NCBI GenBank assembly: GCA_028874915.1
Contig: JAPPHA010000116.1
Coordinates: forward strand, 138,605-202,604
Length of the DNA: 64,000 bases
From: Paracoccaceae bacterium
Lineage (GTDB): Bacteria > Pseudomonadota > Alphaproteobacteria > Rhodobacterales > Rhodobacteraceae
Direction: 5' to 3'
In this document: in pieces, positions 1-64,000 of the stretch
Layout of the letters: the number at the start of each line of letters is the position of its first letter
Numbering within the stretch: position 1 is the stretch's first letter
The notes under the pieces: generated by a model
What the model saw: only the letters and a program-made list of their open reading frames with translations
Databases searched by the model: none
Told to the model about the DNA's origin: nothing
Position numbers and translations under genes: made by a program

Positions 1-1040
1 TAGTAGCGGGCGGTCGTCAGGCGGATGGCGCCGTTCTCGTTCAGGGGCAGAACCGTCTGGACGGAACCCTTGCCAAAACTCTTGGTTCCAACGATCACCG
101 CGCGGTGATGGTCCTGCAGGGCGCCGGCGACGATTTCCGATGCCGAGGCGGAACCGCGGTTGATCAGCACGACAATCGGCTTGCCGTCAGCCAGGTCTCC
201 GGGCGAGGCATTGTACCTGTGACCATCACCGAGAACCCGCCCCCTGGTCGAGACAATCTCCCCTCTTTCGAGAAAGGCGTCGCTCATCTTGACCGCCTGA
301 TCGAGCAGTCCGCCGGGATTGTTGCGAAGATCGATGATGAACCCTTCGAGTTCGTCGAGTCCGCCGACAGCTTCGACCTGCTTCTCGATGTCTTCGGTGA
401 GATTGTCGAAAGTCTGCTCCGTGAATGACGCCACCCGAATCACTATCGAATCGCCGATGACACGCGACCTGACCGCACGGATCTTGATGATGTCGCGGAC
501 GATCAGGACATCAAAGGGTTTCTCTTCGCCTTCCCGGCTGATCGTGACGGTCACTTCCTTTCCAACCGGACCCCTGAGAGTCTCGACGACTTCATTGAGC
601 GTCTGGCCGAGGGTCGGCGTGCCGTCGACCTGGATGATGAGATCGCCCGCTTCCAGCCCGGCCTTGGCGGCCGGTGTCCCGTCAATGGGAGAGACCACCT
701 TGAGAATGCCGTTTTCCTGGGTCACTTCGATCCCGACCCCACCGAATTCACCCTTGGACTGAATCTGCATCTTCTCGAAGTCTTCGGGTGGCAGGAACCC
801 GGAATGAGGATCGAGCGCCGAAAGCATTCCGTCGATGGCGCTCCGGATCAGTTCAATGTCTTCGACGTCATCGACATAGGTCGAGCGCACGGTCTCGAAG
901 ATGTCGCCGAACAGGTCAAGCTGTTCATAGGTCGTCGCGTCGAATGTCTTGTCCTGGGCCGTGGCAACACCGAGGAACGATACGGAAATCGCTACCCCGG
1001 AGGCTCCTCGGGCAATCGCTGCCAAAACCGGATTCGTCAT
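1..1040 (-). CDS. ctpA: carboxy-terminal processing peptidase, S41A family (partial; 3' end lies beyond window start)
   Basis: Absent from the ORF track because the frame runs off the window. My reverse-strand translation from ATG (comp. 1040-1038) reads MTNPVLAAIARGASGVAISV... It has a PDZ-like middle (GIEVTQENGILKVVSPIDGTPAAKAGLEAGDLI). Near the window edge it reads KPIVVLINRGSASASEIVAGALQDHHRAVIVGTKSFGKGSVQTVLPL, the S41 catalytic-Ser region. Confidence 0.85.
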   Translation of the reverse strand, partial: MTNPVLAAIARGASGVAISVSFLGVATAQDKTFDATTYEQLDLFGDIFETVRSTYVDDVEDIELIRSAIDGMLSALDPHSGFLPPEDFEKMQIQSKGEFGGVGIEVTQENGILKVVSPIDGTPAAKAGLEAGDLIIQVDGTPTLGQTLNEVVETLRGPVGKEVTVTISREGEEKPFDVLIVRDIIKIRAVRSRVIGDSIVIRVASFTEQTFDNLTEDIEKQVEAVGGLDELEGFIIDLRNNPGGLLDQAVKMSDAFLERGEIVSTRGRVLGDGHRYNASPGDLADGKPIVVLINRGSASASEIVAGALQDHHRAVIVGTKSFGKGSVQTVLPLNENGAIRLTTARY

Positions 1041-1206
1041 CCCTTTCCCCCTGTCCTCGACTTGACTGCCGAACATTCGTTACCGAACCCACAACTGCCT
1101 GCCGGTGAGTCAGCGGCGAATCTCGCATGCCTGACGCCGGTTTTCCAGTGGCTATCGGTAACAATGCCTGCAGGTCGTGCGGCTGGATGCGGCCGATTGG
1201 CCGCTC

Positions 1207-2775
1207 TCAGATCAGTAGATTCCGCCCGGTCATGCCGGGCGATGGGTCGACACCTTTCAGGTGAAGCAGCGTCGGCGCCAGATCGGCGAGGCGCCCACCG
1301 GCAGCGAAACATGCATTTCGCGGGCCGTCGACCAGCGCCAGCGGCACGGGGTTCGTGGTATGGGCAGTGTGAGGGTCGCCCGTCTCCGGGTCGATCATCA
1401 TTTCGCAATTGCCGTGATCCGCTGTCAGGAGCAGGCTGCCGCCAACCTGCCGAAGGGCCTTGAGAACTCTCAGGAGGCCCTGGTCCACGGCCTCGCAAGC
1501 GGCGACGGCGGCGTTGAGGTCGCCGGTGTGTCCGACCATGTCGGGATTGGCGTAGTTGACAACGATGACGTCCTGACATCGGCTCTCGAGGGCATCCACG
1601 ACCGCGGTGGTGACGCCGGACGCCGACATCTCCGGGGCCAGATCATAGGTCGCGACCCGCGGGCTCGGGATCAGCACCCGGTCCTCGCCCGGAAAGGGGG
1701 ATTCCTCGCCGCCGTTGAGGAAATAGGTAACATGCGGGTACTTCTCGGTTTCGGCAATGCGGACCTGCCGCAAACCGGCCTCCGAAATCCGGCTCCCGAG
1801 CGTGCCGGTGACCTGCGTCTTCGGGAAGATCCGGTCCATGAAGGCATCATGGGCGTCCGAATAGGGGACAAAGCCGCTCATCACCGCGAGTTGCGGTCGG
1901 CGACCGGTCCCGAAGGCTTCGAACCCGGGAGACCCGATGGCGGAAAGAAGCTGCCGGACCCGGTCAGCACGAAAGTTCACGCAAAGCAGGCCGTCACCGT
2001 TTCGCATTCCGGCGAATTCACCAATCACGGCGGGTGGGATGAACTCATCGGATACGCCCTGGCCATAGGCAGATTCAATGATACCGGCCGCCGATGCGTG
2101 GCGAGTTCCGTCTCCCCGGACAATGGCCTCCCACGCAAGCCGAATCCGATCCCAGCGATGATCCCGGTCCATCGCATAATATCGGCCGGACAGTGTTGCG
2201 ATGGCGATCCGAGCCGCTGCGATGATGGAACCGGATCCTGTCCCGGGTTCCGACCGGGTCCGCGCAATCGCCGCCTCAAGCCGTTGGAGCGAAGCGATTG
2301 CCGACCTGGGCGCCACGTCACGGCCGTCCGTGAAGGCGTGAACGGCGACGGGCAGCCCGGCGTCGGCAAGGACGGTGACTGCCTCGATCATGTGCCCCAG
2401 CCGGGAGTGGACGCCACCCTCCGACAGGAGGCCGAGGACATGGGCAGTGCCGCCGCTGGCCCTCAGTTCCGCAACGAATCGCTGCATTCCCTCAAGACCT
2501 GCGAGATCGCCGGAGGCGCAGACACGATCTATCCGCGGCAGGTCCATCTCGACGGTGCGGCCGGCGCCGATGTTCATGTGGCCGACTTCGGAATTCCCGA
2601 TCTGGCCCTCGGGCAGGCCGACGTCGGTCCCGTGGGCCGCGAGGGTGGTGGTGGGACAGCCGGCCATGATCTGGTCATAGGCGTGTGTTTCGGCCAGGCG
2701 GACGGCGTTTCCGTTGGTCTCTTCGCGAAGCCCCCATCCATCGAGGATACAGAGGACGACCGGGGGTCTGTTCAT
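1207..2775 (-). CDS. gpmI: 2,3-bisphosphoglycerate-independent phosphoglycerate mutase
   Basis: ORF track 1207..2913. Start trimmed to ATG at 2775 (MNRPPVVLCILDGWGLRE...GNSEVGHMNIGAGR...), giving 522 aa. The motifs are typical of cofactor-independent PGM. Confidence 0.93.
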   Translation of the reverse strand: MNRPPVVLCILDGWGLREETNGNAVRLAETHAYDQIMAGCPTTTLAAHGTDVGLPEGQIGNSEVGHMNIGAGRTVEMDLPRIDRVCASGDLAGLEGMQRFVAELRASGGTAHVLGLLSEGGVHSRLGHMIEAVTVLADAGLPVAVHAFTDGRDVAPRSAIASLQRLEAAIARTRSEPGTGSGSIIAAARIAIATLSGRYYAMDRDHRWDRIRLAWEAIVRGDGTRHASAAGIIESAYGQGVSDEFIPPAVIGEFAGMRNGDGLLCVNFRADRVRQLLSAIGSPGFEAFGTGRRPQLAVMSGFVPYSDAHDAFMDRIFPKTQVTGTLGSRISEAGLRQVRIAETEKYPHVTYFLNGGEESPFPGEDRVLIPSPRVATYDLAPEMSASGVTTAVVDALESRCQDVIVVNYANPDMVGHTGDLNAAVAACEAVDQGLLRVLKALRQVGGSLLLTADHGNCEMMIDPETGDPHTAHTTNPVPLALVDGPRNACFAAGGRLADLAPTLLHLKGVDPSPGMTGRNLLI

Positions 2776-2839
2776 GATCCCGGATCGCCGCCCGGTCCGG
2801 CGCCGGCCCGAGCCGGTCGCGTCGGTTTTGCCGCCGCGA

Positions 2840-3322
2840 TCATTGTTCACGTCGGCCGCGGTGATAGGCCGTTCCGGCCAGAATCGACGCCGCCCGATAG
2901 AGCTGTTCGGCAACCATCACTCTGCAGAGCATGTGCGGCCAGACCATCCGCCCGAATGCGATCGTGGCCCGGGCCTCCTTCAGGAGGCTGGAATGCAGGC
3001 CGTCGGCGCCGCCGATGAGGATGGCGACCCGGGAGCAACCGTCCTGTCGCCATTCGTCCAGCATCCGGGCGAATCCGTCCGACGTGAGCATCCGCCCGGT
3101 TTCGTCCAGGGCAATGATCCAGGCGGACTTCGGGATGACTCCCCTTAAGCGCCGGGCCTCGACACTCCGGTTCGGATGGCCGCCGGTTTCCACTTCCACG
3201 ACTTCCGACGGTCCGAGCCCGAGGCCTCGGCCAAGCCGGTCGAAACGTTCCAGATAGTCGCGGATCAAGGTCAGTTCCGGCCCCTGGCGCATACGCCCGA
3301 CGACCGAGAGCCGGACAGGCAT
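2840..3322 (-). CDS. rlmH: 23S rRNA (pseudouridine1915-N3)-methyltransferase RlmH (SPOUT)
   Basis: ORF track 2840..3424. Start trimmed to ATG at 3322 (MPVRLSVVGRMRQGPE...ILIGGADGLH...FGRMVWPHML), giving 160 aa, typical RlmH length and motifs. It sits directly downstream of rsfS, the conserved pairing. Confidence 0.9.
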   Translation of the reverse strand: MPVRLSVVGRMRQGPELTLIRDYLERFDRLGRGLGLGPSEVVEVETGGHPNRSVEARRLRGVIPKSAWIIALDETGRMLTSDGFARMLDEWRQDGCSRVAILIGGADGLHSSLLKEARATIAFGRMVWPHMLCRVMVAEQLYRAASILAGTAYHRGRREQ

Positions 3323-3338
3323 CAAGAGGCAGGATCCT

Positions 3339-3740
3339 TCAGGTCGGGGTCGTCGAGGTTTCGAAAAGCCACATGTCTTCCAGCTGGTAAAACGCCCGGA
3401 CTTCCGGGCGGAAGACGTGAACAATGACGTCTCCGCAGTCCATGAGAACCCAGTCGCTGGCCTGCTTTCCCTCCATGCGGCAGACGAGTCCCGGCCCCTG
3501 CTTCAACCGGGTCGAGAGCTTTTCGCAGATAGCCGACACCTGGCGTGACGACCGGCCCGATGCCACCACCATGTAGTCGGCCATTTCCGACTTGCCTCGC
3601 AGGTCGATAGAAATGACGTCGTCGGCCTTGTCGTCGTGTAGGGATGTGAGAACGAAATCGAGCAATTCCTCGCTCGGCAGGGAACTTGCGGCAAGATCAT
3701 CAGCCGCATCAACACGTCTGTTCAGAACGCTGTCCTCCAT
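3339..3740 (-). CDS. rsfS: ribosome silencing factor RsfS (iojap-like)
   Basis: ORF track 3339..3923. Start trimmed to ATG at 3740 (MEDSVLNRR...). The core DDKADDVISIDLRGKSEMADYMVVASGRSSRQVSAI...WVLMDCGDVIVHVFRPEVRAFYQLEDMW is the classic RsfS signature. Confidence 0.9.
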   Translation of the reverse strand: MEDSVLNRRVDAADDLAASSLPSEELLDFVLTSLHDDKADDVISIDLRGKSEMADYMVVASGRSSRQVSAICEKLSTRLKQGPGLVCRMEGKQASDWVLMDCGDVIVHVFRPEVRAFYQLEDMWLFETSTTPT

Positions 3741-3829
3741 GCATCGACCGGGACGGCACCCAATGTCCGTCACCGGCGACCTGACCCTACCAAATGCCGG
3801 AGTCACTGCCAATACCGTGACGAACGTGG

Positions 3830-4720
3830 GTGCCGTCGCAGCCCGGTCCGGAATCAGGGCAGGGCGATCATACCTCTCGGGTGCCAGTCCGGACGCAGCA
3901 CGAATTTCGATTTCAGCGCCCAACTGGTGGCTTCAGGCGAGCGCCGGCGCTACAGGCCTCGACCGTGTCGATTCCCGAAATCCGGGTGAAGCTCGCGGGC
4001 GTCGCCTTCGGCGTCGCTCCCCACCCCTTCGCGACCCGGATGCTGGAATGATTCTCCACCTGCCTATACCATTCCCGGAACCGGCCCGCCTTCTGGAGGA
4101 TCCGGGCACATCCCATCAATCGTCGTGGAAACGACGCCCCATGTGCGGTGTCCACGTGGCCGTTGCGGCATCTCGAACCGGTCCCGACGCCCCCCTGGAC
4201 GGCCGGTTCCTTGGGCTTTCACCTCTCGCCGACGCCGGGAATCTCACCCTGATTTTCGCGCCGCACGATCGCCTGGTCGGCGGCGTGCGAAGGCGAGGCA
4301 CAAGGATTGGAAACGTCACTTCCAGAAGCGGATTGATCGGCTCGCCGTCTGCATCCGCAACCGGTCGACGACCCGCACCCGCGTGTGGCCTGCGATCTCG
4401 TCCAGGCCTTTGACGTGATTGTCCCGCCGTCCTCCAAGACGAAGGAAATGAGCTTGAAGTCCGACCGCAAGATCAGGACGAAGACCGTGTACTCGATGCT
4501 GGGTCCGGCGCGCTTCCGGTTCAGGCGGAAGTCGGCGTGGATGTGCCCGAAATTTGGCAAGCGGCTCGTCATCGAGAATGAGGCCTGCACGAGCAGAACA
4601 CGCGCCTGGGACGGCTTTGTCGATCAGCACGTTGGCGGCGCGAATGCAGTCACGGACGGCACGGTCTTCGTCGACCGGGACATGAACGGTGCAAGGGGCA
4701 TCATGCTGCGCGCGCTCAAC
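3830..4720 (+). pseudogene. decayed TnpB/OrfB-like gene (IS607/Fanzor-like DRDxNGAR type), frame-disrupted and missing catalytic and zinc ligands
   Basis: TnpB-like segments are spread over three + frames. Frame 2 (3830-4051) ends in TGA. Frame 1 (about 4141-4260) has CGVHVAVAAS where a GxDxG-type RuvC-I motif is expected. Frame 3 (4263-4360) reads RRRAKARHKDWKRHFQKRIDRLAVCIRN. Frame 2 (from 4337) reads VDDPHPRVACDLVQAFDVIVPPSSKTKEMSLKSDRKIRTKTVYSML..RFRFRR...GKRLVIENEACTSRTRAWDGFVDQHVGGANAVTDGTVFVDRDMNGARGIMLRAL. GC3 is high (about 85%) in the last segment. Boundaries are approximate. Confidence 0.55.
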
Positions 4721-5105
4721 GGCAAATTGTGCCGTTTACCGAGGTTTCTGTCCGCCGATAGAGTGATGACAGTTGGGTACCGCCGATCTATGATGGTGCG
4801 CAGGATCGCCGCGTTGTTTCCCTTTGCGCGGTACACCGGATCGCATGGAACCATGAACGGCATTTTCAATTTGGCCGTCCCGACATGCTCGGGAGCCGGA
4901 GAACTGTGCCGTCGGGCTGCGAGCGAAGTACGCCCCATCAGCACTGGCGTTCCTTTCGGTACCTCCTTCATCCTTGGGCGGTCCGAAACGACTCGCGCGG
5001 GCATTCGGACAAGGACATTGGCACCGCGTGAAGCCCGCTGCGGGCAGGAGTCGGCGTGAGGCTCCCGACGGTTCGCATCCGTCGCGCCGGACCGGTGGAT
5101 TCCAC

Positions 5106-6158
5106 GTGAATCCCCAGGGACTACCGACGAATACCCAGGAGATCCGCGCGGTCATCTCGCGTATCCCGCGGGTTGAACTCGCCTGCCTACCGACGCCGCT
5201 TCAGGAAGCGAGACGCCTGTCGGAGATTCTGGGAGGGCCGCGCATCTTCGTCAAACGGGACGATTTGACCGGGGTGGCACTGGGGGGCAACAAGACCCGG
5301 AACCTCGAGTTTCGCCTTGCCGCCGCAAAGGCGTCGGGGGCCGACCTGATCGTGATGGAGCTGGACCAGCAGTCCAATTCTGCCCGGTTGACCACGGGCT
5401 GCTGCAATCGCCTCGGCATGGATACGGTCCTGATCCTGGAAGGCTCGGAGCCGGACGTGGTTCAGGGGAACCTGCTCTTGGATCATCTTCTCGGAGCCGA
5501 GGTACGCTTCGCCTCGTCGCGTTCGGAGCAGTTGCGGATGAGCCGGGAAGCGGTGGCGGAGGCTTGGGCCGCCGGCCGGACTCCTTGCCTGCTGAACGAC
5601 ATTCCGATGTTCGACGAGGGATCGGCGATTGCGTATCTGGAGAGTGCCTGTGAAGTCGTCGAGTCACTCGAGGTGCAAGGCCTTGCGCCGGATTGCCTGT
5701 ACATGTCGTCGTCCGGCAAGGGACAGGCCGGTCATGTCCTCGCGCAGAAGTTGCTGGGCGGCTTCCGGGTACGCGGTATTACGGCGACTGACGAGTTCGA
5801 CATCCCGCCGCGCGGCGCGGCGATCGCAAATCGCGCGGCTCGAACGCTCGGCCTCGACATCACAGTGGCGCCCGAGGATTTCGTCAACGACGCCGACTAT
5901 GTCGGTGCCGCGTACGGAATCCCCAGCGAAGCCGGTAACGAAGCGGTACGCCTATTCGCGAGAACGGAAGGAATCGTGCTCGACCCCATTTACACCGGCA
6001 AGGCTGCGGCCGGAATGATTGGTCATGTCCGCCGCGGCGACTTCAAGAGCGGGGAGATCGTAGTTTTCGTCCACTCCGGTGGGACGCCCGCAATTTTCAC
6101 GCACAATCATTTATGGCTCGACAACAAGGCCAAACCACAAGGAGGAGAAAAACCATGA
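5106..6158 (+). CDS. PLP-dependent enzyme, ACC deaminase / D-cysteine desulfhydrase family
   Basis: ORF track 4974..6158. Probable GTG start at 5106 (VNPQGLPTNTQEIRAVISRIPRVELACLPTPLQ...). It carries the PLP-lysine motif KRDDLTGVALGGNKTRNLEF and C-terminal LDPIYTGKAAAGM. Its stop overlaps the next start (ATGA at 6155-6158). Confidence 0.85.
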   Translation: MNPQGLPTNTQEIRAVISRIPRVELACLPTPLQEARRLSEILGGPRIFVKRDDLTGVALGGNKTRNLEFRLAAAKASGADLIVMELDQQSNSARLTTGCCNRLGMDTVLILEGSEPDVVQGNLLLDHLLGAEVRFASSRSEQLRMSREAVAEAWAAGRTPCLLNDIPMFDEGSAIAYLESACEVVESLEVQGLAPDCLYMSSSGKGQAGHVLAQKLLGGFRVRGITATDEFDIPPRGAAIANRAARTLGLDITVAPEDFVNDADYVGAAYGIPSEAGNEAVRLFARTEGIVLDPIYTGKAAAGMIGHVRRGDFKSGEIVVFVHSGGTPAIFTHNHLWLDNKAKPQGGEKP

Positions 6159-7759
6159 AATCCAACCATAACCGGGCCCGTCGCCTCATGCTCGCAGGCG
6201 TAGCGGGCGCTCTCGTGGCGTCGACGGCGGCTTTGGCCGGACCGGACGACAACACGCTGGTCTACGGCCAGAGCCTGTCGATTACAGACATCGGCCCGGC
6301 GTACAACGCATTCCTGCAGTACCCCTCGGGCTACGAGGCCGGCTTCGTGCTCTTTGACCGGCTCGTCACGTTCGATGACCAGCTCCAGTTCAATCCCCAG
6401 CTTGCAGAGAGCTGGGCTATCGCCGACGACCAGAAATCGGTGACGTTCAAGCTTCGCGCCGGGGCTACGTTTCACGACGGGACTCCGATCAATGCAGAGG
6501 CGATCAAGTTCAATGTCGAACGGATGATGGATCCGGAGATCAACACGACAAACCGCCCGCTGTGGGATCCAATCGCCGGTGCGGACGTCGTCGACGATCT
6601 CACCGTGCAGTTGCGCACCCACGAGCCTTACGCGCTCCTGCTCAATACGCTCGCACATGGCTCCGGCGCCATTCTCAGCCCGACGGCAATCATGGAGAAC
6701 GGGCAGGAAAGCGAGACCCAGAGTCCTGTCGGCTCCGGGCCCTACAAGGTCGAGTCGTTCAATCCCGGGCTTGAGCTCGTGCTGGCGGCTCACGACGGCT
6801 ACTGGGCCGGGAAGCCTCCGCTCGACCGGATCATCTTCCGCTACGTCCCCGAGGCGGCGACGCGGGTCTCGGCGCTGCAAAGCGGAGAGGTCGATGTGAT
6901 CGATGGTGTTCCGACGCACCTGATCGCGCAGGTCGAATCCGATGACGGACTACAGGTCCTTACATCTCCGTCGCTTCGTCCGATGGGGCTGGCGATGCAG
7001 ACCACTATCGCACCGCTCGACAATGTCGACGTGCGGCGGGCGCTGAACCACGCAATTCCGGTGGGCGCCATCGCGGAGAAGCTGTTCCTCGGCCAGGCGA
7101 AGGCGTCGAATTCGCCGATTGCGTTCAACACGGTCGGGCACCACGGAAACGCGCCCTACGCCTACGACCCCGACAGGGCGCGCGAAATGCTCGCCGCCGC
7201 GGGACTGACGGACAGCGACGGCAACGGTCTCGTCGAGCACGACGGCGAAGACCTGTCCTTCACTCTCCTGGTTCCGGACGGCGTGTTTGCCAACGACGTG
7301 CTGATCGCGGAGACGGCTGCCGCGGCATTGCAGGAAGTCGGTGTCGGCGTGGAGATCCGCAAGATCGAGAGGAGTTCCTTCTGGGATACTCTGCGTCTCC
7401 CGGTTGCAGAAGCGGGATGGCAGATCGCGATGTTCGGTTTCAACCCGTCCAACGCATCGGGGCTGTACCATCTGGATTCGATGTACACCTCCAATCCCGA
7501 CAACGCCGGTCGTCCGGCAGTCTGGAACATCACGCGCTACGCCAATGAGAAGGTGGATACCTTGCTGAACCAGGCGAGGGTGACCGTCGACGGAGATGCG
7601 AGGGCCGCCATCCTCGCCGAGGCGCAGGACATCATCTGGAACGAGGCGCCGTACATCTGGCTGCAGGTCAACAATATCATCTCGGCGGCGCGGTCAGATC
7701 TCATGGGCGTCGAGGTCTGGCCGGTGATCTTTACGATCGTCCGAGGAGGCCATTACTAG
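6155..7759 (+). CDS. ABC transporter substrate-binding protein, family 5 (DppA/OppA-like peptide/nickel type)
   Basis: ORF track 6113..7759. ATG at 6155 is preceded by GGAGGA (6141-6146). It has a signal peptide MKSNHNRARRLMLAGVAGALVASTAALA, 534 aa in total, with SBP_bac_5-like sequence throughout. Confidence 0.9.
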   Translation: MKSNHNRARRLMLAGVAGALVASTAALAGPDDNTLVYGQSLSITDIGPAYNAFLQYPSGYEAGFVLFDRLVTFDDQLQFNPQLAESWAIADDQKSVTFKLRAGATFHDGTPINAEAIKFNVERMMDPEINTTNRPLWDPIAGADVVDDLTVQLRTHEPYALLLNTLAHGSGAILSPTAIMENGQESETQSPVGSGPYKVESFNPGLELVLAAHDGYWAGKPPLDRIIFRYVPEAATRVSALQSGEVDVIDGVPTHLIAQVESDDGLQVLTSPSLRPMGLAMQTTIAPLDNVDVRRALNHAIPVGAIAEKLFLGQAKASNSPIAFNTVGHHGNAPYAYDPDRAREMLAAAGLTDSDGNGLVEHDGEDLSFTLLVPDGVFANDVLIAETAAAALQEVGVGVEIRKIERSSFWDTLRLPVAEAGWQIAMFGFNPSNASGLYHLDSMYTSNPDNAGRPAVWNITRYANEKVDTLLNQARVTVDGDARAAILAEAQDIIWNEAPYIWLQVNNIISAARSDLMGVEVWPVIFTIVRGGHY

Positions 7760-7798
7760 CGACGTGGTTCAACGTCCGGTTATCGCGGGGGCGCGGCT

Positions 7799-8746
7799 GT
7801 GCCCACTCTTGCGGGCACGAGCCCGATACTCCGGTTCCTGGGGCTTCGGGTTCTCCGCGCACTCGCGATCGCCTTCGCCGTCGCAACAATAATCTTCTTC
7901 CTCTTCAGCCTGGTCCCGGGGGACCAGGCTGCCTACCTGGCCGGTCCGGGGTCAACGCAGGCGGAAATCGACAAGCTGCGCGAATCGCTTGGCCTGAACG
8001 ATCCTCTGCTCGTTCAATATTTTCGCCACGTGACGGGCCTGTTGCGGGGTGATTTCGGGACGTCGGAAGTTTTCAAGTCGGACCCGCTTCCGTTCATACT
8101 CGAGCGCATTCCGGCAACCCTGGCCCTGACCGCCGCCGCAATCGGTCTGACCATCCTGATCGGTATTCCGGCCGGCCTGATCTCGGCCATGTTTCACACG
8201 CGGGTTCCGGATCTGGCGATTTCCGTTTCGGTCGTCGCGCTCTTGGCAGTTCCGAATTTCTGGCTCGGTCTCCTGCTGCTCTCCTTTTTCTCCGTGCAAC
8301 TCGGATGGCTTCCGAGCTTCGGCTTCTCGGAGCCTGCAGCGCTGATCCTGCCTTCCCTCGCGCTCGCAGCTCGGCTGATCGCACTGGTGGCCCGGATGAC
8401 ACGCGGCGTCACCATCGACGAACTCGGCAAGGACTATGTGCGCACCGCCCGATCCAAGGGGCTCTCCAGGACGGCCATCCTTCTCAAGCATGTGCTGCGC
8501 AACGTGATGATTCCAACTCTGACCGTGATCGGCCTGCAGACCGGGTACCTCCTCGGCGGCTCCGTCGTCATCGAGCGGTTATTCGCCTGGCCTGGTATAG
8601 GCGATCTGATGATCAACGCGATCGGGCAGCGGGACTACGCGGTTGCCCAGGCCGTGACGATTCTGTTCGTTATCGCGTTTCTCGTCATCAATCTGGTCGT
8701 CGAACTCCTCTACGTGCTGATCAACCCGCGCATGAGGGCTGCGTGA
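7799..8746 (+). CDS. ABC transporter permease (DppB/OppB-like)
   Basis: ORF track 7799..8746. It is a multi-TM protein with the N-terminal pattern ILRFLGLRVLRALAIAF and the EAA-loop region YVRTARSKGLSRTAILLKHVLRNVMIP. Confidence 0.9.
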   Translation: MPTLAGTSPILRFLGLRVLRALAIAFAVATIIFFLFSLVPGDQAAYLAGPGSTQAEIDKLRESLGLNDPLLVQYFRHVTGLLRGDFGTSEVFKSDPLPFILERIPATLALTAAAIGLTILIGIPAGLISAMFHTRVPDLAISVSVVALLAVPNFWLGLLLLSFFSVQLGWLPSFGFSEPAALILPSLALAARLIALVARMTRGVTIDELGKDYVRTARSKGLSRTAILLKHVLRNVMIPTLTVIGLQTGYLLGGSVVIERLFAWPGIGDLMINAIGQRDYAVAQAVTILFVIAFLVINLVVELLYVLINPRMRAA

Positions 8747-9615
8747 TCACGCCCGTGCCGGCAGTGGCCTCGGGGGTGCGGCGCGGCGCATTCGTGGCCC
8801 GGTGGCTGCGCCAGAACGTGTATCTGGTCGCAGGGGCGTTCATCCTCCTCTCCTTCCTGTTCGCCGCGCTCTTTGGCGAGCAGATCGCACCGTACGGGGC
8901 GGATCGGCAGAATCTGCTGAAAGCTCTCGAGGGGCCCAGTTCCGCCCACTGGCTGGGGACCGACCCGCTCGGCCGCGACCTCCTGAGCCGGGTTGTCATC
9001 GGCACCCGGCACACGCTCTCGGTCGCCCTGATTTCCGTAGGGCTATCCTGCTTCCTCGGCGTTCTGCTCGGGTTGATTTCGGGATTCATGCACGGTCCGC
9101 TCGCGACGGTGGTTGACGCGGTGGTCGACGTGGCGCTGACCATCCCCAACATGATCCTTGCCATCTCGATCGCGGCCGTCATGGGCGCCGGGCTGACCGG
9201 ACTGATCATGGCGATCAGCATCTCGTTTACTCCGCCCATCGCGCGGATCGTGCGTGGTCGAGTGATGGAGATCCGGGAAGAGGACTTCATTGCGGCAGCC
9301 CGCACGATCGGCGTCCGGTCCTGGCGGATCCTGTTGCGACACGTTCTGCCGAACGCGTCAACGGTTATCGTGATCGAGGCGAGCTTGCAGGCCGGCCAGG
9401 CCGTGCTGACGGCAACCGCGCTGGGATTCCTGGGACTTGGTGTCCAGCCGCCGACGCCTGAATGGGGGACGCTGCTTGGTTCGGGGCGGGAGTACCTGCA
9501 CGTGGCACCGTTCATGGTGGTCGCACCCGGACTTGCGATTTCGCTTATGGTGCTGGGCTTCAACCTTCTGGGCGACGGGCTCCGCGACTGGCTCGATCCC
9601 CGGGTCGGCAACTGA
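8743..9615 (+). CDS. ABC transporter permease (DppC/OppC-like)
   Basis: This is the real part of ORF track 8305..9615. Probable GTG at 8743 overlaps the upstream stop (GTGA). It contains HWLGTDPLGRDLLSRVV and FIAAARTIGVRSWRILLRHVLPN, typical DppC motifs. Confidence 0.88.
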   Translation: MITPVPAVASGVRRGAFVARWLRQNVYLVAGAFILLSFLFAALFGEQIAPYGADRQNLLKALEGPSSAHWLGTDPLGRDLLSRVVIGTRHTLSVALISVGLSCFLGVLLGLISGFMHGPLATVVDAVVDVALTIPNMILAISIAAVMGAGLTGLIMAISISFTPPIARIVRGRVMEIREEDFIAAARTIGVRSWRILLRHVLPNASTVIVIEASLQAGQAVLTATALGFLGLGVQPPTPEWGTLLGSGREYLHVAPFMVVAPGLAISLMVLGFNLLGDGLRDWLDPRVGN

Positions 9616-9630
9616 AGGAAATTCGAAAAC

Positions 9631-10737
9631 ATGCGCATTGTTGATTGCCACGGTCACGTCTTTCCCCCGCTTGCCGGGCCTTGCGGCTTCTCGAGCAGCG
9701 CCGAACATCTCCTCTACCTGCAGTGGGCCATGCACACGCATACGAACCAGCCTGTGATACGGACCCGTGACGGCCGGGTCATGACGGAGCGGCACCTCTG
9801 GAGCCCGGATGACCCAACCGAGGCTGGCCGCGTGGAGGGGCTGGACTTCCGAGTGGACGGCAACGGCCGGTTTGCGTGGAACGTGGATGACGAGCGATAC
9901 CATGTCCAGTTTCTCAGTCCGGGGACACGGCATCTCGAGAGTCCCGCTGAGACGATCGTCGCTCAGATGGACTATGTCGGAATCGAGACGATGGTCCTGC
10001 AGAACGACCACATCTACGGAAACTCGGCGGAAATGTTCGCGGATGCCATCGCGCAACATCCGGGCCGGTTCATCGGGCTTGCACAGGTGGAAGAAGGATT
10101 CGCCTGGCAGGATGGCGAAATCGCACGCCTTGAGCATCAAGTCGTCCGCGACGGGATGACCGGGCTCTATTTCACGCTCGCAGGCTTCATGCGCTCGGGA
10201 TGGAAGGAAACCTATGCCGCCCGGTCCTTCGATGATTTCTGGGGGACGGTCGAACGCCTCGGTCTACCCGTTTTCTGGGTCCACCCGGGCGAGACGCCTT
10301 GGGGCAGCTTTCTCGAGGAAATGGACCGGTTCGTCGGCTGGCTGGAGCGGTTTCCCCGCATTCCGTCTGTCATGGTCCACGGCTGGCCCACTGCGCTCTT
10401 CGACAACGGTTCGGGACGCATCAAATGGCCGGGCGTCGTTCAGCGAATCCAGGACGAGTTTCCGGTATTCACGGAAGTGCTGTACCCGATTTCCTGGGGG
10501 CGCCGACACGCCTATCCCTACGAGCTCGCGCTCGATCATGTCCGCCAGATCCATGATCGGTTTGGTGCGGGATGCATGATCTGGGGTTCGGACATGCCGA
10601 ACGTCGAGCGCTATTGCACCTATCGCCAGAGCCTCGACTACGTTCGGCTCCACTGCGATTTTCTGACCGAGAGCGAGCGCGCCGCGGTGTTCGGCGGCAA
10701 TTGCCGTTCGCTCTTCGCGCCAGGTGCCGCCGATTGA
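9631..10737 (+). CDS. metal-dependent hydrolase/decarboxylase, Amidohydro_2 (ACMSD-like TIM barrel) family
   Basis: ORF track 9631..10737. The N-terminal MRIVDCHGHVF (HxH metal motif) and C-terminal MIWGSDMPN (Asp ligand) fit the amidohydrolase-2 fold. It is embedded between the permease and ATPase genes of the dpp-type operon. Confidence 0.8.
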   Translation: MRIVDCHGHVFPPLAGPCGFSSSAEHLLYLQWAMHTHTNQPVIRTRDGRVMTERHLWSPDDPTEAGRVEGLDFRVDGNGRFAWNVDDERYHVQFLSPGTRHLESPAETIVAQMDYVGIETMVLQNDHIYGNSAEMFADAIAQHPGRFIGLAQVEEGFAWQDGEIARLEHQVVRDGMTGLYFTLAGFMRSGWKETYAARSFDDFWGTVERLGLPVFWVHPGETPWGSFLEEMDRFVGWLERFPRIPSVMVHGWPTALFDNGSGRIKWPGVVQRIQDEFPVFTEVLYPISWGRRHAYPYELALDHVRQIHDRFGAGCMIWGSDMPNVERYCTYRQSLDYVRLHCDFLTESERAAVFGGNCRSLFAPGAAD

Positions 10738-10745
10738 ACGATCCG

Positions 10746-11783
10746 GTGGAACATACATCCGCGGATACGGACGGTGTCCGTGCCCGGGAACCCCTCCTGG
10801 CGGTTCGCGATCTGGCGGTTCGTTTCGAAATGCTGCGCCGCACCATTTACGCGGTCAACGGCGTTTCCTTCCGCGTTCACGAAGGGGAGACATTTGCGAT
10901 CGTCGGAGAGTCTGGCTGCGGCAAGAGCGTCACTGCGCTGTCGCTCCTGAAGCTCCTTTCCATGCCACCCGCCCGCATCACGAGCGGCTCCGTCCTCTTC
11001 GATGGCGAGGATCTCCTCGAGCTCCCGGAAGCCCGGCTGCGGGAATTGCGCGGACCGGCCGTGAGTTACGTTTTCCAGGAACCGATGACTTCGCTCAATC
11101 CGTCGATGAAGATCGGATGGCAGATCGCAGAGGCCTGTGCACTACATTTCGGTGTTGGCCGGGAGGAGGCCCTGACGCGAGCACGCGACCTGATGGAGCA
11201 GGTCCAGCTCCCCGACGCTGACGAACGTCTCGATGTCTATCCGCACCAACTCTCAGGGGGCATGCGGCAACGGGTCATGATCGCAATCGCTCTCGCCTGT
11301 TCGCCCCGCCTGCTCATCGCCGACGAACCGACGACCGCCCTTGACGTCACGATCCAGGCCCAAATTCTCGATCTGCTTGCCGATCTTCAGGAGCAGACTG
11401 GCGCCGGCATGATCCTGATCACCCACGATCTTGCCGTCGTCGCCGAATACGCAGACCGGATGATGGTCATGTACGCGGGCCGCAAGGTGGAAGAAGGCCC
11501 GGTGGACGAGATACTCGCCAACCCCCGGCATCCGTACACTCATGGGCTGTTCCAGGCTGTCCCGCAGCTTGGGTCAAGCCTCGGTGAAGGACCCGCGCGA
11601 CCACTTTCGGAAATTCCCGGGGTCGTCCCGCTCCTCGACCGGCCGATAGCCGGATGCCCATTCGCTCCGCGGTGCGCATTGGTGATTGACCGGTGCCGAA
11701 ATGAGGCGCCGCCCGTCGCCGAATTTGCTGACGGTCACTATTCGGCCTGCTTCAGGAGTGACAGGGTCGGAGCGGTCGAATGA
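10746..11783 (+). CDS. ABC transporter ATP-binding protein (DppD/OppD-like)
   Basis: This is the real part of ORF track 10572..11783. The start is either TTG 10734 (TTGA overlap with the upstream stop) or GTG 10746. It has Walker A GESGCGKS, signature LSGGMRQR, Walker [13 protein letters not shown] and the oligopeptide C-terminal domain HPYT. Confidence 0.9.
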
Positions 11784-12778
11784 GCGACAGCGTCCAAAGT
11801 GGCGAAGCCCTCCTCGTGCTCGACGGCGTTACAAAGCACTTCCATGTTCGCCGCGGTGCGTTTGGCGCAGTGCAGGCCACGGTGAGGGCGGTGGAAGACG
11901 TCTCGCTCGAAATACATCCAGGCGAAGCCCTCGGACTGGTTGGCGAAAGCGGTTGTGGCAAATCCACCGTCGCGAAGCTGATCACCTGCCTCCACCGGCC
12001 GACAGCAGGAAGGATCCTGCTCGGTGGTGTGGCGATTTCGAGTCTGCCCGAGAAACAGTTGCGGGGCCTCCGGAGGAGGGTGCAGATGGTTTTCCAGGAT
12101 CCCTATTCCTCGCTCAATCCCAGGATGACGGCGGGCGAAATCGTCGGGGAGCCTCTCCGGGAGCATTTGCCGGTCTCCGCAAGGGAACGCAGGGATCGGG
12201 TGGCTGCGCTCTTCCGGCAGGTCGGACTCCGGCCCGAACTCGCGGCGAACTACCCCGATGCGTTTTCCGGCGGGCAACGGCAGAGGATTGGAATTGCCCG
12301 CGCGCTTGCGTTGGAGCCGGAACTTATCGTTGCGGACGAGCCGGTCTCCGCACTCGACGTCTCGGTGCAGGCGCAGGTCATCAACCTGATGGCGCGCCTT
12401 CGGGGTGAGACGGGCGTCGCATACCTGTTCGTTTCGCATGACCTCGCGGTGGTCGAACACATCAGCGACCGCGTAGCGGTCATGTACCTCGGCCAGCTCG
12501 TCGAAATTGCGCCGAAGCGGACGCTGTTCTCCGGGCCGAGGCACCCCTACACCGAAATGCTGATGCAGTCGGTTCCCACGATGGACCGCCGGCAGAAGGC
12601 GCGGCGTTCGGTTATCGGAGAGGTGCCGAGCCCTCTCAATCCGCCGTCCGGTTGCCGGTATCGGACCCGTTGCCCTCTCGCCGAGCCCCGGTGCAGCGAG
12701 ACGTCACCCATCCTGCGGCGCGTTGGCGCGGGCCACCTCGCCGCATGTCATGTTCGGGCGTCCGCAGACGAAGGCTGA
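11780..12778 (+). CDS. ABC transporter ATP-binding protein (DppF/OppF-like)
   Basis: ORF track 11780..12778, with an ATGA overlap with the upstream gene. It has Walker [10 protein letters not shown], signature FSGGQRQR, Walker B LIVADEPVSALD and HPYT. Confidence 0.92.
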   Translation: MSDSVQSGEALLVLDGVTKHFHVRRGAFGAVQATVRAVEDVSLEIHPGEALGLVGESGCGKSTVAKLITCLHRPTAGRILLGGVAISSLPEKQLRGLRRRVQMVFQDPYSSLNPRMTAGEIVGEPLREHLPVSARERRDRVAALFRQVGLRPELAANYPDAFSGGQRQRIGIARALALEPELIVADEPVSALDVSVQAQVINLMARLRGETGVAYLFVSHDLAVVEHISDRVAVMYLGQLVEIAPKRTLFSGPRHPYTEMLMQSVPTMDRRQKARRSVIGEVPSPLNPPSGCRYRTRCPLAEPRCSETSPILRRVGAGHLAACHVRASADEG

Positions 12779-12843
12779 ACCCATCCGAATTGTCCGGCGA
12801 CTCGTTTCAATGAACTACGCGAACCTCGGGCCGGCAAACCCGG

Positions 12844-13716
12844 TCAGGCCCGGACTGCGCGCTCGTAATCGTCCACGATTGTGCGGGTCAGTTCACCGAC
12901 CTCGAATCGATAATCGCCGATCTGTCCGACCGGCGTGACCTCGGCGGCCGTGCCGGTCAGCCAGCATTGCTGGAATTCCTCGAGTTCCGCCAGTTCGATA
13001 TGGCGTTCCTGCACTTGGACTTGTCGCGCCTTCAGGAGCCCGATGACGGTCTGGCGCGTCAAACCGTCCAGAAAACAGTCCGGCAGCGGCGTGTGCACGA
13101 TGCCGTCCCGGACGAAGAAGATGTTGGCGCCGGTGGCCTCGGCGACATACCCCCGGTGATCGAGCATCATGGCGTCCGAACAACCCTTGGCCTCGGCGGC
13201 ATGCTTGGAGAGTGTGCAGATCATGTAGAGCCCGGAGGCCTTGGCGAAACACGGAATTGTCTCGGGAGACGGGCGCCGCCACGTCGAAATGTCGAGTCGG
13301 GCTCCCACGGACTTGGCGTCACCGTAATAGGCGCCCCAGGTCCAGGCCGCGACCGCCATCCGCACGGGGTTGCGTGCCGAGGTGACTCCCATGTCTTCGC
13401 CGGACCCTCGCCAGCAAACGACCCGGACATAGGCATCCGACAGGCCATTTTCCTTCATGACCAGGTATTTGGCGGCCTCGATTTCGTCAACGCTGTAGGG
13501 AATCGGAAGATCGATGTCGCGGCCGGACTTGAGCAACCGTTCCGAGTGATCACGACTCCGGAAGATGCGTCCCGAGTAGGCGCGTTCGCCCTCAAACACC
13601 GACGAGGCATAATGCAGCCCGTGGCTCAGGACATGGGTGTTGGCGCCTCTCCACGGAACGAGATCTCCGTCCAGCCAGATGACTCCGTCGCGATCGTCAT
13701 ATGCAGATCCGGCCAT
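12844..13716 (-). CDS. ilvE: branched-chain amino acid aminotransferase (class IV)
   Basis: ORF track 12844..13716. Contains IWLDGDLVPW..ANTHVLSHGLHYASSVFEGERAY...EATGANIFFV...TGTAAEVTPV, the typical 290-aa alphaproteobacterial IlvE. Confidence 0.9.
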   Translation of the reverse strand: MAGSAYDDRDGVIWLDGDLVPWRGANTHVLSHGLHYASSVFEGERAYSGRIFRSRDHSERLLKSGRDIDLPIPYSVDEIEAAKYLVMKENGLSDAYVRVVCWRGSGEDMGVTSARNPVRMAVAAWTWGAYYGDAKSVGARLDISTWRRPSPETIPCFAKASGLYMICTLSKHAAEAKGCSDAMMLDHRGYVAEATGANIFFVRDGIVHTPLPDCFLDGLTRQTVIGLLKARQVQVQERHIELAELEEFQQCWLTGTAAEVTPVGQIGDYRFEVGELTRTIVDDYERAVRA

Positions 13717-13825
13717 GATCCATCCTACCCTTCGCTGTCATGCCCCGCCATGCCTCGGACCGCGATGTCCGGGGCGCCGTTCCGGGTCGGGTCTTTCGGG
13801 ACCAGTCTTGCCGATTCCCTCTGGC

Positions 13826-13846
13826 TATGTCAACAATTCTGACATA
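13826..13846. promoter_or_regulatory. 7-7-7 inverted repeat TATGTCA-N7-TGACATA, candidate MarR-type operator
   Basis: A perfect 7-bp inverted repeat read directly in an AT-rich patch, about 85 bp upstream of the MarR-family gene start (13931) in the ilvE/marR divergent region. Confidence 0.4.
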
Positions 13847-13930
13847 TTATCCAGTTCAATGCAAACGGTCGGGACAGGCCCCGGTCGGGGTCGGTGGTGC
13901 CGGCATCAAGGATCGGGAACGAGAACCGGA

Positions 13931-14440
13931 ATGCAGGACCAACCCGTGATTCCGAGACAGGCCGGCAGGGAGCCGCATCTCTTCCTGACCGACGACCAAT
14001 TGCTGCAGGGCATCGAACTGATGTTTTTTGCCTATCGGGAATTCACGTCGGATCCGGACCGAATCCTCGAACGATTCCGTTACGGCCGCGCCCATCACCG
14101 CGCAATTCACTTCATCAATCGGAGCCCGGGAATCACCGTCAATCGGCTGCTGACGATCCTGGGCGTGACCAAGCAGTCGTTGAACCGTGTCCGGCGTCGG
14201 CTCATGGCCGACGGCATGATCATCAGCCGGGTCGGCACTGAAGACCGGCGGGAACGGCACCTCTATCTGACGGAAAGCGGGCGGGCGCTTGAACGTCAGC
14301 TGTCGGAGGCTCAGCGCCGGCGCATGCGTGCTGCCTACAGGGCGGCCGGGCCCGACGCGGTCCAGGGGTTTCGGCGCGTCCTCGAAAATATAATGGACGA
14401 TCCGGTGCGGCAACTGGCCCGAAGCCTGGGTGAGGACTGA
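13931..14440 (+). CDS. MarR family transcriptional regulator (PetP-like)
   Basis: ORF track 13637..14440. Start trimmed to ATG at 13931 (MQDQPVIPRQ...). The wHTH segment is ITVNRLLTILGVTKQSLNRVRRRLMADGMIISRVGTEDRRERHLYLTESG. It is followed 1 nt later by an OmpR-type regulator gene. Confidence 0.85.
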   Translation: MQDQPVIPRQAGREPHLFLTDDQLLQGIELMFFAYREFTSDPDRILERFRYGRAHHRAIHFINRSPGITVNRLLTILGVTKQSLNRVRRRLMADGMIISRVGTEDRRERHLYLTESGRALERQLSEAQRRRMRAAYRAAGPDAVQGFRRVLENIMDDPVRQLARSLGED

Positions 14441-14441
14441 C

Positions 14442-15152
14442 ATGGTCCGCCAGCCGCGGCCTCACGTCCTTCTGGTCGATGACGACCAGCGTATCCGGGA
14501 TCTCCTGAAGAAATATCTGGCCCGGAATGGCTACCGGGTGAGTGCGGCGCGGGACGCGGACCATGCATTCGGTCTCATCGGCGGGCTGGTTTTCGACCTG
14601 ATCGTGCTCGACGTGATGATGCCTGGAGAGGACGGCATCACGCTGACGGCGAGGCTGCGGGACGCTGGAATCCCGACGCCGATCCTGATGCTGACCGCAC
14701 GGAGCGAATCGAGTCAGCGGGTCATGGGCTTTGAGGCCGGTGCCGACGACTATCTGGGAAAGCCGTTCGAGCCGCGTGAACTGATTCTCCGCATGGCGGC
14801 CATTCTCCGAAGGATTCCAGAGCCTGAGGACGGAGAGGAGGAACCGCCCAGGATGCTGCAGCTCGGAGATTGCCGGTACGACGTGATGCGGGGGGAACTA
14901 TGGAAACGGGACACCTATGTCCGCCTGACGGCGACGGAAACCCAGTTGATGCGGATCCTGTCGTCTCAGCCACGTCAGGCCGTTTCCCGAGCCGAGTTGG
15001 TTGAAGCGCTGGGACGTTCCGGCGGCAAGACCCAGACTCGGGCCGTCGATGTCCAGATCACACGTCTGCGGCGAAAGCTCGAAACGGAGCCCAGGTCTCC
15101 TCGATATCTGCAGACAGTCAGGAAAGCCGGATACGCGCTGGTTCCGGACTGA
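14442..15152 (+). CDS. OmpR/PhoB-family response regulator (PetR-like), no adjacent histidine kinase
   Basis: ORF track 14430..15152. ATG at 14442 (MVRQPRPHVLLVDDDQRIRDLL...DLIVLDVMMPGEDG...LMLTA...KPF) marks the receiver domain. The winged-helix output domain is LTATETQLMRIL...RAVDVQITRLRRKLE...YLQTVRKAGYAL. Confidence 0.9.
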   Translation: MVRQPRPHVLLVDDDQRIRDLLKKYLARNGYRVSAARDADHAFGLIGGLVFDLIVLDVMMPGEDGITLTARLRDAGIPTPILMLTARSESSQRVMGFEAGADDYLGKPFEPRELILRMAAILRRIPEPEDGEEEPPRMLQLGDCRYDVMRGELWKRDTYVRLTATETQLMRILSSQPRQAVSRAELVEALGRSGGKTQTRAVDVQITRLRRKLETEPRSPRYLQTVRKAGYALVPD

Positions 15153-15729
15153 CGGGTCGGAACTGTCGGGACGGCCCCCGGCGTCGACGGCGGCCAACGG
15201 TCGAGGCAACGGGTTCAGGTCGGAAAGGCCAGGCTCCGGGACATGGCGTCGGCGGCCTGTCCTGCGAACCGTGGAATTCTCTGGCGCGGAACGACGCCGT
15301 TCTCAAAAGCCAGCGAAAGTGCGCCTGCATCCACCGGCACCGATTTGAAACCAAATGGCACATGCCGAAGACAAACTGCGCCCCGGTGCTGGCAGGCCTC
15401 CAGCTCAGCCACCTTCGTATCCTCCAGGGCCAGGTCAGGTCCCGCACCGCCTCCTGCGTTTGATGCGAAACCCGCACAGCGGTCAGGTTTCCGAATCGAA
15501 GAAGACGCGCAGGCGTCGCCACATCCCGACGGCCCGATTCCTCCCGTTCCCCGGCTGTACACAGGAACCGGCTCGGCGCCTTTAACGAGCGGTCGTGACC
15601 TGTCGCCATGATCTCCCGATCGCCCGATAAACTCAGTGTTCTCCGGACCGGCTTCAGTGCAAAAACTGATTGCCGCACCGCCAGAGCCCGGCAACGGCCA
15701 CCCCAATCGTTTCCCTTGTGGACATCCGG

Positions 15730-15745
15730 GTGCACATGTGTGCAC
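15730..15745. repeat. perfect 16-bp palindrome GTGCACATGTGTGCAC
   Basis: Read directly. A third half-site TGTGCAC occurs at 15773-15779. It lies about 230 bp upstream of the flippase-like gene in a region with no codon-biased ORF. Confidence 0.6.
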
Positions 15746-15971
15746 TACCCCGACATGACCTGTCTTTCTTGATGTGCACCCTGTTCTCGAACGAGTGAAC
15801 GTCCTGACCTCGAGTACAGCCCCGATCTCAAGTCCAGGGCGGGTCAAACCATGAATTTCAATTTGGCGACAATCTGGTCGGACGTTTCCTGACCACCTTG
15901 AGCTCGACTGTCTGCAAACGAGTTCAATCCATCGTTTTCCGTAAACCGCGAAGCTTCAGGAAGACTTACGC

Positions 15972-17255
15972 ATGCCATTGATTCCCAGGCTCACCGCTGA
16001 GGCGAAGCTGACTTTCGGAAAGTCTGCATTCGCTCTGATCGGCGTTCAGCTTGCCGCCTACTTTGGAGTATTGTTGCACAACGGCATTATTGCCAGCCTC
16101 CTCTCCGTAGCATTCCTCGGCCAGGTTGCCGTGATTCTCGGCTATGCCAGTCTTCTCTCCGCTGTCTTCAGCCTTGGCTGGCCGCAACTGATCTTGCGCG
16201 ATGTCGCCAGGAACCGAAACTGCGAAGCACTCCACAAAGTGCTTCTGTCGCAAGGACTGTTGGTTACCCTGACCGGCCTCGGCGCGATGTCGCTCGTTGG
16301 TTTCTGTGTCGCCCTGGCACTTGGCGTGGAGGTTCCCAATTTCGTCTGGCTGGCGTGCCTGATGTCTGCAACGACGATCTGCGTCTCGCTCTTCGCCGCT
16401 GTGATGGAAGGCAACGGTCATGTCCTGTTGAGCCGCTGCATTTCGGGTATTCTGCGGCCCCTGATCATCATTCTTGCGGTCGTACTCATGAGTGTCGCGG
16501 GCGTAACCGCGCACATGACCGGGTACTTCATTGCGCAGGGAGCCTACCTGGTGCTCTTCGTTGTCATTGCCCTGTCGTTGGGTGCCCGAGTCATCGTGCG
16601 AATCGATCCGGGCACATCCCCGCAATGGCGTGCAAACCTGTCGGCCGAAAATATTCAGGTCCTGACGATCTCCGGCTTCAATGTCCTGATCCTGGCCACA
16701 GATGTGCTGGTGTTGCAACTGTTCGAACCCCTGAGTGTGGTGGGCAATTATAGTATCGTTGTTTCAATGATGTCTCTCGTCGCCATCGGCATGGGGGCCG
16801 TCAATTCTCTTTTTCTTCCGTCGTATGGCCATGCGGCAAGCAGGAATGACTGGCCGGCCGCTCGGGAGATGTTTGCGACGTCGCGGCGTATTTCGTCAAT
16901 CTGGTCCACCGTCGCGGTGAGCGTGGTCGCCCTGGCCACAGTCTTTGCGGCGCCGGTATTCGGCATTACGCCGGACTTTCATGCCGCGCCGGTCATTGTC
17001 TTCTTTCTAGGCCTGGGCCAGGTCATCAATGCCGTGACAGGACCCAATACCAACAGTCTGTTTGTCGAAGGAAAGACATTCTTCATTGCTGTGTCACTCG
17101 GGATTGCGGCGCTGATGAACGTGTTGGGCAATTTCCTGTTTGTGCCCTGGCTCGGCGCAGTCGGCGCCGCTTTGTCGACAGGAGTATTTGTAAGTCTCGT
17201 GCATGTGCTCCAGTTCGCATACGCAAGACGTACGAGCGTCATCCACAATGCCTGA
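15972..17255 (+). CDS. polysaccharide/oligosaccharide flippase, MOP superfamily (Wzx-like)
   Basis: ORF track 15972..17255, 427 aa with about 12 predicted TM segments. The C-terminal pattern FLFVPWLGAVGAALSTGVFVSL is typical of Polysacc_synt-type flippases. GC is about 52-58% on hand-counted lines, against about 65% for neighbouring genes. Confidence 0.7.
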   Translation: MPLIPRLTAEAKLTFGKSAFALIGVQLAAYFGVLLHNGIIASLLSVAFLGQVAVILGYASLLSAVFSLGWPQLILRDVARNRNCEALHKVLLSQGLLVTLTGLGAMSLVGFCVALALGVEVPNFVWLACLMSATTICVSLFAAVMEGNGHVLLSRCISGILRPLIIILAVVLMSVAGVTAHMTGYFIAQGAYLVLFVVIALSLGARVIVRIDPGTSPQWRANLSAENIQVLTISGFNVLILATDVLVLQLFEPLSVVGNYSIVVSMMSLVAIGMGAVNSLFLPSYGHAASRNDWPAAREMFATSRRISSIWSTVAVSVVALATVFAAPVFGITPDFHAAPVIVFFLGLGQVINAVTGPNTNSLFVEGKTFFIAVSLGIAALMNVLGNFLFVPWLGAVGAALSTGVFVSLVHVLQFAYARRTSVIHNA

Positions 17256-17839
17256 CAATTCCGTTACCGGACGGAATGCCGAAAACCAGACGGGGCCACT
17301 CGGCAAACGATGCCAGGCTGGATTTCCTCGGCTCGCCAGTGAGGGAGGATTTTCGGAACAATTGCTTCCCTGCAAATGCAGAATTTAATTCACTTGCGAA
17401 TTCCACGCCCCAATGACAACGCAGAAACCGCCATACGGGCAAACTGGATCGGCACGGCGTCGCATGGTCAGGCGACATCCGTCGTTATGTTCAATCTCGC
17501 GCAGTCGTTCGTCCACGCGATCGACCGGATTCTCAATCGCCGCGAAGACCTTGGCTCCATTTGCGGTGATACGTATCGGCGCCCCAAACGGGTCGGGCAA
17601 CTAGGGCGGCAGGGACGGCCGGAGTCCCGACGGAGCACTCAGCCAAGATGTTCTCGGGTGCCTTGCCGGGAAACCGGGCTCAATGTCGGATTCCTGAACG
17701 CCAGCCCAGGCCGGCCGGCAGGTCCCGGAATCCTGGCAGTCCCCCAGTGGCGCCATTCATCGCATTTCAGATCGGCATCGACATTGGCATCCGGGCCTGA
17801 AGTCGGTTTCGGGCGTCTCCTGGCTCAGGGCAGTCCACG

Positions 17840-18673
17840 TCAGGGCCCGTAGAGCTGGACGCCGGGCGAGAAAGCCACAAATTCGGGGTTGTGGTAACCG
17901 TGTTTGCCATAGGTAAGCGGAGCCATTGTATCCAGGGCGAACACCTTGCCGCCTGCGTTGGCGAGGACCGCCTGTCCGGCCGCCGTGTCCCATTCCATGG
18001 TCGGACCGAGCCGGGGGTAGAGGTCGGCTTCGCCGGCCGCGAGGAGACAGAACTTCAGCGATGACCCGGCCGAGCATGTTCGTCCGATCCGGCCGTCATA
18101 TTTCCCGATATAGGCCGAAGTCCTGGGATTACGGTGGGACCGGGATGCGATGACGACCAGAGCGTCGTTGTCCGGGTTCGAAACCGCAAGCGTCCGGCCT
18201 CCGGAATTGCCATTGATGGTGCCGGCGGCCGCCGCAATGAATTCGGCTTCCGGGTCCATCCTGATCTCTTCCGATGTCCCGTCCGGCCAGGTGAAAAACA
18301 ACTGGCCGTAAGCCGGTGCGAAGACGACCCCGTGGACCGGCATTGTGTTTTCCACCCAGGCGATGTTGACGGTGAAGTCCCGGTTTCCGGAGACAAAACT
18401 CCGGGTGCCGTCCAGGGGGTCAACAATGAAGAAACTGCCGGAGCCGGATTTGTGCGATTCCTGTCGCTCTTCGCTCACCACGCGGACACCAGGAAACGCC
18501 GTGCCAAGACCATTGCTGATCAACCTGTCGGCCGCAAGATCGGCTTCCGTGACGGGACTGGAGTCCGGTTTGTGCCGTGCCGACACATCGCCCGACTGAA
18601 ACGCCGTCAGGATGCCGGCGCCGGCCGCCAGTGCGAGATCGATCATGGTTCTGCAAATTCGTTCCGGGTCCAT
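17840..18673 (-). CDS. cysQ: 3'(2'),5'-bisphosphate nucleotidase (inositol monophosphatase family)
   Basis: ORF track 17840..18673. Carries the IMPase motifs PVTEADLAADRLI, FFIVDPLDGTRSF and the C-terminal WDTAAGQAVL. Confidence 0.88.
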   Translation of the reverse strand: MDPERICRTMIDLALAAGAGILTAFQSGDVSARHKPDSSPVTEADLAADRLISNGLGTAFPGVRVVSEERQESHKSGSGSFFIVDPLDGTRSFVSGNRDFTVNIAWVENTMPVHGVVFAPAYGQLFFTWPDGTSEEIRMDPEAEFIAAAAGTINGNSGGRTLAVSNPDNDALVVIASRSHRNPRTSAYIGKYDGRIGRTCSAGSSLKFCLLAAGEADLYPRLGPTMEWDTAAGQAVLANAGGKVFALDTMAPLTYGKHGYHNPEFVAFSPGVQLYGP

Positions 18674-18686
18674 CGTTTGGGAACCT

Positions 18687-18694
18687 CTCCTGTT
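18687..18694. repeat. 8-bp direct repeat CTCCTGTT (putative target-site duplication, cysQ-proximal copy)
   Basis: Identical to 20019-20026. It abuts the outer edge of the terminal inverted repeat. On the minus strand it reads AACAGGAG, a Shine-Dalgarno-like sequence 13 nt upstream of the cysQ ATG. Confidence 0.75.
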
Positions 18695-18718
18695 GGGACT
18701 TATAAAGGAAGGTTGACG
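18695..18718. repeat. terminal inverted repeat (tnpB 3'-proximal end) GGGACTTATAAAGGAAGGTTGACG
   Basis: The reverse complement of 19995-20018 is GGGACTTACAAAGAAAGGTTGACG, a 22/24 match (mismatches at positions 9 and 14). Confidence 0.85.
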
Positions 18719-18721
18719 CCA

Positions 18722-19922
18722 TCAGGCGGCCCTCCGGTTGATTTCGCGGTTCACAGGCCCGTTGCCCCGGCAGCCTCCCCGCGCAGACGCCCCAGTCACC
18801 AAGGCCAGTATGTTCGCCGCTGCATTGAGATCGGCATGATCCGCATGGCAGCACGCCACGCACTCGAAACGATCCCGCCTCTTCCGTGATCCGGCGTCGA
18901 CGACGACGCACGATGCGCAGGTTCGGCTCGTATAGGCCGGGTCAACCGCCACGACACGGCGGGCCTTGTATTCAAGCATCCGTCGGAGACCGCCCCAGCC
19001 GGTCTCCAGGATCACCCGATTGAGACCGGCCTTCTGGCGCACGTTGCGCCCGGGCTCCTCCACCGTGCCCTTCGCACTCCGCGTCATGCCCGCCGTGTTC
19101 AGATCCTCGATCACCACGGTCCCCGCCGTGTTGGCGAGAGCGCGGCTGGTCCTGTGGTGCCAGTCATGACGTTTCATGGCGATGCGCCGTGTCGTCCTGG
19201 CCAACCGCTGGCGGGTCCGATCCCGCCTCCGGGAACCGCGCCTCTGTCGCGCAAGCTGCTTCCGATAGCGCCGAACGCGGGCATGGAGCCTTCGGGCATC
19301 CGGGGCCGGGAATATCCGTCGGTCACTCGTCGCAATCTGCCCCGCGTTCATGTCAACGCCCACGACATGGCCGTTGTCCGAACACTCCACCGCCGGGACA
19401 CGATAGCAGACCACCGCAGTCCATTTCCCACCCTCGCGCTTGAGCACAGCGCTGACGGGTTCGCCGTTGGCGTAAGGATCTCCGCCCCGGCGGCGGACAG
19501 TCATCCAGCCAAAGCCCGGAACGCGGATACGGCCGCCGTCGACTTGCACGCCCGAAACAATGCCGATGCTGTTGAAGCGGCGGTGTCCCTTGAACCGGGG
19601 AAAGCCCGCACCCGCCTGTCTTCACCCGCCGGAAGAACCCCTTGAAGGCCTCGTCCAGGCGCTTGAGAGTGCCCCGCTGGATCGCCACTGCGGTGTCAGC
19701 CATGCCGGGCAAGGCGCTGCGGCAGACCGTGAGCGACTTCGCCTGGTCGATGTAGGTGATCGACCGACCCGTCTTTCGGTAGCAGTCGATACGCTCCTCC
19801 AGCGCCGCGTTGTACAGCTGCCGCTGGGCCTCGAGCGTGCGGTCGAGCCAGCGCCAGTTCGACCTCTTCTGCGGAAGCAGCCGATAGGTGATGTTTCTGA
19901 ATTCTGTGGTATCGTCCGCCAC
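18722..19922 (-). pseudogene. tnpB: tnpB (IS605 OrfB-type RNA-guided nuclease) interrupted by one frameshift near 19607-19613
   Basis: ORF-track pieces 19353..19922 (MADDTTEFRNITYRLLPQ...AFKGFFRRVKTGG) and 18722..19549 belong to one gene. The second frame is open from 19621 and reads AGFPRFKGHRRFNSIGIVSGVQVDGG... Conserved elements are intact: RuvC-I GVDMNAG, RuvC-II VVIEDLN, zinc ribbon CASC...CVAC and RuvC-III HADLNAAANI. Confidence 0.88.
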
Positions 19923-19994
19923 GCGCGGTTGACCCTCCTACGGTCATTTGGTGTGGAGCAGCGCACGATGCTTCCCGCACGCGCGCACTACCAC

Positions 19995-20018
19995 CGTCAA
20001 CCTTTCTTTGTAAGTCCC
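19995..20018. repeat. terminal inverted repeat (tnpB 5'-proximal end) CGTCAACCTTTCTTTGTAAGTCCC
   Basis: Partner of 18695-18718 (22/24). Confidence 0.85.
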
Positions 20019-20026
20019 CTCCTGTT
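20019..20026. repeat. 8-bp direct repeat CTCCTGTT (putative target-site duplication, alkB-proximal copy)
   Basis: Identical to 18687-18694. The ninth base outward differs, so the repeat is exactly 8 bp. Confidence 0.75.
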
Positions 20027-20109
20027 CGCATCAAACTATTGATTCTCGCCTCGGCCAGGCACGCCACGGCCTGCGCATTTGCCCGGCCGCGGCCCTCCGG
20101 TGCCTCGGC

Positions 20110-20715
20110 TCAGTCGACGACCCGAAGTGTGATGTTGATACGGCCACCGGTCGGAAGCAGGTCTGAACTTCCGAAACGGATCCGGTCGATACCGTGATAC
20201 AGCCTTCGGGCCGGTCCGCGCAGAATCGCGACATCGCCTGATTCCAGCCAGGTCGACTCGGTCCGGCCGCCACGCGTCAGGTTGCCAATCCGGAACAGGG
20301 CCGCGTCACCGAGCGAGATCGAGACGACGGGCCATGAGAAGTCTTTCTCGTCGTTGTCCCGGTGCATCCCCATGCGGGCACCATCCCCATAGTAGTTGAT
20401 CAGGCAACAATCCGGCGCCCGGGTCTCCGAACCGTGTCGCCGCCAGACTGCGAGCACCGATTCCGGGATGTCTGGCCATGGCTCGCCCGCAGGATGGAGA
20501 TTTTCGTAGCGGTAACCCCGGCGATCCGAAACCCATCCGAGCGTCCCGGCCGATGTCATTCGAACAGACATCGGGCGGCCCCGGGGCGTTGTCGGCGAGA
20601 ACAGCGGAGCCTGTTTCACAACCGTCCTGAGGTCGTCCACAATCTGCGCCTGAGCCCGCCGGTCCAGTTCCGACCGGCAGATTTCGGCTTCGCGAATCCG
20701 GATGACGTCCTGCAT
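20110..20715 (-). CDS. alkB: alpha-ketoglutarate-dependent dioxygenase AlkB (DNA/RNA alkylation repair)
   Basis: ORF track 20110..20715. Contains CLINYYGDGARMGMHRDNDE (HxD iron ligands) and RRLYHGIDRI...GRINITLRVV, typical AlkB. Confidence 0.88.
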   Translation of the reverse strand: MQDVIRIREAEICRSELDRRAQAQIVDDLRTVVKQAPLFSPTTPRGRPMSVRMTSAGTLGWVSDRRGYRYENLHPAGEPWPDIPESVLAVWRRHGSETRAPDCCLINYYGDGARMGMHRDNDEKDFSWPVVSISLGDAALFRIGNLTRGGRTESTWLESGDVAILRGPARRLYHGIDRIRFGSSDLLPTGGRINITLRVVD

Positions 20716-20913
20716 GATTTTGGCCGCTCCTTTCTCGCGGGCGCGCCGGTCGGTTTGTCAGGAACCGTCCGGGACTGCAACGGGACCCGGAATGCCCGAC
20801 GGATCGTGACACGACCGTCATTTGCCGGCAAAGACGGCGACGGCTGGTCTTCGGGTCTCGGTGCTGACCTTCCCAGGTTGGCCTTGGGCCGGGCGTCAGA
20901 TTTCCTGGCTACG

Positions 20914-20942
20914 CTTGAAGGGTCAGTGAAGCGTACCTATAT
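20914..20942 (+). promoter_or_regulatory. candidate RpoH (sigma-32)-type heat-shock promoter of dnaK
   Basis: CTTGAA (20914-20919), a 16-nt spacer, then CCTATAT (20936-20942), about 165 nt upstream of the dnaK ATG. This resembles the alphaproteobacterial CTTG-N17-CCTATNT consensus recalled from the literature. Confidence 0.5.
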
Positions 20943-21106
20943 AGCCCGGTGAACGCGGCCGACGCATTCCCGGCATGACTGGACCGTGACCGGTCGTCCG
21001 GATCGGACAGCCGATCGCCGGCCCTGCCGGGTGCGGCAAACATGGGCTCGGGAATTCGGACAGCGGAATGCGGACCGCGGCAGAGTCGAAGGGACAAGGA
21101 ATCAAG

Positions 21107-23026
21107 ATGTCAAGAGTCATTGGAATCGATCTCGGTACGACGAACTCCTGCGTTGCCGTCATGGACGGGACGCAGCCACGGGTTGTCGAAAACTCCGAGG
21201 GTTCGCGGACGACCCCGTCGATCGTGGCGTTCACGGACGAGGAAAGACTGGTTGGCCAGGCCGCCAAGCGGCAGGCGGTGACCAATCCCGAAAACACGCT
21301 GTTTGCCATCAAACGGCTCATCGGCCGTCAGATCGGCGATCCGGTCATCAAGCGCGACACCAAGACGCTGCCCTTCACGATTGCCGATGGCGGAAACGGC
21401 GATGCCTGGGTCGAGGTCATGGGCGAAAAATTCTCGCCGTCGCAGATTTCGGCATTCATTCTCCAGAAAATGAAGGAGACAGCCGAAGACTATCTTGGCG
21501 AGGCTGTCACCAACGCCGTCATTACCGTGCCGGCCTACTTCAACGATGCCCAGCGCCAGGCCACAAAGGATGCCGGCAAGATCGCGGGTCTCGAGGTTCG
21601 CCGAATCATCAATGAACCGACCGCGGCAGCGCTGGCCTACGGGCTCGACAAGGAAGGCGGCAAGACCATTGCCGTCTACGATCTCGGAGGCGGAACCTTC
21701 GACATTTCCATTCTCGAGATCGACGACGGGCTGTTCGAAGTGAAGTCGACCAACGGCGATACGGCGCTCGGCGGTGAAGACTTCGATCTTAGAGTCGTCG
21801 AGTACCTGGCATCCGAGTTCAAGAAGGAAAACGGCGTCGACCTGACAAAGGACAAGATGGCCCTGCAGCGGCTGAAGGAAGCGGCCGAGAAAGCGAAAAT
21901 CGAACTGTCATCTTCGCAGCAAACGGAGATCAACCAGCCGTTCATTTCCATGGATCCCTCAAGCGGGCAGCCGCTTCATCTGGTGATCAAGCTGACGCGT
22001 GCCAAGCTCGAATCGCTCGTCGAGGATCTGATTGCGCGTTCGATGAAACCTTGCCAGTCGGCGCTCAAGGATGCCGGCATCATCAAGGCCGACATCGATG
22101 AGGTGGTCCTCGTCGGTGGCATGACCCGCATGCCAAAGGTCATCGAGGAAGTGACCCGTTTCTTCGGGAAGGATCCGCACAAGGGCGTCAATCCGGATGA
22201 GGTCGTGGCCATGGGCGCGGCCATCCAGGCCGGCGTTCTGCAGGGCGACGTCAAGGACGTCATACTGCTCGACGTCACTCCACTCTCCCTCGGCATCGAG
22301 ACCCTTGGCGGCGTTTTCACCCGGCTGATCGAAAGGAACACCACCATACCGACCCGGAAGTCCCAGGTCTTCTCGACGGCCGACGACAACCAGAATGCCG
22401 TGACAATCCGGGTGTTCCAGGGCGAACGGCAGATGGCCACCGACAACAAGCTTCTCGGCCAGTTCAACCTCGAGGAGATTCCGCCGGCACCACGCGGCGT
22501 GCCGCAAATCGAGGTCACTTTCGACATTGATGCGAATGGAATCGTGTCCGTTTCGGCAAAGGACAAGGGGACCAACAAGGAACAGAAGATCACCATTCAG
22601 GCCTCGGGTGGCCTTTCCGAGGATGACATCGAACGCATGGTCAAGGATGCGGAGGAAAACGCCGAGGCCGACAAGGAACGTCGCGAACTTGCGGAAGCCA
22701 GGAATCAGGCTGAGTCGCTGATCCATGGCACCGAAAAGTCGCTTGCCGAGCATTCTGACAAGGTTGATCCGGCAACGGTCGAGGTGATTGAACTGGCTGT
22801 CAAGGCGCTCAAGGAATCGCTGGAAGGCGGGGATGCCGAGACCATAAAGTCGTTGACCAGTGACCTCGTCGAAGCGTCCATGAAACTCGGGGAAGCAGTC
22901 TACAAGGCCCAGGCCGAGAGCGAAGAAGGTCCGCAGCCGGATGGCGATGACGGCGAAACACGTCCGGTGGACGACGACATCGTCGATGCGGAATTCGAGG
23001 ATCTCGACAAGGGAAAGAAGTCCTGA
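21107..23026 (+). CDS. dnaK: molecular chaperone DnaK (Hsp70)
   Basis: ORF track 21068..23026. Start trimmed to ATG at 21107 ([21 protein letters not shown]...), 639 aa, Hsp70 signatures throughout. Confidence 0.98.
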
Positions 23027-23098
23027 TCCCCACAGGATGACGGAACGCCCCGCCGGCCCTCGCGGGTCCGGCGGGGCGTTGGCGTCAGGCAGACGCTC

Positions 23099-24229
23099 AT
23101 GGCGAAACGCGACTACTATGATGTTCTCGGAGTCCAGCGGGGCGCCAGCGATGCCGACATCAAGAAGGCCTATCGCAAGAAGGCCATGGAGTTGCACCCT
23201 GACCGGAACAAGGACAATCCGGATTCCGAACGGCTGTTCAAGGAGATCAACGAGGCCAATGACGTTCTGAAGGATCCCGAGAAAAAGGCCGCCTATGACC
23301 GGTTCGGTCATGCCGCATTCGAGGGCGGGGGGCCGGGCGCCGGAGCCGGAGGCGCCGATTTCGCGTCCGCCTTCTCCAATGTTTTCGAGGATTTCTTCGG
23401 CGATTTTATGGGGGGCAACCAGACCCGCAGTCGCCGGGCAATGCGCGGGTCGGACCTCCGCTACAACCTGCGCGTGTCCCTCGAAACGGCATTTTCCGGC
23501 ACCGAGGAACGGCTGTCGATCACGGGCTCCACTGCCTGCGAACGCTGTTCCGGGTCCGGGTCCCGGGGTGGATCGGAGCCCGCCAGCTGCCCGACCTGTA
23601 ACGGTCGCGGGCAGGTTCGGGCTCAGCAGGGGTTCTTCACTGTCGAACGAACCTGCCCGACCTGCCACGGGCAGGGGAACGTGATTTCCGATCCGTGCCG
23701 GTTTTGCAGCGGAAGCGGACGGCAGGACCGCGAACGGGCGCTCAGTGTCCGGGTTCCTCCGGGCGTCGAGACCGGAACGCGCATCCGACTTGCCGGCGAG
23801 GGGGAAGCCGGGCTTCGAGGCGGGCCGCCCGGTGATCTCTACATCTTCATCGAGGTCGCCGATCACGCACTGTTCGAACGCGACGGCACCAATCTGCTGT
23901 GCCGGGTTCCGGTATCAATGATCACGGCGGCGTTGGGTGGCGAGATCGAGATTCCGACGATTGATGGCGGAAAAAGCCTGGTCAGGATTCCGCCTGGTAC
24001 CCAGGCCGGGCGGCAGCTGCGATTGAGGGGCAAGGGCATGCCCGGGTTGCGAGACAGCCGGCGGGGAGACCTGTTCCTGGACCTGGCTGTCGAGACGCCG
24101 GTCAATCTGACGCCACGGCAGTCGGAACTCCTCCGTCAGTTCGAATCCGCCGGTGACGACAACAACCCGGATGTCACAGGCTTTGGCCGAACCATCCGAC
24201 AGTTCTGGGACCGGGTGAAGTCCGGCTGA
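23099..24229 (+). CDS. dnaJ: molecular chaperone DnaJ (Hsp40)
   Basis: ORF track 23099..24229. It has the J domain with HPD ([10 protein letters not shown]), a G/F region and four CxxCxGxG zinc repeats ([32 protein letters not shown]). Confidence 0.97.
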
Positions 24230-24238
24230 AGGCTGTAT

Positions 24239-24264
24239 GGGCTGCCGGCTCGCCGGCAATGCCC
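24239..24264. terminator. GC-rich hairpin between convergent dnaJ and maeB (possible bidirectional terminator)
   Basis: GGGC-TGCCGG-CTCG-CCGGCA-AT-GCCC read directly. There is no flanking T-run, so function as an intrinsic terminator is uncertain. Confidence 0.3.
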
Positions 24265-24298
24265 AGGCGGCTCAGCCCGGAAGTCCGGCAGGTGCGCA

Positions 24299-26557
24299 TC
24301 ATTCTGCCTCGCCCGAGGCGAACACTGCCATGTTCATGATGTCGTTGACGGTCGAGTTTGCCGAGCAGAGCTTGACCGGTTTGTCGATCCCCGAGAGGAT
24401 GGGCCCGATTATCGTTGCGCCTCCCATCTCCTGCATCAGTTTCGTCGAGATCGAAGCCGAGTGCCGGGCGGGAACCACCAGAATATTCGCCGGCCCGGAC
24501 AACCGGCAGAACGGATACTGCTGCATCACTTCGGAATTCAGCGCAACATCGACCGTCATTTCTCCGTCATACTCGAAGTCGACGCCCCGGCGATCCAGAA
24601 CGCCGGGCGCGAGCAACATTTTCTCTGCCCGCTCCGAAACCGGATACCCGAAATTGGAAAAGCTCACGAAGGCGACCCGGGGTTCGATCCCGATGCTTCG
24701 CGCGACGCCTGCGGCCCGTTCGGCAATATCTGCCAGGTCTTCCGGTTCCGGCCATTCGTGGACCAGCGTATCTGCGATCATGACAATCCGACCCCGAGTC
24801 AGGAGGACCGAGATCCCAACGGCGCCATCGCCGGGCCCGACGTCGAAGACGTAATTGATCAGATTTAGAATGTTGGCGGACTTCCGGGTGGCGCCTGTGA
24901 TCATTCCGTCGGCATGACCGTGCGCTACCATCAGCGACGAGAAGACATGACGGTCGCGTGACGCCAAGCGATGACAGTCGGTCTGGTCGTATCCCTTTCG
25001 CTGCAGCCGCCGGTAGAGAAACGACTTGTAGGTCTCAAGGTGGTCGGTCATGGCAGCATTCGTGATTTCGACATCGCCGACCGCATTGCCGAGTCCCTGG
25101 GACTCCAGCCGCCGGACGACATCGTCCTTCCGGCCGACGATGACGGCCTGACCAAGACCCTGCCGCGCATAAACCACTGCGGCGCGGACCACGCGGTCAT
25201 CATTACCCTCGGCGAAGACGATCCGGGCTTGCCGGTTCCGCGCCCGGGCATAAAGCCCCTGCAGAATTGATGCGGTCGGGTCGAGCCGTGACTTCAGGTC
25301 CAGTACATAGGATTCCATGTCGGCAATCGGCCGGCGGGCGACGCCGGTCTCCATTCCTGCCCGTGCCACGGCCGGCGGAACCACATGAATCAGCCGGGGA
25401 TCAAACGGTGTTGGAATGATGTATTCCGGACCGAAGCGGAGTTTCCGACCATAGGCCATTGCAACTTCATCCGGAACATCCTGCCGCGCCAGTTCGGCCA
25501 GGGCCTCGGCGCAGGCGATCTTCATCTCGTCATTGATGGCCCGGGCGTGGATGTCGAGGGCGCCCCGGAAAAGATAGGGAAATCCAAGGACATTGTTTAC
25601 CTGGTTCGGATAGTCCGAACGACCGGTCGCAACAATCGCGTCTGACCGAACGGATCGGGCCTCTTCCGGAGTGATTTCCGGGTCCGGGTTGGCCATCGCG
25701 AAAATCACGGGATTCGGGGCCATGGACTCAAGCATCGATTGAGTGACGGCCCCCTTGGCCGAAACCCCGAGGAACACGTCAGCGCCGACCATGGCCTGAT
25801 CAAGTGTCCGCAGGTCGGTTGCCGTGGCATGCGCGGACTTCCACGGATTCATCCCTTCGGTCCGGCCCTTGTAGATCACGCCACGCGTATCGCAAGCGAT
25901 GCAGTTTTCCGGCCGCGCGCCCATCGTTTTGATCAGTTCCAGGCAGGCGATGCCAGCCGCACCGGCACCGCTCAACACAATCCTGCAGTCGCCAATGAGC
26001 TTGCCTGAGATCATCAACGCGTTGATCAAACCTGCGGCACAGATAACCGCGGTCCCGTGCTGGTCGTCGTGAAACACCGGAATGTCCATCTCGGCCTTCA
26101 GGCGCTGTTCAATGATGAAACAGTCCGGAGCCCGGATGTCCTCGAGGTTGATTCCACCGAAACCGGTCCCGAGCAGACGGACGGCGTTGATGAACTGTTC
26201 CGGATCCTCGGTCGCGAGTTCAATGTCGATGGAATTGATGTCGGCGAAACGCTTGAACAGGGCTGCCTTTCCTTCCATGACCGGTTTGGAGGCCAGCGCC
26301 CCGAGATTGCCCAGTCCGAGAATGGCGGTTCCATTGGAAACCACCGCTACCATGTTGCCTTTGGTCGTATAGTCGAACGCCAGTTCAGGATTTCCGGCGA
26401 TTTCCTGGACAGGAACCGCCACACCCGGTGAATAGGCGAGTGACAGGTCCCGTTGGGTTGCCATTGGGCAGGACGCAATCACCTCAAGTTTGCCTGGCCT
26501 GGGTTCCTGATGGTACTGGAGGCTTTCCTCCGGTGTGAATCGCGTGTTCTGGCTCAT
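24299..26557 (-). CDS. maeB: NADP-dependent malic enzyme (malic enzyme plus PTA-like C-terminal domain)
   Basis: ORF track 24299..26635. Start trimmed to ATG at 26557 (MSQNTRFTPEESLQYHQEPRPGKLEVI...DLSLAYSPGVA), 752 aa. The N-terminal half is malic enzyme and the C-terminal half is phosphotransacetylase-like. Confidence 0.93.
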   Translation of the reverse strand: MSQNTRFTPEESLQYHQEPRPGKLEVIASCPMATQRDLSLAYSPGVAVPVQEIAGNPELAFDYTTKGNMVAVVSNGTAILGLGNLGALASKPVMEGKAALFKRFADINSIDIELATEDPEQFINAVRLLGTGFGGINLEDIRAPDCFIIEQRLKAEMDIPVFHDDQHGTAVICAAGLINALMISGKLIGDCRIVLSGAGAAGIACLELIKTMGARPENCIACDTRGVIYKGRTEGMNPWKSAHATATDLRTLDQAMVGADVFLGVSAKGAVTQSMLESMAPNPVIFAMANPDPEITPEEARSVRSDAIVATGRSDYPNQVNNVLGFPYLFRGALDIHARAINDEMKIACAEALAELARQDVPDEVAMAYGRKLRFGPEYIIPTPFDPRLIHVVPPAVARAGMETGVARRPIADMESYVLDLKSRLDPTASILQGLYARARNRQARIVFAEGNDDRVVRAAVVYARQGLGQAVIVGRKDDVVRRLESQGLGNAVGDVEITNAAMTDHLETYKSFLYRRLQRKGYDQTDCHRLASRDRHVFSSLMVAHGHADGMITGATRKSANILNLINYVFDVGPGDGAVGISVLLTRGRIVMIADTLVHEWPEPEDLADIAERAAGVARSIGIEPRVAFVSFSNFGYPVSERAEKMLLAPGVLDRRGVDFEYDGEMTVDVALNSEVMQQYPFCRLSGPANILVVPARHSASISTKLMQEMGGATIIGPILSGIDKPVKLCSANSTVNDIMNMAVFASGEAE

Positions 26558-27357
26558 ATCCGGGCCTTCAGTCTGAGTCGGAAGCGGAATCCGTTTCCTG
26601 TCGGTCCCTCTTGAGGGAAAGCATGCGGAGGACAAGCGGAATCACTCGAAACTATAGTTGTTGTCGTGTCTTCCGGCAAAACAATTCCCGAAACGCGTCC
26701 CGAAGTGCCGAAACCAAACCGTTCAAAGGGGATTCCACAGGTCCCGGTTCCGCACCAGAATCGTTCAATCATCTCGACCACGCCTGCATTTCGGGTTCCG
26801 AGAACCGCCGCCGCCATGGTCGATTGGCCCGTGCCCGACCGGCTGGCCCTGTCCAAACGAAGGCGAATTCGGACGCCGATTGCACCGAGGTCAGGCGTCT
26901 TGTTGCTGTGCAGCCATGCCCGGTTCGGATTTCGGGCGACATGATCTCTCGAATCACCCGCCGGTTCCCTGATTGAGACTGACCTCGTGTGTCCAGGTCC
27001 AGCAGCCAGTCTCGCAGTTCTTTCGGGTACCTCTATCGTTGACCATTTCCAGAGGCGGAGACCGGCGGCCAGGATATGGGTATTCCCGGTGGTCAGGGCG
27101 TTGGCTGGGTTGGTTGACGGTTGCGGCACTCTCGTTTTTTGCTGTCTTGGACACGGTTTCGTCGAGCGAGGGCGGCAATCGGAATCCCTGTCCGGGATGA
27201 AGGGGACAATTGTGTCGTTCTGAGAGTGCGACGGACCTGCTGGAAACGCAGGTTAACGGAATCCCACCGCCGCAACGCGGTCGGTCCTTGCCCCCTTCAC
27301 GCCGGGGACATCCGCCTCCAAACGGAATATTCGACGCCAACCAATTCCGGAATAACC

Positions 27358-27436
27358 CGCGAAACCACGACATGCCAATTGACTTTATGAGACCCGAAAC
27401 CTCGACAAAACCGAAACCTTGACGCGAAACTTCGAG
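27358..27436 (+). repeat. four direct copies of a 14-mer CSCGAAACYWYGAS upstream of the ABC importer
   Basis: CGCGAAACCACGAC (27358-27371), CCCGAAACCTCGAC (27393-27406), ACCGAAACCTTGAC (27410-27423) and CGCGAAACTTCGAG (27423-27436), all on the + strand, 96-174 bp upstream of the ATG at 27532. Confidence 0.7.
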
Positions 27437-27531
27437 ATTTCTATCCTGCCAAGAGTTTGGAATGGCTCCAAGCTTGAAGCATGCTTTTTTAAACGGCGTG
27501 GTTCTCGATGCATAAACGAGGAGGGTTAATC

Positions 27532-28626
27532 ATGAAGACTTACAGAACCGTGTTATTGCGTTCGGCTTCCGCTTTGGCGGTCGGTGCATTCGCGATTCTT
27601 AACGCCACGGGCGTCGTCGCCGAAGATCGGTGTGACGATCCTCGGGTTGCAATGGCAATCGAGGAGGGTGAACTGATCGTCGTCGCGAGCGTCTTCGAGA
27701 CACCCGAAACGCAAAACGCGCATCGCGAGGGATTCTTAAGCTATTGGTGCCTGCCCGACGATTTCAAGGTGTCCTATGACATCAGAAACACGTCTGGGAC
27801 AATTGCTCGAATCGAGGCGGAAGTGAGCCAGGGCGTTCCGATTTCAGGAGACGTGACGACGATGCCAGCGATCACATGGCTGACCGATGCGGTCGAGCGT
27901 GGTCTGATCATGGCATACGAGTCACCCGAATACGAACACATGAAACTGCCGGAGAGGATCGGCCTGAACAACCGGCCGTACTGGACGTCGGACATGTACA
28001 TGATGTTCCCGATGTGGAACGGCAACGAGTTGCCCGATCTGGAGATCACGAGTTGGCATGACCTGCTGAAGCCGGAATTGAAGGGCAAGATGAGCCTGAT
28101 GGACGGTTCGACCCTGCAATCGGTCGCCCTTGTGTACCACTACCTGAAGCAGAGGCTGCCGGAGGACTACTGGGAGAAGCTGGCGGCGCAGGACGTGCTG
28201 ATCTCGTCGACGTCCATGCACGGCGTTGAGATGATGATGTCGGGCGAAAGGCCGCTGTCAATTCTCGGAGTCTCGGCCGACGCCAACGTGCTCTCTGACC
28301 AGGGCGCGACCCACATCCGGACGGCGATCCCCAAGGAAGGAGTCATGCTTCAGGAGCAGGCGACGGCAGCCTTCGCCGATGCACCCCATCCGAATGCCGC
28401 TCAGCTGTGGATCGATTTCCTCAGGAGTCATCCCGGGCAGCAGATCTTCGAGAAGTTCGAAGGACGAATTCCGGGCAGGGAAGGCGTACCCAGCAGTTTC
28501 GCTCTGACGCCAAACGCCGACGACATCGGCGACGCGGCTTTCGCTCCCGATTATCGGGAGATTGCTACGAACACCGACCTTGTGCGGACGGCTCAGGAAG
28601 AATTTGCAGCGATCTTTGCGAAGTGA
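27532..28626 (+). CDS. ABC transporter substrate-binding protein (Fe3+/polyamine/phosphonate-type, family 1-like)
   Basis: ORF track 27508..28626. ATG at 27532 is preceded by GAGGAGGG. It has a signal peptide MKTYRTVLLRSASALAVGAFAILNATGVVA. The substrate is not inferable from sequence alone. Confidence 0.8.
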   Translation: MKTYRTVLLRSASALAVGAFAILNATGVVAEDRCDDPRVAMAIEEGELIVVASVFETPETQNAHREGFLSYWCLPDDFKVSYDIRNTSGTIARIEAEVSQGVPISGDVTTMPAITWLTDAVERGLIMAYESPEYEHMKLPERIGLNNRPYWTSDMYMMFPMWNGNELPDLEITSWHDLLKPELKGKMSLMDGSTLQSVALVYHYLKQRLPEDYWEKLAAQDVLISSTSMHGVEMMMSGERPLSILGVSADANVLSDQGATHIRTAIPKEGVMLQEQATAAFADAPHPNAAQLWIDFLRSHPGQQIFEKFEGRIPGREGVPSSFALTPNADDIGDAAFAPDYREIATNTDLVRTAQEEFAAIFAK

Positions 28627-28782
28627 CGCGCAAGTGGATCTCGCGTTTCGCCTGACCCCCCCCGGTCGGCATTCTTCGGAAGAGGTGGAACGCGACGTGA
28701 ATCCGGAATGCGGGGCGGCGCCCTGGTCGCCGCCCCTTTACAATGTCTTGTCGAGGCAACGGCCGACTCCCGGGAGGACCAG

Positions 28783-29889
28783 GTGACGGCATACGTGGAG
28801 GTACGGGGACTCCGCAAGAGATTCGACGAAACCTGGGCCGTCGATGACGTGAACTTCGAAGTCGAGAAGGGCAATCTTCTCGTACTTCTTGGACCCAGTG
28901 GATGCGGCAAGACCACCACGCTGCGATGTGTCGGCGGACTGGAACAGCCGGAATCGGGTGAGATCGTCATCGACGGCGAGGTCATGACCAAAGTGGACGA
29001 GGGGCTGTTCGTTCCGCCCAATGCGCGCGGAATGGGTATGGTGGCCCAGTCCTATGCCATCTGGCCGCATATGAGCGTCCACGAGAACGTGGCGTTTCCT
29101 CTACGAATGAGGAAGGAAAACAGTTCCGAGATCTCGCGCCGCGTCCGGGACGCACTGGATGTCGTCAGGCTCGGTGACTTCGGTAGCCGGAACGCGACGG
29201 ACCTGTCGGGGGGACAGCAGCAGCGGGTCGCCCTTGCGCGCGCGATCGTCGGCAATCCCAAGGTCCTGCTGTTTGACGAGCCTCTCAGCAACCTCGACGC
29301 GAAACTTCGCGAGGAGATGCGCTATCTGTTGAAGGACATCCAGCGCGGCATCGGGACTACCGCGATCTATGTGACGCACGATCAGGCGGAGGCGATGGCC
29401 CTTGGTGACGAATTGCTCGTCATGAACGCCGGCAGGATCGAGCAGCGTGGCGATGCACGTTCCCTCTACAGCGAGCCGAAAACGCGGTTCGTGGCCGACT
29501 TCATAGGAGTCGCGAATCTCCTGAAGGGCAGGATCGAGAGCGGCAGGCCGACCGAATCGCGCTTGATCGAGGTTCGACTGGATGGCAAAGACGGCGACTC
29601 CTGCGTTCTCCACGTCTCCAGCGTCACAGAGACGCTGAGCGGCGATGTGACTGTGGTGGTGAGGCCAGAGTGGATGAGGGTGCACAGGACGAAACCGGAA
29701 TCGGAGGAAAACCTGATCGGTGGCAGGGTCCACAAGAGTCAGTATCTGGGCGACCGGACGGAGATGCTCGTCGACACCGGATTCGCGCGGATGCGGGTGT
29801 GGGTGGACGGTGACCAGGCTGTCGAGGATGGTTCAGCGGTCCACCTCGAGATCGACAACGAAAGATGCGTTGCGCTGCCGGTTGGTTGA
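28783..29889 (+). CDS. ABC transporter ATP-binding protein (PotA/FbpC/MalK-like, with C-terminal regulatory domain)
   Basis: This is the real part of ORF track 28708..29889. GTG at 28783 follows GGGAGGA. It has Walker A GPSGCGKTT, signature LSGGQQQR and Walker B LLFDEPLSNLD. Confidence 0.9.
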   Translation: MTAYVEVRGLRKRFDETWAVDDVNFEVEKGNLLVLLGPSGCGKTTTLRCVGGLEQPESGEIVIDGEVMTKVDEGLFVPPNARGMGMVAQSYAIWPHMSVHENVAFPLRMRKENSSEISRRVRDALDVVRLGDFGSRNATDLSGGQQQRVALARAIVGNPKVLLFDEPLSNLDAKLREEMRYLLKDIQRGIGTTAIYVTHDQAEAMALGDELLVMNAGRIEQRGDARSLYSEPKTRFVADFIGVANLLKGRIESGRPTESRLIEVRLDGKDGDSCVLHVSSVTETLSGDVTVVVRPEWMRVHRTKPESEENLIGGRVHKSQYLGDRTEMLVDTGFARMRVWVDGDQAVEDGSAVHLEIDNERCVALPVG

Positions 29890-30211
29890 TGCCGGTCGTC
29901 ACTGAATCGGCCGAGGGTCCGAACATGCCCGGCCTCTTCCCTCGACCAGCCGGGCCCGTCATCATCGACGCTCCCGAACCGACTGCGACAGCCTCCTGTC
30001 AGACTGGGCGACAATCACTCGAACCCTCTGGGTCGGCAAGGGGCTTGCCGAAAAGCGGTATGCGCAAATCTCGCGAGATCTACCGGACGACAGCATGGCT
30101 AATCGGCTGTCATCACGTGGGCGGCCGTTTGGCGGAATTCGACCGTCCCATCCGCGCCGTGCCCCGAACGTGCCGTTTTCTTCCGCTCCGCCGTGCGGTG
30201 AGACAGGTCGC

Positions 30212-31909
30212 ATGACGGGATCTGCCGCCTTGCGCACGGCCAGGAGGCTGATCAGGGGCGAGCTCCGGATGGACAGGTTGGCCTTTTGGGCCGCCGCGGC
30301 CTTGATTTCGCTCGCGATCGTGTATCCGGCCTCGATGTCCGTGTACGCCGCCTTCACCGAGTCAGGCGTGTTCAGCCTTGGCGGATTCGCGAGAATCCTG
30401 GAGCATCCCACCGTCGGACGGGAAATCGTCACGACGATTCTGTTCGCGACAGGCGCGACCTTCGGCGCAGCGGTGATCGGAGTCCCGCTGGCATGGGTCA
30501 ATGCGCGCACCGATGTTCCCGGGCGCCGCCTGCTTGAAATCCTGTGCGTCGTACCGTTGTTCATTTCGGCATTCGTGGGGGCCATGGCCTGGCGGCTTCT
30601 TCTCGTGCCCAGGGCCGGAATGTTCACCCGCCTCATGACTGACTGGGGATGGCCGCCGGAGTTGCTGCCGGATGTCTACTCCCTGACGTCGATGATCGTC
30701 ATCCAGTCGATCTTCTACTCTCCGTTCATGTATCTGTACGCAGTCGCTTCGCTCAGGCAGATGGACCCAAGCCTGGAGGAAATCGCGCGCATCCACGGGG
30801 CCGGCAACTGGCAGGTGCTCCGGCGCGTGACGCTGGCCGTCAACGGACCGGCGCTGCTCTCCGGAATGGTGCTGGTGTTCGTGTTCACAGTGGGCACTCT
30901 GGAAATTCCCATGGCCCTCGGAGTTGCCGGCGGGAACTACGTTCTGGCGACGCGCATATGGTCACTGATGAGCGACTATCCGCAGGATGTGACCATGGCG
31001 GCATCACTGGGGATTCTCGCGATCCTGATTGCCGGCACCGGAATCTGGATACAGCGGAGACTGCTGGGCGAGCGCCAGTTCACCACGGTCACCGGAAAGG
31101 GATATCGTGCCAGCCGCATCCGGCTCGGAAAGTGGCGTTGGGTCGCGTTCGGGCTGGTTGTATCCTACGTCACGATCGCCGTGATCGCGCCTCTTCTCGT
31201 GCTGGTTCTGGTCGGCCTCCAGAAGTACTGGGCGGGTTCGTTCCAGACCGACCTGTTCACGCTGGACAACTTTCGAAGCGTCCTCTTCGAATACGATGTC
31301 ACGAGACGCGCGATCGCCAATTCCCTGTTGGCGTGTTCGGTTGCCGCCACCGTCGCGGTGCTTCTGTCGGCAGTACTGTCGCAGATGAAATCGAGAAGTG
31401 GCGAGTCCGTCATGGGACTGCTGTGCCTACTACCGATCGCAATCCCGGGGGCGATCTTTGGGATGATGGTTCTCTTCGCGTTCGTGAGGACGCCGATCTA
31501 CAACACGCTCGGAATCATCATCTTCGCCTACGTCATCGGCTACTTCTACCTCTCCTACCGGACGATCTATTCGGTCCGAATGTCGATCCACGACGAACTC
31601 GAGCAGTCCGCCCGTATCCACGGAGCGACCTGGTGGCAATCGACCCGGAGGATCCTGCTTCCGCTCCTGAAGCCGGGCGTGTTCTCCGCCTGGTTGATGA
31701 TGTTCGTGGTGTTGGTCAGGGAGTTCTCGTCGGTCATGTTCCTTTACCGCAACGGAACCGAGGTCATGTCAGTCGTCTTCTTCCTGCTGATGGAGCGTCA
31801 TTCGGCGAGACTTGCGGCGTTCATGGTCATCCAGACCGTCATCCTGCTGGTCGTGATGGCGATATTCCAGAGGATCAGCTACCGGAACTCCGACACCATT
31901 GCCGTCTGA
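30212..31909 (+). CDS. ABC transporter permease, fused two-module (FbpB/AfuB-like)
   Basis: ORF track 30095..31909, about 12 TM segments and two EAA-type loops (IARIHGAGNWQVLRRVTL and SARIHGATWWQSTRRILLPLL). The start is uncertain: 30095, 30212 or 30269. I chose 30212 for a typical 565-aa length. Confidence 0.85.
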   Translation: MTGSAALRTARRLIRGELRMDRLAFWAAAALISLAIVYPASMSVYAAFTESGVFSLGGFARILEHPTVGREIVTTILFATGATFGAAVIGVPLAWVNARTDVPGRRLLEILCVVPLFISAFVGAMAWRLLLVPRAGMFTRLMTDWGWPPELLPDVYSLTSMIVIQSIFYSPFMYLYAVASLRQMDPSLEEIARIHGAGNWQVLRRVTLAVNGPALLSGMVLVFVFTVGTLEIPMALGVAGGNYVLATRIWSLMSDYPQDVTMAASLGILAILIAGTGIWIQRRLLGERQFTTVTGKGYRASRIRLGKWRWVAFGLVVSYVTIAVIAPLLVLVLVGLQKYWAGSFQTDLFTLDNFRSVLFEYDVTRRAIANSLLACSVAATVAVLLSAVLSQMKSRSGESVMGLLCLLPIAIPGAIFGMMVLFAFVRTPIYNTLGIIIFAYVIGYFYLSYRTIYSVRMSIHDELEQSARIHGATWWQSTRRILLPLLKPGVFSAWLMMFVVLVREFSSVMFLYRNGTEVMSVVFFLLMERHSARLAAFMVIQTVILLVVMAIFQRISYRNSDTIAV

Positions 31910-31948
31910 CAGGTGCCTCCGCCGGGGCGACCGCGCGAACCGCCCCTT

Positions 31949-32377
31949 TCAGCCGACACGGAGTCTCTCGGTCTCGATGATGGCCTCGACGGTGATCTCC
32001 ACCCTGGCCTTGGGGACGCCAAGTCCGGCCACCTGAATGAGCGTACTTGCGGGCCGGTTGTTCCGAAAGTACTTGAAGCGCTCGTCGGACGCTTCGTAAT
32101 ACTCCGCAAGATCGAGCACGTAGGTCGTCGACGTAACGACGTCGTCGAATGTGGCTCCGACATGACCGAGCCCAATCCCAATGTTCTCGCAAGTCTGGCG
32201 CAGCTGCTCGCGCATCGTCTTTGCGACAACGTCGCCGTTCGGCAGCCGCGGTGTCTGGCCGGAAAGATAGACATGCGTGTGCGTCTCGTCGCTGACCACG
32301 ATGATCGGAGTGTACAAAAGTTCCCCGTTTTCGACGCGTGCCCACATGTCATCCGGGTTCAAGAACAGTCTCTTCAC
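31949..32377 (-). CDS. RidA/YjgF/UK114 family protein (single domain)
   Basis: ORF track 31949..32377, 142 aa. VYLSGQTP...MREQLRQTCENIGIGLGHVGATFDDVVTSTTYV...RPASTLIQVAGLG...RVEITVEAI matches the RidA fold pattern. Confidence 0.85.
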   Translation of the reverse strand: MKRLFLNPDDMWARVENGELLYTPIIVVSDETHTHVYLSGQTPRLPNGDVVAKTMREQLRQTCENIGIGLGHVGATFDDVVTSTTYVLDLAEYYEASDERFKYFRNNRPASTLIQVAGLGVPKARVEITVEAIIETERLRVG

Positions 32378-32486
32378 TATCGGTCTCCTCCTCAGTTTCT
32401 CGGTTCCCGGTCAGACCCGGTTCACGAATTCGCCGGCTGCACCTGCGTGCCGGTCGGTATCGTCGGTTCGGTTCGCTTGCCGGATC

Positions 32487-33776
32487 TCAACCTTCGATCA
32501 CGGCGGTCAGGTCATACAGGATCCGGCATCCCGGCACGAGGACAGGGCCGTCAGTGCGAAGGTTGGTGGTCGGTGGCAGCCGGTCGCCGAGCTCGGCCCG
32601 CCACGGCTCTTCCGCCTCCTGGAGATCATTGTAGTCGACATAAACGGCGCGACGTTTCACCAGATTGCGGACACTTGTCCCGGCGGCACGGCAAATCGCC
32701 TCGACATTCCTGAGAATGTATCGGGATTGAAGGCCGATGCCCGACGTGTGGAACGGAAATTCCGGATCCGGTCGCGCCTCGATGGCAAGACCTGCGCGGT
32801 AGTCAGTGGCCATCTGCGCGGAAAGGAACAGGTAGGGTCCTGCCCTTACCGCCTGCGGTTCCGCGCCCAGGGGTGATGGCGCATCGTCCGTCGAGATAAT
32901 TTCCTTTCTGTAGGGGCCCCTGGGGTCGATCGCCACCAGTTCGATCTCCACAACCGTGTGCGGGACAGCCAAACGAGACTGAACGACGAACCGGGCCGGC
33001 GGATCGACCGGAAAGTGCTCTTGCCAGACCTCGTCGAACACGGCGAAGTCGGACATGCGCTCGAGATAGATCTCGGCGCGCACGACGTTGTCGAAACTGC
33101 ACCCCGCGTCATCGAGAAGTTTCCTCAGGTACTCGAGCACGTATCTCGTCTGGAATCGCACGGGGTTGTGCCGGTACGGAAGTTCGGGGTGCGGGACGAT
33201 CTCGTCGATCGGGCCGCGCGGCCCGGTGGATGTGGTTCCGCGCGTGAAAACGAAACCGCCACCCCGAACGGCCTGCGAATACACTGACCAACCGATCGCG
33301 GCGACCTGGCCGATGGCCTGGACGCTCCTGATCGGTACCAGTTCGCGGTCCAAATCCGCGTCCGAGGCGAGCACTGTCATGTCGAGACTCACGGTCGCCC
33401 CGTGCACCGGGAGTTCGGGAATGATCAGAAGGCTGCTCGGTGGGGCGGCATCTGCATCGAACCACTCCTTTCGAACCCGCAGCGCCATGTCGACCTCTCT
33501 CGGATCCGTGTGGTACGAGTTGATCTTGAGGCATCTCGGCAGCGAGGCACCCATTCGCTGCAGGGTCGTGTCCAGGTTCGCGTAGACGTACGACAGTTGC
33601 CGGTGAACGCTGGATCCGTGCCAATAGTAGTTGGGCAGAAGCTTGGCCTCGGCGGGAATGCCCAGTGTCGGATGAACCGCCATCTGTCCCCCGGTGAAGA
33701 CAAGGTCCCCTGCGCGCGCCGCAATCGGTGGCGTTCCGGGAGGCCCGTCCGGATGATGCTGGTACTCGATCTTCAT
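32487..33776 (-). CDS. triple-domain RidA/YjgF-family protein (three tandem RidA-like domains in one chain)
   Basis: ORF track 32487..33776, 429 aa. There are three consecutive segments of about 130-140 aa. Each has the RidA pattern: (A/V)RAGxxxFxxGQ-like start, a helix with NL/YL..L...G, xxxVYL/YH and a final VEIE/LD..V. They are roughly aa 1-140, 150-290 and 300-429. Confidence 0.8.
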   Translation of the reverse strand: MKIEYQHHPDGPPGTPPIAARAGDLVFTGGQMAVHPTLGIPAEAKLLPNYYWHGSSVHRQLSYVYANLDTTLQRMGASLPRCLKINSYHTDPREVDMALRVRKEWFDADAAPPSSLLIIPELPVHGATVSLDMTVLASDADLDRELVPIRSVQAIGQVAAIGWSVYSQAVRGGGFVFTRGTTSTGPRGPIDEIVPHPELPYRHNPVRFQTRYVLEYLRKLLDDAGCSFDNVVRAEIYLERMSDFAVFDEVWQEHFPVDPPARFVVQSRLAVPHTVVEIELVAIDPRGPYRKEIISTDDAPSPLGAEPQAVRAGPYLFLSAQMATDYRAGLAIEARPDPEFPFHTSGIGLQSRYILRNVEAICRAAGTSVRNLVKRRAVYVDYNDLQEAEEPWRAELGDRLPPTTNLRTDGPVLVPGCRILYDLTAVIEG

Positions 33777-33898
33777 GTGCGGCGATCCTTCCCTGGCAAC
33801 AGATGCTCAACGAACGATTCGGTTCGTGGGTGGCGATTTCGACCGGTCAGGGCGAACGCGACGCAATGTTTCCTGGATTTTGCCTGGCACCTGCCGGA

Positions 33899-35416
33899 TC
33901 ATCCCGTCCCTTCCCGCGTTCCGCCAGCCCTGCGTCGCCGCCACTCGAGAACCGCGAACGCGATCAGGACCAGCACCGTCAGCGACAGTATGGCGGCCGT
34001 GATCGGCCTCTCGAAGAAGGCCAGAATGCTTCCATCCGACTGCACGAGCCCTCGGCGCAGCGACTCCTCCAGGATCTTCGCAAGAACAAAAGACAGCAGC
34101 ATCGGCGCGATCGCGATGTCGAGCTTGCGCAAGACGTAGCCGATTATTCCGAACGCGAGCATCACCGCGAGGTCGAAACTGCTCGATTTCACCGAGTACG
34201 TACCGACCACGCAGAACGCGACCACGATAGAGTAGAGCAGCGGCCGCGGGATGGTCATGATCCGAATCCACCAGCGCATCGTCAGACGCCCGAACACATA
34301 GAGGGCAACGGTTGCGAACAGGACGGACATGAACAACCCGAAGATCACGTCGCGGTGTTCGGAAATCAGAAACGGGCCCGGCTGCAGGCCCTGGGCTATG
34401 AGCGCGCTCATCAGGATCGCCGTGACGATGTCACCCGGAATACCGAACACGAGCATCGGGATCATGGCGGCGGCGCACACCGCGTTGTTGGCCGCCTCGG
34501 GAGCCACAACGCCCTCGTAGGCGCCCCTGCCGAATTTCTCGGGTTCCTTTGAGGCCCGTTTCGCCAAGCCGTAGGCGACCCAGGGCGAGGTCTCCGATCC
34601 GATTCCCGGAAGGGCGCCGATGAAGGTTCCGACCAGCGAGGAGCGAACGATCGTCCACAGGTGCTTCACAACGGACCTGAACTGCATCCCGGCACCGGCC
34701 AGATGGAGATTGACCGAACTCGAAACGCTCATCCGGCTTCTCCCGAACGATTCCATCTGGATGAGCACTTCGGTGATGCCGAAGAGTCCGGTCACCAGGG
34801 CGATGACGTTCAATCCGCCCGCAAGTTCGCGCAGGCCGAACGTGAGCCTTGGTGTGCCTCCGATCGGGTCCGTGCCGATCAACGCGAAGAACACGCCCAT
34901 TGAGGCGGCGAGGACGCCCTTCGCGAGGGAACGGCCGGAGACATAACAGATCATGGTCAGCGAGAAGAGCACCAGCGCGAAGAACTCGTGCGGGCCGAAC
35001 TGGATCGCGATCAGCGCCAGCGCCGGCGCGCCGAAAATCAATGCAACCGTTCCAAAGGCATCCCCGATCAGAGAGGCGTTCAGCGCCCCCATGATGGCGG
35101 AGCCCGCCTTGCCCTGTTTCCGCATCTCGTAACCGTCAAGAAGGGTCGCCGCGTTGGCCGCGGTCCCTGGGGTTCCGATCAGTATTGCGGAAATCGATCC
35201 GCCGAACGTGCCTCCCTTGAACAGGCCGATGAGGAACGGGATACCAATCAACGGCCCGACGAAGAACGTGAACGGTGAAAGAAGCGCCATTCCCATCGTC
35301 GCGCTCAACCCCGGGATGGCGCCAATCATGAGGCCGGCGACCGTGCCGGCCGAAATCGCCGCGATTGTCTTCCAGTTGAATACGACGAAAGCGGCGGCGA
35401 GCAGATCCTCGAACAT
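33899..35416 (-). CDS. tctA: tripartite tricarboxylate transporter, large permease TctA family
   Basis: ORF track 33899..35416, 505 aa, polytopic. MFEDLLAAAFVVFNWKTIAAISAGTVAGLMIGAIPGLSATMGMALLSPF is a typical TctA N-terminus. Confidence 0.9.
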   Translation of the reverse strand: MFEDLLAAAFVVFNWKTIAAISAGTVAGLMIGAIPGLSATMGMALLSPFTFFVGPLIGIPFLIGLFKGGTFGGSISAILIGTPGTAANAATLLDGYEMRKQGKAGSAIMGALNASLIGDAFGTVALIFGAPALALIAIQFGPHEFFALVLFSLTMICYVSGRSLAKGVLAASMGVFFALIGTDPIGGTPRLTFGLRELAGGLNVIALVTGLFGITEVLIQMESFGRSRMSVSSSVNLHLAGAGMQFRSVVKHLWTIVRSSLVGTFIGALPGIGSETSPWVAYGLAKRASKEPEKFGRGAYEGVVAPEAANNAVCAAAMIPMLVFGIPGDIVTAILMSALIAQGLQPGPFLISEHRDVIFGLFMSVLFATVALYVFGRLTMRWWIRIMTIPRPLLYSIVVAFCVVGTYSVKSSSFDLAVMLAFGIIGYVLRKLDIAIAPMLLSFVLAKILEESLRRGLVQSDGSILAFFERPITAAILSLTVLVLIAFAVLEWRRRRAGGTREGTG

Positions 35417-35432
35417 CGACCTCGGTCCGTTG

Positions 35433-35909
35433 CTAGAGCAGGAGCCCTTCGGGCAGGCCTACGTGAAGGCCGAACCGAAACACCAGTCTCAGCGCAACCG
35501 CGACACCGATTGCGACCGGAACGACGATTGCCAGATTTCGGTATCCCCCGACGAAACTTGCGACTGTTACGAACACGACCGTGGACACGACGAACCCGAA
35601 GCTGACCACCGAGAGCAGGTAGATCAGGATCCCGGCAAGACCCGCGCCCGCGCGGAGGTAGGCGCCGGAATCAGTCTCGACCGCCGGCAAGGCGCCGGAG
35701 CGGAGCGGGATCGTCGCCAGCACGAGCAGTGCTGCAGACGCCAGCAGCAACGACGCTAGGCGTGGGAAAAAGACCGGCTCGAGCGCGACGTCTGTGGTGC
35801 CAGGAATCGAGAACGCCCAGCCCCGAACCAGGCTTGGCGCCGTGAAGAAGAGGAGCACGCCCACCGCAAGTACAATTGCGGCGAGCGCGCCCTCAAGCTT
35901 CCATCTCAA
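35433..35909 (-). CDS. tctB: tripartite tricarboxylate transporter, small subunit TctB family
   Basis: ORF track 35433..35909, 158 aa with 4 TM segments, positioned between the TctC and TctA genes. Confidence 0.8.
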   Translation of the reverse strand: MRWKLEGALAAIVLAVGVLLFFTAPSLVRGWAFSIPGTTDVALEPVFFPRLASLLLASAALLVLATIPLRSGALPAVETDSGAYLRAGAGLAGILIYLLSVVSFGFVVSTVVFVTVASFVGGYRNLAIVVPVAIGVAVALRLVFRFGLHVGLPEGLLL

Positions 35910-35937
35910 GAAATTGTCACGGTCCGGATGTGATTGT

Positions 35938-36912
35938 TCAGCCGCCCAAGGCCGCCTTCAGCAATTCGGAGGCGTTCTCCCAGTCCTTGCGCCACGAAGC
36001 CTCGAACTCGTCTACGATGAACGTGTTCGGGTCTTGCAGGGTCAGTTCGAATGCCTTGAGCAAAGCGGGGTCCTGCTTGATCTGTCGCATGGCCTCCTGC
36101 AGCCTGCCCACCTTGTCGTCAGAAAGGCCGGGTGGAGCGTAGATCGCGACCGATGATCCTGCGATCACGTCGTACCCCAGTTCCTGCATGGTCGGCACAT
36201 CCGGAAACTGCGGCAGGCGCGACGCTGCGGCCACGGCCAGCGGACGCAGTGTGCCATCCTTCACGTAACCCTCGATCTCACCTGCGTCGTCGAACAGCAG
36301 TTCGCCTTCGCCCGCGATGATCGCCCTCATCTTCGGACCTCCGCCACCATGCGGGTTCCATTTGAACTTCGTGGGCGAGACTCCCGCCTGCTTGAGCAGA
36401 AGCAGCCACCCGTAGTGGTCCGACGTCGCGATGTCGGAGATCTCGATCGCGATCGGGTCACTCGCGGCCATCGCCGCCCCGACGAATGATTCCAGGCTGT
36501 CATACGCGGATGTGGCCCGTGTCGTCATGATCCACGGCACGAAGGAGACCTGCGCGATTGGTGTGAAATCGTCGGCATCGAGGTCCAGTCCCTGTGCGAT
36601 CGGGGCGATGATCGCACCGCCATTGTCGCAGATCGCCAACTCGTAGCCGTTGGGTTCTGCTTCCTTGATGTACTGCATTGCGACCGTTCCGGATCCACCG
36701 GTCCGGTACTGCGGAAGCAGCGACTGCCCGAGATACTTCGAGGCAACGCGTTCGACCATTCGCAGATTGCGGTCGACGCCACCGCCGGCGGGATAACACG
36801 CCGCGACACTGATCGGCCGGTCGGGATATCCGTCCTGCGCGATCGCGGGCGCAGTGCTTACGAGTGTCGCGGCCAGAGCAGCGGACACACCAATTGTCAC
36901 AAGTTTTCTCAT
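35938..36912 (-). CDS. tctC: tripartite tricarboxylate transporter substrate-binding protein (TctC/Bug family)
   Basis: ORF track 35938..36939. ATG at 36912 follows GGAGGGA. It has a signal peptide MRKLVTIGVSAALAATLVSTAPAIA, then QDGYPDRPISV..PAGGG.D, a Bug-family hallmark. Confidence 0.9.
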   Translation of the reverse strand: MRKLVTIGVSAALAATLVSTAPAIAQDGYPDRPISVAACYPAGGGVDRNLRMVERVASKYLGQSLLPQYRTGGSGTVAMQYIKEAEPNGYELAICDNGGAIIAPIAQGLDLDADDFTPIAQVSFVPWIMTTRATSAYDSLESFVGAAMAASDPIAIEISDIATSDHYGWLLLLKQAGVSPTKFKWNPHGGGGPKMRAIIAGEGELLFDDAGEIEGYVKDGTLRPLAVAAASRLPQFPDVPTMQELGYDVIAGSSVAIYAPPGLSDDKVGRLQEAMRQIKQDPALLKAFELTLQDPNTFIVDEFEASWRKDWENASELLKAALGG

Positions 36913-36981
36913 TGATCCTCCCTCCAAGTGCGTTCTCATTCTCTCTTGGAAAATTCAAACGTCATCGAATTTAGCCTGACT

Positions 36982-38367
36982 TCACGCGTGGTTCAATGCC
37001 GTCACGTCGATCTGGGCTGCGGCCTCTTCGACCGGTCCCGGACCGGGAACAAACACGCAGTCGAAGGCCGGCAGATCTCTGGTTGCGAACAGGGGGCGAA
37101 TGGCCTCGTAGGCGATAAGGTCCGCTTCCGTGCGAAGATAGACCACGGTCTTCGTGATCGCCTCCGGGCCGATTCCGGACGCGGCGCAGCACTCCCGGAT
37201 GCGTTGCCATGCCCACCAGATCTGTGCCGGCACCGAGGGTGAGCTCGTGTTTGCTTCCAGCGAGCGCACCAGATCCGCAGCTTCGGGGGCGACCGTATCG
37301 GCGTTTCTGACAATGCGGCCGTCCGGTCCAATGCCCAGCATGCCCGCAAACAGCAGTAGCGGCCCCGCACGGACGACCGCAGGTCCCGCGAACGGGGCAG
37401 GCCAACGCCAACCGAGATCGGAACGGTCGAGCGTACCGGGACGCAGTGCCGTCGGCTCAATTTCGATTCGGCAACCCTTGTGACCCACCTCGTCGAATCC
37501 GACCACTGTCAACGCGGGAGCGCATCCGCCGAAAAAGTGCTGATGCACCCTGTGGAAGGTCCCGAAATCGCGAAGGTCGGCGAGATAGACACGAACGTGC
37601 ACGATGTCTGACATCGCCATGCGGTTGCTCGCCAGGGCACGTCGAATCTCGTTGTAGACGAACCAGGTCTGAGCCGCGATCGGGCCGTCGCGCGCGTCCG
37701 GATGGCTGCGTCCCGTCTCCAGGAAGCGTCCCTCCTCCGGAACGTCGTCGAAACCGGCGACCACAGGTTTGCCCGGTAGCGCCGTCCTGATCGGAATGTG
37801 GCCGGCGAGGAACACGAGCGGCCCGCTTGCCGACATCTGCGAATAGATGGAGGCGGACGGGTTTGCAGCGTCTCCTGCCGGAGTCAGTATCCGGCGCGCG
37901 CCGAGGCAGTCACGGTCCTCGACATCGACCGCGATTCCTTCGATTCCGAACCAGCCGCCGCGCTGGCCCCCGACGGATGACACGCCGAGTCCGCTGCTCG
38001 GGGCGGCTTCGGGCTGCCAGATCTTCCGAACCCGTTCGAGAACCGGAAAGAACCGCTTGTCACGCTGCCACATGCGCTGTCGCAGGATCTGGTCACCCCG
38101 GGTCCCGGCACGTGCGAGCACACGCTCCAGATTGCTGTGGGCGCGCCATGCGTCCGCCGTCGCCTCGCCCTCCATCCCGTCGACCAGGACAAATCCCTGC
38201 GACGGTCTGGCGAACTCCGGTGGAACATCAGAGTAGGACGCGGTTTCGTCGCCCGGCAGGCCTCCTCTCACTCCCGAGGTGAACACAAACCCGCCGCCGC
38301 GCACCGCCGCCGGGTAGCCGGGCCAGGCGGTGAGTTCCGGTTCGGTCGGCACCTCCCTGCGGCGCAT
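36982..38367 (-). CDS. triple-domain RidA/YjgF-family protein (second paralogue)
   Basis: ORF track 36982..38463. The likely start is ATG at 38367 (MRRREVPTEPELTAWPGYPAAVRGGGFVFTSG...). GTG at 38463 (GTGA overlap with the upstream gene) is an alternative. There are three RidA-like modules with cores VRGGGFVFTSG, SASGPLVFLAGH and VRAGPLLLFAGM. The last ends in IDVTAL. Confidence 0.78.
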   Translation of the reverse strand: MRRREVPTEPELTAWPGYPAAVRGGGFVFTSGVRGGLPGDETASYSDVPPEFARPSQGFVLVDGMEGEATADAWRAHSNLERVLARAGTRGDQILRQRMWQRDKRFFPVLERVRKIWQPEAAPSSGLGVSSVGGQRGGWFGIEGIAVDVEDRDCLGARRILTPAGDAANPSASIYSQMSASGPLVFLAGHIPIRTALPGKPVVAGFDDVPEEGRFLETGRSHPDARDGPIAAQTWFVYNEIRRALASNRMAMSDIVHVRVYLADLRDFGTFHRVHQHFFGGCAPALTVVGFDEVGHKGCRIEIEPTALRPGTLDRSDLGWRWPAPFAGPAVVRAGPLLLFAGMLGIGPDGRIVRNADTVAPEAADLVRSLEANTSSPSVPAQIWWAWQRIRECCAASGIGPEAITKTVVYLRTEADLIAYEAIRPLFATRDLPAFDCVFVPGPGPVEEAAAQIDVTALNHA

Positions 38368-38459
38368 TTCGATCTCCGGGACGAAGCGATGCCGGCGGCA
38401 TCGGGCCTTTGGAACGACACCAGCGGGCGGCCGGGTCGGCCACCGACGCCGTGCGGGTT

Positions 38460-39449
38460 TCACATCCCGAGAAGCCTAGTCGCGTTCCCGGACAGGATCA
38501 AGGACCGCTCGTCCTCGCTGAGGCCGGCGTGTTGGGTGACGAACTCGACCGGACGCTGGTATGACATGTCGAAGCAGAAATCGCTGCCAAGGACGACCCT
38601 GTCGGCGCCGACGAGCGAGATGAGGTAGTCCAGGGCCGGATGGGCGTGCGTGATGGTGTCATAATAAAACCGTCGCAGATACGTGTCGGGCGGGTTGCGC
38701 AAATGCCGGCATTCCGGGCGTACCCCCCATCCGTGCGTGATCCGACCCACCAGGTAGGGAAAGGTTCCGCCGGCGTGTGGCAGGCAGAACGTCAGGTCCG
38801 GAAACCTGTCCAGCACTTCGCCGAAGATCAGATGGGAGGCGGCGATCGCCGATTCGGTCGGATTGCCGATCAGGTTCGTCAGATAGAATTTCCGAAGTCG
38901 GTCGGGATCGACGACGTTGATCGGATGAAGGAACACCGCGAATCCCCGGTCCTGGATCGCCTCGTAGATCGGGAAGAAACTCTCGTCGGACAGTTCCCTG
39001 TCTCCGACCCGGGTGCCCATGTATATGCCCCGAATCCCCGGCGAGTCCTGGATTCGGGCCAGTTCGGCCAGAGCGATGTCAGGCACGTGCATCGGAAGAG
39101 TCGCCAGACCGACAAAACGGTCCGGGTGGGAGAGGTGGGCCTCGACGCAGGCATCGTTGAAGGCTTCCGACAGCCGCCTCGCCAGATCTGCGGGCGCCCA
39201 GTAGACCATCGGTTGCGTCAGTGACAGGGCATGGACAGACACGCCTTGTTCGTCCATCGAGTCCAGCCTTGCCGAAATATCGTAGTAACGGATCTCCACC
39301 GGTGTGATCTGTTTGCCGATGGCGATACTCGGTCCCTCGACTCCGTCCCACTTGCCACCGATCCCGAACTTGCCGCCCTCCTCGGCCACCAGCTTCAGAT
39401 AGGCCTCGGGAAAAAAATGCGCATGGATGTCGATTGTCCTGACCTTCAT
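38460..39449 (-). CDS. Amidohydro_2 family metal-dependent decarboxylase/hydratase (ACMSD/LigJ-like)
   Basis: ORF track 38460..39764. Start trimmed to ATG at 39449 (MKVRTIDIHAHFFPEAYLKLV..., the HxH motif), with ...FLHP...CLPHAGG...VLGSDF (His/Asp ligands), 329 aa. Confidence 0.85.
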   Translation of the reverse strand: MKVRTIDIHAHFFPEAYLKLVAEEGGKFGIGGKWDGVEGPSIAIGKQITPVEIRYYDISARLDSMDEQGVSVHALSLTQPMVYWAPADLARRLSEAFNDACVEAHLSHPDRFVGLATLPMHVPDIALAELARIQDSPGIRGIYMGTRVGDRELSDESFFPIYEAIQDRGFAVFLHPINVVDPDRLRKFYLTNLIGNPTESAIAASHLIFGEVLDRFPDLTFCLPHAGGTFPYLVGRITHGWGVRPECRHLRNPPDTYLRRFYYDTITHAHPALDYLISLVGADRVVLGSDFCFDMSYQRPVEFVTQHAGLSEDERSLILSGNATRLLGM

Positions 39450-39676
39450 TGTTCCCCTATCCTCTCGTGTCAGTCCGGTCCGAGCTTCCGGACCCGCCCG
39501 GGCGACGGCCCGTTTCGCGGAACGAGAGGCTAAAGGTCGCAACCGCCGGTGTCCAGAAATCGCCGGAGTGCCCCTGGTGGTGGAACATGCCCCGGATCGC
39601 AATTTGGGTTTCGTGCGACGGGACATGCCCCTATGGTACGCGTCCCGGTGGAACGCCGATACGCGGGGAGGGAACA

Positions 39677-40153
39677 ATGGGCGAGGGTACGGAAGATTCC
39701 GGACCGGTCGGAGTCGGATCGATCGACCACGTGGCGTTGGCGGTCCCCGACTTGGACACTGCAATTTCGTTCTTTCGGGACCGCTTTGCCGCCGAGGTCA
39801 GCGAGGCCGTTACCCTGGCCGAACAGTCCATTCGAATCGCATTCGTGCGATTGGCAAACGCCGAAATAGAACTGATGGAACCATTGAGCCGGGATTCGCC
39901 GATTGGACGCTTCCTCGCTCGAAATCCAGCGGGCGGTCTGCACCACATCTGCCTTGCGACGGACGACGCGTCATCTGCCCACTCAGCATCCTTGGCCCAG
40001 GGGTTGCGGCCTCTGAACCCCCCGAGGCCGGGTTATCACGGGCGCCCGTTGTTCTTCCTTCATCCCAAGGCCACTTTTGGAATGCTGGTCGAGATCGAGG
40101 AGGCCGAGCGGGAACCCGATGACGCGCGATACCAAAACTGGAGAGAGCGATGA
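39677..40153 (+). CDS. methylmalonyl-CoA epimerase-like VOC (glyoxalase) family protein
   Basis: ORF track 39449..40153. ATG at 39677 follows GGGGAGGGA. Contains IDHVALAVPDLDTAISFF...IELMEP...GGLHHICLATDD...FLHPKATFGMLVEIEE, the typical MCE pattern. Confidence 0.82.
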   Translation: MGEGTEDSGPVGVGSIDHVALAVPDLDTAISFFRDRFAAEVSEAVTLAEQSIRIAFVRLANAEIELMEPLSRDSPIGRFLARNPAGGLHHICLATDDASSAHSASLAQGLRPLNPPRPGYHGRPLFFLHPKATFGMLVEIEEAEREPDDARYQNWRER

Positions 40154-41034
40154 ACGAGAACCGAGACGACAGTTACCGGGAAATCCTGTACGAGGTGAAA
40201 GACCACGTCGCGTGGGTTACGATCAATCGACCGGAAGTGCGGAACGCGTTCCGGGAACAGACGCTGGATGAACTCATCGATGCGCTTCGCTCGACGAGGG
40301 ACGACCCGTCGATAACCTGTGCGGTCGTGACTGGATCCGGTGACAAGGCGTTCTCGGCCGGCGGCGACTTCTACGCGATGATGCGGCTGAATTGGGTCAA
40401 TGCCGCGCACTGGAACGAGCGCATGCTCGGACTCGCGATGACAATCCGGGGACTTCCGATCCCGGTGATCGCCATGGTCAACGGATGGTGCATGGGTGGC
40501 GGACACGAACTGGCCTTGTGGTGCGACCTCGTGATCGCGTCGGAAAATTCGGTCTTCGGCCAGACCGGTGCCCGCGTCGGCGCTTGTCCGACGGTCGGGG
40601 CCACACAGTACCTGCCGCGGCTGATCGGTGAACGACTCGCTCGCGAGATGATCTTCATGTGTCGGACCTTCACGGCGGAGGAAGCGGTTCGTGTCGGACT
40701 GATCAACCGGGTCGTCCCGCAAGCGGATCTGCGGCGCGCCACTGAAGAATGGTGTGCGCAGTTCAAGTCCCTGAGTTCGCAGACCCTGAGGCAGACGAAG
40801 AAGTCCCTGAACCACGAGTCGGATGAACTCTACGCCTCCTGGCAGCAGGGAATGGAGCTGCTCGCGCATGTCTGGGGTTCGGAGGAAGCCATGGAGGGGA
40901 TGAACGCGTTTCTCGAACGTCGAAAGCCGGACTTCCAGAAGTTTCGCGAGCGCAATCGAGAGACGGTCCGCGACTACCTCGACGGACTTGCGGCGGATGA
41001 CAACATGGCGCCGCCCAAACAGCCGCCGTCATGA
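40150..41034 (+). CDS. enoyl-CoA hydratase/isomerase (crotonase) family protein
   Basis: ORF track 40150..41034, with an ATGA overlap with the upstream gene. Contains VAWVTINRPEVRNAF...VVTGSGDKAFSAGGD...VIAMVNGWCMGGGHELALWCDLVIAS. Confidence 0.9.
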   Translation: MNENRDDSYREILYEVKDHVAWVTINRPEVRNAFREQTLDELIDALRSTRDDPSITCAVVTGSGDKAFSAGGDFYAMMRLNWVNAAHWNERMLGLAMTIRGLPIPVIAMVNGWCMGGGHELALWCDLVIASENSVFGQTGARVGACPTVGATQYLPRLIGERLAREMIFMCRTFTAEEAVRVGLINRVVPQADLRRATEEWCAQFKSLSSQTLRQTKKSLNHESDELYASWQQGMELLAHVWGSEEAMEGMNAFLERRKPDFQKFRERNRETVRDYLDGLAADDNMAPPKQPPS

Positions 41035-42239
41035 CACGGGACCCCGGCAGGACCGGACCGCTGTCGGGAATCCGGGTCGTCGATCTCAGCCGGATTCTTG
41101 CCGGACCGTTCTGCACCATGAACCTCGGTGACATGGGCGCCGAGGTCATCAAGATCGAGCAACCCGGAAAGGGCGACGATACCCGGGGCTGGGGCCCCCC
41201 TTTCGTGGGCGGTGAGGCCGCATATTTCCTGGGAGTGAACCGGAACAAGCGGGGGATGACTCTGAATCTCAAGGACCCGCGTGGTCTGGAGATGTTGAGG
41301 TCACTCCTGCGGTCGGCCGATGTCATCGTCGAAAACTTCAGGACGGGAACGCTCGAGAACTGGGGGATCACGCGGGAGTGGCGCGAACGGGAAGCGCCGC
41401 GCCTCGTGCACTGCGAGATCTCCGGATACGGCGATGAGGGACCGCGTAGCGGAATGCCCGGATACGACTTCCTGATGCAGGCGGAGTGTGGATTGATGAG
41501 CATCACCGGTGCCCCGGACGGGGAACCGATGAAACTCGGAGTCGCGATCGTCGACGTTTGCACCGGAATGTATGCGTCGATGGGAATCCTCGCCGCCCTC
41601 AACGACCGCAACAGAACCGGCCGCGGGCAAAAATTCGAGGTCTCGCTGTATTCGACCGGGCTCTCGATGCTGGTGAACGTCGCTTCCAATCACCTTGCCA
41701 GCGGAAGGGAGCCGGGTCGCTATGGCAACGGTCATCCGAACATCGTTCCCTATCGCGCTTTCGAATGCTCGGACGGCAGCATCGCGCTCGCGGTCGGCAA
41801 CGATTCCCAGTTCTCCCGCCTCGCGGAGTGCCTGAACCACCCGGAGTGGTCCGCCGACGATCGATTCGCCCGCAACGCGGATCGCGTTCGAAACCGGGAA
41901 GCGATCGACGCCCTCATCTCCGAGGCGCTGGCCGAGCGCAGTGTCGACGCCTGTCTGGAGCAACTGCGCGAGCGCAACATTCCCTGCAGCCCGATCAACG
42001 GTGTGCACGAAGCGATCGCCGACCCGCAGACCGCAGCTTGTGACATGATTGCAGAACTTGAGCATCCGACCGCAGGGGCGATCCGAATGCTTGGAATTCC
42101 GTACAGTTTCTCCGACACGCCGGCCTCGGTCGAACTGCCGCCACCCCGACTCGGTTCGGACACCGAGGCGATCCTGTCAGAGGCGCTCCACCTGGATCCG
42201 GAAACCATCGCGAAATACCGGCGAGACGGTGTGATCTGA
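41031..42239 (+). CDS. family III CoA-transferase (CaiB/BaiF/Frc-like)
   Basis: ORF track 41031..42239, with an ATGA overlap. Contains LSGIRVVDLSRILAGPFCTMNLGDMGAEVIKIE...DVIVENFRTGTLE...GYDFLMQAECGLMSITG. Confidence 0.9.
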   Translation: MTRDPGRTGPLSGIRVVDLSRILAGPFCTMNLGDMGAEVIKIEQPGKGDDTRGWGPPFVGGEAAYFLGVNRNKRGMTLNLKDPRGLEMLRSLLRSADVIVENFRTGTLENWGITREWREREAPRLVHCEISGYGDEGPRSGMPGYDFLMQAECGLMSITGAPDGEPMKLGVAIVDVCTGMYASMGILAALNDRNRTGRGQKFEVSLYSTGLSMLVNVASNHLASGREPGRYGNGHPNIVPYRAFECSDGSIALAVGNDSQFSRLAECLNHPEWSADDRFARNADRVRNREAIDALISEALAERSVDACLEQLRERNIPCSPINGVHEAIADPQTAACDMIAELEHPTAGAIRMLGIPYSFSDTPASVELPPPRLGSDTEAILSEALHLDPETIAKYRRDGVI

Positions 42240-42254
42240 CCGCGCGGCGCTTCG

Positions 42255-43358
42255 ATGCTTCGGATATCGGAACTTGAATCGTTCGGAGTCGCGTTGCGTC
42301 TCGGACGATCCATGCCTATGTCCGGTGAGACGGTTTCGGTTTCACGCAATCTGTTGGTGCGCGTGTCCGACGGCGAGGGCAATGCCGGCTGGGGGGAAGC
42401 CGCCTCGGCACCGCTCATGACGGGTGATACACTTCCGGGAATGCTCGCCGCGGTGGAATCCGCCGCGCCTCGGATTGCCGGACTGGAGATCGCCTCCGCC
42501 GGCGACATACGCGGCCTTGTCGAGTCGATGATTCCGAAAAGCCCGGGAGCAAGATGCGCGGTCGAAATGGCCGTTCTCGACCTTGTCGGTCGGCGAACCC
42601 GCACACCGCTTTACGAAATCCTGGGAGGTCGCGTTCGCGACAGCGCGGCGGTTTTGGCGCTTGTTGCGTCGGAGCAGTACGAGACGGAGGTTGAGCGACT
42701 TCTGCAAAGCGGCGTTCGGGCGTTCAAGGTCAAGGTCGGGATCGACGGTGTGGCGGCGGACCTGTCGACGTGCCATGCGGTTCGAACCGCCGTGGGGAGA
42801 GACATCCGGGTCTCGGCGGACGCCAACGGAGGATTCGGCCTTGCCGACGCACTCGCGTTCGCTGCCGGAGCGAAGGACGCCGGTCTGGATTTCATCGAAC
42901 AACCATTGCCGGCCTCGGACCTGGCCGGGATGGCCGCTTGCGTGGACGCGACGAGCGTTCCCATTGGCGCGGACGAAGGATTCCGCTCTGTTGAGGACAT
43001 CCGCCTCCACCACGAGGCGCGGGCCGCGTCCGGAGGGAGCCTGAAGCCTCTCAAGATGGGTGTCGGGGGAGTCCTGGCCGCAGGTAAACTGATGAACGCA
43101 CTGGAAATGAAAGTGAATCTGGCGGGCAAGGTTGCCGAGTCTTCGGTCGGCAGCGCTGCGATCGCCCATCTTGCCGTGACCCTGCCTCAGCTCGACTGGG
43201 ATGCCAGCGCAACGTGTCAGTATCTTTCGACAGATCTTGCCGTTCAGCCAGTGGAGATCGTTAACGGCGCGCTCGCACCGTCAGATGCTCCGGGTCTCGG
43301 CATAGAGGTCGATCCGGACAGGCTGCGTGCTCTTTTCGTTGGGCAGGACGGCACTTGA
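42255..43358 (+). CDS. enolase-superfamily enzyme (mandelate racemase/muconate lactonizing enzyme family)
   Basis: ORF track 42255..43358. Contains FKVKVG...IRVSADANGGF...FIEQPL...PIGADEG...LKPLKMGG-like metal-ligand and catalytic-lysine spacing. Specificity is not inferable. Confidence 0.85.
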   Translation: MLRISELESFGVALRLGRSMPMSGETVSVSRNLLVRVSDGEGNAGWGEAASAPLMTGDTLPGMLAAVESAAPRIAGLEIASAGDIRGLVESMIPKSPGARCAVEMAVLDLVGRRTRTPLYEILGGRVRDSAAVLALVASEQYETEVERLLQSGVRAFKVKVGIDGVAADLSTCHAVRTAVGRDIRVSADANGGFGLADALAFAAGAKDAGLDFIEQPLPASDLAGMAACVDATSVPIGADEGFRSVEDIRLHHEARAASGGSLKPLKMGVGGVLAAGKLMNALEMKVNLAGKVAESSVGSAAIAHLAVTLPQLDWDASATCQYLSTDLAVQPVEIVNGALAPSDAPGLGIEVDPDRLRALFVGQDGT

Positions 43359-43913
43359 CGAGCGACCACCGCGCCGTTCGGCAATGCCGGCACGGCAGCG
43401 GATACTGCAGGCGTGAGTCCGTCCTCGCGGTGAGGCATCCGAGACATGCAAACCGATGCCGGAAGGACGTCCTCGCTCCAGCCTTACCGCATGTCTTGAC
43501 CGGTTTGGCAGGAACGAATGCGGCCTCAAATGTGTTGGACGCAGTCGAACCGCCCTGAAGTCGTGAGTTCGCGAAAACCGACATTCGGTGGGTGGTTGAA
43601 CACCCGTGACGCACGAACTTCGGGACGAGAACTCATGCCCCGACGACTCGCGGATTCGCCTTCAAGCCGGATCGACAATACGCGTGCGGGAAGCAGGTCT
43701 GCTCGGGGATGTTGAGCATCTCCTGTCCGGTTTCGTTTGTTTCAGTGGTCTTCAGGTAACATTCGTCTCGACCCGATTCACCTTACCGACCCTTCCGGTC
43801 TGGTCGGACGCCGTTCCAAAGCTGATATGATCGTTCCTCGCCGACGCGGAAAACGCCATGTGCCAGGACAAGCAATTTCCGGATCGATTTACGAGCGTAA
43901 TACGGACGACAAG

Positions 43914-44774
43914 TCAGACTGCAGAATACAACCCGTAAGAAAATTCGACGCCACCTGGAAACGAGACATCGGCACTGGCACCACCGGGTGAAAACAAGCG
44001 GAACCGAATCCAGTCAATGACGCGAACTGCCTCGCCCGCCTTGCCGACCAGAAGCGGGCGCTCAGGGGAGCCGACAACAAGCGGTTTGCTCTTCAACGGG
44101 ACCGATCGAGCCAACGAGGACAGTGTGTTTGAATAGCCACTCAGAATCATTGCAGTGCACGTAGCCGTAAGTTTCCGGTTGGTCCTTCGTCGTGGCCTCG
44201 GCGCCCGGCCCTCTGTGTTCGAACACCTTTCGCCTCGGTCCCTTGCAAGCTCGATGTCCTCTCGCCTCCTTGCATTCGGCACCAACAAATCATAACGACA
44301 CGTCGCGCTGATGGGCTGTCGCATTCGGTTGGTCACTCGTCGCTTGCATCGGCTGGGGCCGATCAAGTCGGAACGAGGTGCAGCAATTACGTTTGCGGAA
44401 GAAAGAATTACATCAATACGTGGCAGTGTGGAATTGTAGAACTCCAAAGATGACGTCGATTTACGATGGAATCTGAAGGGCATCAATTCTTCTGACGGTT
44501 TGAACCACTTCGATGATGTGTTTATTGTAAGGGGCGTCAACGGAGTGCTCGTTCGCCAGTCGGACGCTTTTACAGGCAACGGTGTCGACCTCCATACGCC
44601 CGACCAAAAATTTAATGGAGCGTGAGCTATCGTCATTCCTGGTGTACGGGTGTGGCGCGCCAGGGCCGTGCAACGGCAGCAGCTGCGCAGGTTGCAGGCG
44701 AAGACCAGATTGGGTACTAATTTGGCTTGCGTTCGCACGATTGCGACGACACCATATGTGTTGCCGGGCCGCAA
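43914..44774 (-). CDS. hypothetical protein (orphan 286-codon ORF in low-GC region; coding status uncertain)
   Basis: ORF track 43914..44774. It is the only long open frame in a stretch of about 40-50% GC where the other five frames are full of stops. The product is R/S/T/P-rich with no motif I recognise, and GC3 is about equal to local GC. Support comes from ORF length only. Confidence 0.3.
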   Translation of the reverse strand: MRPGNTYGVVAIVRTQAKLVPNLVFACNLRSCCRCTALARHTRTPGMTIAHAPLNFWSGVWRSTPLPVKASDWRTSTPLTPLTINTSSKWFKPSEELMPFRFHRKSTSSLEFYNSTLPRIDVILSSANVIAAPRSDLIGPSRCKRRVTNRMRQPISATCRYDLLVPNARRREDIELARDRGERCSNTEGRAPRPRRRTNRKLTATCTAMILSGYSNTLSSLARSVPLKSKPLVVGSPERPLLVGKAGEAVRVIDWIRFRLFSPGGASADVSFPGGVEFSYGLYSAV

Positions 44775-44810
44775 TCAACGGGTCCGGTTCATTCAAGGGG
44801 GGAAACCAAC

Positions 44811-45869
44811 ATGAAATCTGGACACAAGCACGTTCTCGCAGCCGCTGGGATGATCGCCGCGATTTTCGTGGGAACCGGCGCATTGGCCGCGGAAATGACG
44901 AAAATCGCATTTCTCATGCCATGCACCCAGTGTGCCGATCGGTGGGAGACGAAAGACCGGCCTTTCTTCATCGAGGCGGTGAAGGCGCTGGATCCTTCCA
45001 TCGAGGTTATTGCGCTGAACGCCGAGGGTGACGGCAACCGCCAGATCGCCCAGGGGGAATCGGTCCTCGCTCAGGGCGTGAAGGCAATCGTCATCAATAC
45101 GATTGGAGAAACGACCGCGGTCCCGATCGTTCGCCAGGCACAGCGCGAAGGCGTGCCTGTCATCGCGTATGACGGCCTTATGGTCGGCGTGGTTACGGAA
45201 GGCTTTGTGACCTTCAACAATGAACTTGTCGGTGTGCTCCAGGCCCAGTACCTGGTCGACAACCTTCCCGAAGGCGCCAGGATCGCGATTGTAAACGGTG
45301 AACAGTTCTGTGCCGCCTGCCGGGCATTCAAGGTCGGTGCGCACAAGGTGCTCGACCCGCTTGCCGCTGCGGGCAAGATCGAGCTCGTCTATGAGGCCGA
45401 GGCGAAGGGCTGGCTTGCCGCGAACGCGCAGCGCGCGATCGAACAGGCGCTGACGGCCACCGACAATGGCATCGACGGTGTCGTCGCCGCGAACGATACG
45501 CTTGCGCAGGGCGTCATCGCGGCCCTCAGGGGCGCCGACATGCACGGCAAGGTTCTCGTGACCGGTCAGGACGCCAGCGATGCGGCGATCGTGAACATAT
45601 TGAACGGTCTGCAGACGATGACCGTCTACAAGTCGCTTCAGCAACAGGCGGGTGCCGCCGCGCGCGGCGCCGTGGCGCTGGCCAAGGGCGAGGATGTATC
45701 GGAGATCTTTCCGGAAATGGTGACAACCGACTCGGGGGATGTTCCCGCGCTGCTATTGCAGCCCACGGTTGTCGACATCTCCAATATTGGCGATACGGTT
45801 ATCAGGGACGGTTTCACCAAGCGTGAAGACGTCTGCACGGGGACCGCGGCTCAGGCTTGCACCTTCTGA
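44811..45869 (+). CDS. sugar ABC transporter substrate-binding protein (Peripla_BP_1/XylF-like, CUT2 type)
   Basis: ORF track 44727..45869. Start at ATG 44811 (MKSGHKHVLAAAGMIAAIFVGTGALAA signal peptide). Contains KIAFLMP..., VKAIVIN, VPVIAYD, VVAANDTLAQGV and VTGQDA, typical of monosaccharide-binding proteins. Confidence 0.88.
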   Translation: MKSGHKHVLAAAGMIAAIFVGTGALAAEMTKIAFLMPCTQCADRWETKDRPFFIEAVKALDPSIEVIALNAEGDGNRQIAQGESVLAQGVKAIVINTIGETTAVPIVRQAQREGVPVIAYDGLMVGVVTEGFVTFNNELVGVLQAQYLVDNLPEGARIAIVNGEQFCAACRAFKVGAHKVLDPLAAAGKIELVYEAEAKGWLAANAQRAIEQALTATDNGIDGVVAANDTLAQGVIAALRGADMHGKVLVTGQDASDAAIVNILNGLQTMTVYKSLQQQAGAAARGAVALAKGEDVSEIFPEMVTTDSGDVPALLLQPTVVDISNIGDTVIRDGFTKREDVCTGTAAQACTF

Positions 45870-45870
45870 A

Positions 45871-46656
45871 TTGGATCCAGCCGGCGGAACCGCCCTGGAA
45901 CTGCTTGAAACCCGGAATCTCAGCAAGAGGTTCGGCCGCGTGCAGGCACTGGACGGCGTGGGCATCACTGTCCGCGCCGGTTCCGTCCTGGCATTGCTCG
46001 GCGACAACGGAGCCGGCAAGTCCACGCTGGTCAAGATACTCTCGGGAGCCGTCAGGCCGGACTCCGGAGAAATCCTGATCGACGGCAAGCCACGGTCCAT
46101 CACGACGCCGCGACATGCGAGCGATGCCGGCATCGAAACCGTCTACCAGGACCTTGCACTTTGCGACAATCTGAGTGTCGTCCAGAACCTGTTTCTCGGA
46201 CGGGAGCGCAGCAAGGGAGTGGTTCCGTTCAGGCGGATGGTCCTGGACCGTCCGTCGATGGAACGCGAAGCGGCAAGGGCTTTCGAGAGCCTCGGCGCGA
46301 GGATGCCGTCCCTTCACAGCCAGGTCAGTAATCTCTCCGGCGGGCAACGCCAGGCCGTGGCGATCGCCCGGGCGGTCGTGTGGCGCCGCCGCGTTGTCCT
46401 GTTCGACGAACCCACCGCTGCGCTTGGCGTCGAGCAGACGGGAAACGTCCACAGGCTCATAAGGCGATTGCGCGACAGGGGAGTCGGTATCGTCATGATT
46501 TCACACAACATGACGGATGTCTTTGCCGTCGCCGACCACATGACCGTGTTGCGCCGCGGCCGCAAGATTGCCGACTTGGAACCCGGGTCCTGTACGCCCG
46601 ACGATGTCGTGGCGAGAATAACGGGTAGTGACATCGCGGCGGAGTCGAGGCTCTGA
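45871..46656 (+). CDS. sugar ABC transporter ATP-binding protein, single ABC module (FrcA-like)
   Basis: This is the real part of ORF track 45739..46656. Probable TTG at 45871 lies 1 nt after the upstream stop. It has Walker A GDNGAGKST, signature LSGGQRQA and Walker B VLFDEPTAALG. It is only about 261 aa, with one nucleotide-binding domain. Confidence 0.85.
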   Translation: MDPAGGTALELLETRNLSKRFGRVQALDGVGITVRAGSVLALLGDNGAGKSTLVKILSGAVRPDSGEILIDGKPRSITTPRHASDAGIETVYQDLALCDNLSVVQNLFLGRERSKGVVPFRRMVLDRPSMEREAARAFESLGARMPSLHSQVSNLSGGQRQAVAIARAVVWRRRVVLFDEPTAALGVEQTGNVHRLIRRLRDRGVGIVMISHNMTDVFAVADHMTVLRRGRKIADLEPGSCTPDDVVARITGSDIAAESRL

Positions 46657-46664
46657 GCAGCCGG

Positions 46665-47876
46665 GTGGAGCCTGCAGTTTCCGGCGTGCCGGACCCGTCC
46701 GGCGAACCGTCGCATGACGGCTTCGTCTCCAGGCTCAGGCAGGGCGAACTCGGGTTCATCCCGGTGCTGGTCGCGCTCCTCGTCGCGTTCGTCGTCTTTC
46801 ACCTGGCCAATCCGTATTTCCTGACCCCGCGGAACATGTCGAATCTGGCATTGCAGGTCGGCGTGCTCGGCGTCATGTCGCTCGGCGTCAGCCTGGTGCT
46901 GTTTGTCGGGGAAATCGACTTGTCCGCGGGTTCGGTATCCGGGGTTTGCGCGGTGGTTCTGGTGCTGATGGCGTCGTGGTACGGCATTCCCGGCCCCGTG
47001 GCGATCGCGGCTGCGATCCTCTGCGGCGCGGCCATCGGCTGGATCCATGGCAAATGCATCACGGTGATCGGGGCGCCATCCTTCATTGTGACGCTGACCG
47101 GACTCCTCGTCTGGCAAGGCGTGCAGCGGATGCTGGTCGGAAACCAGATCGGGCAGGTCCTCATCGACGATCCCCTGGTGCTCAGCATCGCCTCGACCTT
47201 CATGCCGTTCTGGCTGTCCCTGCTTCTTGTCGCTGTCATTACCGCCTCGGCAATCGTCGTCTGTTCCCGTCGCTGGAAGCAGCAGCCCGAGGCCGCTCCC
47301 TTCGACAGGTTGGCGCTGCTCGGGCACGCGGCCCTGTTTCCGGCCATGGCGATCATTGCCGTTGCCGTGCTGTCGAACCACATGGGCGTGCCTGTTCTGC
47401 TTCTCGTCCTGGTCGGGCTCGCCCTGGTGTTGACATTTGTCACGGAACACACGCCGTTCGGGGTTCACGTCTATGCGGTCGGTGGAAATGCGGAAGCCGC
47501 CCGGCGGGCCGGGATCGACGTCGCGCGGACACGAGTAATCCTGTTTGCCGTCTGCTCGGCCTTTGCGGCGATTTCGGGAATCATCGCCGTGTCACGGCAA
47601 TACGCCGTCGACAGCAACACCGGGGGAGGAAACCTCGTTCTTGATGCGATCGCTGCGGCGGTGATTGGAGGAACCAGCCTTTTCGGCGGACGCGGACGGA
47701 TTCCAGGCGCCCTCTTGGGCGCGATCGTGATCGGGAGCGTCGCCAACGGACTCGACCTCCTCGGGCAGTCTGCAAACGTCAAGTCGATCATCACCGGGTT
47801 GATTCTGCTCGCGGCGGTCTCGGTCGATATGGTCGCACGAAAACGCAGGATAAGAACCGGTGCTGCCGGAGCGTGA
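46665..47876 (+). CDS. sugar ABC transporter permease (XylH/BPD_transp_2 type)
   Basis: ORF track 46665..47876, 403 aa, polytopic. Contains GEIDLSAGSVSG and VGGNAEAARRAGIDV, hallmarks of CUT2 permeases. Confidence 0.9.
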   Translation: MEPAVSGVPDPSGEPSHDGFVSRLRQGELGFIPVLVALLVAFVVFHLANPYFLTPRNMSNLALQVGVLGVMSLGVSLVLFVGEIDLSAGSVSGVCAVVLVLMASWYGIPGPVAIAAAILCGAAIGWIHGKCITVIGAPSFIVTLTGLLVWQGVQRMLVGNQIGQVLIDDPLVLSIASTFMPFWLSLLLVAVITASAIVVCSRRWKQQPEAAPFDRLALLGHAALFPAMAIIAVAVLSNHMGVPVLLLVLVGLALVLTFVTEHTPFGVHVYAVGGNAEAARRAGIDVARTRVILFAVCSAFAAISGIIAVSRQYAVDSNTGGGNLVLDAIAAAVIGGTSLFGGRGRIPGALLGAIVIGSVANGLDLLGQSANVKSIITGLILLAAVSVDMVARKRRIRTGAAGA

Positions 47877-47891
47877 ACAGGGAATCAGGAC

Positions 47892-49280
47892 ATGACCAAA
47901 GACGGAGACCTTTCCTTCCCGGACGGATTCGTGTGGGGTGCTGCAACTGCGGCATACCAGATCGAAGGCCACAGGCGTGCCGACGGTGGCGGCGAATGCA
48001 TTTGGGACGTCTTTGCACGCGACGGCCGTACGCTGAACGGCGACAATGGCGACATCGCTGCCGACCACTATCACCGCTACCCCGACGATCACGCCCTGGC
48101 CCGGAACCTCGGGTTCACCAGCTTTCGCATGTCCTTCAGCTGGCCGCGCATATCTCCCGAGGGTTCGACACGGCGCAACCAGGCTGGGTTCGATCACTAC
48201 GACCGGGTTCTGGACTCGCTCCTCGAGAACGGCCTCACGCCGATGGTCACGCTTTACCACTGGGACCTTCCCCAGGAACTGCAGGAACGGGGTGGTTGGC
48301 TGAATCGTGACACTGCGTATCGGTTCGCGGACCATGCCGGGGCAGTCGTGGAACATTTCGGCGACCGGGTACCGTTCTGGATCACGACGAACGAACCCTG
48401 GTCCTGTGCGTTTCTCGGCCATGCCCGGGGCCTGCACGCGCCGGGCATGCGGGACTACCATGCCGCCGGTGTCGCCGCCCACAACCTGAACCTGGCCCAC
48501 GGGTTCGCGGTTCCGGCCATCCGTGCCAACACCCGCGATGCGCAGGTTGGCGTCACGCATTGCCTGCAGGTCATCGAACCGTTTTCGGATGCGCCCGACG
48601 ATGTGGAGGCCGCGAGGACAGTCGATGGCGAAGCGAATGGCCTTTTTCTCGAACCTCTTCTGAAAGGCAGCTACCCCGCGCACATGGTTCCTTACCTTCC
48701 TTGCCTCGAGGACGACACGGTCGTCCGCGAAGGCGACCTCGAATGCATCTCCGCCCCGGTCGATTTCCTAGGGCTGAATTATTATGTCCACGAAGTCGTC
48801 CGCTTTGACCGGACGATTCCGATTGTCCATGCCTGCCGCATGGCCCCGCTCGGACCGCTCACCACTATCGGCAGCGGCCTCCGTCCGGACGGGCTCGAGG
48901 AGATCCTTCTGAAGCCCGGGCGGGACTACGGGTGCAGGTTGCCAATTTACGTGACCGAGGTCGGCTATCTCTTCAACGATTACGTCAATCCGGACGGCCG
49001 TGTGAACGACATTGCACGCATCCGCTACTACGACGAGGCATTCCGCGCTGCCGACCGGGCCATGAAGAAAGGCGTCGACCTGCGCGGAATCTATGTCTGG
49101 ACGCTGCTCGACGACTTCGAGTGGGACTCAGGTTACAGTTCCCGCTACGGAATCGTCTTCGTAGAGTACGGAACCCAGACACGCATCCCCAAGGACAGCG
49201 CCTATTGGCTCCGGGATGTCGCACGGCGAAATGGGCTTTCGGACCCCCCGGGTTATCGCGGGCCGGCGAAAATTGACTGA
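47892..49280 (+). CDS. glycoside hydrolase family 1 (beta-glucosidase-like)
   Basis: ORF track 47892..49280. Contains FPDGFVWGAATAAYQIEG, the acid/base TNEPW, and a nucleophile region YVTEVG where ITENG is canonical, then WTLLDDFEW. Confidence 0.9.
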   Translation: MTKDGDLSFPDGFVWGAATAAYQIEGHRRADGGGECIWDVFARDGRTLNGDNGDIAADHYHRYPDDHALARNLGFTSFRMSFSWPRISPEGSTRRNQAGFDHYDRVLDSLLENGLTPMVTLYHWDLPQELQERGGWLNRDTAYRFADHAGAVVEHFGDRVPFWITTNEPWSCAFLGHARGLHAPGMRDYHAAGVAAHNLNLAHGFAVPAIRANTRDAQVGVTHCLQVIEPFSDAPDDVEAARTVDGEANGLFLEPLLKGSYPAHMVPYLPCLEDDTVVREGDLECISAPVDFLGLNYYVHEVVRFDRTIPIVHACRMAPLGPLTTIGSGLRPDGLEEILLKPGRDYGCRLPIYVTEVGYLFNDYVNPDGRVNDIARIRYYDEAFRAADRAMKKGVDLRGIYVWTLLDDFEWDSGYSSRYGIVFVEYGTQTRIPKDSAYWLRDVARRNGLSDPPGYRGPAKID

Positions 49281-49333
49281 TAAACGTGTCCCCGGTCGCT
49301 TCATTCAAACCGGGCATCGGTCGAGTCAGGGTG

Positions 49334-49600
49334 CTACCGGCGAGCCGGTGGAGGCGTCCGGATTTCGTGAACAGAGTCGGTCGAGGACACCAGGGTCCTG
49401 TCCACTGTAACGGCGCCGTCGGCGACCAGGAGGCTGGCCCCGCCCGTGGCGAGCTGCCCGGCCCGGTCAGAATTTGCCATCAGTAAGGCGTTACCGGCAC
49501 AGGCGGTGATGCGTCCACCGAGGACGGTTATCGACATCGGAGCCGTTTCATCGAGATGAAAGTTCAACGGTGTCACCGCCGCAACAACGGAGACAAGCAT
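49334..49600 (-). CDS. hypothetical small protein (uncertain)
   Basis: ORF track 49334..49654. The internal ATG at 49600 would give 88 aa (MLVSVVAAVTPLNF...ITVLGGRITACAGNALLMANSDRAGQLATGGASLLVADGAVTV). GC3 is about 71% by hand count and I recognise no motif. Its start would overlap the divergent ATG at 49599 (CATG). Confidence 0.25.
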   Translation of the reverse strand: MLVSVVAAVTPLNFHLDETAPMSITVLGGRITACAGNALLMANSDRAGQLATGGASLLVADGAVTVDRTLVSSTDSVHEIRTPPPARR

Positions 49601-50213
49601 GAAGGTCGTTGTCTTTGGCGCAACCGGAAAAACGGGTGAATTGACGTGGCGCAAGGCTGTTGAGGCCGGTCACGACGTCACTGTTTTTGGCCGGTCAGTC
49701 GAGCGCTGCTACACGAATGAACCCGTGACAAAGATCCAAGGAGATGTACTCGATGCCGAGGCGGTTTCCAGAGCCATCGCCGGTCAGGATGTCGTGCTGG
49801 TCTGCCTCGGCCCCGTCAACACAAGAGACAGGTCAACACTGAGTCAGGGTGCAAAGAACGTCCGGGCGGCGATGCGGTCCCTTGACGTTCACAGGGTTGT
49901 CTTCATCTCTGCCGCCGGAGTTGGCGGGAGCTGGAAACGCATTCCATGGTATTCGAAACTGCTGTTTTTGACCGTGCTGAAAACCATACTGTCCGAGCAC
50001 GTCCGTGAGGAGGAAACCCTCCGCGACGATCAACTTGAATGGACGGCAGTCCGTGCCGCGGTCCTAACGGACAAACCGGAATCGGGCCGGATTCTGGCAT
50101 CGAACTCCGTGCCGACCAAGACCATTCCGCGGGCCGATCTGGCACAGTTTCTGGCGAGTCAGATCGCCGGAAAGGACTACCTGAAACAGGCCATCTGCGT
50201 CACATCCGGATGA
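49599..50213 (+). CDS. NAD(P)H-binding protein (atypical SDR, NmrA/BVR-B-like)
   Basis: ORF track 49599..50213. MKVVVFGATGKTGELTWRKAVEAGHDVTVFGRS is a Rossmann GxxGxxG start, 204 aa. Confidence 0.85.
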   Translation: MKVVVFGATGKTGELTWRKAVEAGHDVTVFGRSVERCYTNEPVTKIQGDVLDAEAVSRAIAGQDVVLVCLGPVNTRDRSTLSQGAKNVRAAMRSLDVHRVVFISAAGVGGSWKRIPWYSKLLFLTVLKTILSEHVREEETLRDDQLEWTAVRAAVLTDKPESGRILASNSVPTKTIPRADLAQFLASQIAGKDYLKQAICVTSG

Positions 50214-50276
50214 ACTGTGGGCGTTGGAATTCGCCAGTTGCGTGATCATTGGGATGATTCCTGCCGGTAAACCAAC

Positions 50277-50300
50277 GGATCGCCTGTCAACCGGCGATCC
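50277..50300. terminator. 8-bp perfect stem hairpin GGATCGCC-N8-GGCGATCC between convergent genes
   Basis: Read directly. It lies between the stops of the 49599..50213 (+) and 50448..52163 (-) genes. There is no T-run. Confidence 0.3.
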
Positions 50301-50447
50301 CATGCGATGCGTGCGCCGTTTTGTCGTCAACGTTCTATGGGCCGTCCCGATCGGCGGTGTGACATGACGTTCGAGTGATCGAGCCCGAATTCGTCAGGGT
50401 ACGGGTCAGGTAGCAAATGCGTGTGATCAGCGAACCGTGCCCACGGC

Positions 50448-52163
50448 TCACCGGAGAAACGAAAGGTCGCAACCTTCTGTCGCAGGAAGGACATGATCGT
50501 GGAAGAGGCGGCGATAACCTCTTGTGGGGCGCTCCGCTGCCGACCCGGGGGTTTCGGCCTCTTCCCGTTCCGCAAGTCGCCTTTCCATAATGTCGTCCGG
50601 AACCAGGAGGTCGATTCGGTGCCGCGATGCCGACAGCCGGATTCGATCACCGGTTCGGGCCAGCGCCAGCGGGCCACCCAGGTCCGCCTCCGGTGTGACA
50701 TGGAGAACGATGGTTCCAAAGGCCGTTCCACTCATCCGGGCGTCAGAGACCCGGACCATGTCCCGGACTCCGCGGGCGGCGAGCTTTTTCGGGATCGGAA
50801 GATAGCCGGCTTCCGGCATGCCGGAAGGGCTTCTCGGTCCGGCGTTCCGGAGAACCAGGATATCGTCGGGCTCGACATCCAGGTCGGGGCAATCGATGCG
50901 TTCCGAGAGGTCGCGAAGGGAATCGAAAACGACGGCACGGCCTTCGTGCTCGAGGAGTTCGGGGGTGGCCGCGGCGCGTTTGAGAATCGCGCCGTCCGGC
51001 GCCAGGCTGCCCCGGAGCGCGATGAGGCCGCCAACAGGCGAGACCGGGGCGGTCACCGTGCGGATCACGGACCGGTCGACCGGATCGGCATCCTGCGCAC
51101 GGATGCGATCCGAGATCTGATTCCCGAGAACATCCCTGCATTCGGAATGGAGACTGTCCGCCAGCTCGCGAAGGACGGCGCCAAGCCCGCCGGCCGCGTG
51201 AAAATCCTCCATGTAGCCGGTTCCGACAGGTTTCAGGTCAACAAGAACCGGCGTGGCCTCCGAAAGCGCATTCAGACGGTCAGGGTCAAGCCGGACCCCG
51301 GCCCGTCCGGCAATTGCCGACAGGTGGATGACCGCATTGGTCGAGCCCGACACCGCCAGGAGAACACGGAGAGCGTTTTCGACGGAGGCCTGTGTGACCA
51401 GATCGCGGGGAACCGGGTACCCCGCGTTTGCCAGGGCCACCGACACCTGGCCGGTTGTCTCTGCCGCCCGCAGTCGATCGGCGTGAACCGCCGGAATGCT
51501 GGCGGTTCCGGGCAAGGAAAGGCCCAGAGTTTCACCGATGAGCGCCATCGAACTGGCCGTCCCCATGACAGCACAGGTCCCGGATGTGACCGCCAGTCGG
51601 CCCTCGACTTGCCGGATTTCCGCATGGTCGATGTCCCCGGCACGAAAGGCCGCCCAGAATCGTCGGCAATCGGTGCACGCACCGAGGCGTTCGCCCCGGT
51701 GCCTCCCGGTCATCATTGGGCCGGCGACCAGGAGGACGGCCGGTTTGCCTGCGGATATGGCACCCATCAGAAGCGCCGGCACGGTCTTGTCACACCCACC
51801 CATGAGCACGACCGAATCCATGGGCTGGGCCCGGATCATTTCCTCGACGGCCATCGCCATCAAGTTGCGGTAGACCATGGACGTCGGATGCAGGAAGACT
51901 TCGCCCAGCGACATGACCGGAAACGGGACCGGCAGCCCGCCGGCAGCGAGGACGCCGCGTCCGGTGGCAGCGATCATCTCGGGAAAGTGCCGATGACAGT
52001 TGTTGAAACCACTCTCTGTATGGCAGATCCCGACCACTGGCCGGTCGAGCATGTCGTCGCTGTAGCCCATTGACTTGACGAAGGAACGACGGAGATACCG
52101 GGCAAACTCGGGATCCCCGTAGTCAGTCGGATTGCGATCGAAGCCCCTTTGTCCGGTGGCCAT
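50448..52163 (-). CDS. IlvD/Edd family dehydratase (sugar-acid dehydratase-like)
   Basis: ORF track 50448..52163, 571 aa. Contains RPVVGICHTESGFNNCHRHF..., MGGCDKTVPALLMG and TSGTCAVMGTASSM (Fe-S cluster Cys pattern). Confidence 0.9.
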   Translation of the reverse strand: MATGQRGFDRNPTDYGDPEFARYLRRSFVKSMGYSDDMLDRPVVGICHTESGFNNCHRHFPEMIAATGRGVLAAGGLPVPFPVMSLGEVFLHPTSMVYRNLMAMAVEEMIRAQPMDSVVLMGGCDKTVPALLMGAISAGKPAVLLVAGPMMTGRHRGERLGACTDCRRFWAAFRAGDIDHAEIRQVEGRLAVTSGTCAVMGTASSMALIGETLGLSLPGTASIPAVHADRLRAAETTGQVSVALANAGYPVPRDLVTQASVENALRVLLAVSGSTNAVIHLSAIAGRAGVRLDPDRLNALSEATPVLVDLKPVGTGYMEDFHAAGGLGAVLRELADSLHSECRDVLGNQISDRIRAQDADPVDRSVIRTVTAPVSPVGGLIALRGSLAPDGAILKRAAATPELLEHEGRAVVFDSLRDLSERIDCPDLDVEPDDILVLRNAGPRSPSGMPEAGYLPIPKKLAARGVRDMVRVSDARMSGTAFGTIVLHVTPEADLGGPLALARTGDRIRLSASRHRIDLLVPDDIMERRLAEREEAETPGSAAERPTRGYRRLFHDHVLPATEGCDLSFLR

Positions 52164-52366
52164 GGGTGTCTCCTGACGGCGACGCGCCGGTCACGGCACG
52201 TCCGGTTCGGTCCTCGTTCCCGGACGTTATGCAATCCTGGCGACTCTCCGCAACTGGTGGGCGACAGGACCAAGAGAGGCTTCGGGACCAAACGGCCGAG
52301 CGAAGCGGGCTCTGTCGCCGCCTCCAAAAGGGTGGAACGCGGGACGGGAAACCGGCCCCTGCCGAC

Positions 52367-53434
52367 TCAGTCCAGGTCAACGTCGACTCGTTTTCCTGTC
52401 TGCCCGGATTCCTCGGCAGCCAGTGCGAATCGCAGCACTTGCCGGGCATCAGAAGCCGAGAGTGCCGCGGGTTGCCCATTGGCCAGGCAGTCGAAGTAAT
52501 GTCGGGTGGCCTGGACGAAACTCTGTTCCCAACCGGTCGGCATGTCCGAATGGGGGATCAGCCGGCCATCCCTGTAGTGGACAACAGGTGGCGTGTCCCC
52601 CAACCGGCCATGGCCGCAATTGACCCAGATGACGCCATGGGTCCCGGTGATCTCTACCCGGTCGTCCTGGGCGTAGTGCCGGGTGGCGATTTCGAGTTCG
52701 GGTGAATGAACAATTTCAAAACTGCCGATTCGGTTTCCGGGAAACAGGAACGACACGATCGAAGGTGCATCCAGGACGACGCTGTCGGCAACTTTGGTCC
52801 TGCCGATATAGGCGTGGACTGACTCGGGATTTCCCATGAAATGCCAGGCCAGGGCGAACTTGTGGTGGCCGTCGTCGAATACCAGTGGTCCACCGCCGGA
52901 TGTTTCCCGCTCCAGGCGCCAGCGTATCGCCTCCCGGGGAACGTCCCAGGCTGTCCGGCTGGTCCCGGAGTTGCTCTTGATGCGAATCGAAATCGGATCG
53001 CCGATGGCGCCAGCGTCCAAGAGTTGGCGCGCCCGGACGATGGGTGGGAAAAAGATGAAGTTCTCGAAGACACGAAACGGCCGGCCGGAGGCAGCTGCGG
53101 CCGCCACAAGGCGATCCGCCTCCTCGAGCGATGTGCACATCGGTTTCTGAAGGGACACGGTCTTTCCGGCCGCAATGGCCTTCATCGCCACCGGAAAGTG
53201 GAGATGATGAGGCAGCAGAATCTCGACGAGATCGACATCGGGACGTGACAGGAGTGCGTCCACATCCCCGGTGACGAACACGTCATCGAGACCCCAGGCC
53301 TCGGCACGCCCGCGGGCGAGGGCAGTGTTCTGGTCACAAAGGGCGACGATCTTGGCCGGCGAATCGTTCAGATAGGCGATTGCGTGCAGGTCGGAGATTC
53401 GTCCGGTTCCTATGAAGCCGGCCCGGAGAGGCAT
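52367..53434 (-). CDS. Gfo/Idh/MocA family oxidoreductase
   Basis: ORF track 52367..53602. Start trimmed to ATG at 53434 (MPLRAGFIGTGRISDLHAIAYL...), with ILLPHHLH...KTVSLQKPM, 355 aa. Confidence 0.88.
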   Translation of the reverse strand: MPLRAGFIGTGRISDLHAIAYLNDSPAKIVALCDQNTALARGRAEAWGLDDVFVTGDVDALLSRPDVDLVEILLPHHLHFPVAMKAIAAGKTVSLQKPMCTSLEEADRLVAAAAASGRPFRVFENFIFFPPIVRARQLLDAGAIGDPISIRIKSNSGTSRTAWDVPREAIRWRLERETSGGGPLVFDDGHHKFALAWHFMGNPESVHAYIGRTKVADSVVLDAPSIVSFLFPGNRIGSFEIVHSPELEIATRHYAQDDRVEITGTHGVIWVNCGHGRLGDTPPVVHYRDGRLIPHSDMPTGWEQSFVQATRHYFDCLANGQPAALSASDARQVLRFALAAEESGQTGKRVDVDLD

Positions 53435-53445
53435 CGCCACGCTGT

Positions 53446-54186
53446 TCAAGGAGGACGCACCCTGCGGTCGCCCCGGGACTGCGCCAGGATGATTCCGCCA
53501 AGTTCCAGAAGGCGGGCATCGTCGATCCGGACCGTGGGTCCGGAAATCCCGATCGCAGCGATCATTTCGTTTCGCCGATCGAAAACCGGCGCGGCAACGC
53601 AACGGATCCCGGACGCATATTCCTCGTCATCGATTGCGTAACCGCGTTCCCGGGTTTGTTGCAGTTCTCGCTGCAGTCTGTCGAGCGATGTGATGGTTGC
53701 CTGTGTATAGTATGTCAGCGGGTCTTCGGGCTGGGCATCCGAGAAGGCCAGGAACGCCTTTCCGAGTGCCGTACAATGGAGTGGTGCGAGCGAACCGATC
53801 GGATGATCGACCTTGAGAGGCAGCAGCGAATCGACCTTGTCGATGTACCAGACCTGCGACCGGACTCTCACCGCGAAATGGGCACATTCGCCCGTCCGGT
53901 CGACCAGAGCCTCAAGAATCGGTCGCCAGGAATCCCTGCAGGAGATCACGTCGTCGAGAGCATCCTGCCGGTCGTCCGCCAAACGTTGTTTCCACGCCAA
54001 CTGGTAACGGCGTGATGAGTCCTGTTCTGCGTACCCCATGGCGACCAGGGTCTTCAGGATGTGCGAGGCATTGGACTTCTCGACTCCGAGTGAAGACGCG
54101 AGATCGGTCAGCCGGACGGGGCCACCGGCGGTCTCGAGGATGTCGAGCGCGCGCAGTCCCCGGGTGAGAGACTTCAGGACACGCAT
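53446..54186 (-). CDS. IclR family transcriptional regulator
   Basis: ORF track 53446..54357. Start trimmed to ATG at 54186 (MRVLKSLTRGLRALDILETAGGPVRLTDLASSLGVEKSNASHILKTLVAMGY...). The C-terminal effector domain contains GYAIDDEEYASGIRCVAAPV. Confidence 0.9.
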   Translation of the reverse strand: MRVLKSLTRGLRALDILETAGGPVRLTDLASSLGVEKSNASHILKTLVAMGYAEQDSSRRYQLAWKQRLADDRQDALDDVISCRDSWRPILEALVDRTGECAHFAVRVRSQVWYIDKVDSLLPLKVDHPIGSLAPLHCTALGKAFLAFSDAQPEDPLTYYTQATITSLDRLQRELQQTRERGYAIDDEEYASGIRCVAAPVFDRRNEMIAAIGISGPTVRIDDARLLELGGIILAQSRGDRRVRPP

Positions 54187-54443
54187 GGGGCCACAATTCG
54201 AACGCAGGTTTCCCGAACGCGTGCTCCATTCACCACGCAGGCATCCCCTCGGGTCTGCGCGCTTGGAAGAGCGGCGTATGGATTCACTGGCAGCACCGTC
54301 CCGGGTCGAGTTTTCAATACGAGATCGCCTATCATGGGTACCGCTTTGTGTTGACAAATGTCATATCATTGTACTTTGATGGAATCATCCGGTTGTCCGC
54401 ACCAAAGTTCAGCTTTCGGAAACTCAAACCCAAGGAGGGTCAT

Positions 54444-55712
54444 ATGTCAATACAATTCACGCGCCGTGGGCTTGCGGCGGCGGTCGTCCTGCCGGTGCTC
54501 CTGGCAACCTCGCCTGCCATCTCGCAAGGTGACGTCACCATTACCCACTACTTCACCGGAGAGTTGGGAAAGAAGTCGTTCGACGAGCAGGTGGCGAAAT
54601 TCGAGGCTGCGTCCGATTTCACCGTCAAGGACAGCCCGATTGGCCATGAGGACTTCAAGTCCGGCATTCTCGTCCGGGCTGCCGGGCAGAGTCTTCCCGA
54701 CGTGTTCAGTTACTGGGCAGGCGCAAGAGTGCAATTTGTCGTCGATTCCGGAAGCCTGCATCCCATCGACGACATGTGGAACCGGGAAGGTCTGGACGAT
54801 GTCGTGGCCAAGTCGGTCGCCGACAGCGCCACAATGTACAACGGGAACCGCTACCTGGTGCCGCTCAACTACCACTACTCCGGAATGTTCTACAACACGA
54901 ACGTCATGGCCGATGCTGGCGTGACCGAGTTCCCGACGACGTGGGACGGGTTCCTGGAACTCTGCGAAAAGCTAAAGGGCATGGGCGTTACGCCGATCGC
55001 GCTCGGGTCGATGAATCGCTGGCCGGCGCAGTTCTGGTTCGACTACCTGCTTCTCAACACGGCCGGGCCGAAGTACCGGGCGGCCCTGATGAACGGTTCG
55101 GCATCCTATGACGATCCCGAGGTCGTACGGGCGATGGAAATGTGGGCCAGCCTGGTCGATGCCGGGTATTTCGTTCCCAATGCCAATGCCGACAACTGGA
55201 CCGACGCTTCCGACCGTGTGGCCCGGGGCGAGGCGGCCATGACGCTCATGGGGACCTGGATCACCGGTTACTGGAACGGAATCGGCCTCATGGCGGGAGA
55301 TGACTATGACTTCTTCCCCTTCCCGGCGATTGACGACGGGCTGCCCACGTCCGTGGTCGGTCCGGTCGACGGGCTGGTGATCTCGTCCAATGTCCAGAAT
55401 GTCGCGGGTGCCGAGGCCTTCATCGCCTTCATGGTCTCGGATCCGGGCGTTCAGGCGGGATGGACAAAAGGTCAGGGCGCCCTTTCCGCCAACACCATGG
55501 TCGATCCGGCCGAATACAATGCAGTCATGCAGAAGGCCAACGCGACCGTGGCGGCGGCCGACCACTTCGCCTTCAACTATGACCTGGCGACGCCGCCTCC
55601 GGTGGCGGAAGTCGGATTGGCGATGTTCGCCGAGTTCATGAATGACCCCAGCCGGTCCGGCGAGATCCTGGCGGGTGCGGCAACCGCCGCTGCCGAGGCC
55701 TTTACGCAGTAG
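54444..55712 (+). CDS. carbohydrate ABC transporter substrate-binding protein (family 1, CUT1)
   Basis: ORF track 54348..55712. ATG at 54444 follows AAGGAGGG. It has a signal peptide MSIQFTRRGLAAAVVLPVLLATSPAISQ. Confidence 0.9.
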   Translation: MSIQFTRRGLAAAVVLPVLLATSPAISQGDVTITHYFTGELGKKSFDEQVAKFEAASDFTVKDSPIGHEDFKSGILVRAAGQSLPDVFSYWAGARVQFVVDSGSLHPIDDMWNREGLDDVVAKSVADSATMYNGNRYLVPLNYHYSGMFYNTNVMADAGVTEFPTTWDGFLELCEKLKGMGVTPIALGSMNRWPAQFWFDYLLLNTAGPKYRAALMNGSASYDDPEVVRAMEMWASLVDAGYFVPNANADNWTDASDRVARGEAAMTLMGTWITGYWNGIGLMAGDDYDFFPFPAIDDGLPTSVVGPVDGLVISSNVQNVAGAEAFIAFMVSDPGVQAGWTKGQGALSANTMVDPAEYNAVMQKANATVAAADHFAFNYDLATPPPVAEVGLAMFAEFMNDPSRSGEILAGAATAAAEAFTQ

Positions 55713-55779
55713 GTCCTGCGGTTACCATTGGCGGGCCGCCGGCCGCGAGTCGGCGGCCCGTTTCATGCGGAGGGCCTGA

Positions 55780-56661
55780 TTGGAACGCGAAAACCGATTC
55801 TGGCGCATTGTGCTTCTGGCGCTGCCGCTGGCGGTCTTTGCCGTCCTCGTGGTTTGGCCGCTCTTCAGTTCCTTTTATTACAGCTTCACCAATTGGAATG
55901 GGTTCGATTCCCGCTACGAGTTTGTCGGATTCCGGAATTTCGCGAAGATCTATACAGACAAGCTGTTCCTGAATGCGGCCATCAATACGGCCATCTGGAT
56001 GGTTGCCGCCATCCTGCTTCCGACACTTCTGGGCCTCGGCCTCGCCCTGCTGATCGACAGTCGGATCCCCGGCGGGACCATCTTCAAGTCGGTATTTTAC
56101 CTGCCCATCTGTCTCTCGGCCGTTGTCGTGGGTCAGATCTGGGTCTGGATCTACCAGCAGGACTGGGGGCTTTTGAATACGGTCATCTGGACGGTGACCG
56201 GCGAACGGCCGGCTATCGCGTGGCTGGCCAAGCCGGAAACGGCACTCGGTTCCGTGATCGTCGCCTGGTCATGGCAGCAGACAGGCCTCTCGATGGTCAT
56301 CTATCTCGCCGGGCTCGTTTCGATTCAGGAGGAACTGCTTGAAGTCTGCGAGATCGAAGGCGCGTCTGCCTGGCAACGAATCCGTCTTGTCATCATCCCG
56401 TTGCTGACGCCGGCAACAATCGTCGTCATCGCACTCAGCGTCATCAATTCCCTGAAGGGGTTTGACATCCTGTTCATCATGACCGGTGGCGGGCCGTTCC
56501 ACAGTTCCGACACCCTGGCGATGCACATGTACAACGAGTCCTTCCGCAAATACCTGATGGGTTACGGAAGTGCGATTTCGGTGGTTCTTTTCCTGATTGC
56601 GCTGACCATCATCCGGATCTATTTCCGGCAGCTTCGAAAGCTGGACGAAATCCATGGCTGA
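55780..56661 (+). CDS. carbohydrate ABC transporter permease (MalF/UgpA-like)
   Basis: ORF track 55780..56661 (TTG start). It has 6 TM segments. WQRIRLVIIPLLTPATIVV follows the EAA loop CEIEGASA. Confidence 0.88.
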   Translation: MERENRFWRIVLLALPLAVFAVLVVWPLFSSFYYSFTNWNGFDSRYEFVGFRNFAKIYTDKLFLNAAINTAIWMVAAILLPTLLGLGLALLIDSRIPGGTIFKSVFYLPICLSAVVVGQIWVWIYQQDWGLLNTVIWTVTGERPAIAWLAKPETALGSVIVAWSWQQTGLSMVIYLAGLVSIQEELLEVCEIEGASAWQRIRLVIIPLLTPATIVVIALSVINSLKGFDILFIMTGGGPFHSSDTLAMHMYNESFRKYLMGYGSAISVVLFLIALTIIRIYFRQLRKLDEIHG

Positions 56662-57553
56662 TCCAGGCGGTTTCGACCATTCCGGCGGAGGTGCTGCAGC
56701 CGACGCGGCCATCGGACCGGCACCGAGACCGTTTGATCCCTGGCCAGCGACAATCTTTGTCATCCTGCTCTGTCTTGCGGTGCTGTTCCTGGCGCCGACG
56801 CTCGGTGTTCTCCTGTCATCGATCAAGACCACGCGGGAGATTGCTTTTGGCGAACTCTGGATGTTTCCCGCCCGCATCTACCTTGGCAATTTCGCCGAGG
56901 TGATCGCCAACCCGGCAGTCCACCGCTACTTCGTCAACACCTTCCTGGTCACGGTGCCGGCCACGGCACTGTCGATCACATTCGGAGTTCTCGCCGGCTA
57001 TGTCTTCGCCAAACTCCCCTTCAAGGGTGGCAATCTGCTGTTTCTGGCCATCGTGTCCGGAATGTTCTTTCCGCCGCAGGTGATCCTGATTCCGCTGTTT
57101 CGGCTGTTCAATGGCCTCGGGCTCATCGACACGCTCTGGCCGATCATCTTCATCCATACGGCGATGGGCATCCCGATCTGCACGCTTCTGATGCGGAATT
57201 TCTTTGCGACCGTTCCCGGAGCATTGCGGGAAGCCGCCATTCTCGAAGGCGCCAACGAATGGCAGGTCCTGACCCGGATCGCACTTCCGCTCAGCCTTCC
57301 GGCACTGGCAGTGCTTGCGACGTTGCAGTTCACCTGGATCTGGAACGACTTTCTCTGGCCCCTGATCTTCACCCAGTCTGACGAGAAGCGGACGATCATG
57401 CTCGGAATCGTCAATCTCAAAGGTCAGTACTCGGTTGCTTGGGGTGTCCAGGGCGCACTGTCGTTGATTGCCAGCCTGCCGACTTTGATCGTGTTCCTGT
57501 TCTTTCAGCGATACTTCATCAAGGGCATGACCATGGGCGCGGTCAAGGGATAG
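56654..57553 (+). CDS. carbohydrate ABC transporter permease (MalG/UgpE-like)
   Basis: ORF track 56654..57553, with an 8-nt overlap with the upstream gene. The EAA loop is REAAILEGANEWQVLTRIALPLSLPAL. Confidence 0.9.
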   Translation: MADPGGFDHSGGGAAADAAIGPAPRPFDPWPATIFVILLCLAVLFLAPTLGVLLSSIKTTREIAFGELWMFPARIYLGNFAEVIANPAVHRYFVNTFLVTVPATALSITFGVLAGYVFAKLPFKGGNLLFLAIVSGMFFPPQVILIPLFRLFNGLGLIDTLWPIIFIHTAMGIPICTLLMRNFFATVPGALREAAILEGANEWQVLTRIALPLSLPALAVLATLQFTWIWNDFLWPLIFTQSDEKRTIMLGIVNLKGQYSVAWGVQGALSLIASLPTLIVFLFFQRYFIKGMTMGAVKG

Positions 57554-57601
57554 TGCCGGGGGAAGCCGTCGGGCACAGAGGCACGGAGGGAGACGATCGG
57601 A

Positions 57602-58678
57602 ATGGCGGATGTCCGGCTGGATGGTGTAGCGAAGGCCTTTGGGTCGGTTCAGGTCATCAATGACTTGAATCTCGCTGTCGATGACGGGGAACTCCTGGTC
57701 TTCGTGGGACCGTCCGGATGCGGCAAGTCGACCATGCTCAGGATGATATCCGGCCTCGAAGACGTGACCCGGGGCCGAATCATGATCGGCGGGCGCGATG
57801 TTACCCATGTAGCTCCGTCGAGGCGGCGGGTGGCGATGGTTTTCCAGTCCTATGCCCTCTTTCCGCACATGAGTGTTGCCGACAATATCGGCTTTGGCCT
57901 GAAACTCGCCCGTACGCCGCCCGCAGAGATCCGTCGGCGTGTGGCCGAGGTCGCGAGGACCCTCCAGATCGATCCGCTTCTCGATCGCAAGCCCCGGCAA
58001 CTCTCCGGGGGACAGCGACAACGGGTCGCCATCGGCCGGTCCATCATTCGCAATCCGGAGGTTTTTCTCTTCGACGAACCGCTCTCCAATCTCGACGCGG
58101 CGCTGCGCATTCGTATGCGGCTTGAGATTGCCCGGCTCCACAATCGGCTGGGCGTCACAATGATCTATGTCACCCATGATCAGACGGAAGCGATGACCCT
58201 TGCGGACCGGATCGCGGTCGTCAACGGCGGTTCCATCGAGCAACTGGGCTCGCCAATGGAACTCTACGATCGGCCCGCCAACCTGTTTGTCGCCCGATTC
58301 ATCGGTGCGCCTTCCATGAACGTCATTCCGGGAACTGTCACGGTAGAGGGTGGGGTGCCGGCGATCGCCTGCGGCGAGACTCGGATCCGGCTGAGTGCCG
58401 GACCGGTCCCGCCCGGGACATCCGACGCGACTCTCGGCGTGCGGCCGGAGCATCTTTCCGCCGTCAACAAAGGCGAAGGCGACTTTGCCGGCCGCGTCGA
58501 AATCGTCGAGGACCTTGGTGCCGAGTCACTCGTTTATCTTCAGACAGGGTTGATGGCGGACTCCCTGACGATGCGGGTGACAGCGGGCTCCGGTCTCAGC
58601 GCCGGCGACGCCATTGGTGTCCGGCTCGACCCGGCTCGGCTCCATCTATTCGACAGCCGCGGCCTGGCCATCCGGTAA
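57602..58678 (+). CDS. carbohydrate ABC transporter ATP-binding protein (UgpC/MalK-like)
   Basis: ORF track 57602..58678. It has Walker A GPSGCGKST, signature LSGGQRQR, Walker B FLFDEPLSNLD and a TOBE-like C-terminus. Confidence 0.93.
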   Translation: MADVRLDGVAKAFGSVQVINDLNLAVDDGELLVFVGPSGCGKSTMLRMISGLEDVTRGRIMIGGRDVTHVAPSRRRVAMVFQSYALFPHMSVADNIGFGLKLARTPPAEIRRRVAEVARTLQIDPLLDRKPRQLSGGQRQRVAIGRSIIRNPEVFLFDEPLSNLDAALRIRMRLEIARLHNRLGVTMIYVTHDQTEAMTLADRIAVVNGGSIEQLGSPMELYDRPANLFVARFIGAPSMNVIPGTVTVEGGVPAIACGETRIRLSAGPVPPGTSDATLGVRPEHLSAVNKGEGDFAGRVEIVEDLGAESLVYLQTGLMADSLTMRVTAGSGLSAGDAIGVRLDPARLHLFDSRGLAIR

Positions 58679-58774
58679 CAGTGCCGACTCGCAGGTGGTG
58701 CCAGGGCCCGTCGAAGGCAGGCCTCGGAAACGGCCAATCCGACATGGCGCGACCCGTGATCCGATCCTGGGTGG

Positions 58775-60403
58775 TCATGTCTTTTCGGGTGTCCCGTTCA
58801 GTGGGAGCCGGGTGCGTTCGGCGACAACCGGCCAGTCCATGTGATCACGGACGAATTCCTCGCCGACATCGCGTGCAGGCAAATGGTCCCAACTCGTTCT
58901 CGCTCCCGCCCGCATGGCCGCGCGGACCGCTTGCCGTTGCCGTTGCGACGCCAGCACGTCACGTCTGAGCGCTGCGGAATCCCACCGCCGCGCCACGTCG
59001 GCGGCAAATCCTGCGGTTACGTGAGCATGATCAGGTGATTGCGCGAGATTCCGCTGTTCCTCCGGGTCGGACGGCAGGTGATAGAGTTGTGGCGGGTCGC
59101 AATCGCAATGGATGTACTTCCACGGACCGGTCCGGATCATGAAGACGGGATGGCCGGCCATTTCCGCGCAGTACTCGCCTATAGCCATGCGTTGGCGTTC
59201 ACTCTCTCCACTGCGTCCGGTGTAATCGTCACCGGGCCAGTCACGACCGTCGACCGGATCATCTTCGCCATCCGTAGCTCCCGTCAGGAGCGGTAGCAGC
59301 GACCGACCGTCTATCGGCATGCCGAGTTCGGGTTTGTCCCTGCCTGTGGATGCGGCGATGTCAATCAGCGTAGGAAGGATGTCCACGAGAGAGCAGACTG
59401 TGGTGCTGGACCCGGAAACAATTCCGGGACCCGCCATGACCAGCGGTACTCGTGCCGAGTGTTCGAAAAAGTTCATCTTGTACCAGAGCCCGCGTTCGCC
59501 GAGCATGTCACCGTGATCGGCCGTGACAATCAGCACGGTATTCGCTGCGAGTCCGGTTTCCTCGAGCGCCTGGCGCAACGCGCCGACCTTGGAATCGACA
59601 TAGGAAACATTGGCGAAATAGGCGTGTCGGGCCCGCCGAATCTCGTCTTCGGTCAGAGTGACAGTGCTGGCCTCGATGCCGTCCATGATCCGGCGACAAA
59701 ACGGATCTTGGTCCTCCGGTGCGAGCGTGAGCGCAGGAAGATCGATCTCGGCGGTATCGTAGAGATTCCACCATTCGGGCCGTGCAACGTAAGGATCGTG
59801 CGGATGTGTGAAACTGGCCACCAGGCAAAATGGACCGTCCCGGTTCCGGGCGAAGTCGACGATCCGTCTTCGCGCCTGAAACGCGGTCTCTTCGTCATAG
59901 TCGATCTGAAACGTCGCGGCCGCCATGCCCGAGTCCCGAACCGTTTGCATGTCGTGGTACCAGGAGTCCATTCTTTCGTTCGGGCGATCCCAGTCCGGAA
60001 TCCAGGTGTAGTCGACAGGGTACACGTCGGTCGTCAGTCGCTCTTCGAACCCGTGCAACTGGTCAGGTCCAATGAAGTGCATCTTGCCGGAAAGGCATGT
60101 GCGATAGCCCATCGACCGCAGGTAATGTGCGAAGGTCGGGATCGAGGCTGGAAACTCGCATGCGTTGTCATAGGCGGAAATTCTCGAAATCAGTTGTCCG
60201 GACATGAAGCTGGCCCGGGACGGCGCGCAGAGCGGCGAATTGCAATAGGCAGCATCGAACCGCATCCCGTCTCCGGCAAGGGCGTCGAGATGCGGCGTCC
60301 GGACCTGCGGGTGACCATAGGCCCCGGTAAACTGCGGCGCCAGCTGATCGGCCATGATCAGGACAATGTTCGGAGGGGTCTTGCGGTCGACGGCCATGGT
60401 CAT
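58775..60403 (-). CDS. betC: choline-sulfatase-like type I sulfatase
   Basis: ORF track 58775..60847. Start trimmed to ATG at 60403 (MTMAVDRKTPPNIVLIMADQL...) after GGAGAG. It has the sulfatase CxPxR motif (SPLCAPSRASFMSG) and LHGFEERLTTDVYPVDYTWIPDW, which I recall as characteristic of BetC. Confidence 0.85.
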   Translation of the reverse strand: MTMAVDRKTPPNIVLIMADQLAPQFTGAYGHPQVRTPHLDALAGDGMRFDAAYCNSPLCAPSRASFMSGQLISRISAYDNACEFPASIPTFAHYLRSMGYRTCLSGKMHFIGPDQLHGFEERLTTDVYPVDYTWIPDWDRPNERMDSWYHDMQTVRDSGMAAATFQIDYDEETAFQARRRIVDFARNRDGPFCLVASFTHPHDPYVARPEWWNLYDTAEIDLPALTLAPEDQDPFCRRIMDGIEASTVTLTEDEIRRARHAYFANVSYVDSKVGALRQALEETGLAANTVLIVTADHGDMLGERGLWYKMNFFEHSARVPLVMAGPGIVSGSSTTVCSLVDILPTLIDIAASTGRDKPELGMPIDGRSLLPLLTGATDGEDDPVDGRDWPGDDYTGRSGESERQRMAIGEYCAEMAGHPVFMIRTGPWKYIHCDCDPPQLYHLPSDPEEQRNLAQSPDHAHVTAGFAADVARRWDSAALRRDVLASQRQRQAVRAAMRAGARTSWDHLPARDVGEEFVRDHMDWPVVAERTRLPLNGTPEKT

Positions 60404-60987
60404 CTCTCCATCAGGACTAGGGGTCGACACCGTGGCCCGGTTCGTGACCGCGCCTGACTCGAAACGGGTGCCAGAGTCACCATTCAACCCGCACCCCACG
60501 TACGTCAATACAAATTGGAACAACCGCTGAAGAGTTCGTGGCCAGTGTCGGAGATCGGAGACCAGGCGAAACGGTTCAGAAAACCCCAAGTCCCAAGATA
60601 CTGGCGGTGATTTCCCGACGGTTCTTGTGTCGAAATGATTCCTCGCAGCGGTTTCGCCATCGAACGGGCATGCCCATGCAATTCGACGTCTTCGGGGCTC
60701 TGGCCTCGGTCTGGACCGCCGAGTCACTCCGGAAACGTGCGCGGAAGACACCGGATCCCCTGGGCGAACGGAAGGACGAAGTGGCGATGCGGTGTAACGT
60801 GTTGATGTGGAGGCAGCCGAGTCACGACCTGGCGCCTCGAGCCGCAAGATTCAGAGTCGCGCCTTTCGCGTGAACACCGGATGACGACCTGTCTCGAGCG
60901 TGGATTCGCGTTTAACGTTCACGACACCGGCCAGACACGTGGAGTGGCCGGAACCATGAGCCACTCCTGGACCAGGGGAAGACGATC

Positions 60988-61926
60988 ATGAGAGTTGGAT
61001 TTATCGGCCTGGGAAATCTGGGCCTGCCTCTGGCTGTCAGCACTGTTCGCGCCGGACACCGCACCAAGGGGTTCGACATCGATGGCGACCGGTTGGAAAT
61101 CTTTCTGGAGCATGGCGGTGTTGCCGCAAACTCCGTCGCCGATGCGGCAAGATATGGCGAAGTTGTGGTCACCGGTCTTCCGGATGCGGCCGATGTGGAG
61201 TCTGTTGCGCTTGGAAGGGGCAATTTCCTCGATTCCATGGCGGTGAGTTCAGTCTACGTCGACATGAGCACCATCGATCCACACTCCACGCGGAGGATCG
61301 GGTCCGCATTCGAGGAAATGGGGATGGAAATGATCGACGCGCCGGTCGCCCGCACCCTCGAGATGGCCTGGGCGGGAAAGTCGCTCCTGATGGTTGGGGG
61401 AAATCCCGCCGCGATCGAGCGTGCCCGTCCGGTGCTGGATGCAGTGTCGGAGTTGGTGATCCACTGCGGCCCACTGGGCAACGGTGCCGCAACGAAACTC
61501 ACAAACAATTTCCTCGCGAACGGAATCCTCGCTGTCGCGGTGGAGGCGCTCGGGATCGGCCTGAAGTCCGGTCTGTCCTTGGAAACCATCCTTGAGACGG
61601 TCCGGTTGACGGGTACGTTCAACAAGATGATGCTGGAGAACCTTCCCGCACATGCGTTTCGGGGAGAGTTCGAACCGGGATTCAGAAGCGTCCTTGCCCA
61701 CAAGGACCAGCGACTCGCATTCCGGCTGGCGGAAGCCCACGGCATCCACGCGCCCTTGGGCACGGCGACTTTGGAGGTTCTTTCCGAGCTCGTCGCAGCG
61801 CACCCTGATCTCGACTTGTCAGCGATGCTGAAGCAACCCGAAATGCAGGCCGGGTTCTCGGCCCGGTTCGCGGCGAGCGAGCAAACAGGCGGGAATGTGG
61901 CGAGGCGCAACCCTTCGTGCGGCTGA
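60988..61926 (+). CDS. NAD(P)-dependent 3-hydroxyisobutyrate dehydrogenase family oxidoreductase
   Basis: ORF track 60988..61926. MRVGFIGLGNLGLPLA (Rossmann fold), ...DAPV..., GNGAATKLTNNFL, typical HIBADH/tartronate-semialdehyde-reductase pattern. Confidence 0.88.
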   Translation: MRVGFIGLGNLGLPLAVSTVRAGHRTKGFDIDGDRLEIFLEHGGVAANSVADAARYGEVVVTGLPDAADVESVALGRGNFLDSMAVSSVYVDMSTIDPHSTRRIGSAFEEMGMEMIDAPVARTLEMAWAGKSLLMVGGNPAAIERARPVLDAVSELVIHCGPLGNGAATKLTNNFLANGILAVAVEALGIGLKSGLSLETILETVRLTGTFNKMMLENLPAHAFRGEFEPGFRSVLAHKDQRLAFRLAEAHGIHAPLGTATLEVLSELVAAHPDLDLSAMLKQPEMQAGFSARFAASEQTGGNVARRNPSCG

Positions 61927-61984
61927 ATTCTCCCTTCACCCGCTCGGCGCGGCTTGAACCCCGCCGTCGGTCTACGGATTCCTC

Positions 61985-62773
61985 CTATGGCCGCAAACTG
62001 TCTTGGAGCTGTCCGAGCTCTTCACTCAGGTTCTCGCTGAACAGGTCAGGGCGCATTCCGGCCAGTTGCACCACGCGTCCGACGACCGACAGGACATGGG
62101 TCTGCATCGCGGCGCCCGCAGCGCCCGCATCTCCCATGGCGATCGCCTCCGCGATCTTCGTGTGCTGGCGCACGACTTCCGCCCGATCGTAGGATGCCAG
62201 GTACGTCATGTGGGCAAAGCGAATTCGGTCGGTCAGTCCGCGCAGGCTCTCGACGATCTCGTGCACCCGTTCGAGATTGGCTATCCGCATCACCTGCAAG
62301 TGAAACTCGCGGTCGCAGGCATGGAAGGCATCGGCGTCGCCCGTCTCGATCTGCTCTGCAAGCAGGGTCATACTCGAAATCAGCGCCTCCCGCTGGTCCG
62401 GTTCCTTCCGCGCAGCCATTTCCGCCGCGGTCCGTTCCAACGCTTCCCGCGCAACCACGAACTGCCGGAACGTGGCAAGATCCAGTCTCGTGACGGTCGT
62501 TCTTCTGCGGGGTGAAATGACCACCAGTCCCTCCCGCTCCAGGCGCTTCAGGGCATCGCGAACCGGTGTCCGACTTGCGTGAAGCAGTCGCGAGAGCTCG
62601 TTCTCGGACATGCGTTGGCCGGGCGCGAACTGCAGGGAGACGATCGCTTGGCGGATATTCTGATACAGGTCGCCGCCGGAGAGAACATCGCCAGACTCCG
62701 GATTTCCGCCCTTCGGCTGCGGACCGGTTTCGGTTGGCTTGAACCGCGCTGCGGGCAACGCTGGCATCTTCAT
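61985..62773 (-). CDS. GntR family transcriptional regulator (FadR/FCD subfamily)
   Basis: ORF track 61985..62824. The likely start is ATG at 62773 or 62767. The wHTH is GQRMSENELSRLLHASRTPVRDALKRLEREGLV, followed by an all-helical FCD-like C-terminal domain. Confidence 0.85.
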   Translation of the reverse strand: MKMPALPAARFKPTETGPQPKGGNPESGDVLSGGDLYQNIRQAIVSLQFAPGQRMSENELSRLLHASRTPVRDALKRLEREGLVVISPRRRTTVTRLDLATFRQFVVAREALERTAAEMAARKEPDQREALISSMTLLAEQIETGDADAFHACDREFHLQVMRIANLERVHEIVESLRGLTDRIRFAHMTYLASYDRAEVVRQHTKIAEAIAMGDAGAAGAAMQTHVLSVVGRVVQLAGMRPDLFSENLSEELGQLQDSLRP

Positions 62774-62915
62774 AGCTGTGATTTCCGGCTCGCGGTGCTC
62801 CGCGGCGGCAATGTCAGCCGGCACCCGCCGTTCGGCAGCGCCTCAGGCGGTGCGCCCGGAATTGCGCCGGGTCCCGGAAGGCATCGGCATTGCGCTGGCG
62901 CAGCACGATGGGCTG

Positions 62916-63911
62916 TCATTGATCCCGCCCTGCGATCCCTGGCACACCTTCGTCGATGAAACCCTCCGAGCGAAGATGCTTCCAGAGCGTCGACGGGATC
63001 GGGAAGTTCATGAATTCGACATTCGCGGCGACTTCACCTGGGGTCGCTGCTCCGGCGATCACCGTGCTGACGGCAGGATGGCTCAGCGGGAACTGGAGCG
63101 CTGCCGCCTGCATGGGAACGCCGTACATTGCGCAGATGGCCGCAATGCGGCTGACGCGGTCGAGGACATCGGCGGTTGGGGTCGTGTAATTGTACCGCGC
63201 TCCCTTGACAGCTCCCGCGGCCAGAATGCCGGAATTGTATGGTCCGCCGACAATCATGCCGACATTCCGCGCAACGCATGTCGGCAGCAGATCGGGCAGG
63301 GCGCTCTGATCGAGCAATGTGTATCTGCCGGCCAGGAGCACGCAATCGATGTCTGTCACCTCCAGGAACCGGCGGCACCACGAAACATCGTTCAAGCCGA
63401 CGCCAATCGCTTGTACGTCACCGCATCGACGCAATTCGCCGAGTGCGCGACAGGCGCCATCCAATGCCGTTTCGAACCAGCGCCGAGCATTGTCTTCGCC
63501 GCCATGCGAGAATGCATCCACGTCATGAATCAGCAGAATGTCGATGAGGCCAACGCCAAGTCGTGCCACGGACTGCTCATAGGATCGCATCGCCCCGTCG
63601 TAGCTGTAGTCGAACACGGGACGGAATTGCAGGCCGCCGGGCCGCAGATCGTTGGCGGATTCGCCGGGGCGCAACGGTTCGAGGCATCGGCCGACCTTGG
63701 TGGAGAGCAGGTAAGAGTCGCGGGGCCTGTCGCGCAGGACGTGCCCGCACCGATGTTCGCTGCGGCCGTATCCGTAGTAGGGAGACGTATCGAACAGATT
63801 GAGGCTGGCGCGGCAGGCCTCGCGAACCGTGTTGCCAGCGGTTTTTTCGGGAATCGACTTGCCGAATCCTCCGATCGTTGCGCCGCCGAATCCGAGCGCA
63901 GTTACTTCCAG
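62916..63911 (-). CDS. aldo/keto reductase family oxidoreductase (5' end anomalous)
   Basis: ORF track 62916..63674 starts at an internal TTG. The same frame stays open up to 63917 and encodes the expected AKR N-terminus (AGLEVTALGFGGATIGGFGK...LFDTSPYYGYGRSE...). It has no ATG/GTG/TTG, and only CTG at 63911 is available. The stop TGA lies at 63920-63918. Confidence 0.7.
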   Translation of the reverse strand: MEVTALGFGGATIGGFGKSIPEKTAGNTVREACRASLNLFDTSPYYGYGRSEHRCGHVLRDRPRDSYLLSTKVGRCLEPLRPGESANDLRPGGLQFRPVFDYSYDGAMRSYEQSVARLGVGLIDILLIHDVDAFSHGGEDNARRWFETALDGACRALGELRRCGDVQAIGVGLNDVSWCRRFLEVTDIDCVLLAGRYTLLDQSALPDLLPTCVARNVGMIVGGPYNSGILAAGAVKGARYNYTTPTADVLDRVSRIAAICAMYGVPMQAAALQFPLSHPAVSTVIAGAATPGEVAANVEFMNFPIPSTLWKHLRSEGFIDEGVPGIAGRDQ

Positions 63912-64000
63912 GCCAGCTCAAGGAAACGATGTGTCTCCTTGATCTCCGCCGGGACCTATCCCCAGGATCGGAAGCACAGCACCCGGTCGGCATCGCGCAT

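Follow-up and report, generated by a model that had tools for sequence, protein, structure and literature searches.

A tnpB-carrying element family with terminal inverted repeats and variable 8-bp target duplications in a narrow clade of bacterial TnpB

The element at positions 18695..20018 (minus strand; 1,324 bp) of the window, by which we mean the whole 64-kb stretch of DNA that was analysed, belongs to a family that we interpret, with a probability of roughly 75%, as non-autonomous transposons bounded by terminal inverted repeats (TIRs) that carry tnpB and a guide (omega) RNA as cargo and are mobilised by a DDE-type transposase acting in trans. Because members combine TIRs and 8-bp duplications without a transposase gene of their own, they probably depend on a transposase that is encoded elsewhere.

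Results

The element lies between an alkB-like and a cysQ-like gene (Pfam 2OG-FeII_Oxy_2 and Inositol_P, respectively), and its sole gene is a tnpB on the minus strand; inspection of the neighbouring genes revealed no adjoining recombinase or transposase. Its ends consist of a right-end (RE) repeat at 18695..18718 (minus strand; GGGACTTATAAAGGAAGGTTGACG on the plus strand and CGTCAACCTTCCTTTATAAGTCCC in tnpB orientation) and a left-end (LE) repeat at 19995..20018 (minus strand; CGTCAACCTTTCTTTGTAAGTCCC on the plus strand and GGGACTTACAAAGAAAGGTTGACG in tnpB orientation), which are complementary at 22 of 24 positions. With up to three mismatches allowed, the 24-mer occurs at only two sites in the window (0/100 shuffles), and the window contains no longer inverted repeat whose arms lie within 4 kb and are more than 90% complementary. 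Outside the repeats, the target-site duplications at 18687..18694 (by the right end) and 20019..20026 (by the left end) are identical, reading CTCCTGTT on the plus strand and AACAGGAG in tnpB orientation; identity at 8/8 fixed positions has a probability of about 2e-5 per site by chance. A sequence-only reading of this DNA had proposed a TIR-bounded, octamer-flanked element at 18687-20026, and the repeat complementarity, octamer identity, and shuffles bear this out.

The element is present in 5 of 5 assemblies of the alkB-cysQ locus. No empty site was recovered by an exact look-up of the AlkB protein, which returned occupied or truncated loci only, and the closest CysQ orthologue of the window locus is 62% identical. 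The reconstructed empty site reads tagtttgatgcg AACAGGAG aggttcccaaac. The left end is polymorphic among assemblies of the locus, with TAAAGGA in L038, L040, and L041 making it a perfect complement of the right end. Assembled short-read contigs end within the element. The likeness of the left flank of the window copy to that of L001, an intact copy, was not significant, as 273 of 300 shuffles scored as well.

The tnpB of the window is split into two ORFs because of one extra G (+1) in the G-run at 19611..19613 (minus strand), which by alignment reads GGG here and GG in L001. A C-terminal fragment (18722..19549, minus strand; a 275-aa ORF) contains the RuvC and zinc-ribbon motifs and has its stop codon 3 nt from the RE repeat; an N-terminal fragment (19353..19922, minus strand) is in the true frame only in its first ~103 codons, to about 19613. 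The same split ORF and frameshift are found in two further assemblies of the locus (L038 and L039), and the frame-restored tnpB is 97% identical to P0001, an intact 399-aa version elsewhere in the same metagenome. Judged by its sequence, the window tnpB is a frameshifted pseudogene and this copy of the element is decaying. The earlier description of an element enclosing only a TnpB with RuvC and zinc-ribbon motifs holds for gene content and motifs, but not for the reading frame, which is broken. A simple scan detected no sigma-70-like promoter.

The C-terminal fragment matches Pfam OrfB_IS605 (PF01385; 3.8e-14) and Cas12f1-like_TNB (PF07282; 4.5e-17), in keeping with the HMM comparison to OrfB_IS605 and zinc-ribbon models that had been proposed. 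The motifs VGVDMN, VVIEDL, HADHAD, and CxxC...CxxC were identified, and the catalytic D/E/D residues are present. The intact homologue passes the NCBIfam guided_TnpB model (NF040570) at 212 bits versus a cutoff of 100; the next-best model, IS200_TnpB, scores 154, well under its cutoff of 425, and IS607_TnpB gives 97 bits versus a cutoff of 350. The clade is narrow, with only a handful of 20,046 TnpB representatives (clustered at 50% identity) being at least 50% identical to this protein, and the closest plasmid TnpB in PLSDB is 42% identical. From record names, the hosts of the clade are mostly marine or symbiont-type MAGs.

More than 12 loci, spread over different taxa, carry at both of their ends TIRs of about 24 nt (up to ~36 nt) and of the form GGGRCTTAY...GGTTGAC. 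The pattern CGTCAACCTT......TAAGTCCC is kept by relatives whose TnpB is at least about 60% identical, and is looser in members at 51-59%. Every tnpB member has its stop codon no more than about 10 nt away from the right repeat, and its start codon within about 100-130 nt of the left repeat. The 24-nt ends are not self-complementary, and the folding of the 100-nt ends does not exceed that of shuffled sequence (z = -1.26, +1.49, -0.92, and +0.74), so that the end hairpins by which a canonical IS200/IS605 member might be recognised, a test raised by the sequence-only reading, were not seen.

Ten independent tnpB insertions (the window copy and relatives at 51-97% identity) are flanked by 8-bp direct repeats that differ by site, eight of them perfect and two matching at 7/8 positions (L036 and L126). 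The perfect octamers are AACAGGAG, TATGAGTA, TATGGGAG, ATAATTCC, TATGAAGA, TTTCAAAA, AAACGGTT, and TTGTGAAA; the copies with perfect duplications are the window copy, L004, L006, L013, L009, L027, L035, and L043. L004 and L006 are near-identical copies on one contig (CBDEUR010000003.1) of the Thalassobaculaceae MAG CBDEUR01 and have different duplications. A single genome can thus contain several copies, and recent movement is seen in this MAG as well as on the Paracoccaceae contigs ctg105647, ctg105581, and ctg105557 of ERZ25069580. Because the octamer varies between insertion sites, it is target DNA and not element sequence; a shared octamer, which had been named as the observation that would count against a duplication, is absent from these ten insertions. 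The duplicated targets are AT-rich and asymmetric: in tnpB orientation, 9/10 sites have G at -1, and 10/10 have A/T at both +1 and +2. It is not obvious how a symmetric DDE transposase could by itself leave such a signature.

Six tnpB copies (L001, L002, L016, L037, L044, and L125) have no clean duplication. L001 and L125 share a common left flank with different right ends, and their missing duplication fits recombination between copies, several of which are present in the source metagenome (the cluster members, L125, and L126). As a control, 80 TnpB loci that are 30-44% identical were scored, and 0 had both a TIR match of at least 16/20 and a duplication of at least 7/8. The TIR/8-bp architecture is a property of this single narrow clade of TnpB.

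The same ends also occur around other content. L012 is a 99-bp MITE that has the same TIRs and its own 8-bp duplication (TTATGAAG), and L008 is a 1.3-kb element, without a duplication, in which the same TIRs surround a nucleotidyltransferase gene (NTP_transf_8). On the evidence of these two units, the family ends appear to work without tnpB in cis, which lends support to the earlier proposal of a non-autonomous TIR element that has captured tnpB. Both came to light in a near-exact TIR scan of the GTDB representatives (one genome per species), which gave 12 matches; five were complete elements (L004, L006, L008, L009, and L013), four of these with tnpB, and the others were the MITE in L012 and solitary ends or chance matches.

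That scan revealed no transposase gene bounded by these TIRs. Nor was a TIR-bounded transposase found in JGI metagenomes (near-exact pattern, with mostly chance matches inside genes), in IMG/VR viral contigs, in PLSDB plasmids (queried with one TIR and with 25 concatenated TIR variants), in the window, or in about 1.2 Mb of retrieved loci. The partner element with a DDE transposase and the same TIRs that the sequence-only reading suggested looking for thus failed to appear in genome, metagenome, viral, or plasmid scans. A crude motif scan of 1.26 Mb found no IS1595-type zinc-finger transposases, and examined copies contained neither a Y1 (HUH) TnpA, inside or adjoining, nor an adjoining serine recombinase. 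IS256-type transposases beside the solitary TIRs of L003 and L007 were considered as partners and rejected, having different inverted repeats of their own, and represent unrelated insertions. The ISNwi1 group of IS1595, ISL3, IS256, and IS6 combine GG termini with 8-bp duplications and are candidates for the partner.

A putative omega-RNA scaffold at 18695..18806 (minus strand) overlaps the 3' end of tnpB and runs into the RE repeat. The consensus fold of nine family members has 24 pairs, with 93.5% of cells paired and six pairs changed on both sides. Its covariation is 0.218 versus 0.130 in shuffles (0/500 reach it), the fold having been derived from the same nine-sequence alignment that was used to score it; slid controls collapse. 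In helix 5, bases just upstream of the tnpB stop codon pair with the inner CGTCA of the RE repeat. The 3' region has no match to an Rfam omega-RNA family. The fold points to a conserved structured RNA, presumably an omega-RNA.

Discussion

We hypothesize that a DDE-type transposase acting in trans would bind the repeats and make 8-bp staggered cuts in the target, and that a single capture event would have brought in tnpB, either replacing the gene for that transposase or joining it. The omega-RNA may be transcribed from the 3' end of tnpB through the right repeat into flanking DNA, with the right repeat potentially serving as the 3' part of its scaffold, in parallel to reports on Fanzor. On a read-through transcript, the two ends could in principle also pair as the 24-bp panhandle that the sequence-only reading suggested. 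In intact copies, TnpB might help to retain or spread the element; in the window copy it would be dead.

A bolder proposal, which we consider rather unlikely, is that TnpB is a standing cargo of a transposon with TIRs and 8-bp target-site duplications and a prokaryotic counterpart of Fanzor, whereby nuclease and guide RNA would shape the persistence of copies and the G at -1 and A/T at +1/+2 would be the TAM-like trace that RNA-guided retention or homing leaves behind. A TAM that ends in G directly 5' of the duplication would account for the asymmetry. Its stronger form would dispense with a classical transposase partner altogether. A related possibility is that the family is self-sufficient or host-dependent, with the 8-bp duplications left by an undescribed route involving TnpB and omega-RNA or a host enzyme. 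The empty partner searches point in this direction, as do the co-variation of the repeats with one narrow TnpB clade, the embedding of the right repeat in the putative conserved RNA, and the orientation-specific target, which hints that the TnpB side influences where copies are located. However, the same ends bound two units that have no tnpB in cis, the nucleotidyltransferase element and the MITE, the latter with a duplication of its own, and the partner searches were shallow, relying on exact patterns and one genome per species. TnpB, a RuvC nuclease, is not known to carry out strand transfer, and this also counts against such a route, which we regard as distinctly unlikely. The frameshifted window copy is uninformative on the matter.

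It is very unlikely that the TIRs and the duplication are those of an older, unrelated MITE into which an ordinary IS605-type tnpB element was inserted. There is indeed a MITE with such ends (L012), but in all members, across roughly 50% divergence of the protein, tnpB keeps similar spacings to the two repeats, and no inner IS605-type ends were seen. It follows from this spacing that the unit moves and evolves as a whole, with new duplications each time, which argues for capture as opposed to coincidental nesting. Y1 transposition produces no target duplication, which counts against what we find hardly credible, namely a canonical IS200/IS605 (IS1341-type) tnpB-only element that a Y1 TnpA mobilises in trans, with the octamer composed of target motif and element end. 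While the TnpB passes the general TnpB model with IS200_TnpB as next-best, and tnpB-only elements are normally filed in the IS200/IS605 family (PMC3627910), this explanation is already contradicted, as far as the sequences go, by flanks whose octamer differs at every insertion site and is not a fixed target motif, by ends that are true 24-nt inverted repeats with neither self-complementarity nor folding above shuffle level, and by an IS200_TnpB score far under the cutoff.

The non-autonomous TIR transposons that we propose have several likenesses among described systems. Inverted terminal repeats occur in six DDE-associated branches of TnpB (DDE-1 to DDE-6), and trans mobilisation has been inferred for solo TnpBs whose ends match (Altae-Tran et al. 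2023, PNAS; PMC10691335), the partner families of these branches being IS630, ISL2, and IS1031 (PMC13565253). Our family resembles them in its prokaryotic TnpB, its inverted terminal repeats, and the position of the tnpB 3' end near one end of the element, but differs in having no DDE gene in or near any member and in its 8-bp duplication. Target duplications of IS630, ISL2, and IS1031 are 2-3 bp. A literature search found no published description of a TnpB paired with an 8-bp duplication. The earlier suggestion of a poorly described bacterial class of TnpB carriers may be apt for the 8-bp-duplication form, but not in the sense of a wholly undescribed class, as inverted-repeat, DDE-associated TnpBs have been published (PMC10691335).

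IS1341-type elements share with the family a single ~400-aa tnpB with RuvC and zinc-ribbon motifs, a length of ~1.3 kb, and, putatively in our case, a structured RNA over the 3' end of the gene. They have hairpin ends without TIRs or duplications and are inserted 3' of a fixed 4-5-nt motif (PMC3627910, PMC13565253), whereas the family described here combines TIRs with 8-bp duplications of variable sequence and lacks significant hairpins. These same differences uphold the view that this is not the IS200/IS605 architecture. The element is likewise distinguished from IS607 by its TIRs and duplications and by an IS607_TnpB score below cutoff. IS607 encodes a serine recombinase TnpA and has neither TIRs nor a duplication.

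Transposase-less units such as MITEs, mobile insertion cassettes, and members of the ISNwi1 group (IS1595) are also similar, having IS-type TIRs, a duplication of fixed length, and varied or no cargo. The ISNwi1 group has 8-bp direct repeats, ends of the form ggnnatTAT, passenger genes, and a DDE(K) transposase with an N-terminal zinc finger. The family ends GGGGATTAT, GGGAATTAT, and GGGACTTAT presumably fit this consensus, but no IS1595-type or other transposase with these ends was found. In eukaryotic Fanzor, TIR and target-site duplication form part of the guide-RNA scaffold (PMC10711439). The likeness to Fanzor lies in an RNA-guided nuclease carried as cargo of a cut-and-paste-type, often non-autonomous element and in a TIR within the guide-RNA scaffold, putatively so in our case; the difference is that the element described here comes from bacteria and encodes a compact, canonical TnpB.

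In the textbook account, tnpB-only elements have no inverted repeats or target duplications and move by a peel-and-paste mechanism; the family is a coherent bacterial TnpB clade that breaks these rules on repeats and duplications. The current annotation of such copies, as an accessory gene of IS200/IS605 or as a "transposase", is wrong for this clade. The model of TnpB-mediated retention holds that TnpB restores an element that has been excised scarlessly and that the target-adjacent motif is the target of the transposase. A DDE-type element leaves a break and a variable 8-bp duplication at the position of this motif, and therefore how guide and motif are defined becomes a testable question. 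The family could thus serve as a natural test of the retention model, as well as a bacterial model for the arrangement of TIRs and target-site duplications seen in eukaryotic Fanzor.

Architecture of the element in the window

The tnpB element (18695-20018; tnpB on the minus strand) is bounded by a 24-nt inverted repeat, whose right end (18695-18718) and left end (19995-20018) are complementary at 22 of 24 positions. At up to 3 mismatches, the 24-mer occurs at two places in the 64 kb, both of them element ends, and in none of 100 shuffles; across the whole window, this pair is also the longest inverted repeat of more than 90% complementarity within 4 kb. The octamer CTCCTGTT abuts both arms on the outer side, an 8/8 match at fixed positions with a chance probability of ~2e-5 given the local composition. 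The terminal inverted repeats (TIRs) as well as the identical flanking octamers described in the sequence-only reading are thus real. On its minus strand, the enclosed 1,324 bp shows matches to the Pfam families OrfB_IS605 and Cas12f1-like_TNB, and it lies between CysQ-like phosphatase and AlkB-like dioxygenase genes, with DnaK and DnaJ further out. The further claim that the element encodes only a TnpB holds as regards the TnpB domains and the lack of any adjoining recombinase gene, but the gene itself is broken. Specifically, one extra G in the G-run at 19611-19613 splits it into two ORFs when compared to an intact copy (399 aa, 97.7% DNA identity). An identical split was called in two other assemblies of the locus, making a read error of the window unlikely.

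Among same-locus assemblies, the left end (19995-20018) is polymorphic exactly where it mismatches the right end, at two positions, reading CAAAGAA in the window, L039, and L042 and TAAAGGA in L038, L040, and L041, where the two ends are consequently perfectly complementary. This polymorphism could reflect strain variation or conversion between ends. Elsewhere in the window, a second inverted repeat of 35 nt (41135-41169 and 44172-44206; 74% complementarity, 3 kb apart) has both arms in or near long ORFs, from which we would guess at a pair of oppositely oriented paralogues and not a mobile element. Neither tRNA genes nor Rfam families at gathering threshold were found in window positions 1-64000.

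Conserved ends and target-site duplications across the family

A protein search delineated a family of ~400-aa TnpBs, for which DNA was fetched for members at 51-97% identity, and the TIR served as a pattern to scan public collections. Read from the outside inwards, both ends follow GGGRCTTAY...GGTTGAC across family members, a conservation well above that expected from protein divergence. At 10 loci, the 8 bp outside the paired repeats agree within a site and differ between sites. In tnpB orientation, the match is 8/8 in the window (AACAGGAG), L004 (TATGAGTA), L006 (TATGGGAG), L013 (ATAATTCC), L009 (TATGAAGA), L027 (TTTCAAAA), L035 (AAACGGTT), and L043 (TTGTGAAA), and 7/8 in L036 (AAAAAGAG and AAAAAGGG) and L126 (TATCCTTG and TTTCCTTG). 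This change of octamer from site to site, for which the sequence-only reading proposed to look, favours true target-site duplications. One Thalassobaculaceae MAG contig carries two near-identical copies, L004 and L006, whose octamers differ, and this indicates recent movement within one genome. In some members (L027, 7026-8623; L036, about 3871-5254) the inverted repeat extends to ~36 nt (TTGACNGCNTCAYGCCGCC), such that the final codons of tnpB and its stop codon recur in inverted form at the left end.

In the source metagenome, the 90% cluster of the window TnpB includes an intact as well as a frameshifted form, both located on one 1.36-Mb contig. Further copies occupy a tyrS locus (L001, L125) and, in L126, a PhyH/EamA locus. 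The two assemblies of the tyrS locus, from the same metagenome study as the window, have in common the left flank and left repeat of an intact tnpB copy; their right repeats differ in the centre (CGTCAAT in one, CCCAAAA in the other) and their right-hand genes are entirely different. This pattern points to rearrangement through recombination between element copies, which would account for the lack of a duplication in some copies. Short-read contigs end inside the element, as expected of a repeat.

The same ends without tnpB

The family repeats also occur without tnpB. In an Alphaproteobacteria MAG chromosome, a 99-bp MITE (L012, 1465-1563) with these repeats contains no ORF and is flanked by an 8-bp duplication of its own (TTATGAAG). 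A 1,316-bp element (L008, 6295-7610) carries them around an NTP_transf_8 nucleotidyltransferase gene, with flanking octamers that form no clean duplication (GAACGTTC and ATTCGAAT), and solitary family ends adjoin other small genes in L003 and L011. The MITE and the nucleotidyltransferase element indicate that the repeats are transposon ends in their own right, with tnpB as cargo. The observation of the sequence-only reading is confirmed, and of the interpretations it offered, that of a non-autonomous TIR element which captured tnpB is supported.

Family assignment

The data speak against an IS200/IS605 or IS607 element. The 24-mers lack self-complementarity, shuffles fold as well as the terminal 100 nt of either strand (z -1.26 to +1.49), and 10 reconstructed sites have no fixed flank motif. 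The general NCBIfam TnpB model accepts the protein, while scores fall far below cutoff for IS200_TnpB (154 vs 425) and IS607_TnpB (97 vs 350). Neither Y1 nor serine transposition is known to produce a duplication. The architecture is therefore not that of IS200/IS605, in agreement with the sequence-only reading, nor that of IS607.

Of 80 control TnpB loci (30-44% identity, viral contigs, same search), none combined a TIR matching at 16/20 or better with a duplication matching at 7/8 or better, and among 20,046 TnpB-like clusters found when the 50%-identity representatives were searched exhaustively only a handful are at least 50% identical to the window TnpB. The architecture is thus confined to one narrow clade, consistent with a single capture event. 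Two more distant relatives (42-47% identity), P0266 (590 aa) and P0285 (527 aa), exceed the ~400-aa core, in P0266 through a ~175-residue N-terminal extension.

Proposed mobilising transposase and target-site asymmetry

Searches, run on the genome and metagenome collections with near-exact TIR patterns, found no transposase bounded by family repeats in GTDB representatives, JGI metagenomes, IMG/VR, PLSDB, the 64-kb window, or the fetched loci. IS256-family (Transposase_mut) elements are inserted close to solitary family repeats in L003 (1708-3151) and L007 (734-2042), the latter between 306-nt inverted duplicates and beside an IS3-like HTH gene; these were rejected as partners, having their own, different inverted repeats. 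IS630, ISL2, and IS1031 generate 2-3-bp duplications. By duplication length and GG termini, we take the partner candidates to be IS1595 (ISNwi1 group), ISL3, IS256, and IS6. The presumed end consensus of the ISNwi1 group, ggnnatTAT, which goes with 8-bp direct repeats and passenger genes, fits GGGGATTAT (L035), GGGAATTAT (L043), and GGGACTTAT (window right end).

Target sites were reconstructed from a small sample, namely the window, L004, L006, L009, L013, L027, L035, L036, L043, and L126. In tnpB orientation, the -1 base is G in 9/10 sites and the -2 base is C in 6/10; at +1 and +2, where the duplication starts, all 10 have A/T. No mirror image exists at the far boundary (C at +9 in 3/10 only). 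The octamers are 67% A+T, as against ~60% G+C in local flanking DNA. Such an asymmetric target would not obviously be caused by a symmetric transposase and, across these 10 sites, could represent a TAM-like footprint.

Putative omega-RNA and relation to known systems

The last ~110 nt of tnpB, together with the right repeat, show nucleotide-level conservation. A consensus fold of nine members, a small sample, has five helices; 93.5% of its cells are paired, and both sides have changed in six pairs. Its covariation score is 0.218 vs 0.130 in shuffles (0/500 reach 0.218), for a structure derived from the same nine-sequence alignment, and the signal collapses in a slid-partner control. In one helix, bases just before the tnpB stop codon pair with the inner CGTCA of the right repeat. 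Rfam returned no match for this RNA. We read it as a putative omega-RNA scaffold with the right repeat as its 3' part, a predicted likeness to Fanzor elements, in which the repeat is reported to form part of the guide-RNA scaffold (PMC10711439).

Textbook accounts describe tnpB-only elements without TIRs or duplications (PMC3627910; PMC13565253). Six DDE-associated TnpB branches were reported by Altae-Tran et al. 2023, each of them having inverted terminal repeats; the authors also described solo TnpBs that share these ends and inferred their mobilisation in trans (PMC10691335). According to a 2026 review, the partners are IS630, ISL2, and IS1031 (PMC13565253). The family described here, which may itself be one of the published branches, duplicates 8 bp and has no DDE gene linked to it. 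It is best read as a non-autonomous TIR transposon family with 8-bp target-site duplications, whose cargo is tnpB and a putative guide RNA, and of which the window holds a frameshifted copy.

Follow-up and report, generated by a model that had tools for sequence, protein, structure and literature searches.

Diverged triple-Rid proteins flanking a tripartite tricarboxylate transporter gene set in a Paracoccaceae genome

Deaminases of the RidA/TdcF/UK114 type are homotrimers, assembled from separate subunits of 125–140 aa and carrying three identical sites. Chorismatases, which have been characterised both biochemically and structurally, are single-chain pseudo-trimers of the Rid fold; the chain is reportedly pseudo-threefold and Rid-like with a single working active site, at which acid/base chemistry is said to take place on an enol-pyruvyl group. 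The first-pass annotation of the locus described here knew of no characterised function for a triple-Rid chain, a statement that passed over the chorismatases (which have this topology) and over an architecture which already had a name. Niehaus et al. (2015, BMC Genomics) named such proteins '3x-RidA', proposed that they form covalently linked trimer units, placed them within the RidA subfamily and gave EF_0115 of Enterococcus faecalis as an example (PMC4433059). We found no published function for any 3x protein, and the term '3x-RidA' was found in that one 2015 paper only.

Gene content of the locus

The locus lies in a stretch of 64,000 nucleotides from a Paracoccaceae bacterium, which was analysed whole and is called the window here. 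Translations of the minus strand confirmed the three Rid ORFs, one short and two long, at the coordinates given by the first-pass annotation (Table 1), as well as the repeat cores by which it had recognised the modules: RAGDLVFTGGQ, VRGGGFVFTRG and VRAGPYLFLSAQ in the protein that we call TriA, and VRGGGFVFTSG, SASGPLVFLAGH and VRAGPLLLFAGM in TriB. Like 3x-RidA, both long proteins have three tandem-fused Rid domains on one polypeptide. The length of RidA1 fits that of a homotrimer subunit, which the lengths of TriA and TriB, with three modules each, do not. Genes of this kind are currently annotated as 'RidA family protein' or '2-iminobutanoate/2-iminopropanoate deaminase'.

Table 1. Coordinates of features at the locus, given as positions in the window; TriA residue frequencies are from 79 aligned homologues
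Feature	Position	Strand	Extent	Description
ABC importer	27508..31909	+		Solute-binding protein, ATPase with TOBE domain, fused double permease
RidA1	31949..32377	-	142 aa	Single-domain Rid protein; Pfam PF01042, 7e-20
TriA	32487..33776	-	429 aa	Single-chain triple-Rid protein; three PF01042 stretches, AlphaFold2, Foldseek, homologue clusters
TriA module 3	32490..32912	-	aa 289-429	Arg105-equivalent Thr403 (71/79); Tyr17-equivalent Glu306
TriA module 2	32913..33326	-	aa 151-288	Y166, R262 (78/79), E277 (75/79)
TriA module 1	33327..33776	-	aa 1-150	Arg105-equivalent Ser114 (Ser 73/79); D132 invariant
tctA	33899..35416	-		Large membrane subunit of tripartite tricarboxylate transporter (TTT); Pfam PF01970, 3e-137
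tctB	35433..35909	-		Small membrane subunit; Pfam PF07331, 6e-12
tctC	35938..36939	-		Periplasmic solute receptor; Pfam PF03401, 1e-31
TriB	36982..38367	-	461 aa	Single-chain triple-Rid protein; one PF01042 stretch, three modules by hhalign and AlphaFold2
TriB module 3	36985..37431	-	aa 313-461	Arg105-equivalent Phe435; Glu120-equivalent Gln452, invariant
TriB module 2	37432..37887	-	aa 161-312	Y175 and E302/E304 kept; Leu286 in place of Arg
TriB module 1	37888..38367	-	aa 1-160	Arg105-equivalent Ser124/125; Glu120-equivalent Gly141
ACMSD-like gene	38460..39449	-		Amidohydro_2 decarboxylase, directly upstream of TriB; Pfam PF04909, 5e-38
Divergent four-gene operon	39674..43358	+		VOC, crotonase, family III CoA-transferase, MR/MLE enzyme

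The TTT gene set is complete, with TctC, TctB and TctA encoded by three adjacent genes. Within the divergent operon the VOC protein is of the methylmalonyl-CoA-epimerase type, the crotonase is MenB/BadI-like and the MR/MLE enzyme belongs to the enolase superfamily. The ABC importer shows a weak likeness to PhnS2/T2/U2. A promoter and terminator scan of the locus performed at chance level, so operon structure was assigned from gene spacing only.

The start of TriB was placed at the ATG at 38367, which has a GGAG 8 nt upstream. Homologues of 456–467 aa likewise fix its length at 461 aa, and a 493-aa version extended to a GTG was rejected on both grounds. Database clusters of equal length and full coverage numbered 198 for TriA and 421 for TriB, and near-identical loci were present in several Paracoccaceae MAGs, which rules out chance or an assembly artefact. 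At the level of 50% identity clusters, at least about 100 of roughly 370–530 aa matched the TriB profile.

Module composition and predicted fold

All three proteins passed the PF01042 cut-off of 27.3 bits (71.6, 125.4 and 81.8 bits). TriA matched this profile over three separate stretches (1.6e-36) and TriB over one only, its middle module, so that the three matches per chain anticipated at first annotation were obtained for TriA and not for TriB. Profile-profile comparison with hhalign related the six module sub-alignments of TriA and TriB in every pairing (96–99.9% probability), and the modules matched E. coli RidA with probabilities of 60 to 98%. AlphaFold2 models repeated the Rid strand/helix pattern three times in TriA (pLDDT 94.6, pTM 0.93) and in TriB (pLDDT 93.6, pTM 0.93). 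Three modules per long ORF, as first annotated, were thus recovered by both methods; each chain is predicted with high confidence to be one globule of three Rid modules, and the models suggest that each would close into a pseudo-trimer.

In Foldseek comparisons single modules matched the RidA fold with TM of 0.85–0.9. Module 2 of TriB matched 3LYB at 37–38% identity (TM 0.9, rmsd 1.6); this entry is KP1_3112 of Klebsiella pneumoniae, a 'putative endoribonuclease' from structural genomics that shares the long insert of TriB module 2 before helix 1, but consists of one 165-aa domain without partner modules. For both predicted whole chains the best fold matches were the chorismatases FkbO/Hyg5/XanB2 (4BPS, 5AG3, 5A3K), over 388–418 columns (E 4e-12 to 6e-10, TM 0.53–0.63 normalised to the target, identity 13–15%). 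At about 330 aa chorismatases are shorter than either protein. Chorismatase models were not found for TriA or TriB in NCBIfam at E up to 1, nor were chorismatase chains in a PDB profile search at E up to 10.

At 24% identity TriA and TriB have diverged strongly from each other, in keeping with their first annotation. Their alignment runs colinearly through 421 columns (99.95% probability, E 5e-38), which suggests that their common ancestor probably already consisted of three fused Rid modules. In line with this, Gln at the Glu120 position is common to the third modules of both.

Active-site residues

Arg105 (S. enterica numbering) is needed for the deaminase activity of RidA, and Rid4–7, which lack this Arg, are inactive as deaminases (PMC4433059; PMC8113886). 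Among the seven Rid modules at the locus the equivalent residue is kept in TriA module 2 only (R262). The module fold is shared with homotrimeric RidA and TriA module 2 keeps the equivalents of Tyr17, Arg105 and Glu120, making it the locus's only canonical Rid Tyr/Arg/Glu site; unlike homotrimeric RidA, TriA and TriB each place non-equivalent sites on a single chain, and Arg105 is missing from six of the seven modules. Across modules 1–3 TriA has Ser/Arg/Thr at the Arg105 position and TriB has Ser/Leu/Phe, each residue conserved across its family, which agrees with the early proposal that fusion would allow three non-equivalent sites. Exactly one Arg-bearing module was present in 107 of 111 TriA homologues, and none in any of the 72 TriB homologues that could be assessed.

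In module 3 of TriA the Glu120-equivalent is Leu420, a position occupied by Gln in 56 of the 79 homologues. Columns conserved at 90% or more number 21, 25 and 31 in TriA modules 1–3. As modules 1 and 3 are conserved like module 2, they may be functional sites too, and assigning TriA a single site may be mistaken. The same measure in TriB was highest for module 2 (62 of 152 columns) and lowest for module 3 (21 of 149). TriB module 1 carries a conserved WQRDKRFFP motif, in which W100, Q101, D103, K104, R105 and P108 are invariant, and the insert of module 2 holds invariant GRSHPD and DEVGH. RidA1 has Ser111 at the Arg105 position, within the motif NNRPAST, and keeps the Glu120-equivalent E127; RPAST is invariant across 23 aligned orthologues.

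These residues bear on whether TriA and TriB could be ordinary 3x-RidA proteins, with three equivalent deaminase sites for general detoxification of 2-aminoacrylate or imines. Such proteins exist: two canonical examples (P0355 and P0317) have Arg, in the motif PAR, in all three modules, which are 56–76% identical to each other. PF01042 is present in our proteins, and TriA as a whole scored 116.2 bits against the TIGR00004 cut-off of 106.25 bits, although this is a sum over three stretches; RidA1 (46.8 bits) and TriB (60.9 bits) both fell below it. We nevertheless consider this reading extremely unlikely, as the modules of TriA and TriB are only 25–31% identical, the loss of the essential Arg from five of the six is conserved across both families, and the genes lie in transporter and catabolic clusters, not beside PLP dehydratases. 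Domains that all belong to the RidA subfamily proper, which define 3x-RidA, are not what is seen in TriA and TriB. Since only one of the seven modules keeps the Arg, they are uncharacterised variants of the fusion type first described in 2015, and not a new architecture.

Gene neighbourhoods and proposed roles

At this locus TriA and TriB do flank tctCBA, as first annotated, but the order is lineage-specific, with TriA elsewhere in Albidovulum and other relatives; the bracketing is a local arrangement. Outside the Paracoccaceae TriA accompanies an ABC importer, not Tct. Genes for an ABC importer and a Ser-type RidA1 recur with TriA, and OCS116 bacteria have an isolated operon of RidA1-SBP-ATPase-permease-TriA. 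Genes for a formamidase, an Amidohydro_1 protein and a DAO-family oxidase lie near TriA in Binatia. In Acidimicrobiales a Bmp-type ABC transporter and an isochorismatase-family hydrolase come first, then TriA. This hydrolase-then-TriA order parallels RutB/RutC in pyrimidine utilisation, where an amidohydrolase of the isochorismatase family frees an enamine for deamination by the Rid protein (PMC8113886). RutC, however, is a single-domain homotrimer, and TriA, at 58 bits, fell far short of the 169-bit RutC equivalog cut-off.

The model that we favour, and hold as a whole with moderate confidence, is that TriA and TriB descend from one triple-Rid ancestor as paralogues that separated long ago. 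Each chain would fold into the trimer-like barrel that RidA builds from three identical subunits, and fusion would have freed the three inter-module pockets for separate evolution. From its residue pattern TriA would be a one-site enamine/imine deaminase, with one canonical carboxylate-binding pocket (Tyr166/Arg262/Glu277) and two remodelled ones (Ser114 and Thr403). It may act, together with the Ser-type single-domain RidA1, on a nitrogen-containing acid that either enters through the neighbouring ABC importer or is freed by an amidohydrolase. That RidA1 trimers, TriA and TriB form one multi-Rid complex channelling successive labile intermediates appears very unlikely: RidA1-type genes accompany TriA, and also TriB in two loci (L085 and L089, 3–4 copies), and some loci combine TriB with two RidA1 genes and four TriA paralogues, but only 13 of 74 TriA loci have TriB within 10 kb, and TriA is missing from most TriB loci.

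Genes that recur around TriB encode importers of the TTT or Liv type, a VOC protein, a MenB-like crotonase and an MLE-like enzyme. Of 73 metagenome loci, at least 17 have Tct genes adjoining TriB, and 15 have a VOC gene immediately downstream of it, with MLE-like and MenB-like orthologues near. The order is LysR-TctCBA-TriB in Aureimonas and TriB-TctCBA in locus L079, and both Tct and VOC genes are absent from some TriB loci. In distant genomes TriB is accompanied by orthologues of three genes of the divergent operon, those for the VOC protein, the crotonase and the MLE enzyme.

The ACMSD-like gene adjoins TriB in all Paracoccaceae-type loci and only there, and its product matches human ACMSD over the full length (6.8e-59). 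Rid-family proteins are known deaminases of 2-aminomuconate-type enamines (PMC6449761). One of them, AmnE/NbaF (PDB 6IZH), is the 2-aminomuconate deaminase that follows ACMSD in aminophenol, nitrobenzoate and tryptophan catabolism. AmnE was the second-best PDB sequence match of the middle modules of TriA and TriB (6e-13 and 1.9e-8), and the position of TriB directly downstream of an ACMSD-like decarboxylase resembles its setting. AmnE is, however, a single-domain protein with PAR where TriB has PAL (Leu), and AmnE-type clusters contain an aminomuconate-semialdehyde dehydrogenase and a ring-cleavage dioxygenase. Neither an aldehyde dehydrogenase (Aldedh) nor a ring-cleavage dioxygenase gene, as a kynurenine-type route would lead one to expect, was found in the TriB cluster, and an AmnE/NbaF-type assignment of TriB was rejected.

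Loss of the Arg from all three modules argues that TriB is probably not a classical 2-imino-acid deaminase. The concentration of its conserved residues in modules 1 and 2 (conserved WQRDKRFFP; invariant GRSHPD, DEVGH and IEIE) suggests a single acid/base site that has been rebuilt, with module 3 mainly a structural third leg, as the third module is in chorismatases. We infer that the substrate of TriB is a labile intermediate, of enamine or enol type, arising from a carboxylate imported by the TTT system; in this lineage its step would come after the ACMSD-like decarboxylase and before the CoA-dependent MenB-like, MLE-like and VOC steps.

Two other readings of TriB were weighed. It, and possibly TriA, could be a chorismatase-like hydrolase or lyase, performing C-O (enol-ether) or C-C cleavage on a cyclohexadiene- or aromatic-type carboxylate, given that chorismatases are the top whole-chain structural matches, that TriB has no Arg105-equivalent and that it recurs with MenB-like, MenC/MLE-like and CoA-activating enzymes, whose chemistry centres on chorismate-derived rings. 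We consider this possible but unlikely: identity is low, neither profile search returned a chorismatase, the shared fold may merely reflect a common Rid pseudo-trimer, and chorismatases belong to secondary metabolism and the shikimate pathway, whereas TriA and TriB belong to transporter-linked catabolic clusters. Less probable still is a non-catalytic role for TriB, TriA or both in binding the imported ligand or a partner protein, as a sensor, chaperone-like holdase or sequestering protein. In the Aureimonas operon TriB is the sole obvious enzyme, for the Arg-less Rid4–7 no deaminase activity has been shown (PMC4433059; PMC8113886) and certain RidA proteins reportedly act as chaperones (PMC4284807), but TriB sits consistently inside catabolic operons with enzymes, and the many invariant His, Asp, Glu and Arg residues of its modules 1 and 2 are typical of catalysis.

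More tentatively than our favoured model of separately evolved pockets, TriB could found a new family of Rid-scaffold enzymes that performs an unprecedented Rid reaction on a TTT substrate, two ancestral pockets having decayed and the third having been rebuilt without arginine around its four conserved motifs. TriA, TriB and RidA1 might then form a multi-Rid relay, handling successive labile intermediates of an undescribed pathway for a nitrogen-containing acid.

To our knowledge no function has been assigned to most of the Rid superfamily, and its Arg-less subfamilies have long been a gap. For annotation this is a correction: genes of this kind bear RidA or deaminase labels, yet TriB is missing the residue needed for that activity. 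The practical impact is modest, as the architecture is already published and the sequences point to no demonstrated new reaction. The TriA and TriB families nonetheless offer a natural experiment: fusion fixes which pocket is which, so that conservation points to one pocket per chain and not to three identical ones. In the named species Aureimonas altamirensis, the minimal LysR-TctCBA-TriB operon makes the role of an Arg-less Rid protein directly testable.

Genes of the locus

Translation of the ORFs confirmed that the three RidA-type genes claimed by the first-pass annotation are present on the minus strand, and the repeated cores which it had quoted were found in the translations. They encode RidA1, a single-domain Rid protein, and the single-chain triple-Rid proteins TriA and TriB, and lie in a run of seven minus-strand genes (31949-39449), all in the same direction with intergenic gaps of 16-122 bp, together with a tripartite tricarboxylate transporter (TTT; TctCBA) and an ACMSD-like Amidohydro_2 decarboxylase gene.

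Genes of the triple-Rid locus and the adjoining divergent operon, in window coordinates
Feature	Position	Strand	Basis
RidA1, 142-aa Rid protein	31949-32377	-	Pfam L-PSP/RidA, one match
TriA, 429 aa	32487-33776	-	Pfam L-PSP/RidA, three matches
TctA	33899-35416	-	Pfam
TctB	35433-35909	-	Pfam
TctC	35938-36939	-	Pfam
TriB	36982-38367	-	Pfam L-PSP/RidA, one match, middle module
Amidohydro_2 protein (ACMSD-like)	38460-39449	-	Pfam and alignment to human ACMSD
Divergent operon: VOC, crotonase, CoA-transferase, MLE	39674-43358	+	NCBIfam (VOC protein)

The TriB ORF extends to a GTG at 38463; since TriB homologues are 456-467 aa long and a GGAG lies 8 nt before the ATG at 38367, 461 aa is the correct length. 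The Amidohydro_2 ORF (38460-39764, minus strand) has 105 further codons at its upstream end, back to a TTG at 39764, and there overlaps the first part of the divergent VOC gene. Since the match to Pfam and the alignment with ACMSD both start at MKVRTIDIHAHFF, the likely start of the gene is 39449. Homologue clusters at 90% identity number 198 for TriA and 421 for TriB, and because both families are large and conserved over their full length, an assembly or frameshift artefact is excluded.

A promoter and terminator scan of 31700-39800 gave counts at the level of shuffled sequence and so was uninformative on operon boundaries, and an Rfam scan of the entire window found no family above threshold, hence no riboswitch clue to the ligand. 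Elsewhere in the window, the stretch of ~1.37 kb that separates the MLE-like gene from a sugar ABC binding-protein gene (43358-44727) holds no convincing ORF, its sole candidate being a 286-aa TTG ORF with no Pfam match, and no Rfam family. A 275-aa ORF (18722-19549, minus strand) matches the OrfB_IS605 and Cas12f1-like TNB domains and is a gene for a TnpB/IS605-family transposon-associated nuclease. The housekeeping genes dnaK and dnaJ, together with a gene for a malic enzyme that carries a fused phosphotransacetylase-like domain (21068-26635), lie just upstream of an ABC importer, which places the locus on the chromosome and not on any obvious mobile island.

Modules, predicted fold and catalytic residues

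Three RidA-profile matches had been expected in each long chain. With the Pfam profile PF01042 this held for TriA but not for TriB, in which the middle module alone was matched, so that by Pfam alone TriB would be taken for a single-domain protein with long extensions on either side. When the six module sub-alignments were compared profile to profile, however, each pair was related at 96-99.9% probability. AlphaFold2 models, built from input alignments of 79 sequences each, had a pLDDT of 94.6 (TriA) and 93.6 (TriB) with a pTM of 0.93 each, and in both the Rid strand and helix pattern occurred three times, in agreement with three modules per chain. Each chain is confidently predicted to close into a pseudo-trimer. 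In Foldseek searches of the PDB, single modules matched RidA, UK114, RutC and similar proteins at TM 0.85-0.9, and the second module (m2) of TriB was 37-38% identical to Klebsiella KP1_3112 (3LYB).

Residue equivalences to Tyr17, Arg105 and Glu120 of E. coli RidA were assigned for all six modules, with frequencies out of 79 sequences per family, and the codons were checked.

Residues of TriA and TriB modules at the catalytic positions of E. coli RidA
Module	Tyr17 equivalent	Arg105 equivalent	Glu120 equivalent
TriA m1	none assigned	Ser114 (73/79)	variable
TriA m2	Tyr166	Arg262 (78/79)	Glu277 (75/79)
TriA m3	Glu306	Thr403 (71/79)	Leu420 (Gln in 56/79)
TriB m1	Tyr18	Ser124 (78/79)	Gly141 (79/79)
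TriB m2	Tyr175	Leu286 (71/79)	Glu302 (79/79)
TriB m3	none assigned	Phe435 (55/79)	Gln452 (79/79)

Published work regards Arg105 as indispensable to imine/enamine deaminase activity (PMC4433059; PMC8113886), and of the seven Rid modules encoded here TriA m2 alone keeps it. In RidA1 an RPAST motif is invariant across 23 orthologues, with Ser replacing the Arg and the Glu kept. An HMM-based survey found exactly one Arg-bearing module in 107 of 111 TriA homologues and none in the 72 TriB homologues that could be assessed. The idea that one chain would hold non-equivalent sites is borne out by both the survey and the residue table, as the residues differ between modules. Columns conserved at ≥90% are evenly spread in TriA (21, 25 and 31 in m1, m2 and m3) and skewed in TriB (43, 62 and 21), whose m1 and m2 contain many invariant polar residues. 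Invariant residues of TriB include R34, H77, residues within W100-R105 and R220-D224, H296, E302 and E304. This skew suggests one rebuilt site between m1 and m2 of TriB, with m3 structural.

Chorismatases follow the same logic, with one site and a structural third module. This characterised enzyme family, said to share the single-chain topology of TriA and TriB, was reportedly described (by Juneja in 2014 and Hubrich in 2015) as single chains with pseudo-threefold Rid-like symmetry. The main alternative to the role proposed for TriB below is a chorismatase-like C-O cleavage. Whole TriA and TriB chains aligned by Foldseek with the chorismatases 5AG3, 5A3K and 4BPS over 388-418 columns (TM 0.53-0.63) at 13-15% identity; when the TriB alignment was searched as a profile against the PDB at E up to 10, no chorismatase was returned and no Rid-family chain exceeded 165 aa, so the link is at the level of fold only. 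Apart from chorismatases, no triple-Rid structure appears to have been solved so far.

Gene context of TriA and TriB

The two triple-Rid genes had been described as flanking TctABC. They do so in the window, but the gene order differs in related genomes. Paracoccaceae MAGs (~94% identity to the window at protein level) keep the full cluster in varying order; TriA of Albidovulum is oriented divergently to Amidohydro_2-TriB-TctCBA, and another Rhodobacterales MAG has the order TriA-Amidohydro_2-TriB-TctCBA, so the bracketing is local to the window's lineage. An obligate TriA-TriB pair was ruled out, as the two co-occur in a minority of loci only.

TctCBA adjoins TriB, before or after it, on at least 17 of 73 metagenome contigs, and Aureimonas altamirensis has LysR-TctCBA-TriB; a LysR-type regulator, common beside TriB elsewhere, is absent at the window locus. 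In 15 of the 73 loci TriB is followed instead by a VOC gene; close by are genes for a Liv-type ABC importer and orthologues of two enzymes of the window, the MenB-like crotonase and the MLE-like enzyme. Since VOC, crotonase and MLE orthologues lie beside TriB in other lineages, the divergent operon of the window is, judging from gene neighborhoods, functionally associated with TriB. Its small VOC protein (39674-40153, plus strand) scored as methylmalonyl-CoA epimerase (TIGR03081, 129 bits; cut-off, 115 bits) and was the only pathway enzyme above an NCBIfam cut-off. In distant genomes the VOC gene recurs directly after TriB. Scores of the crotonase, CoA-transferase and MLE lay below the respective NCBIfam cut-offs, so no substrate could be assigned. 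The Amidohydro_2 protein encoded upstream of TriB matched human ACMSD over its full length (6.8e-59). A kynurenine-type pathway (ACMSD plus deaminase) was not adopted, as the cluster has no dioxygenase or aldehyde dehydrogenase gene and TriB is devoid of the Arg. Two metagenome contigs (L085, 169-3764; L089, 1228-5944) carry three to four tandem RidA1-type (RPAST) genes flanking TriB, so the Ser-type single-domain Rid protein accompanies TriB as well as TriA.

In genomes of marine OCS116 and Rhodobiaceae, TriA forms an isolated RidA1-SBP-ATPase-permease-TriA operon, lacking TriB and Tct genes. In Acidimicrobiales it is preceded by genes for a Bmp-type ABC importer and an isochorismatase-family hydrolase, and in Binatia it lies beside formamidase-type and Amidohydro_1 enzymes with a DAO-family oxidase nearby; the ABC importer components of the window are faintly PhnS2/T2/U2-like (NCBIfam). 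A Hyphomicrobiales MAG (L083, equal to L012/L009; ~800-12630) has, in this order, GntR, two RidA1-type genes, the ABC importer also present in the OCS116 operon, and TriA-cupin-TriA-TriA-TriA. Its four tandem triple-Rid paralogues and two single-domain genes amount to 14 Rid modules, and in L009/L012 a TriB gene just upstream adds three more.

Precedent, ancestry and proposed function

The first-pass annotation knew of no characterised function for the triple-domain architecture. The architecture had been named '3x-RidA' by Niehaus et al. in 2015, who proposed covalently linked trimers (PMC4433059). Our literature search for triple or tandem Rid proteins returned that paper alone and, within the papers covered, no later use of the term. 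The asymmetric loss of the canonical site (TriA keeps one of three, TriB none) appears to be undescribed so far, as do the TriB-specific conserved motifs and transporter linkage. Some homologues are labeled '2-iminobutanoate/2-iminopropanoate deaminase', which is probably wrong for TriB.

The paralogues are strongly diverged, as claimed, at 24% identity, and their colinear alignment covers 421 columns (99.95% probability, E 5e-38). Given this alignment and the Gln common to both third modules at the Glu120 position, the two are most simply read as descendants of a protein in which three modules were already fused. Searched with a profile, 1.8 billion representatives yielded 120 matches at E ≤1e-30, and 101 of the best 150 matches were 370-530 aa long. 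Modules within TriA or within TriB are just 25-31% identical, whereas those of the other triple-Rid proteins found are 56-76% identical with Arg in all three (P0355 has KPAR three times; P0317 has a TriA-like insert), which argues that the fusion probably arose more than once and that TriA and TriB are old, diverged examples. One 803-aa chain (P0293) contains six Rid modules, none of which has Arg at the position equivalent to Arg105; it begins with a hydrophobic segment and is possibly exported.

What the locus shows is single chains of three modules, confidently modeled as trimer-like, whose pockets are non-equivalent and whose genes are linked to those of importers and catabolic enzymes. 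TriA would have one working RidA-type pocket (R262) and act as an enamine/imine deaminase on a compound derived from an imported nitrogen-containing acid or produced in an amidohydrolase step, a role we liken to those of RutB/RutC and 2-aminomuconate deaminases; the remaining two pockets of TriA are conserved too and may bind other molecules. TriB is unlikely to be a classical deaminase, as its modules have no Arg. Our preferred guess is that TriB would process a labile intermediate, of enamine or enol type, in the breakdown of a carboxylate that the TTT imports, in this lineage downstream of the ACMSD-like decarboxylase.
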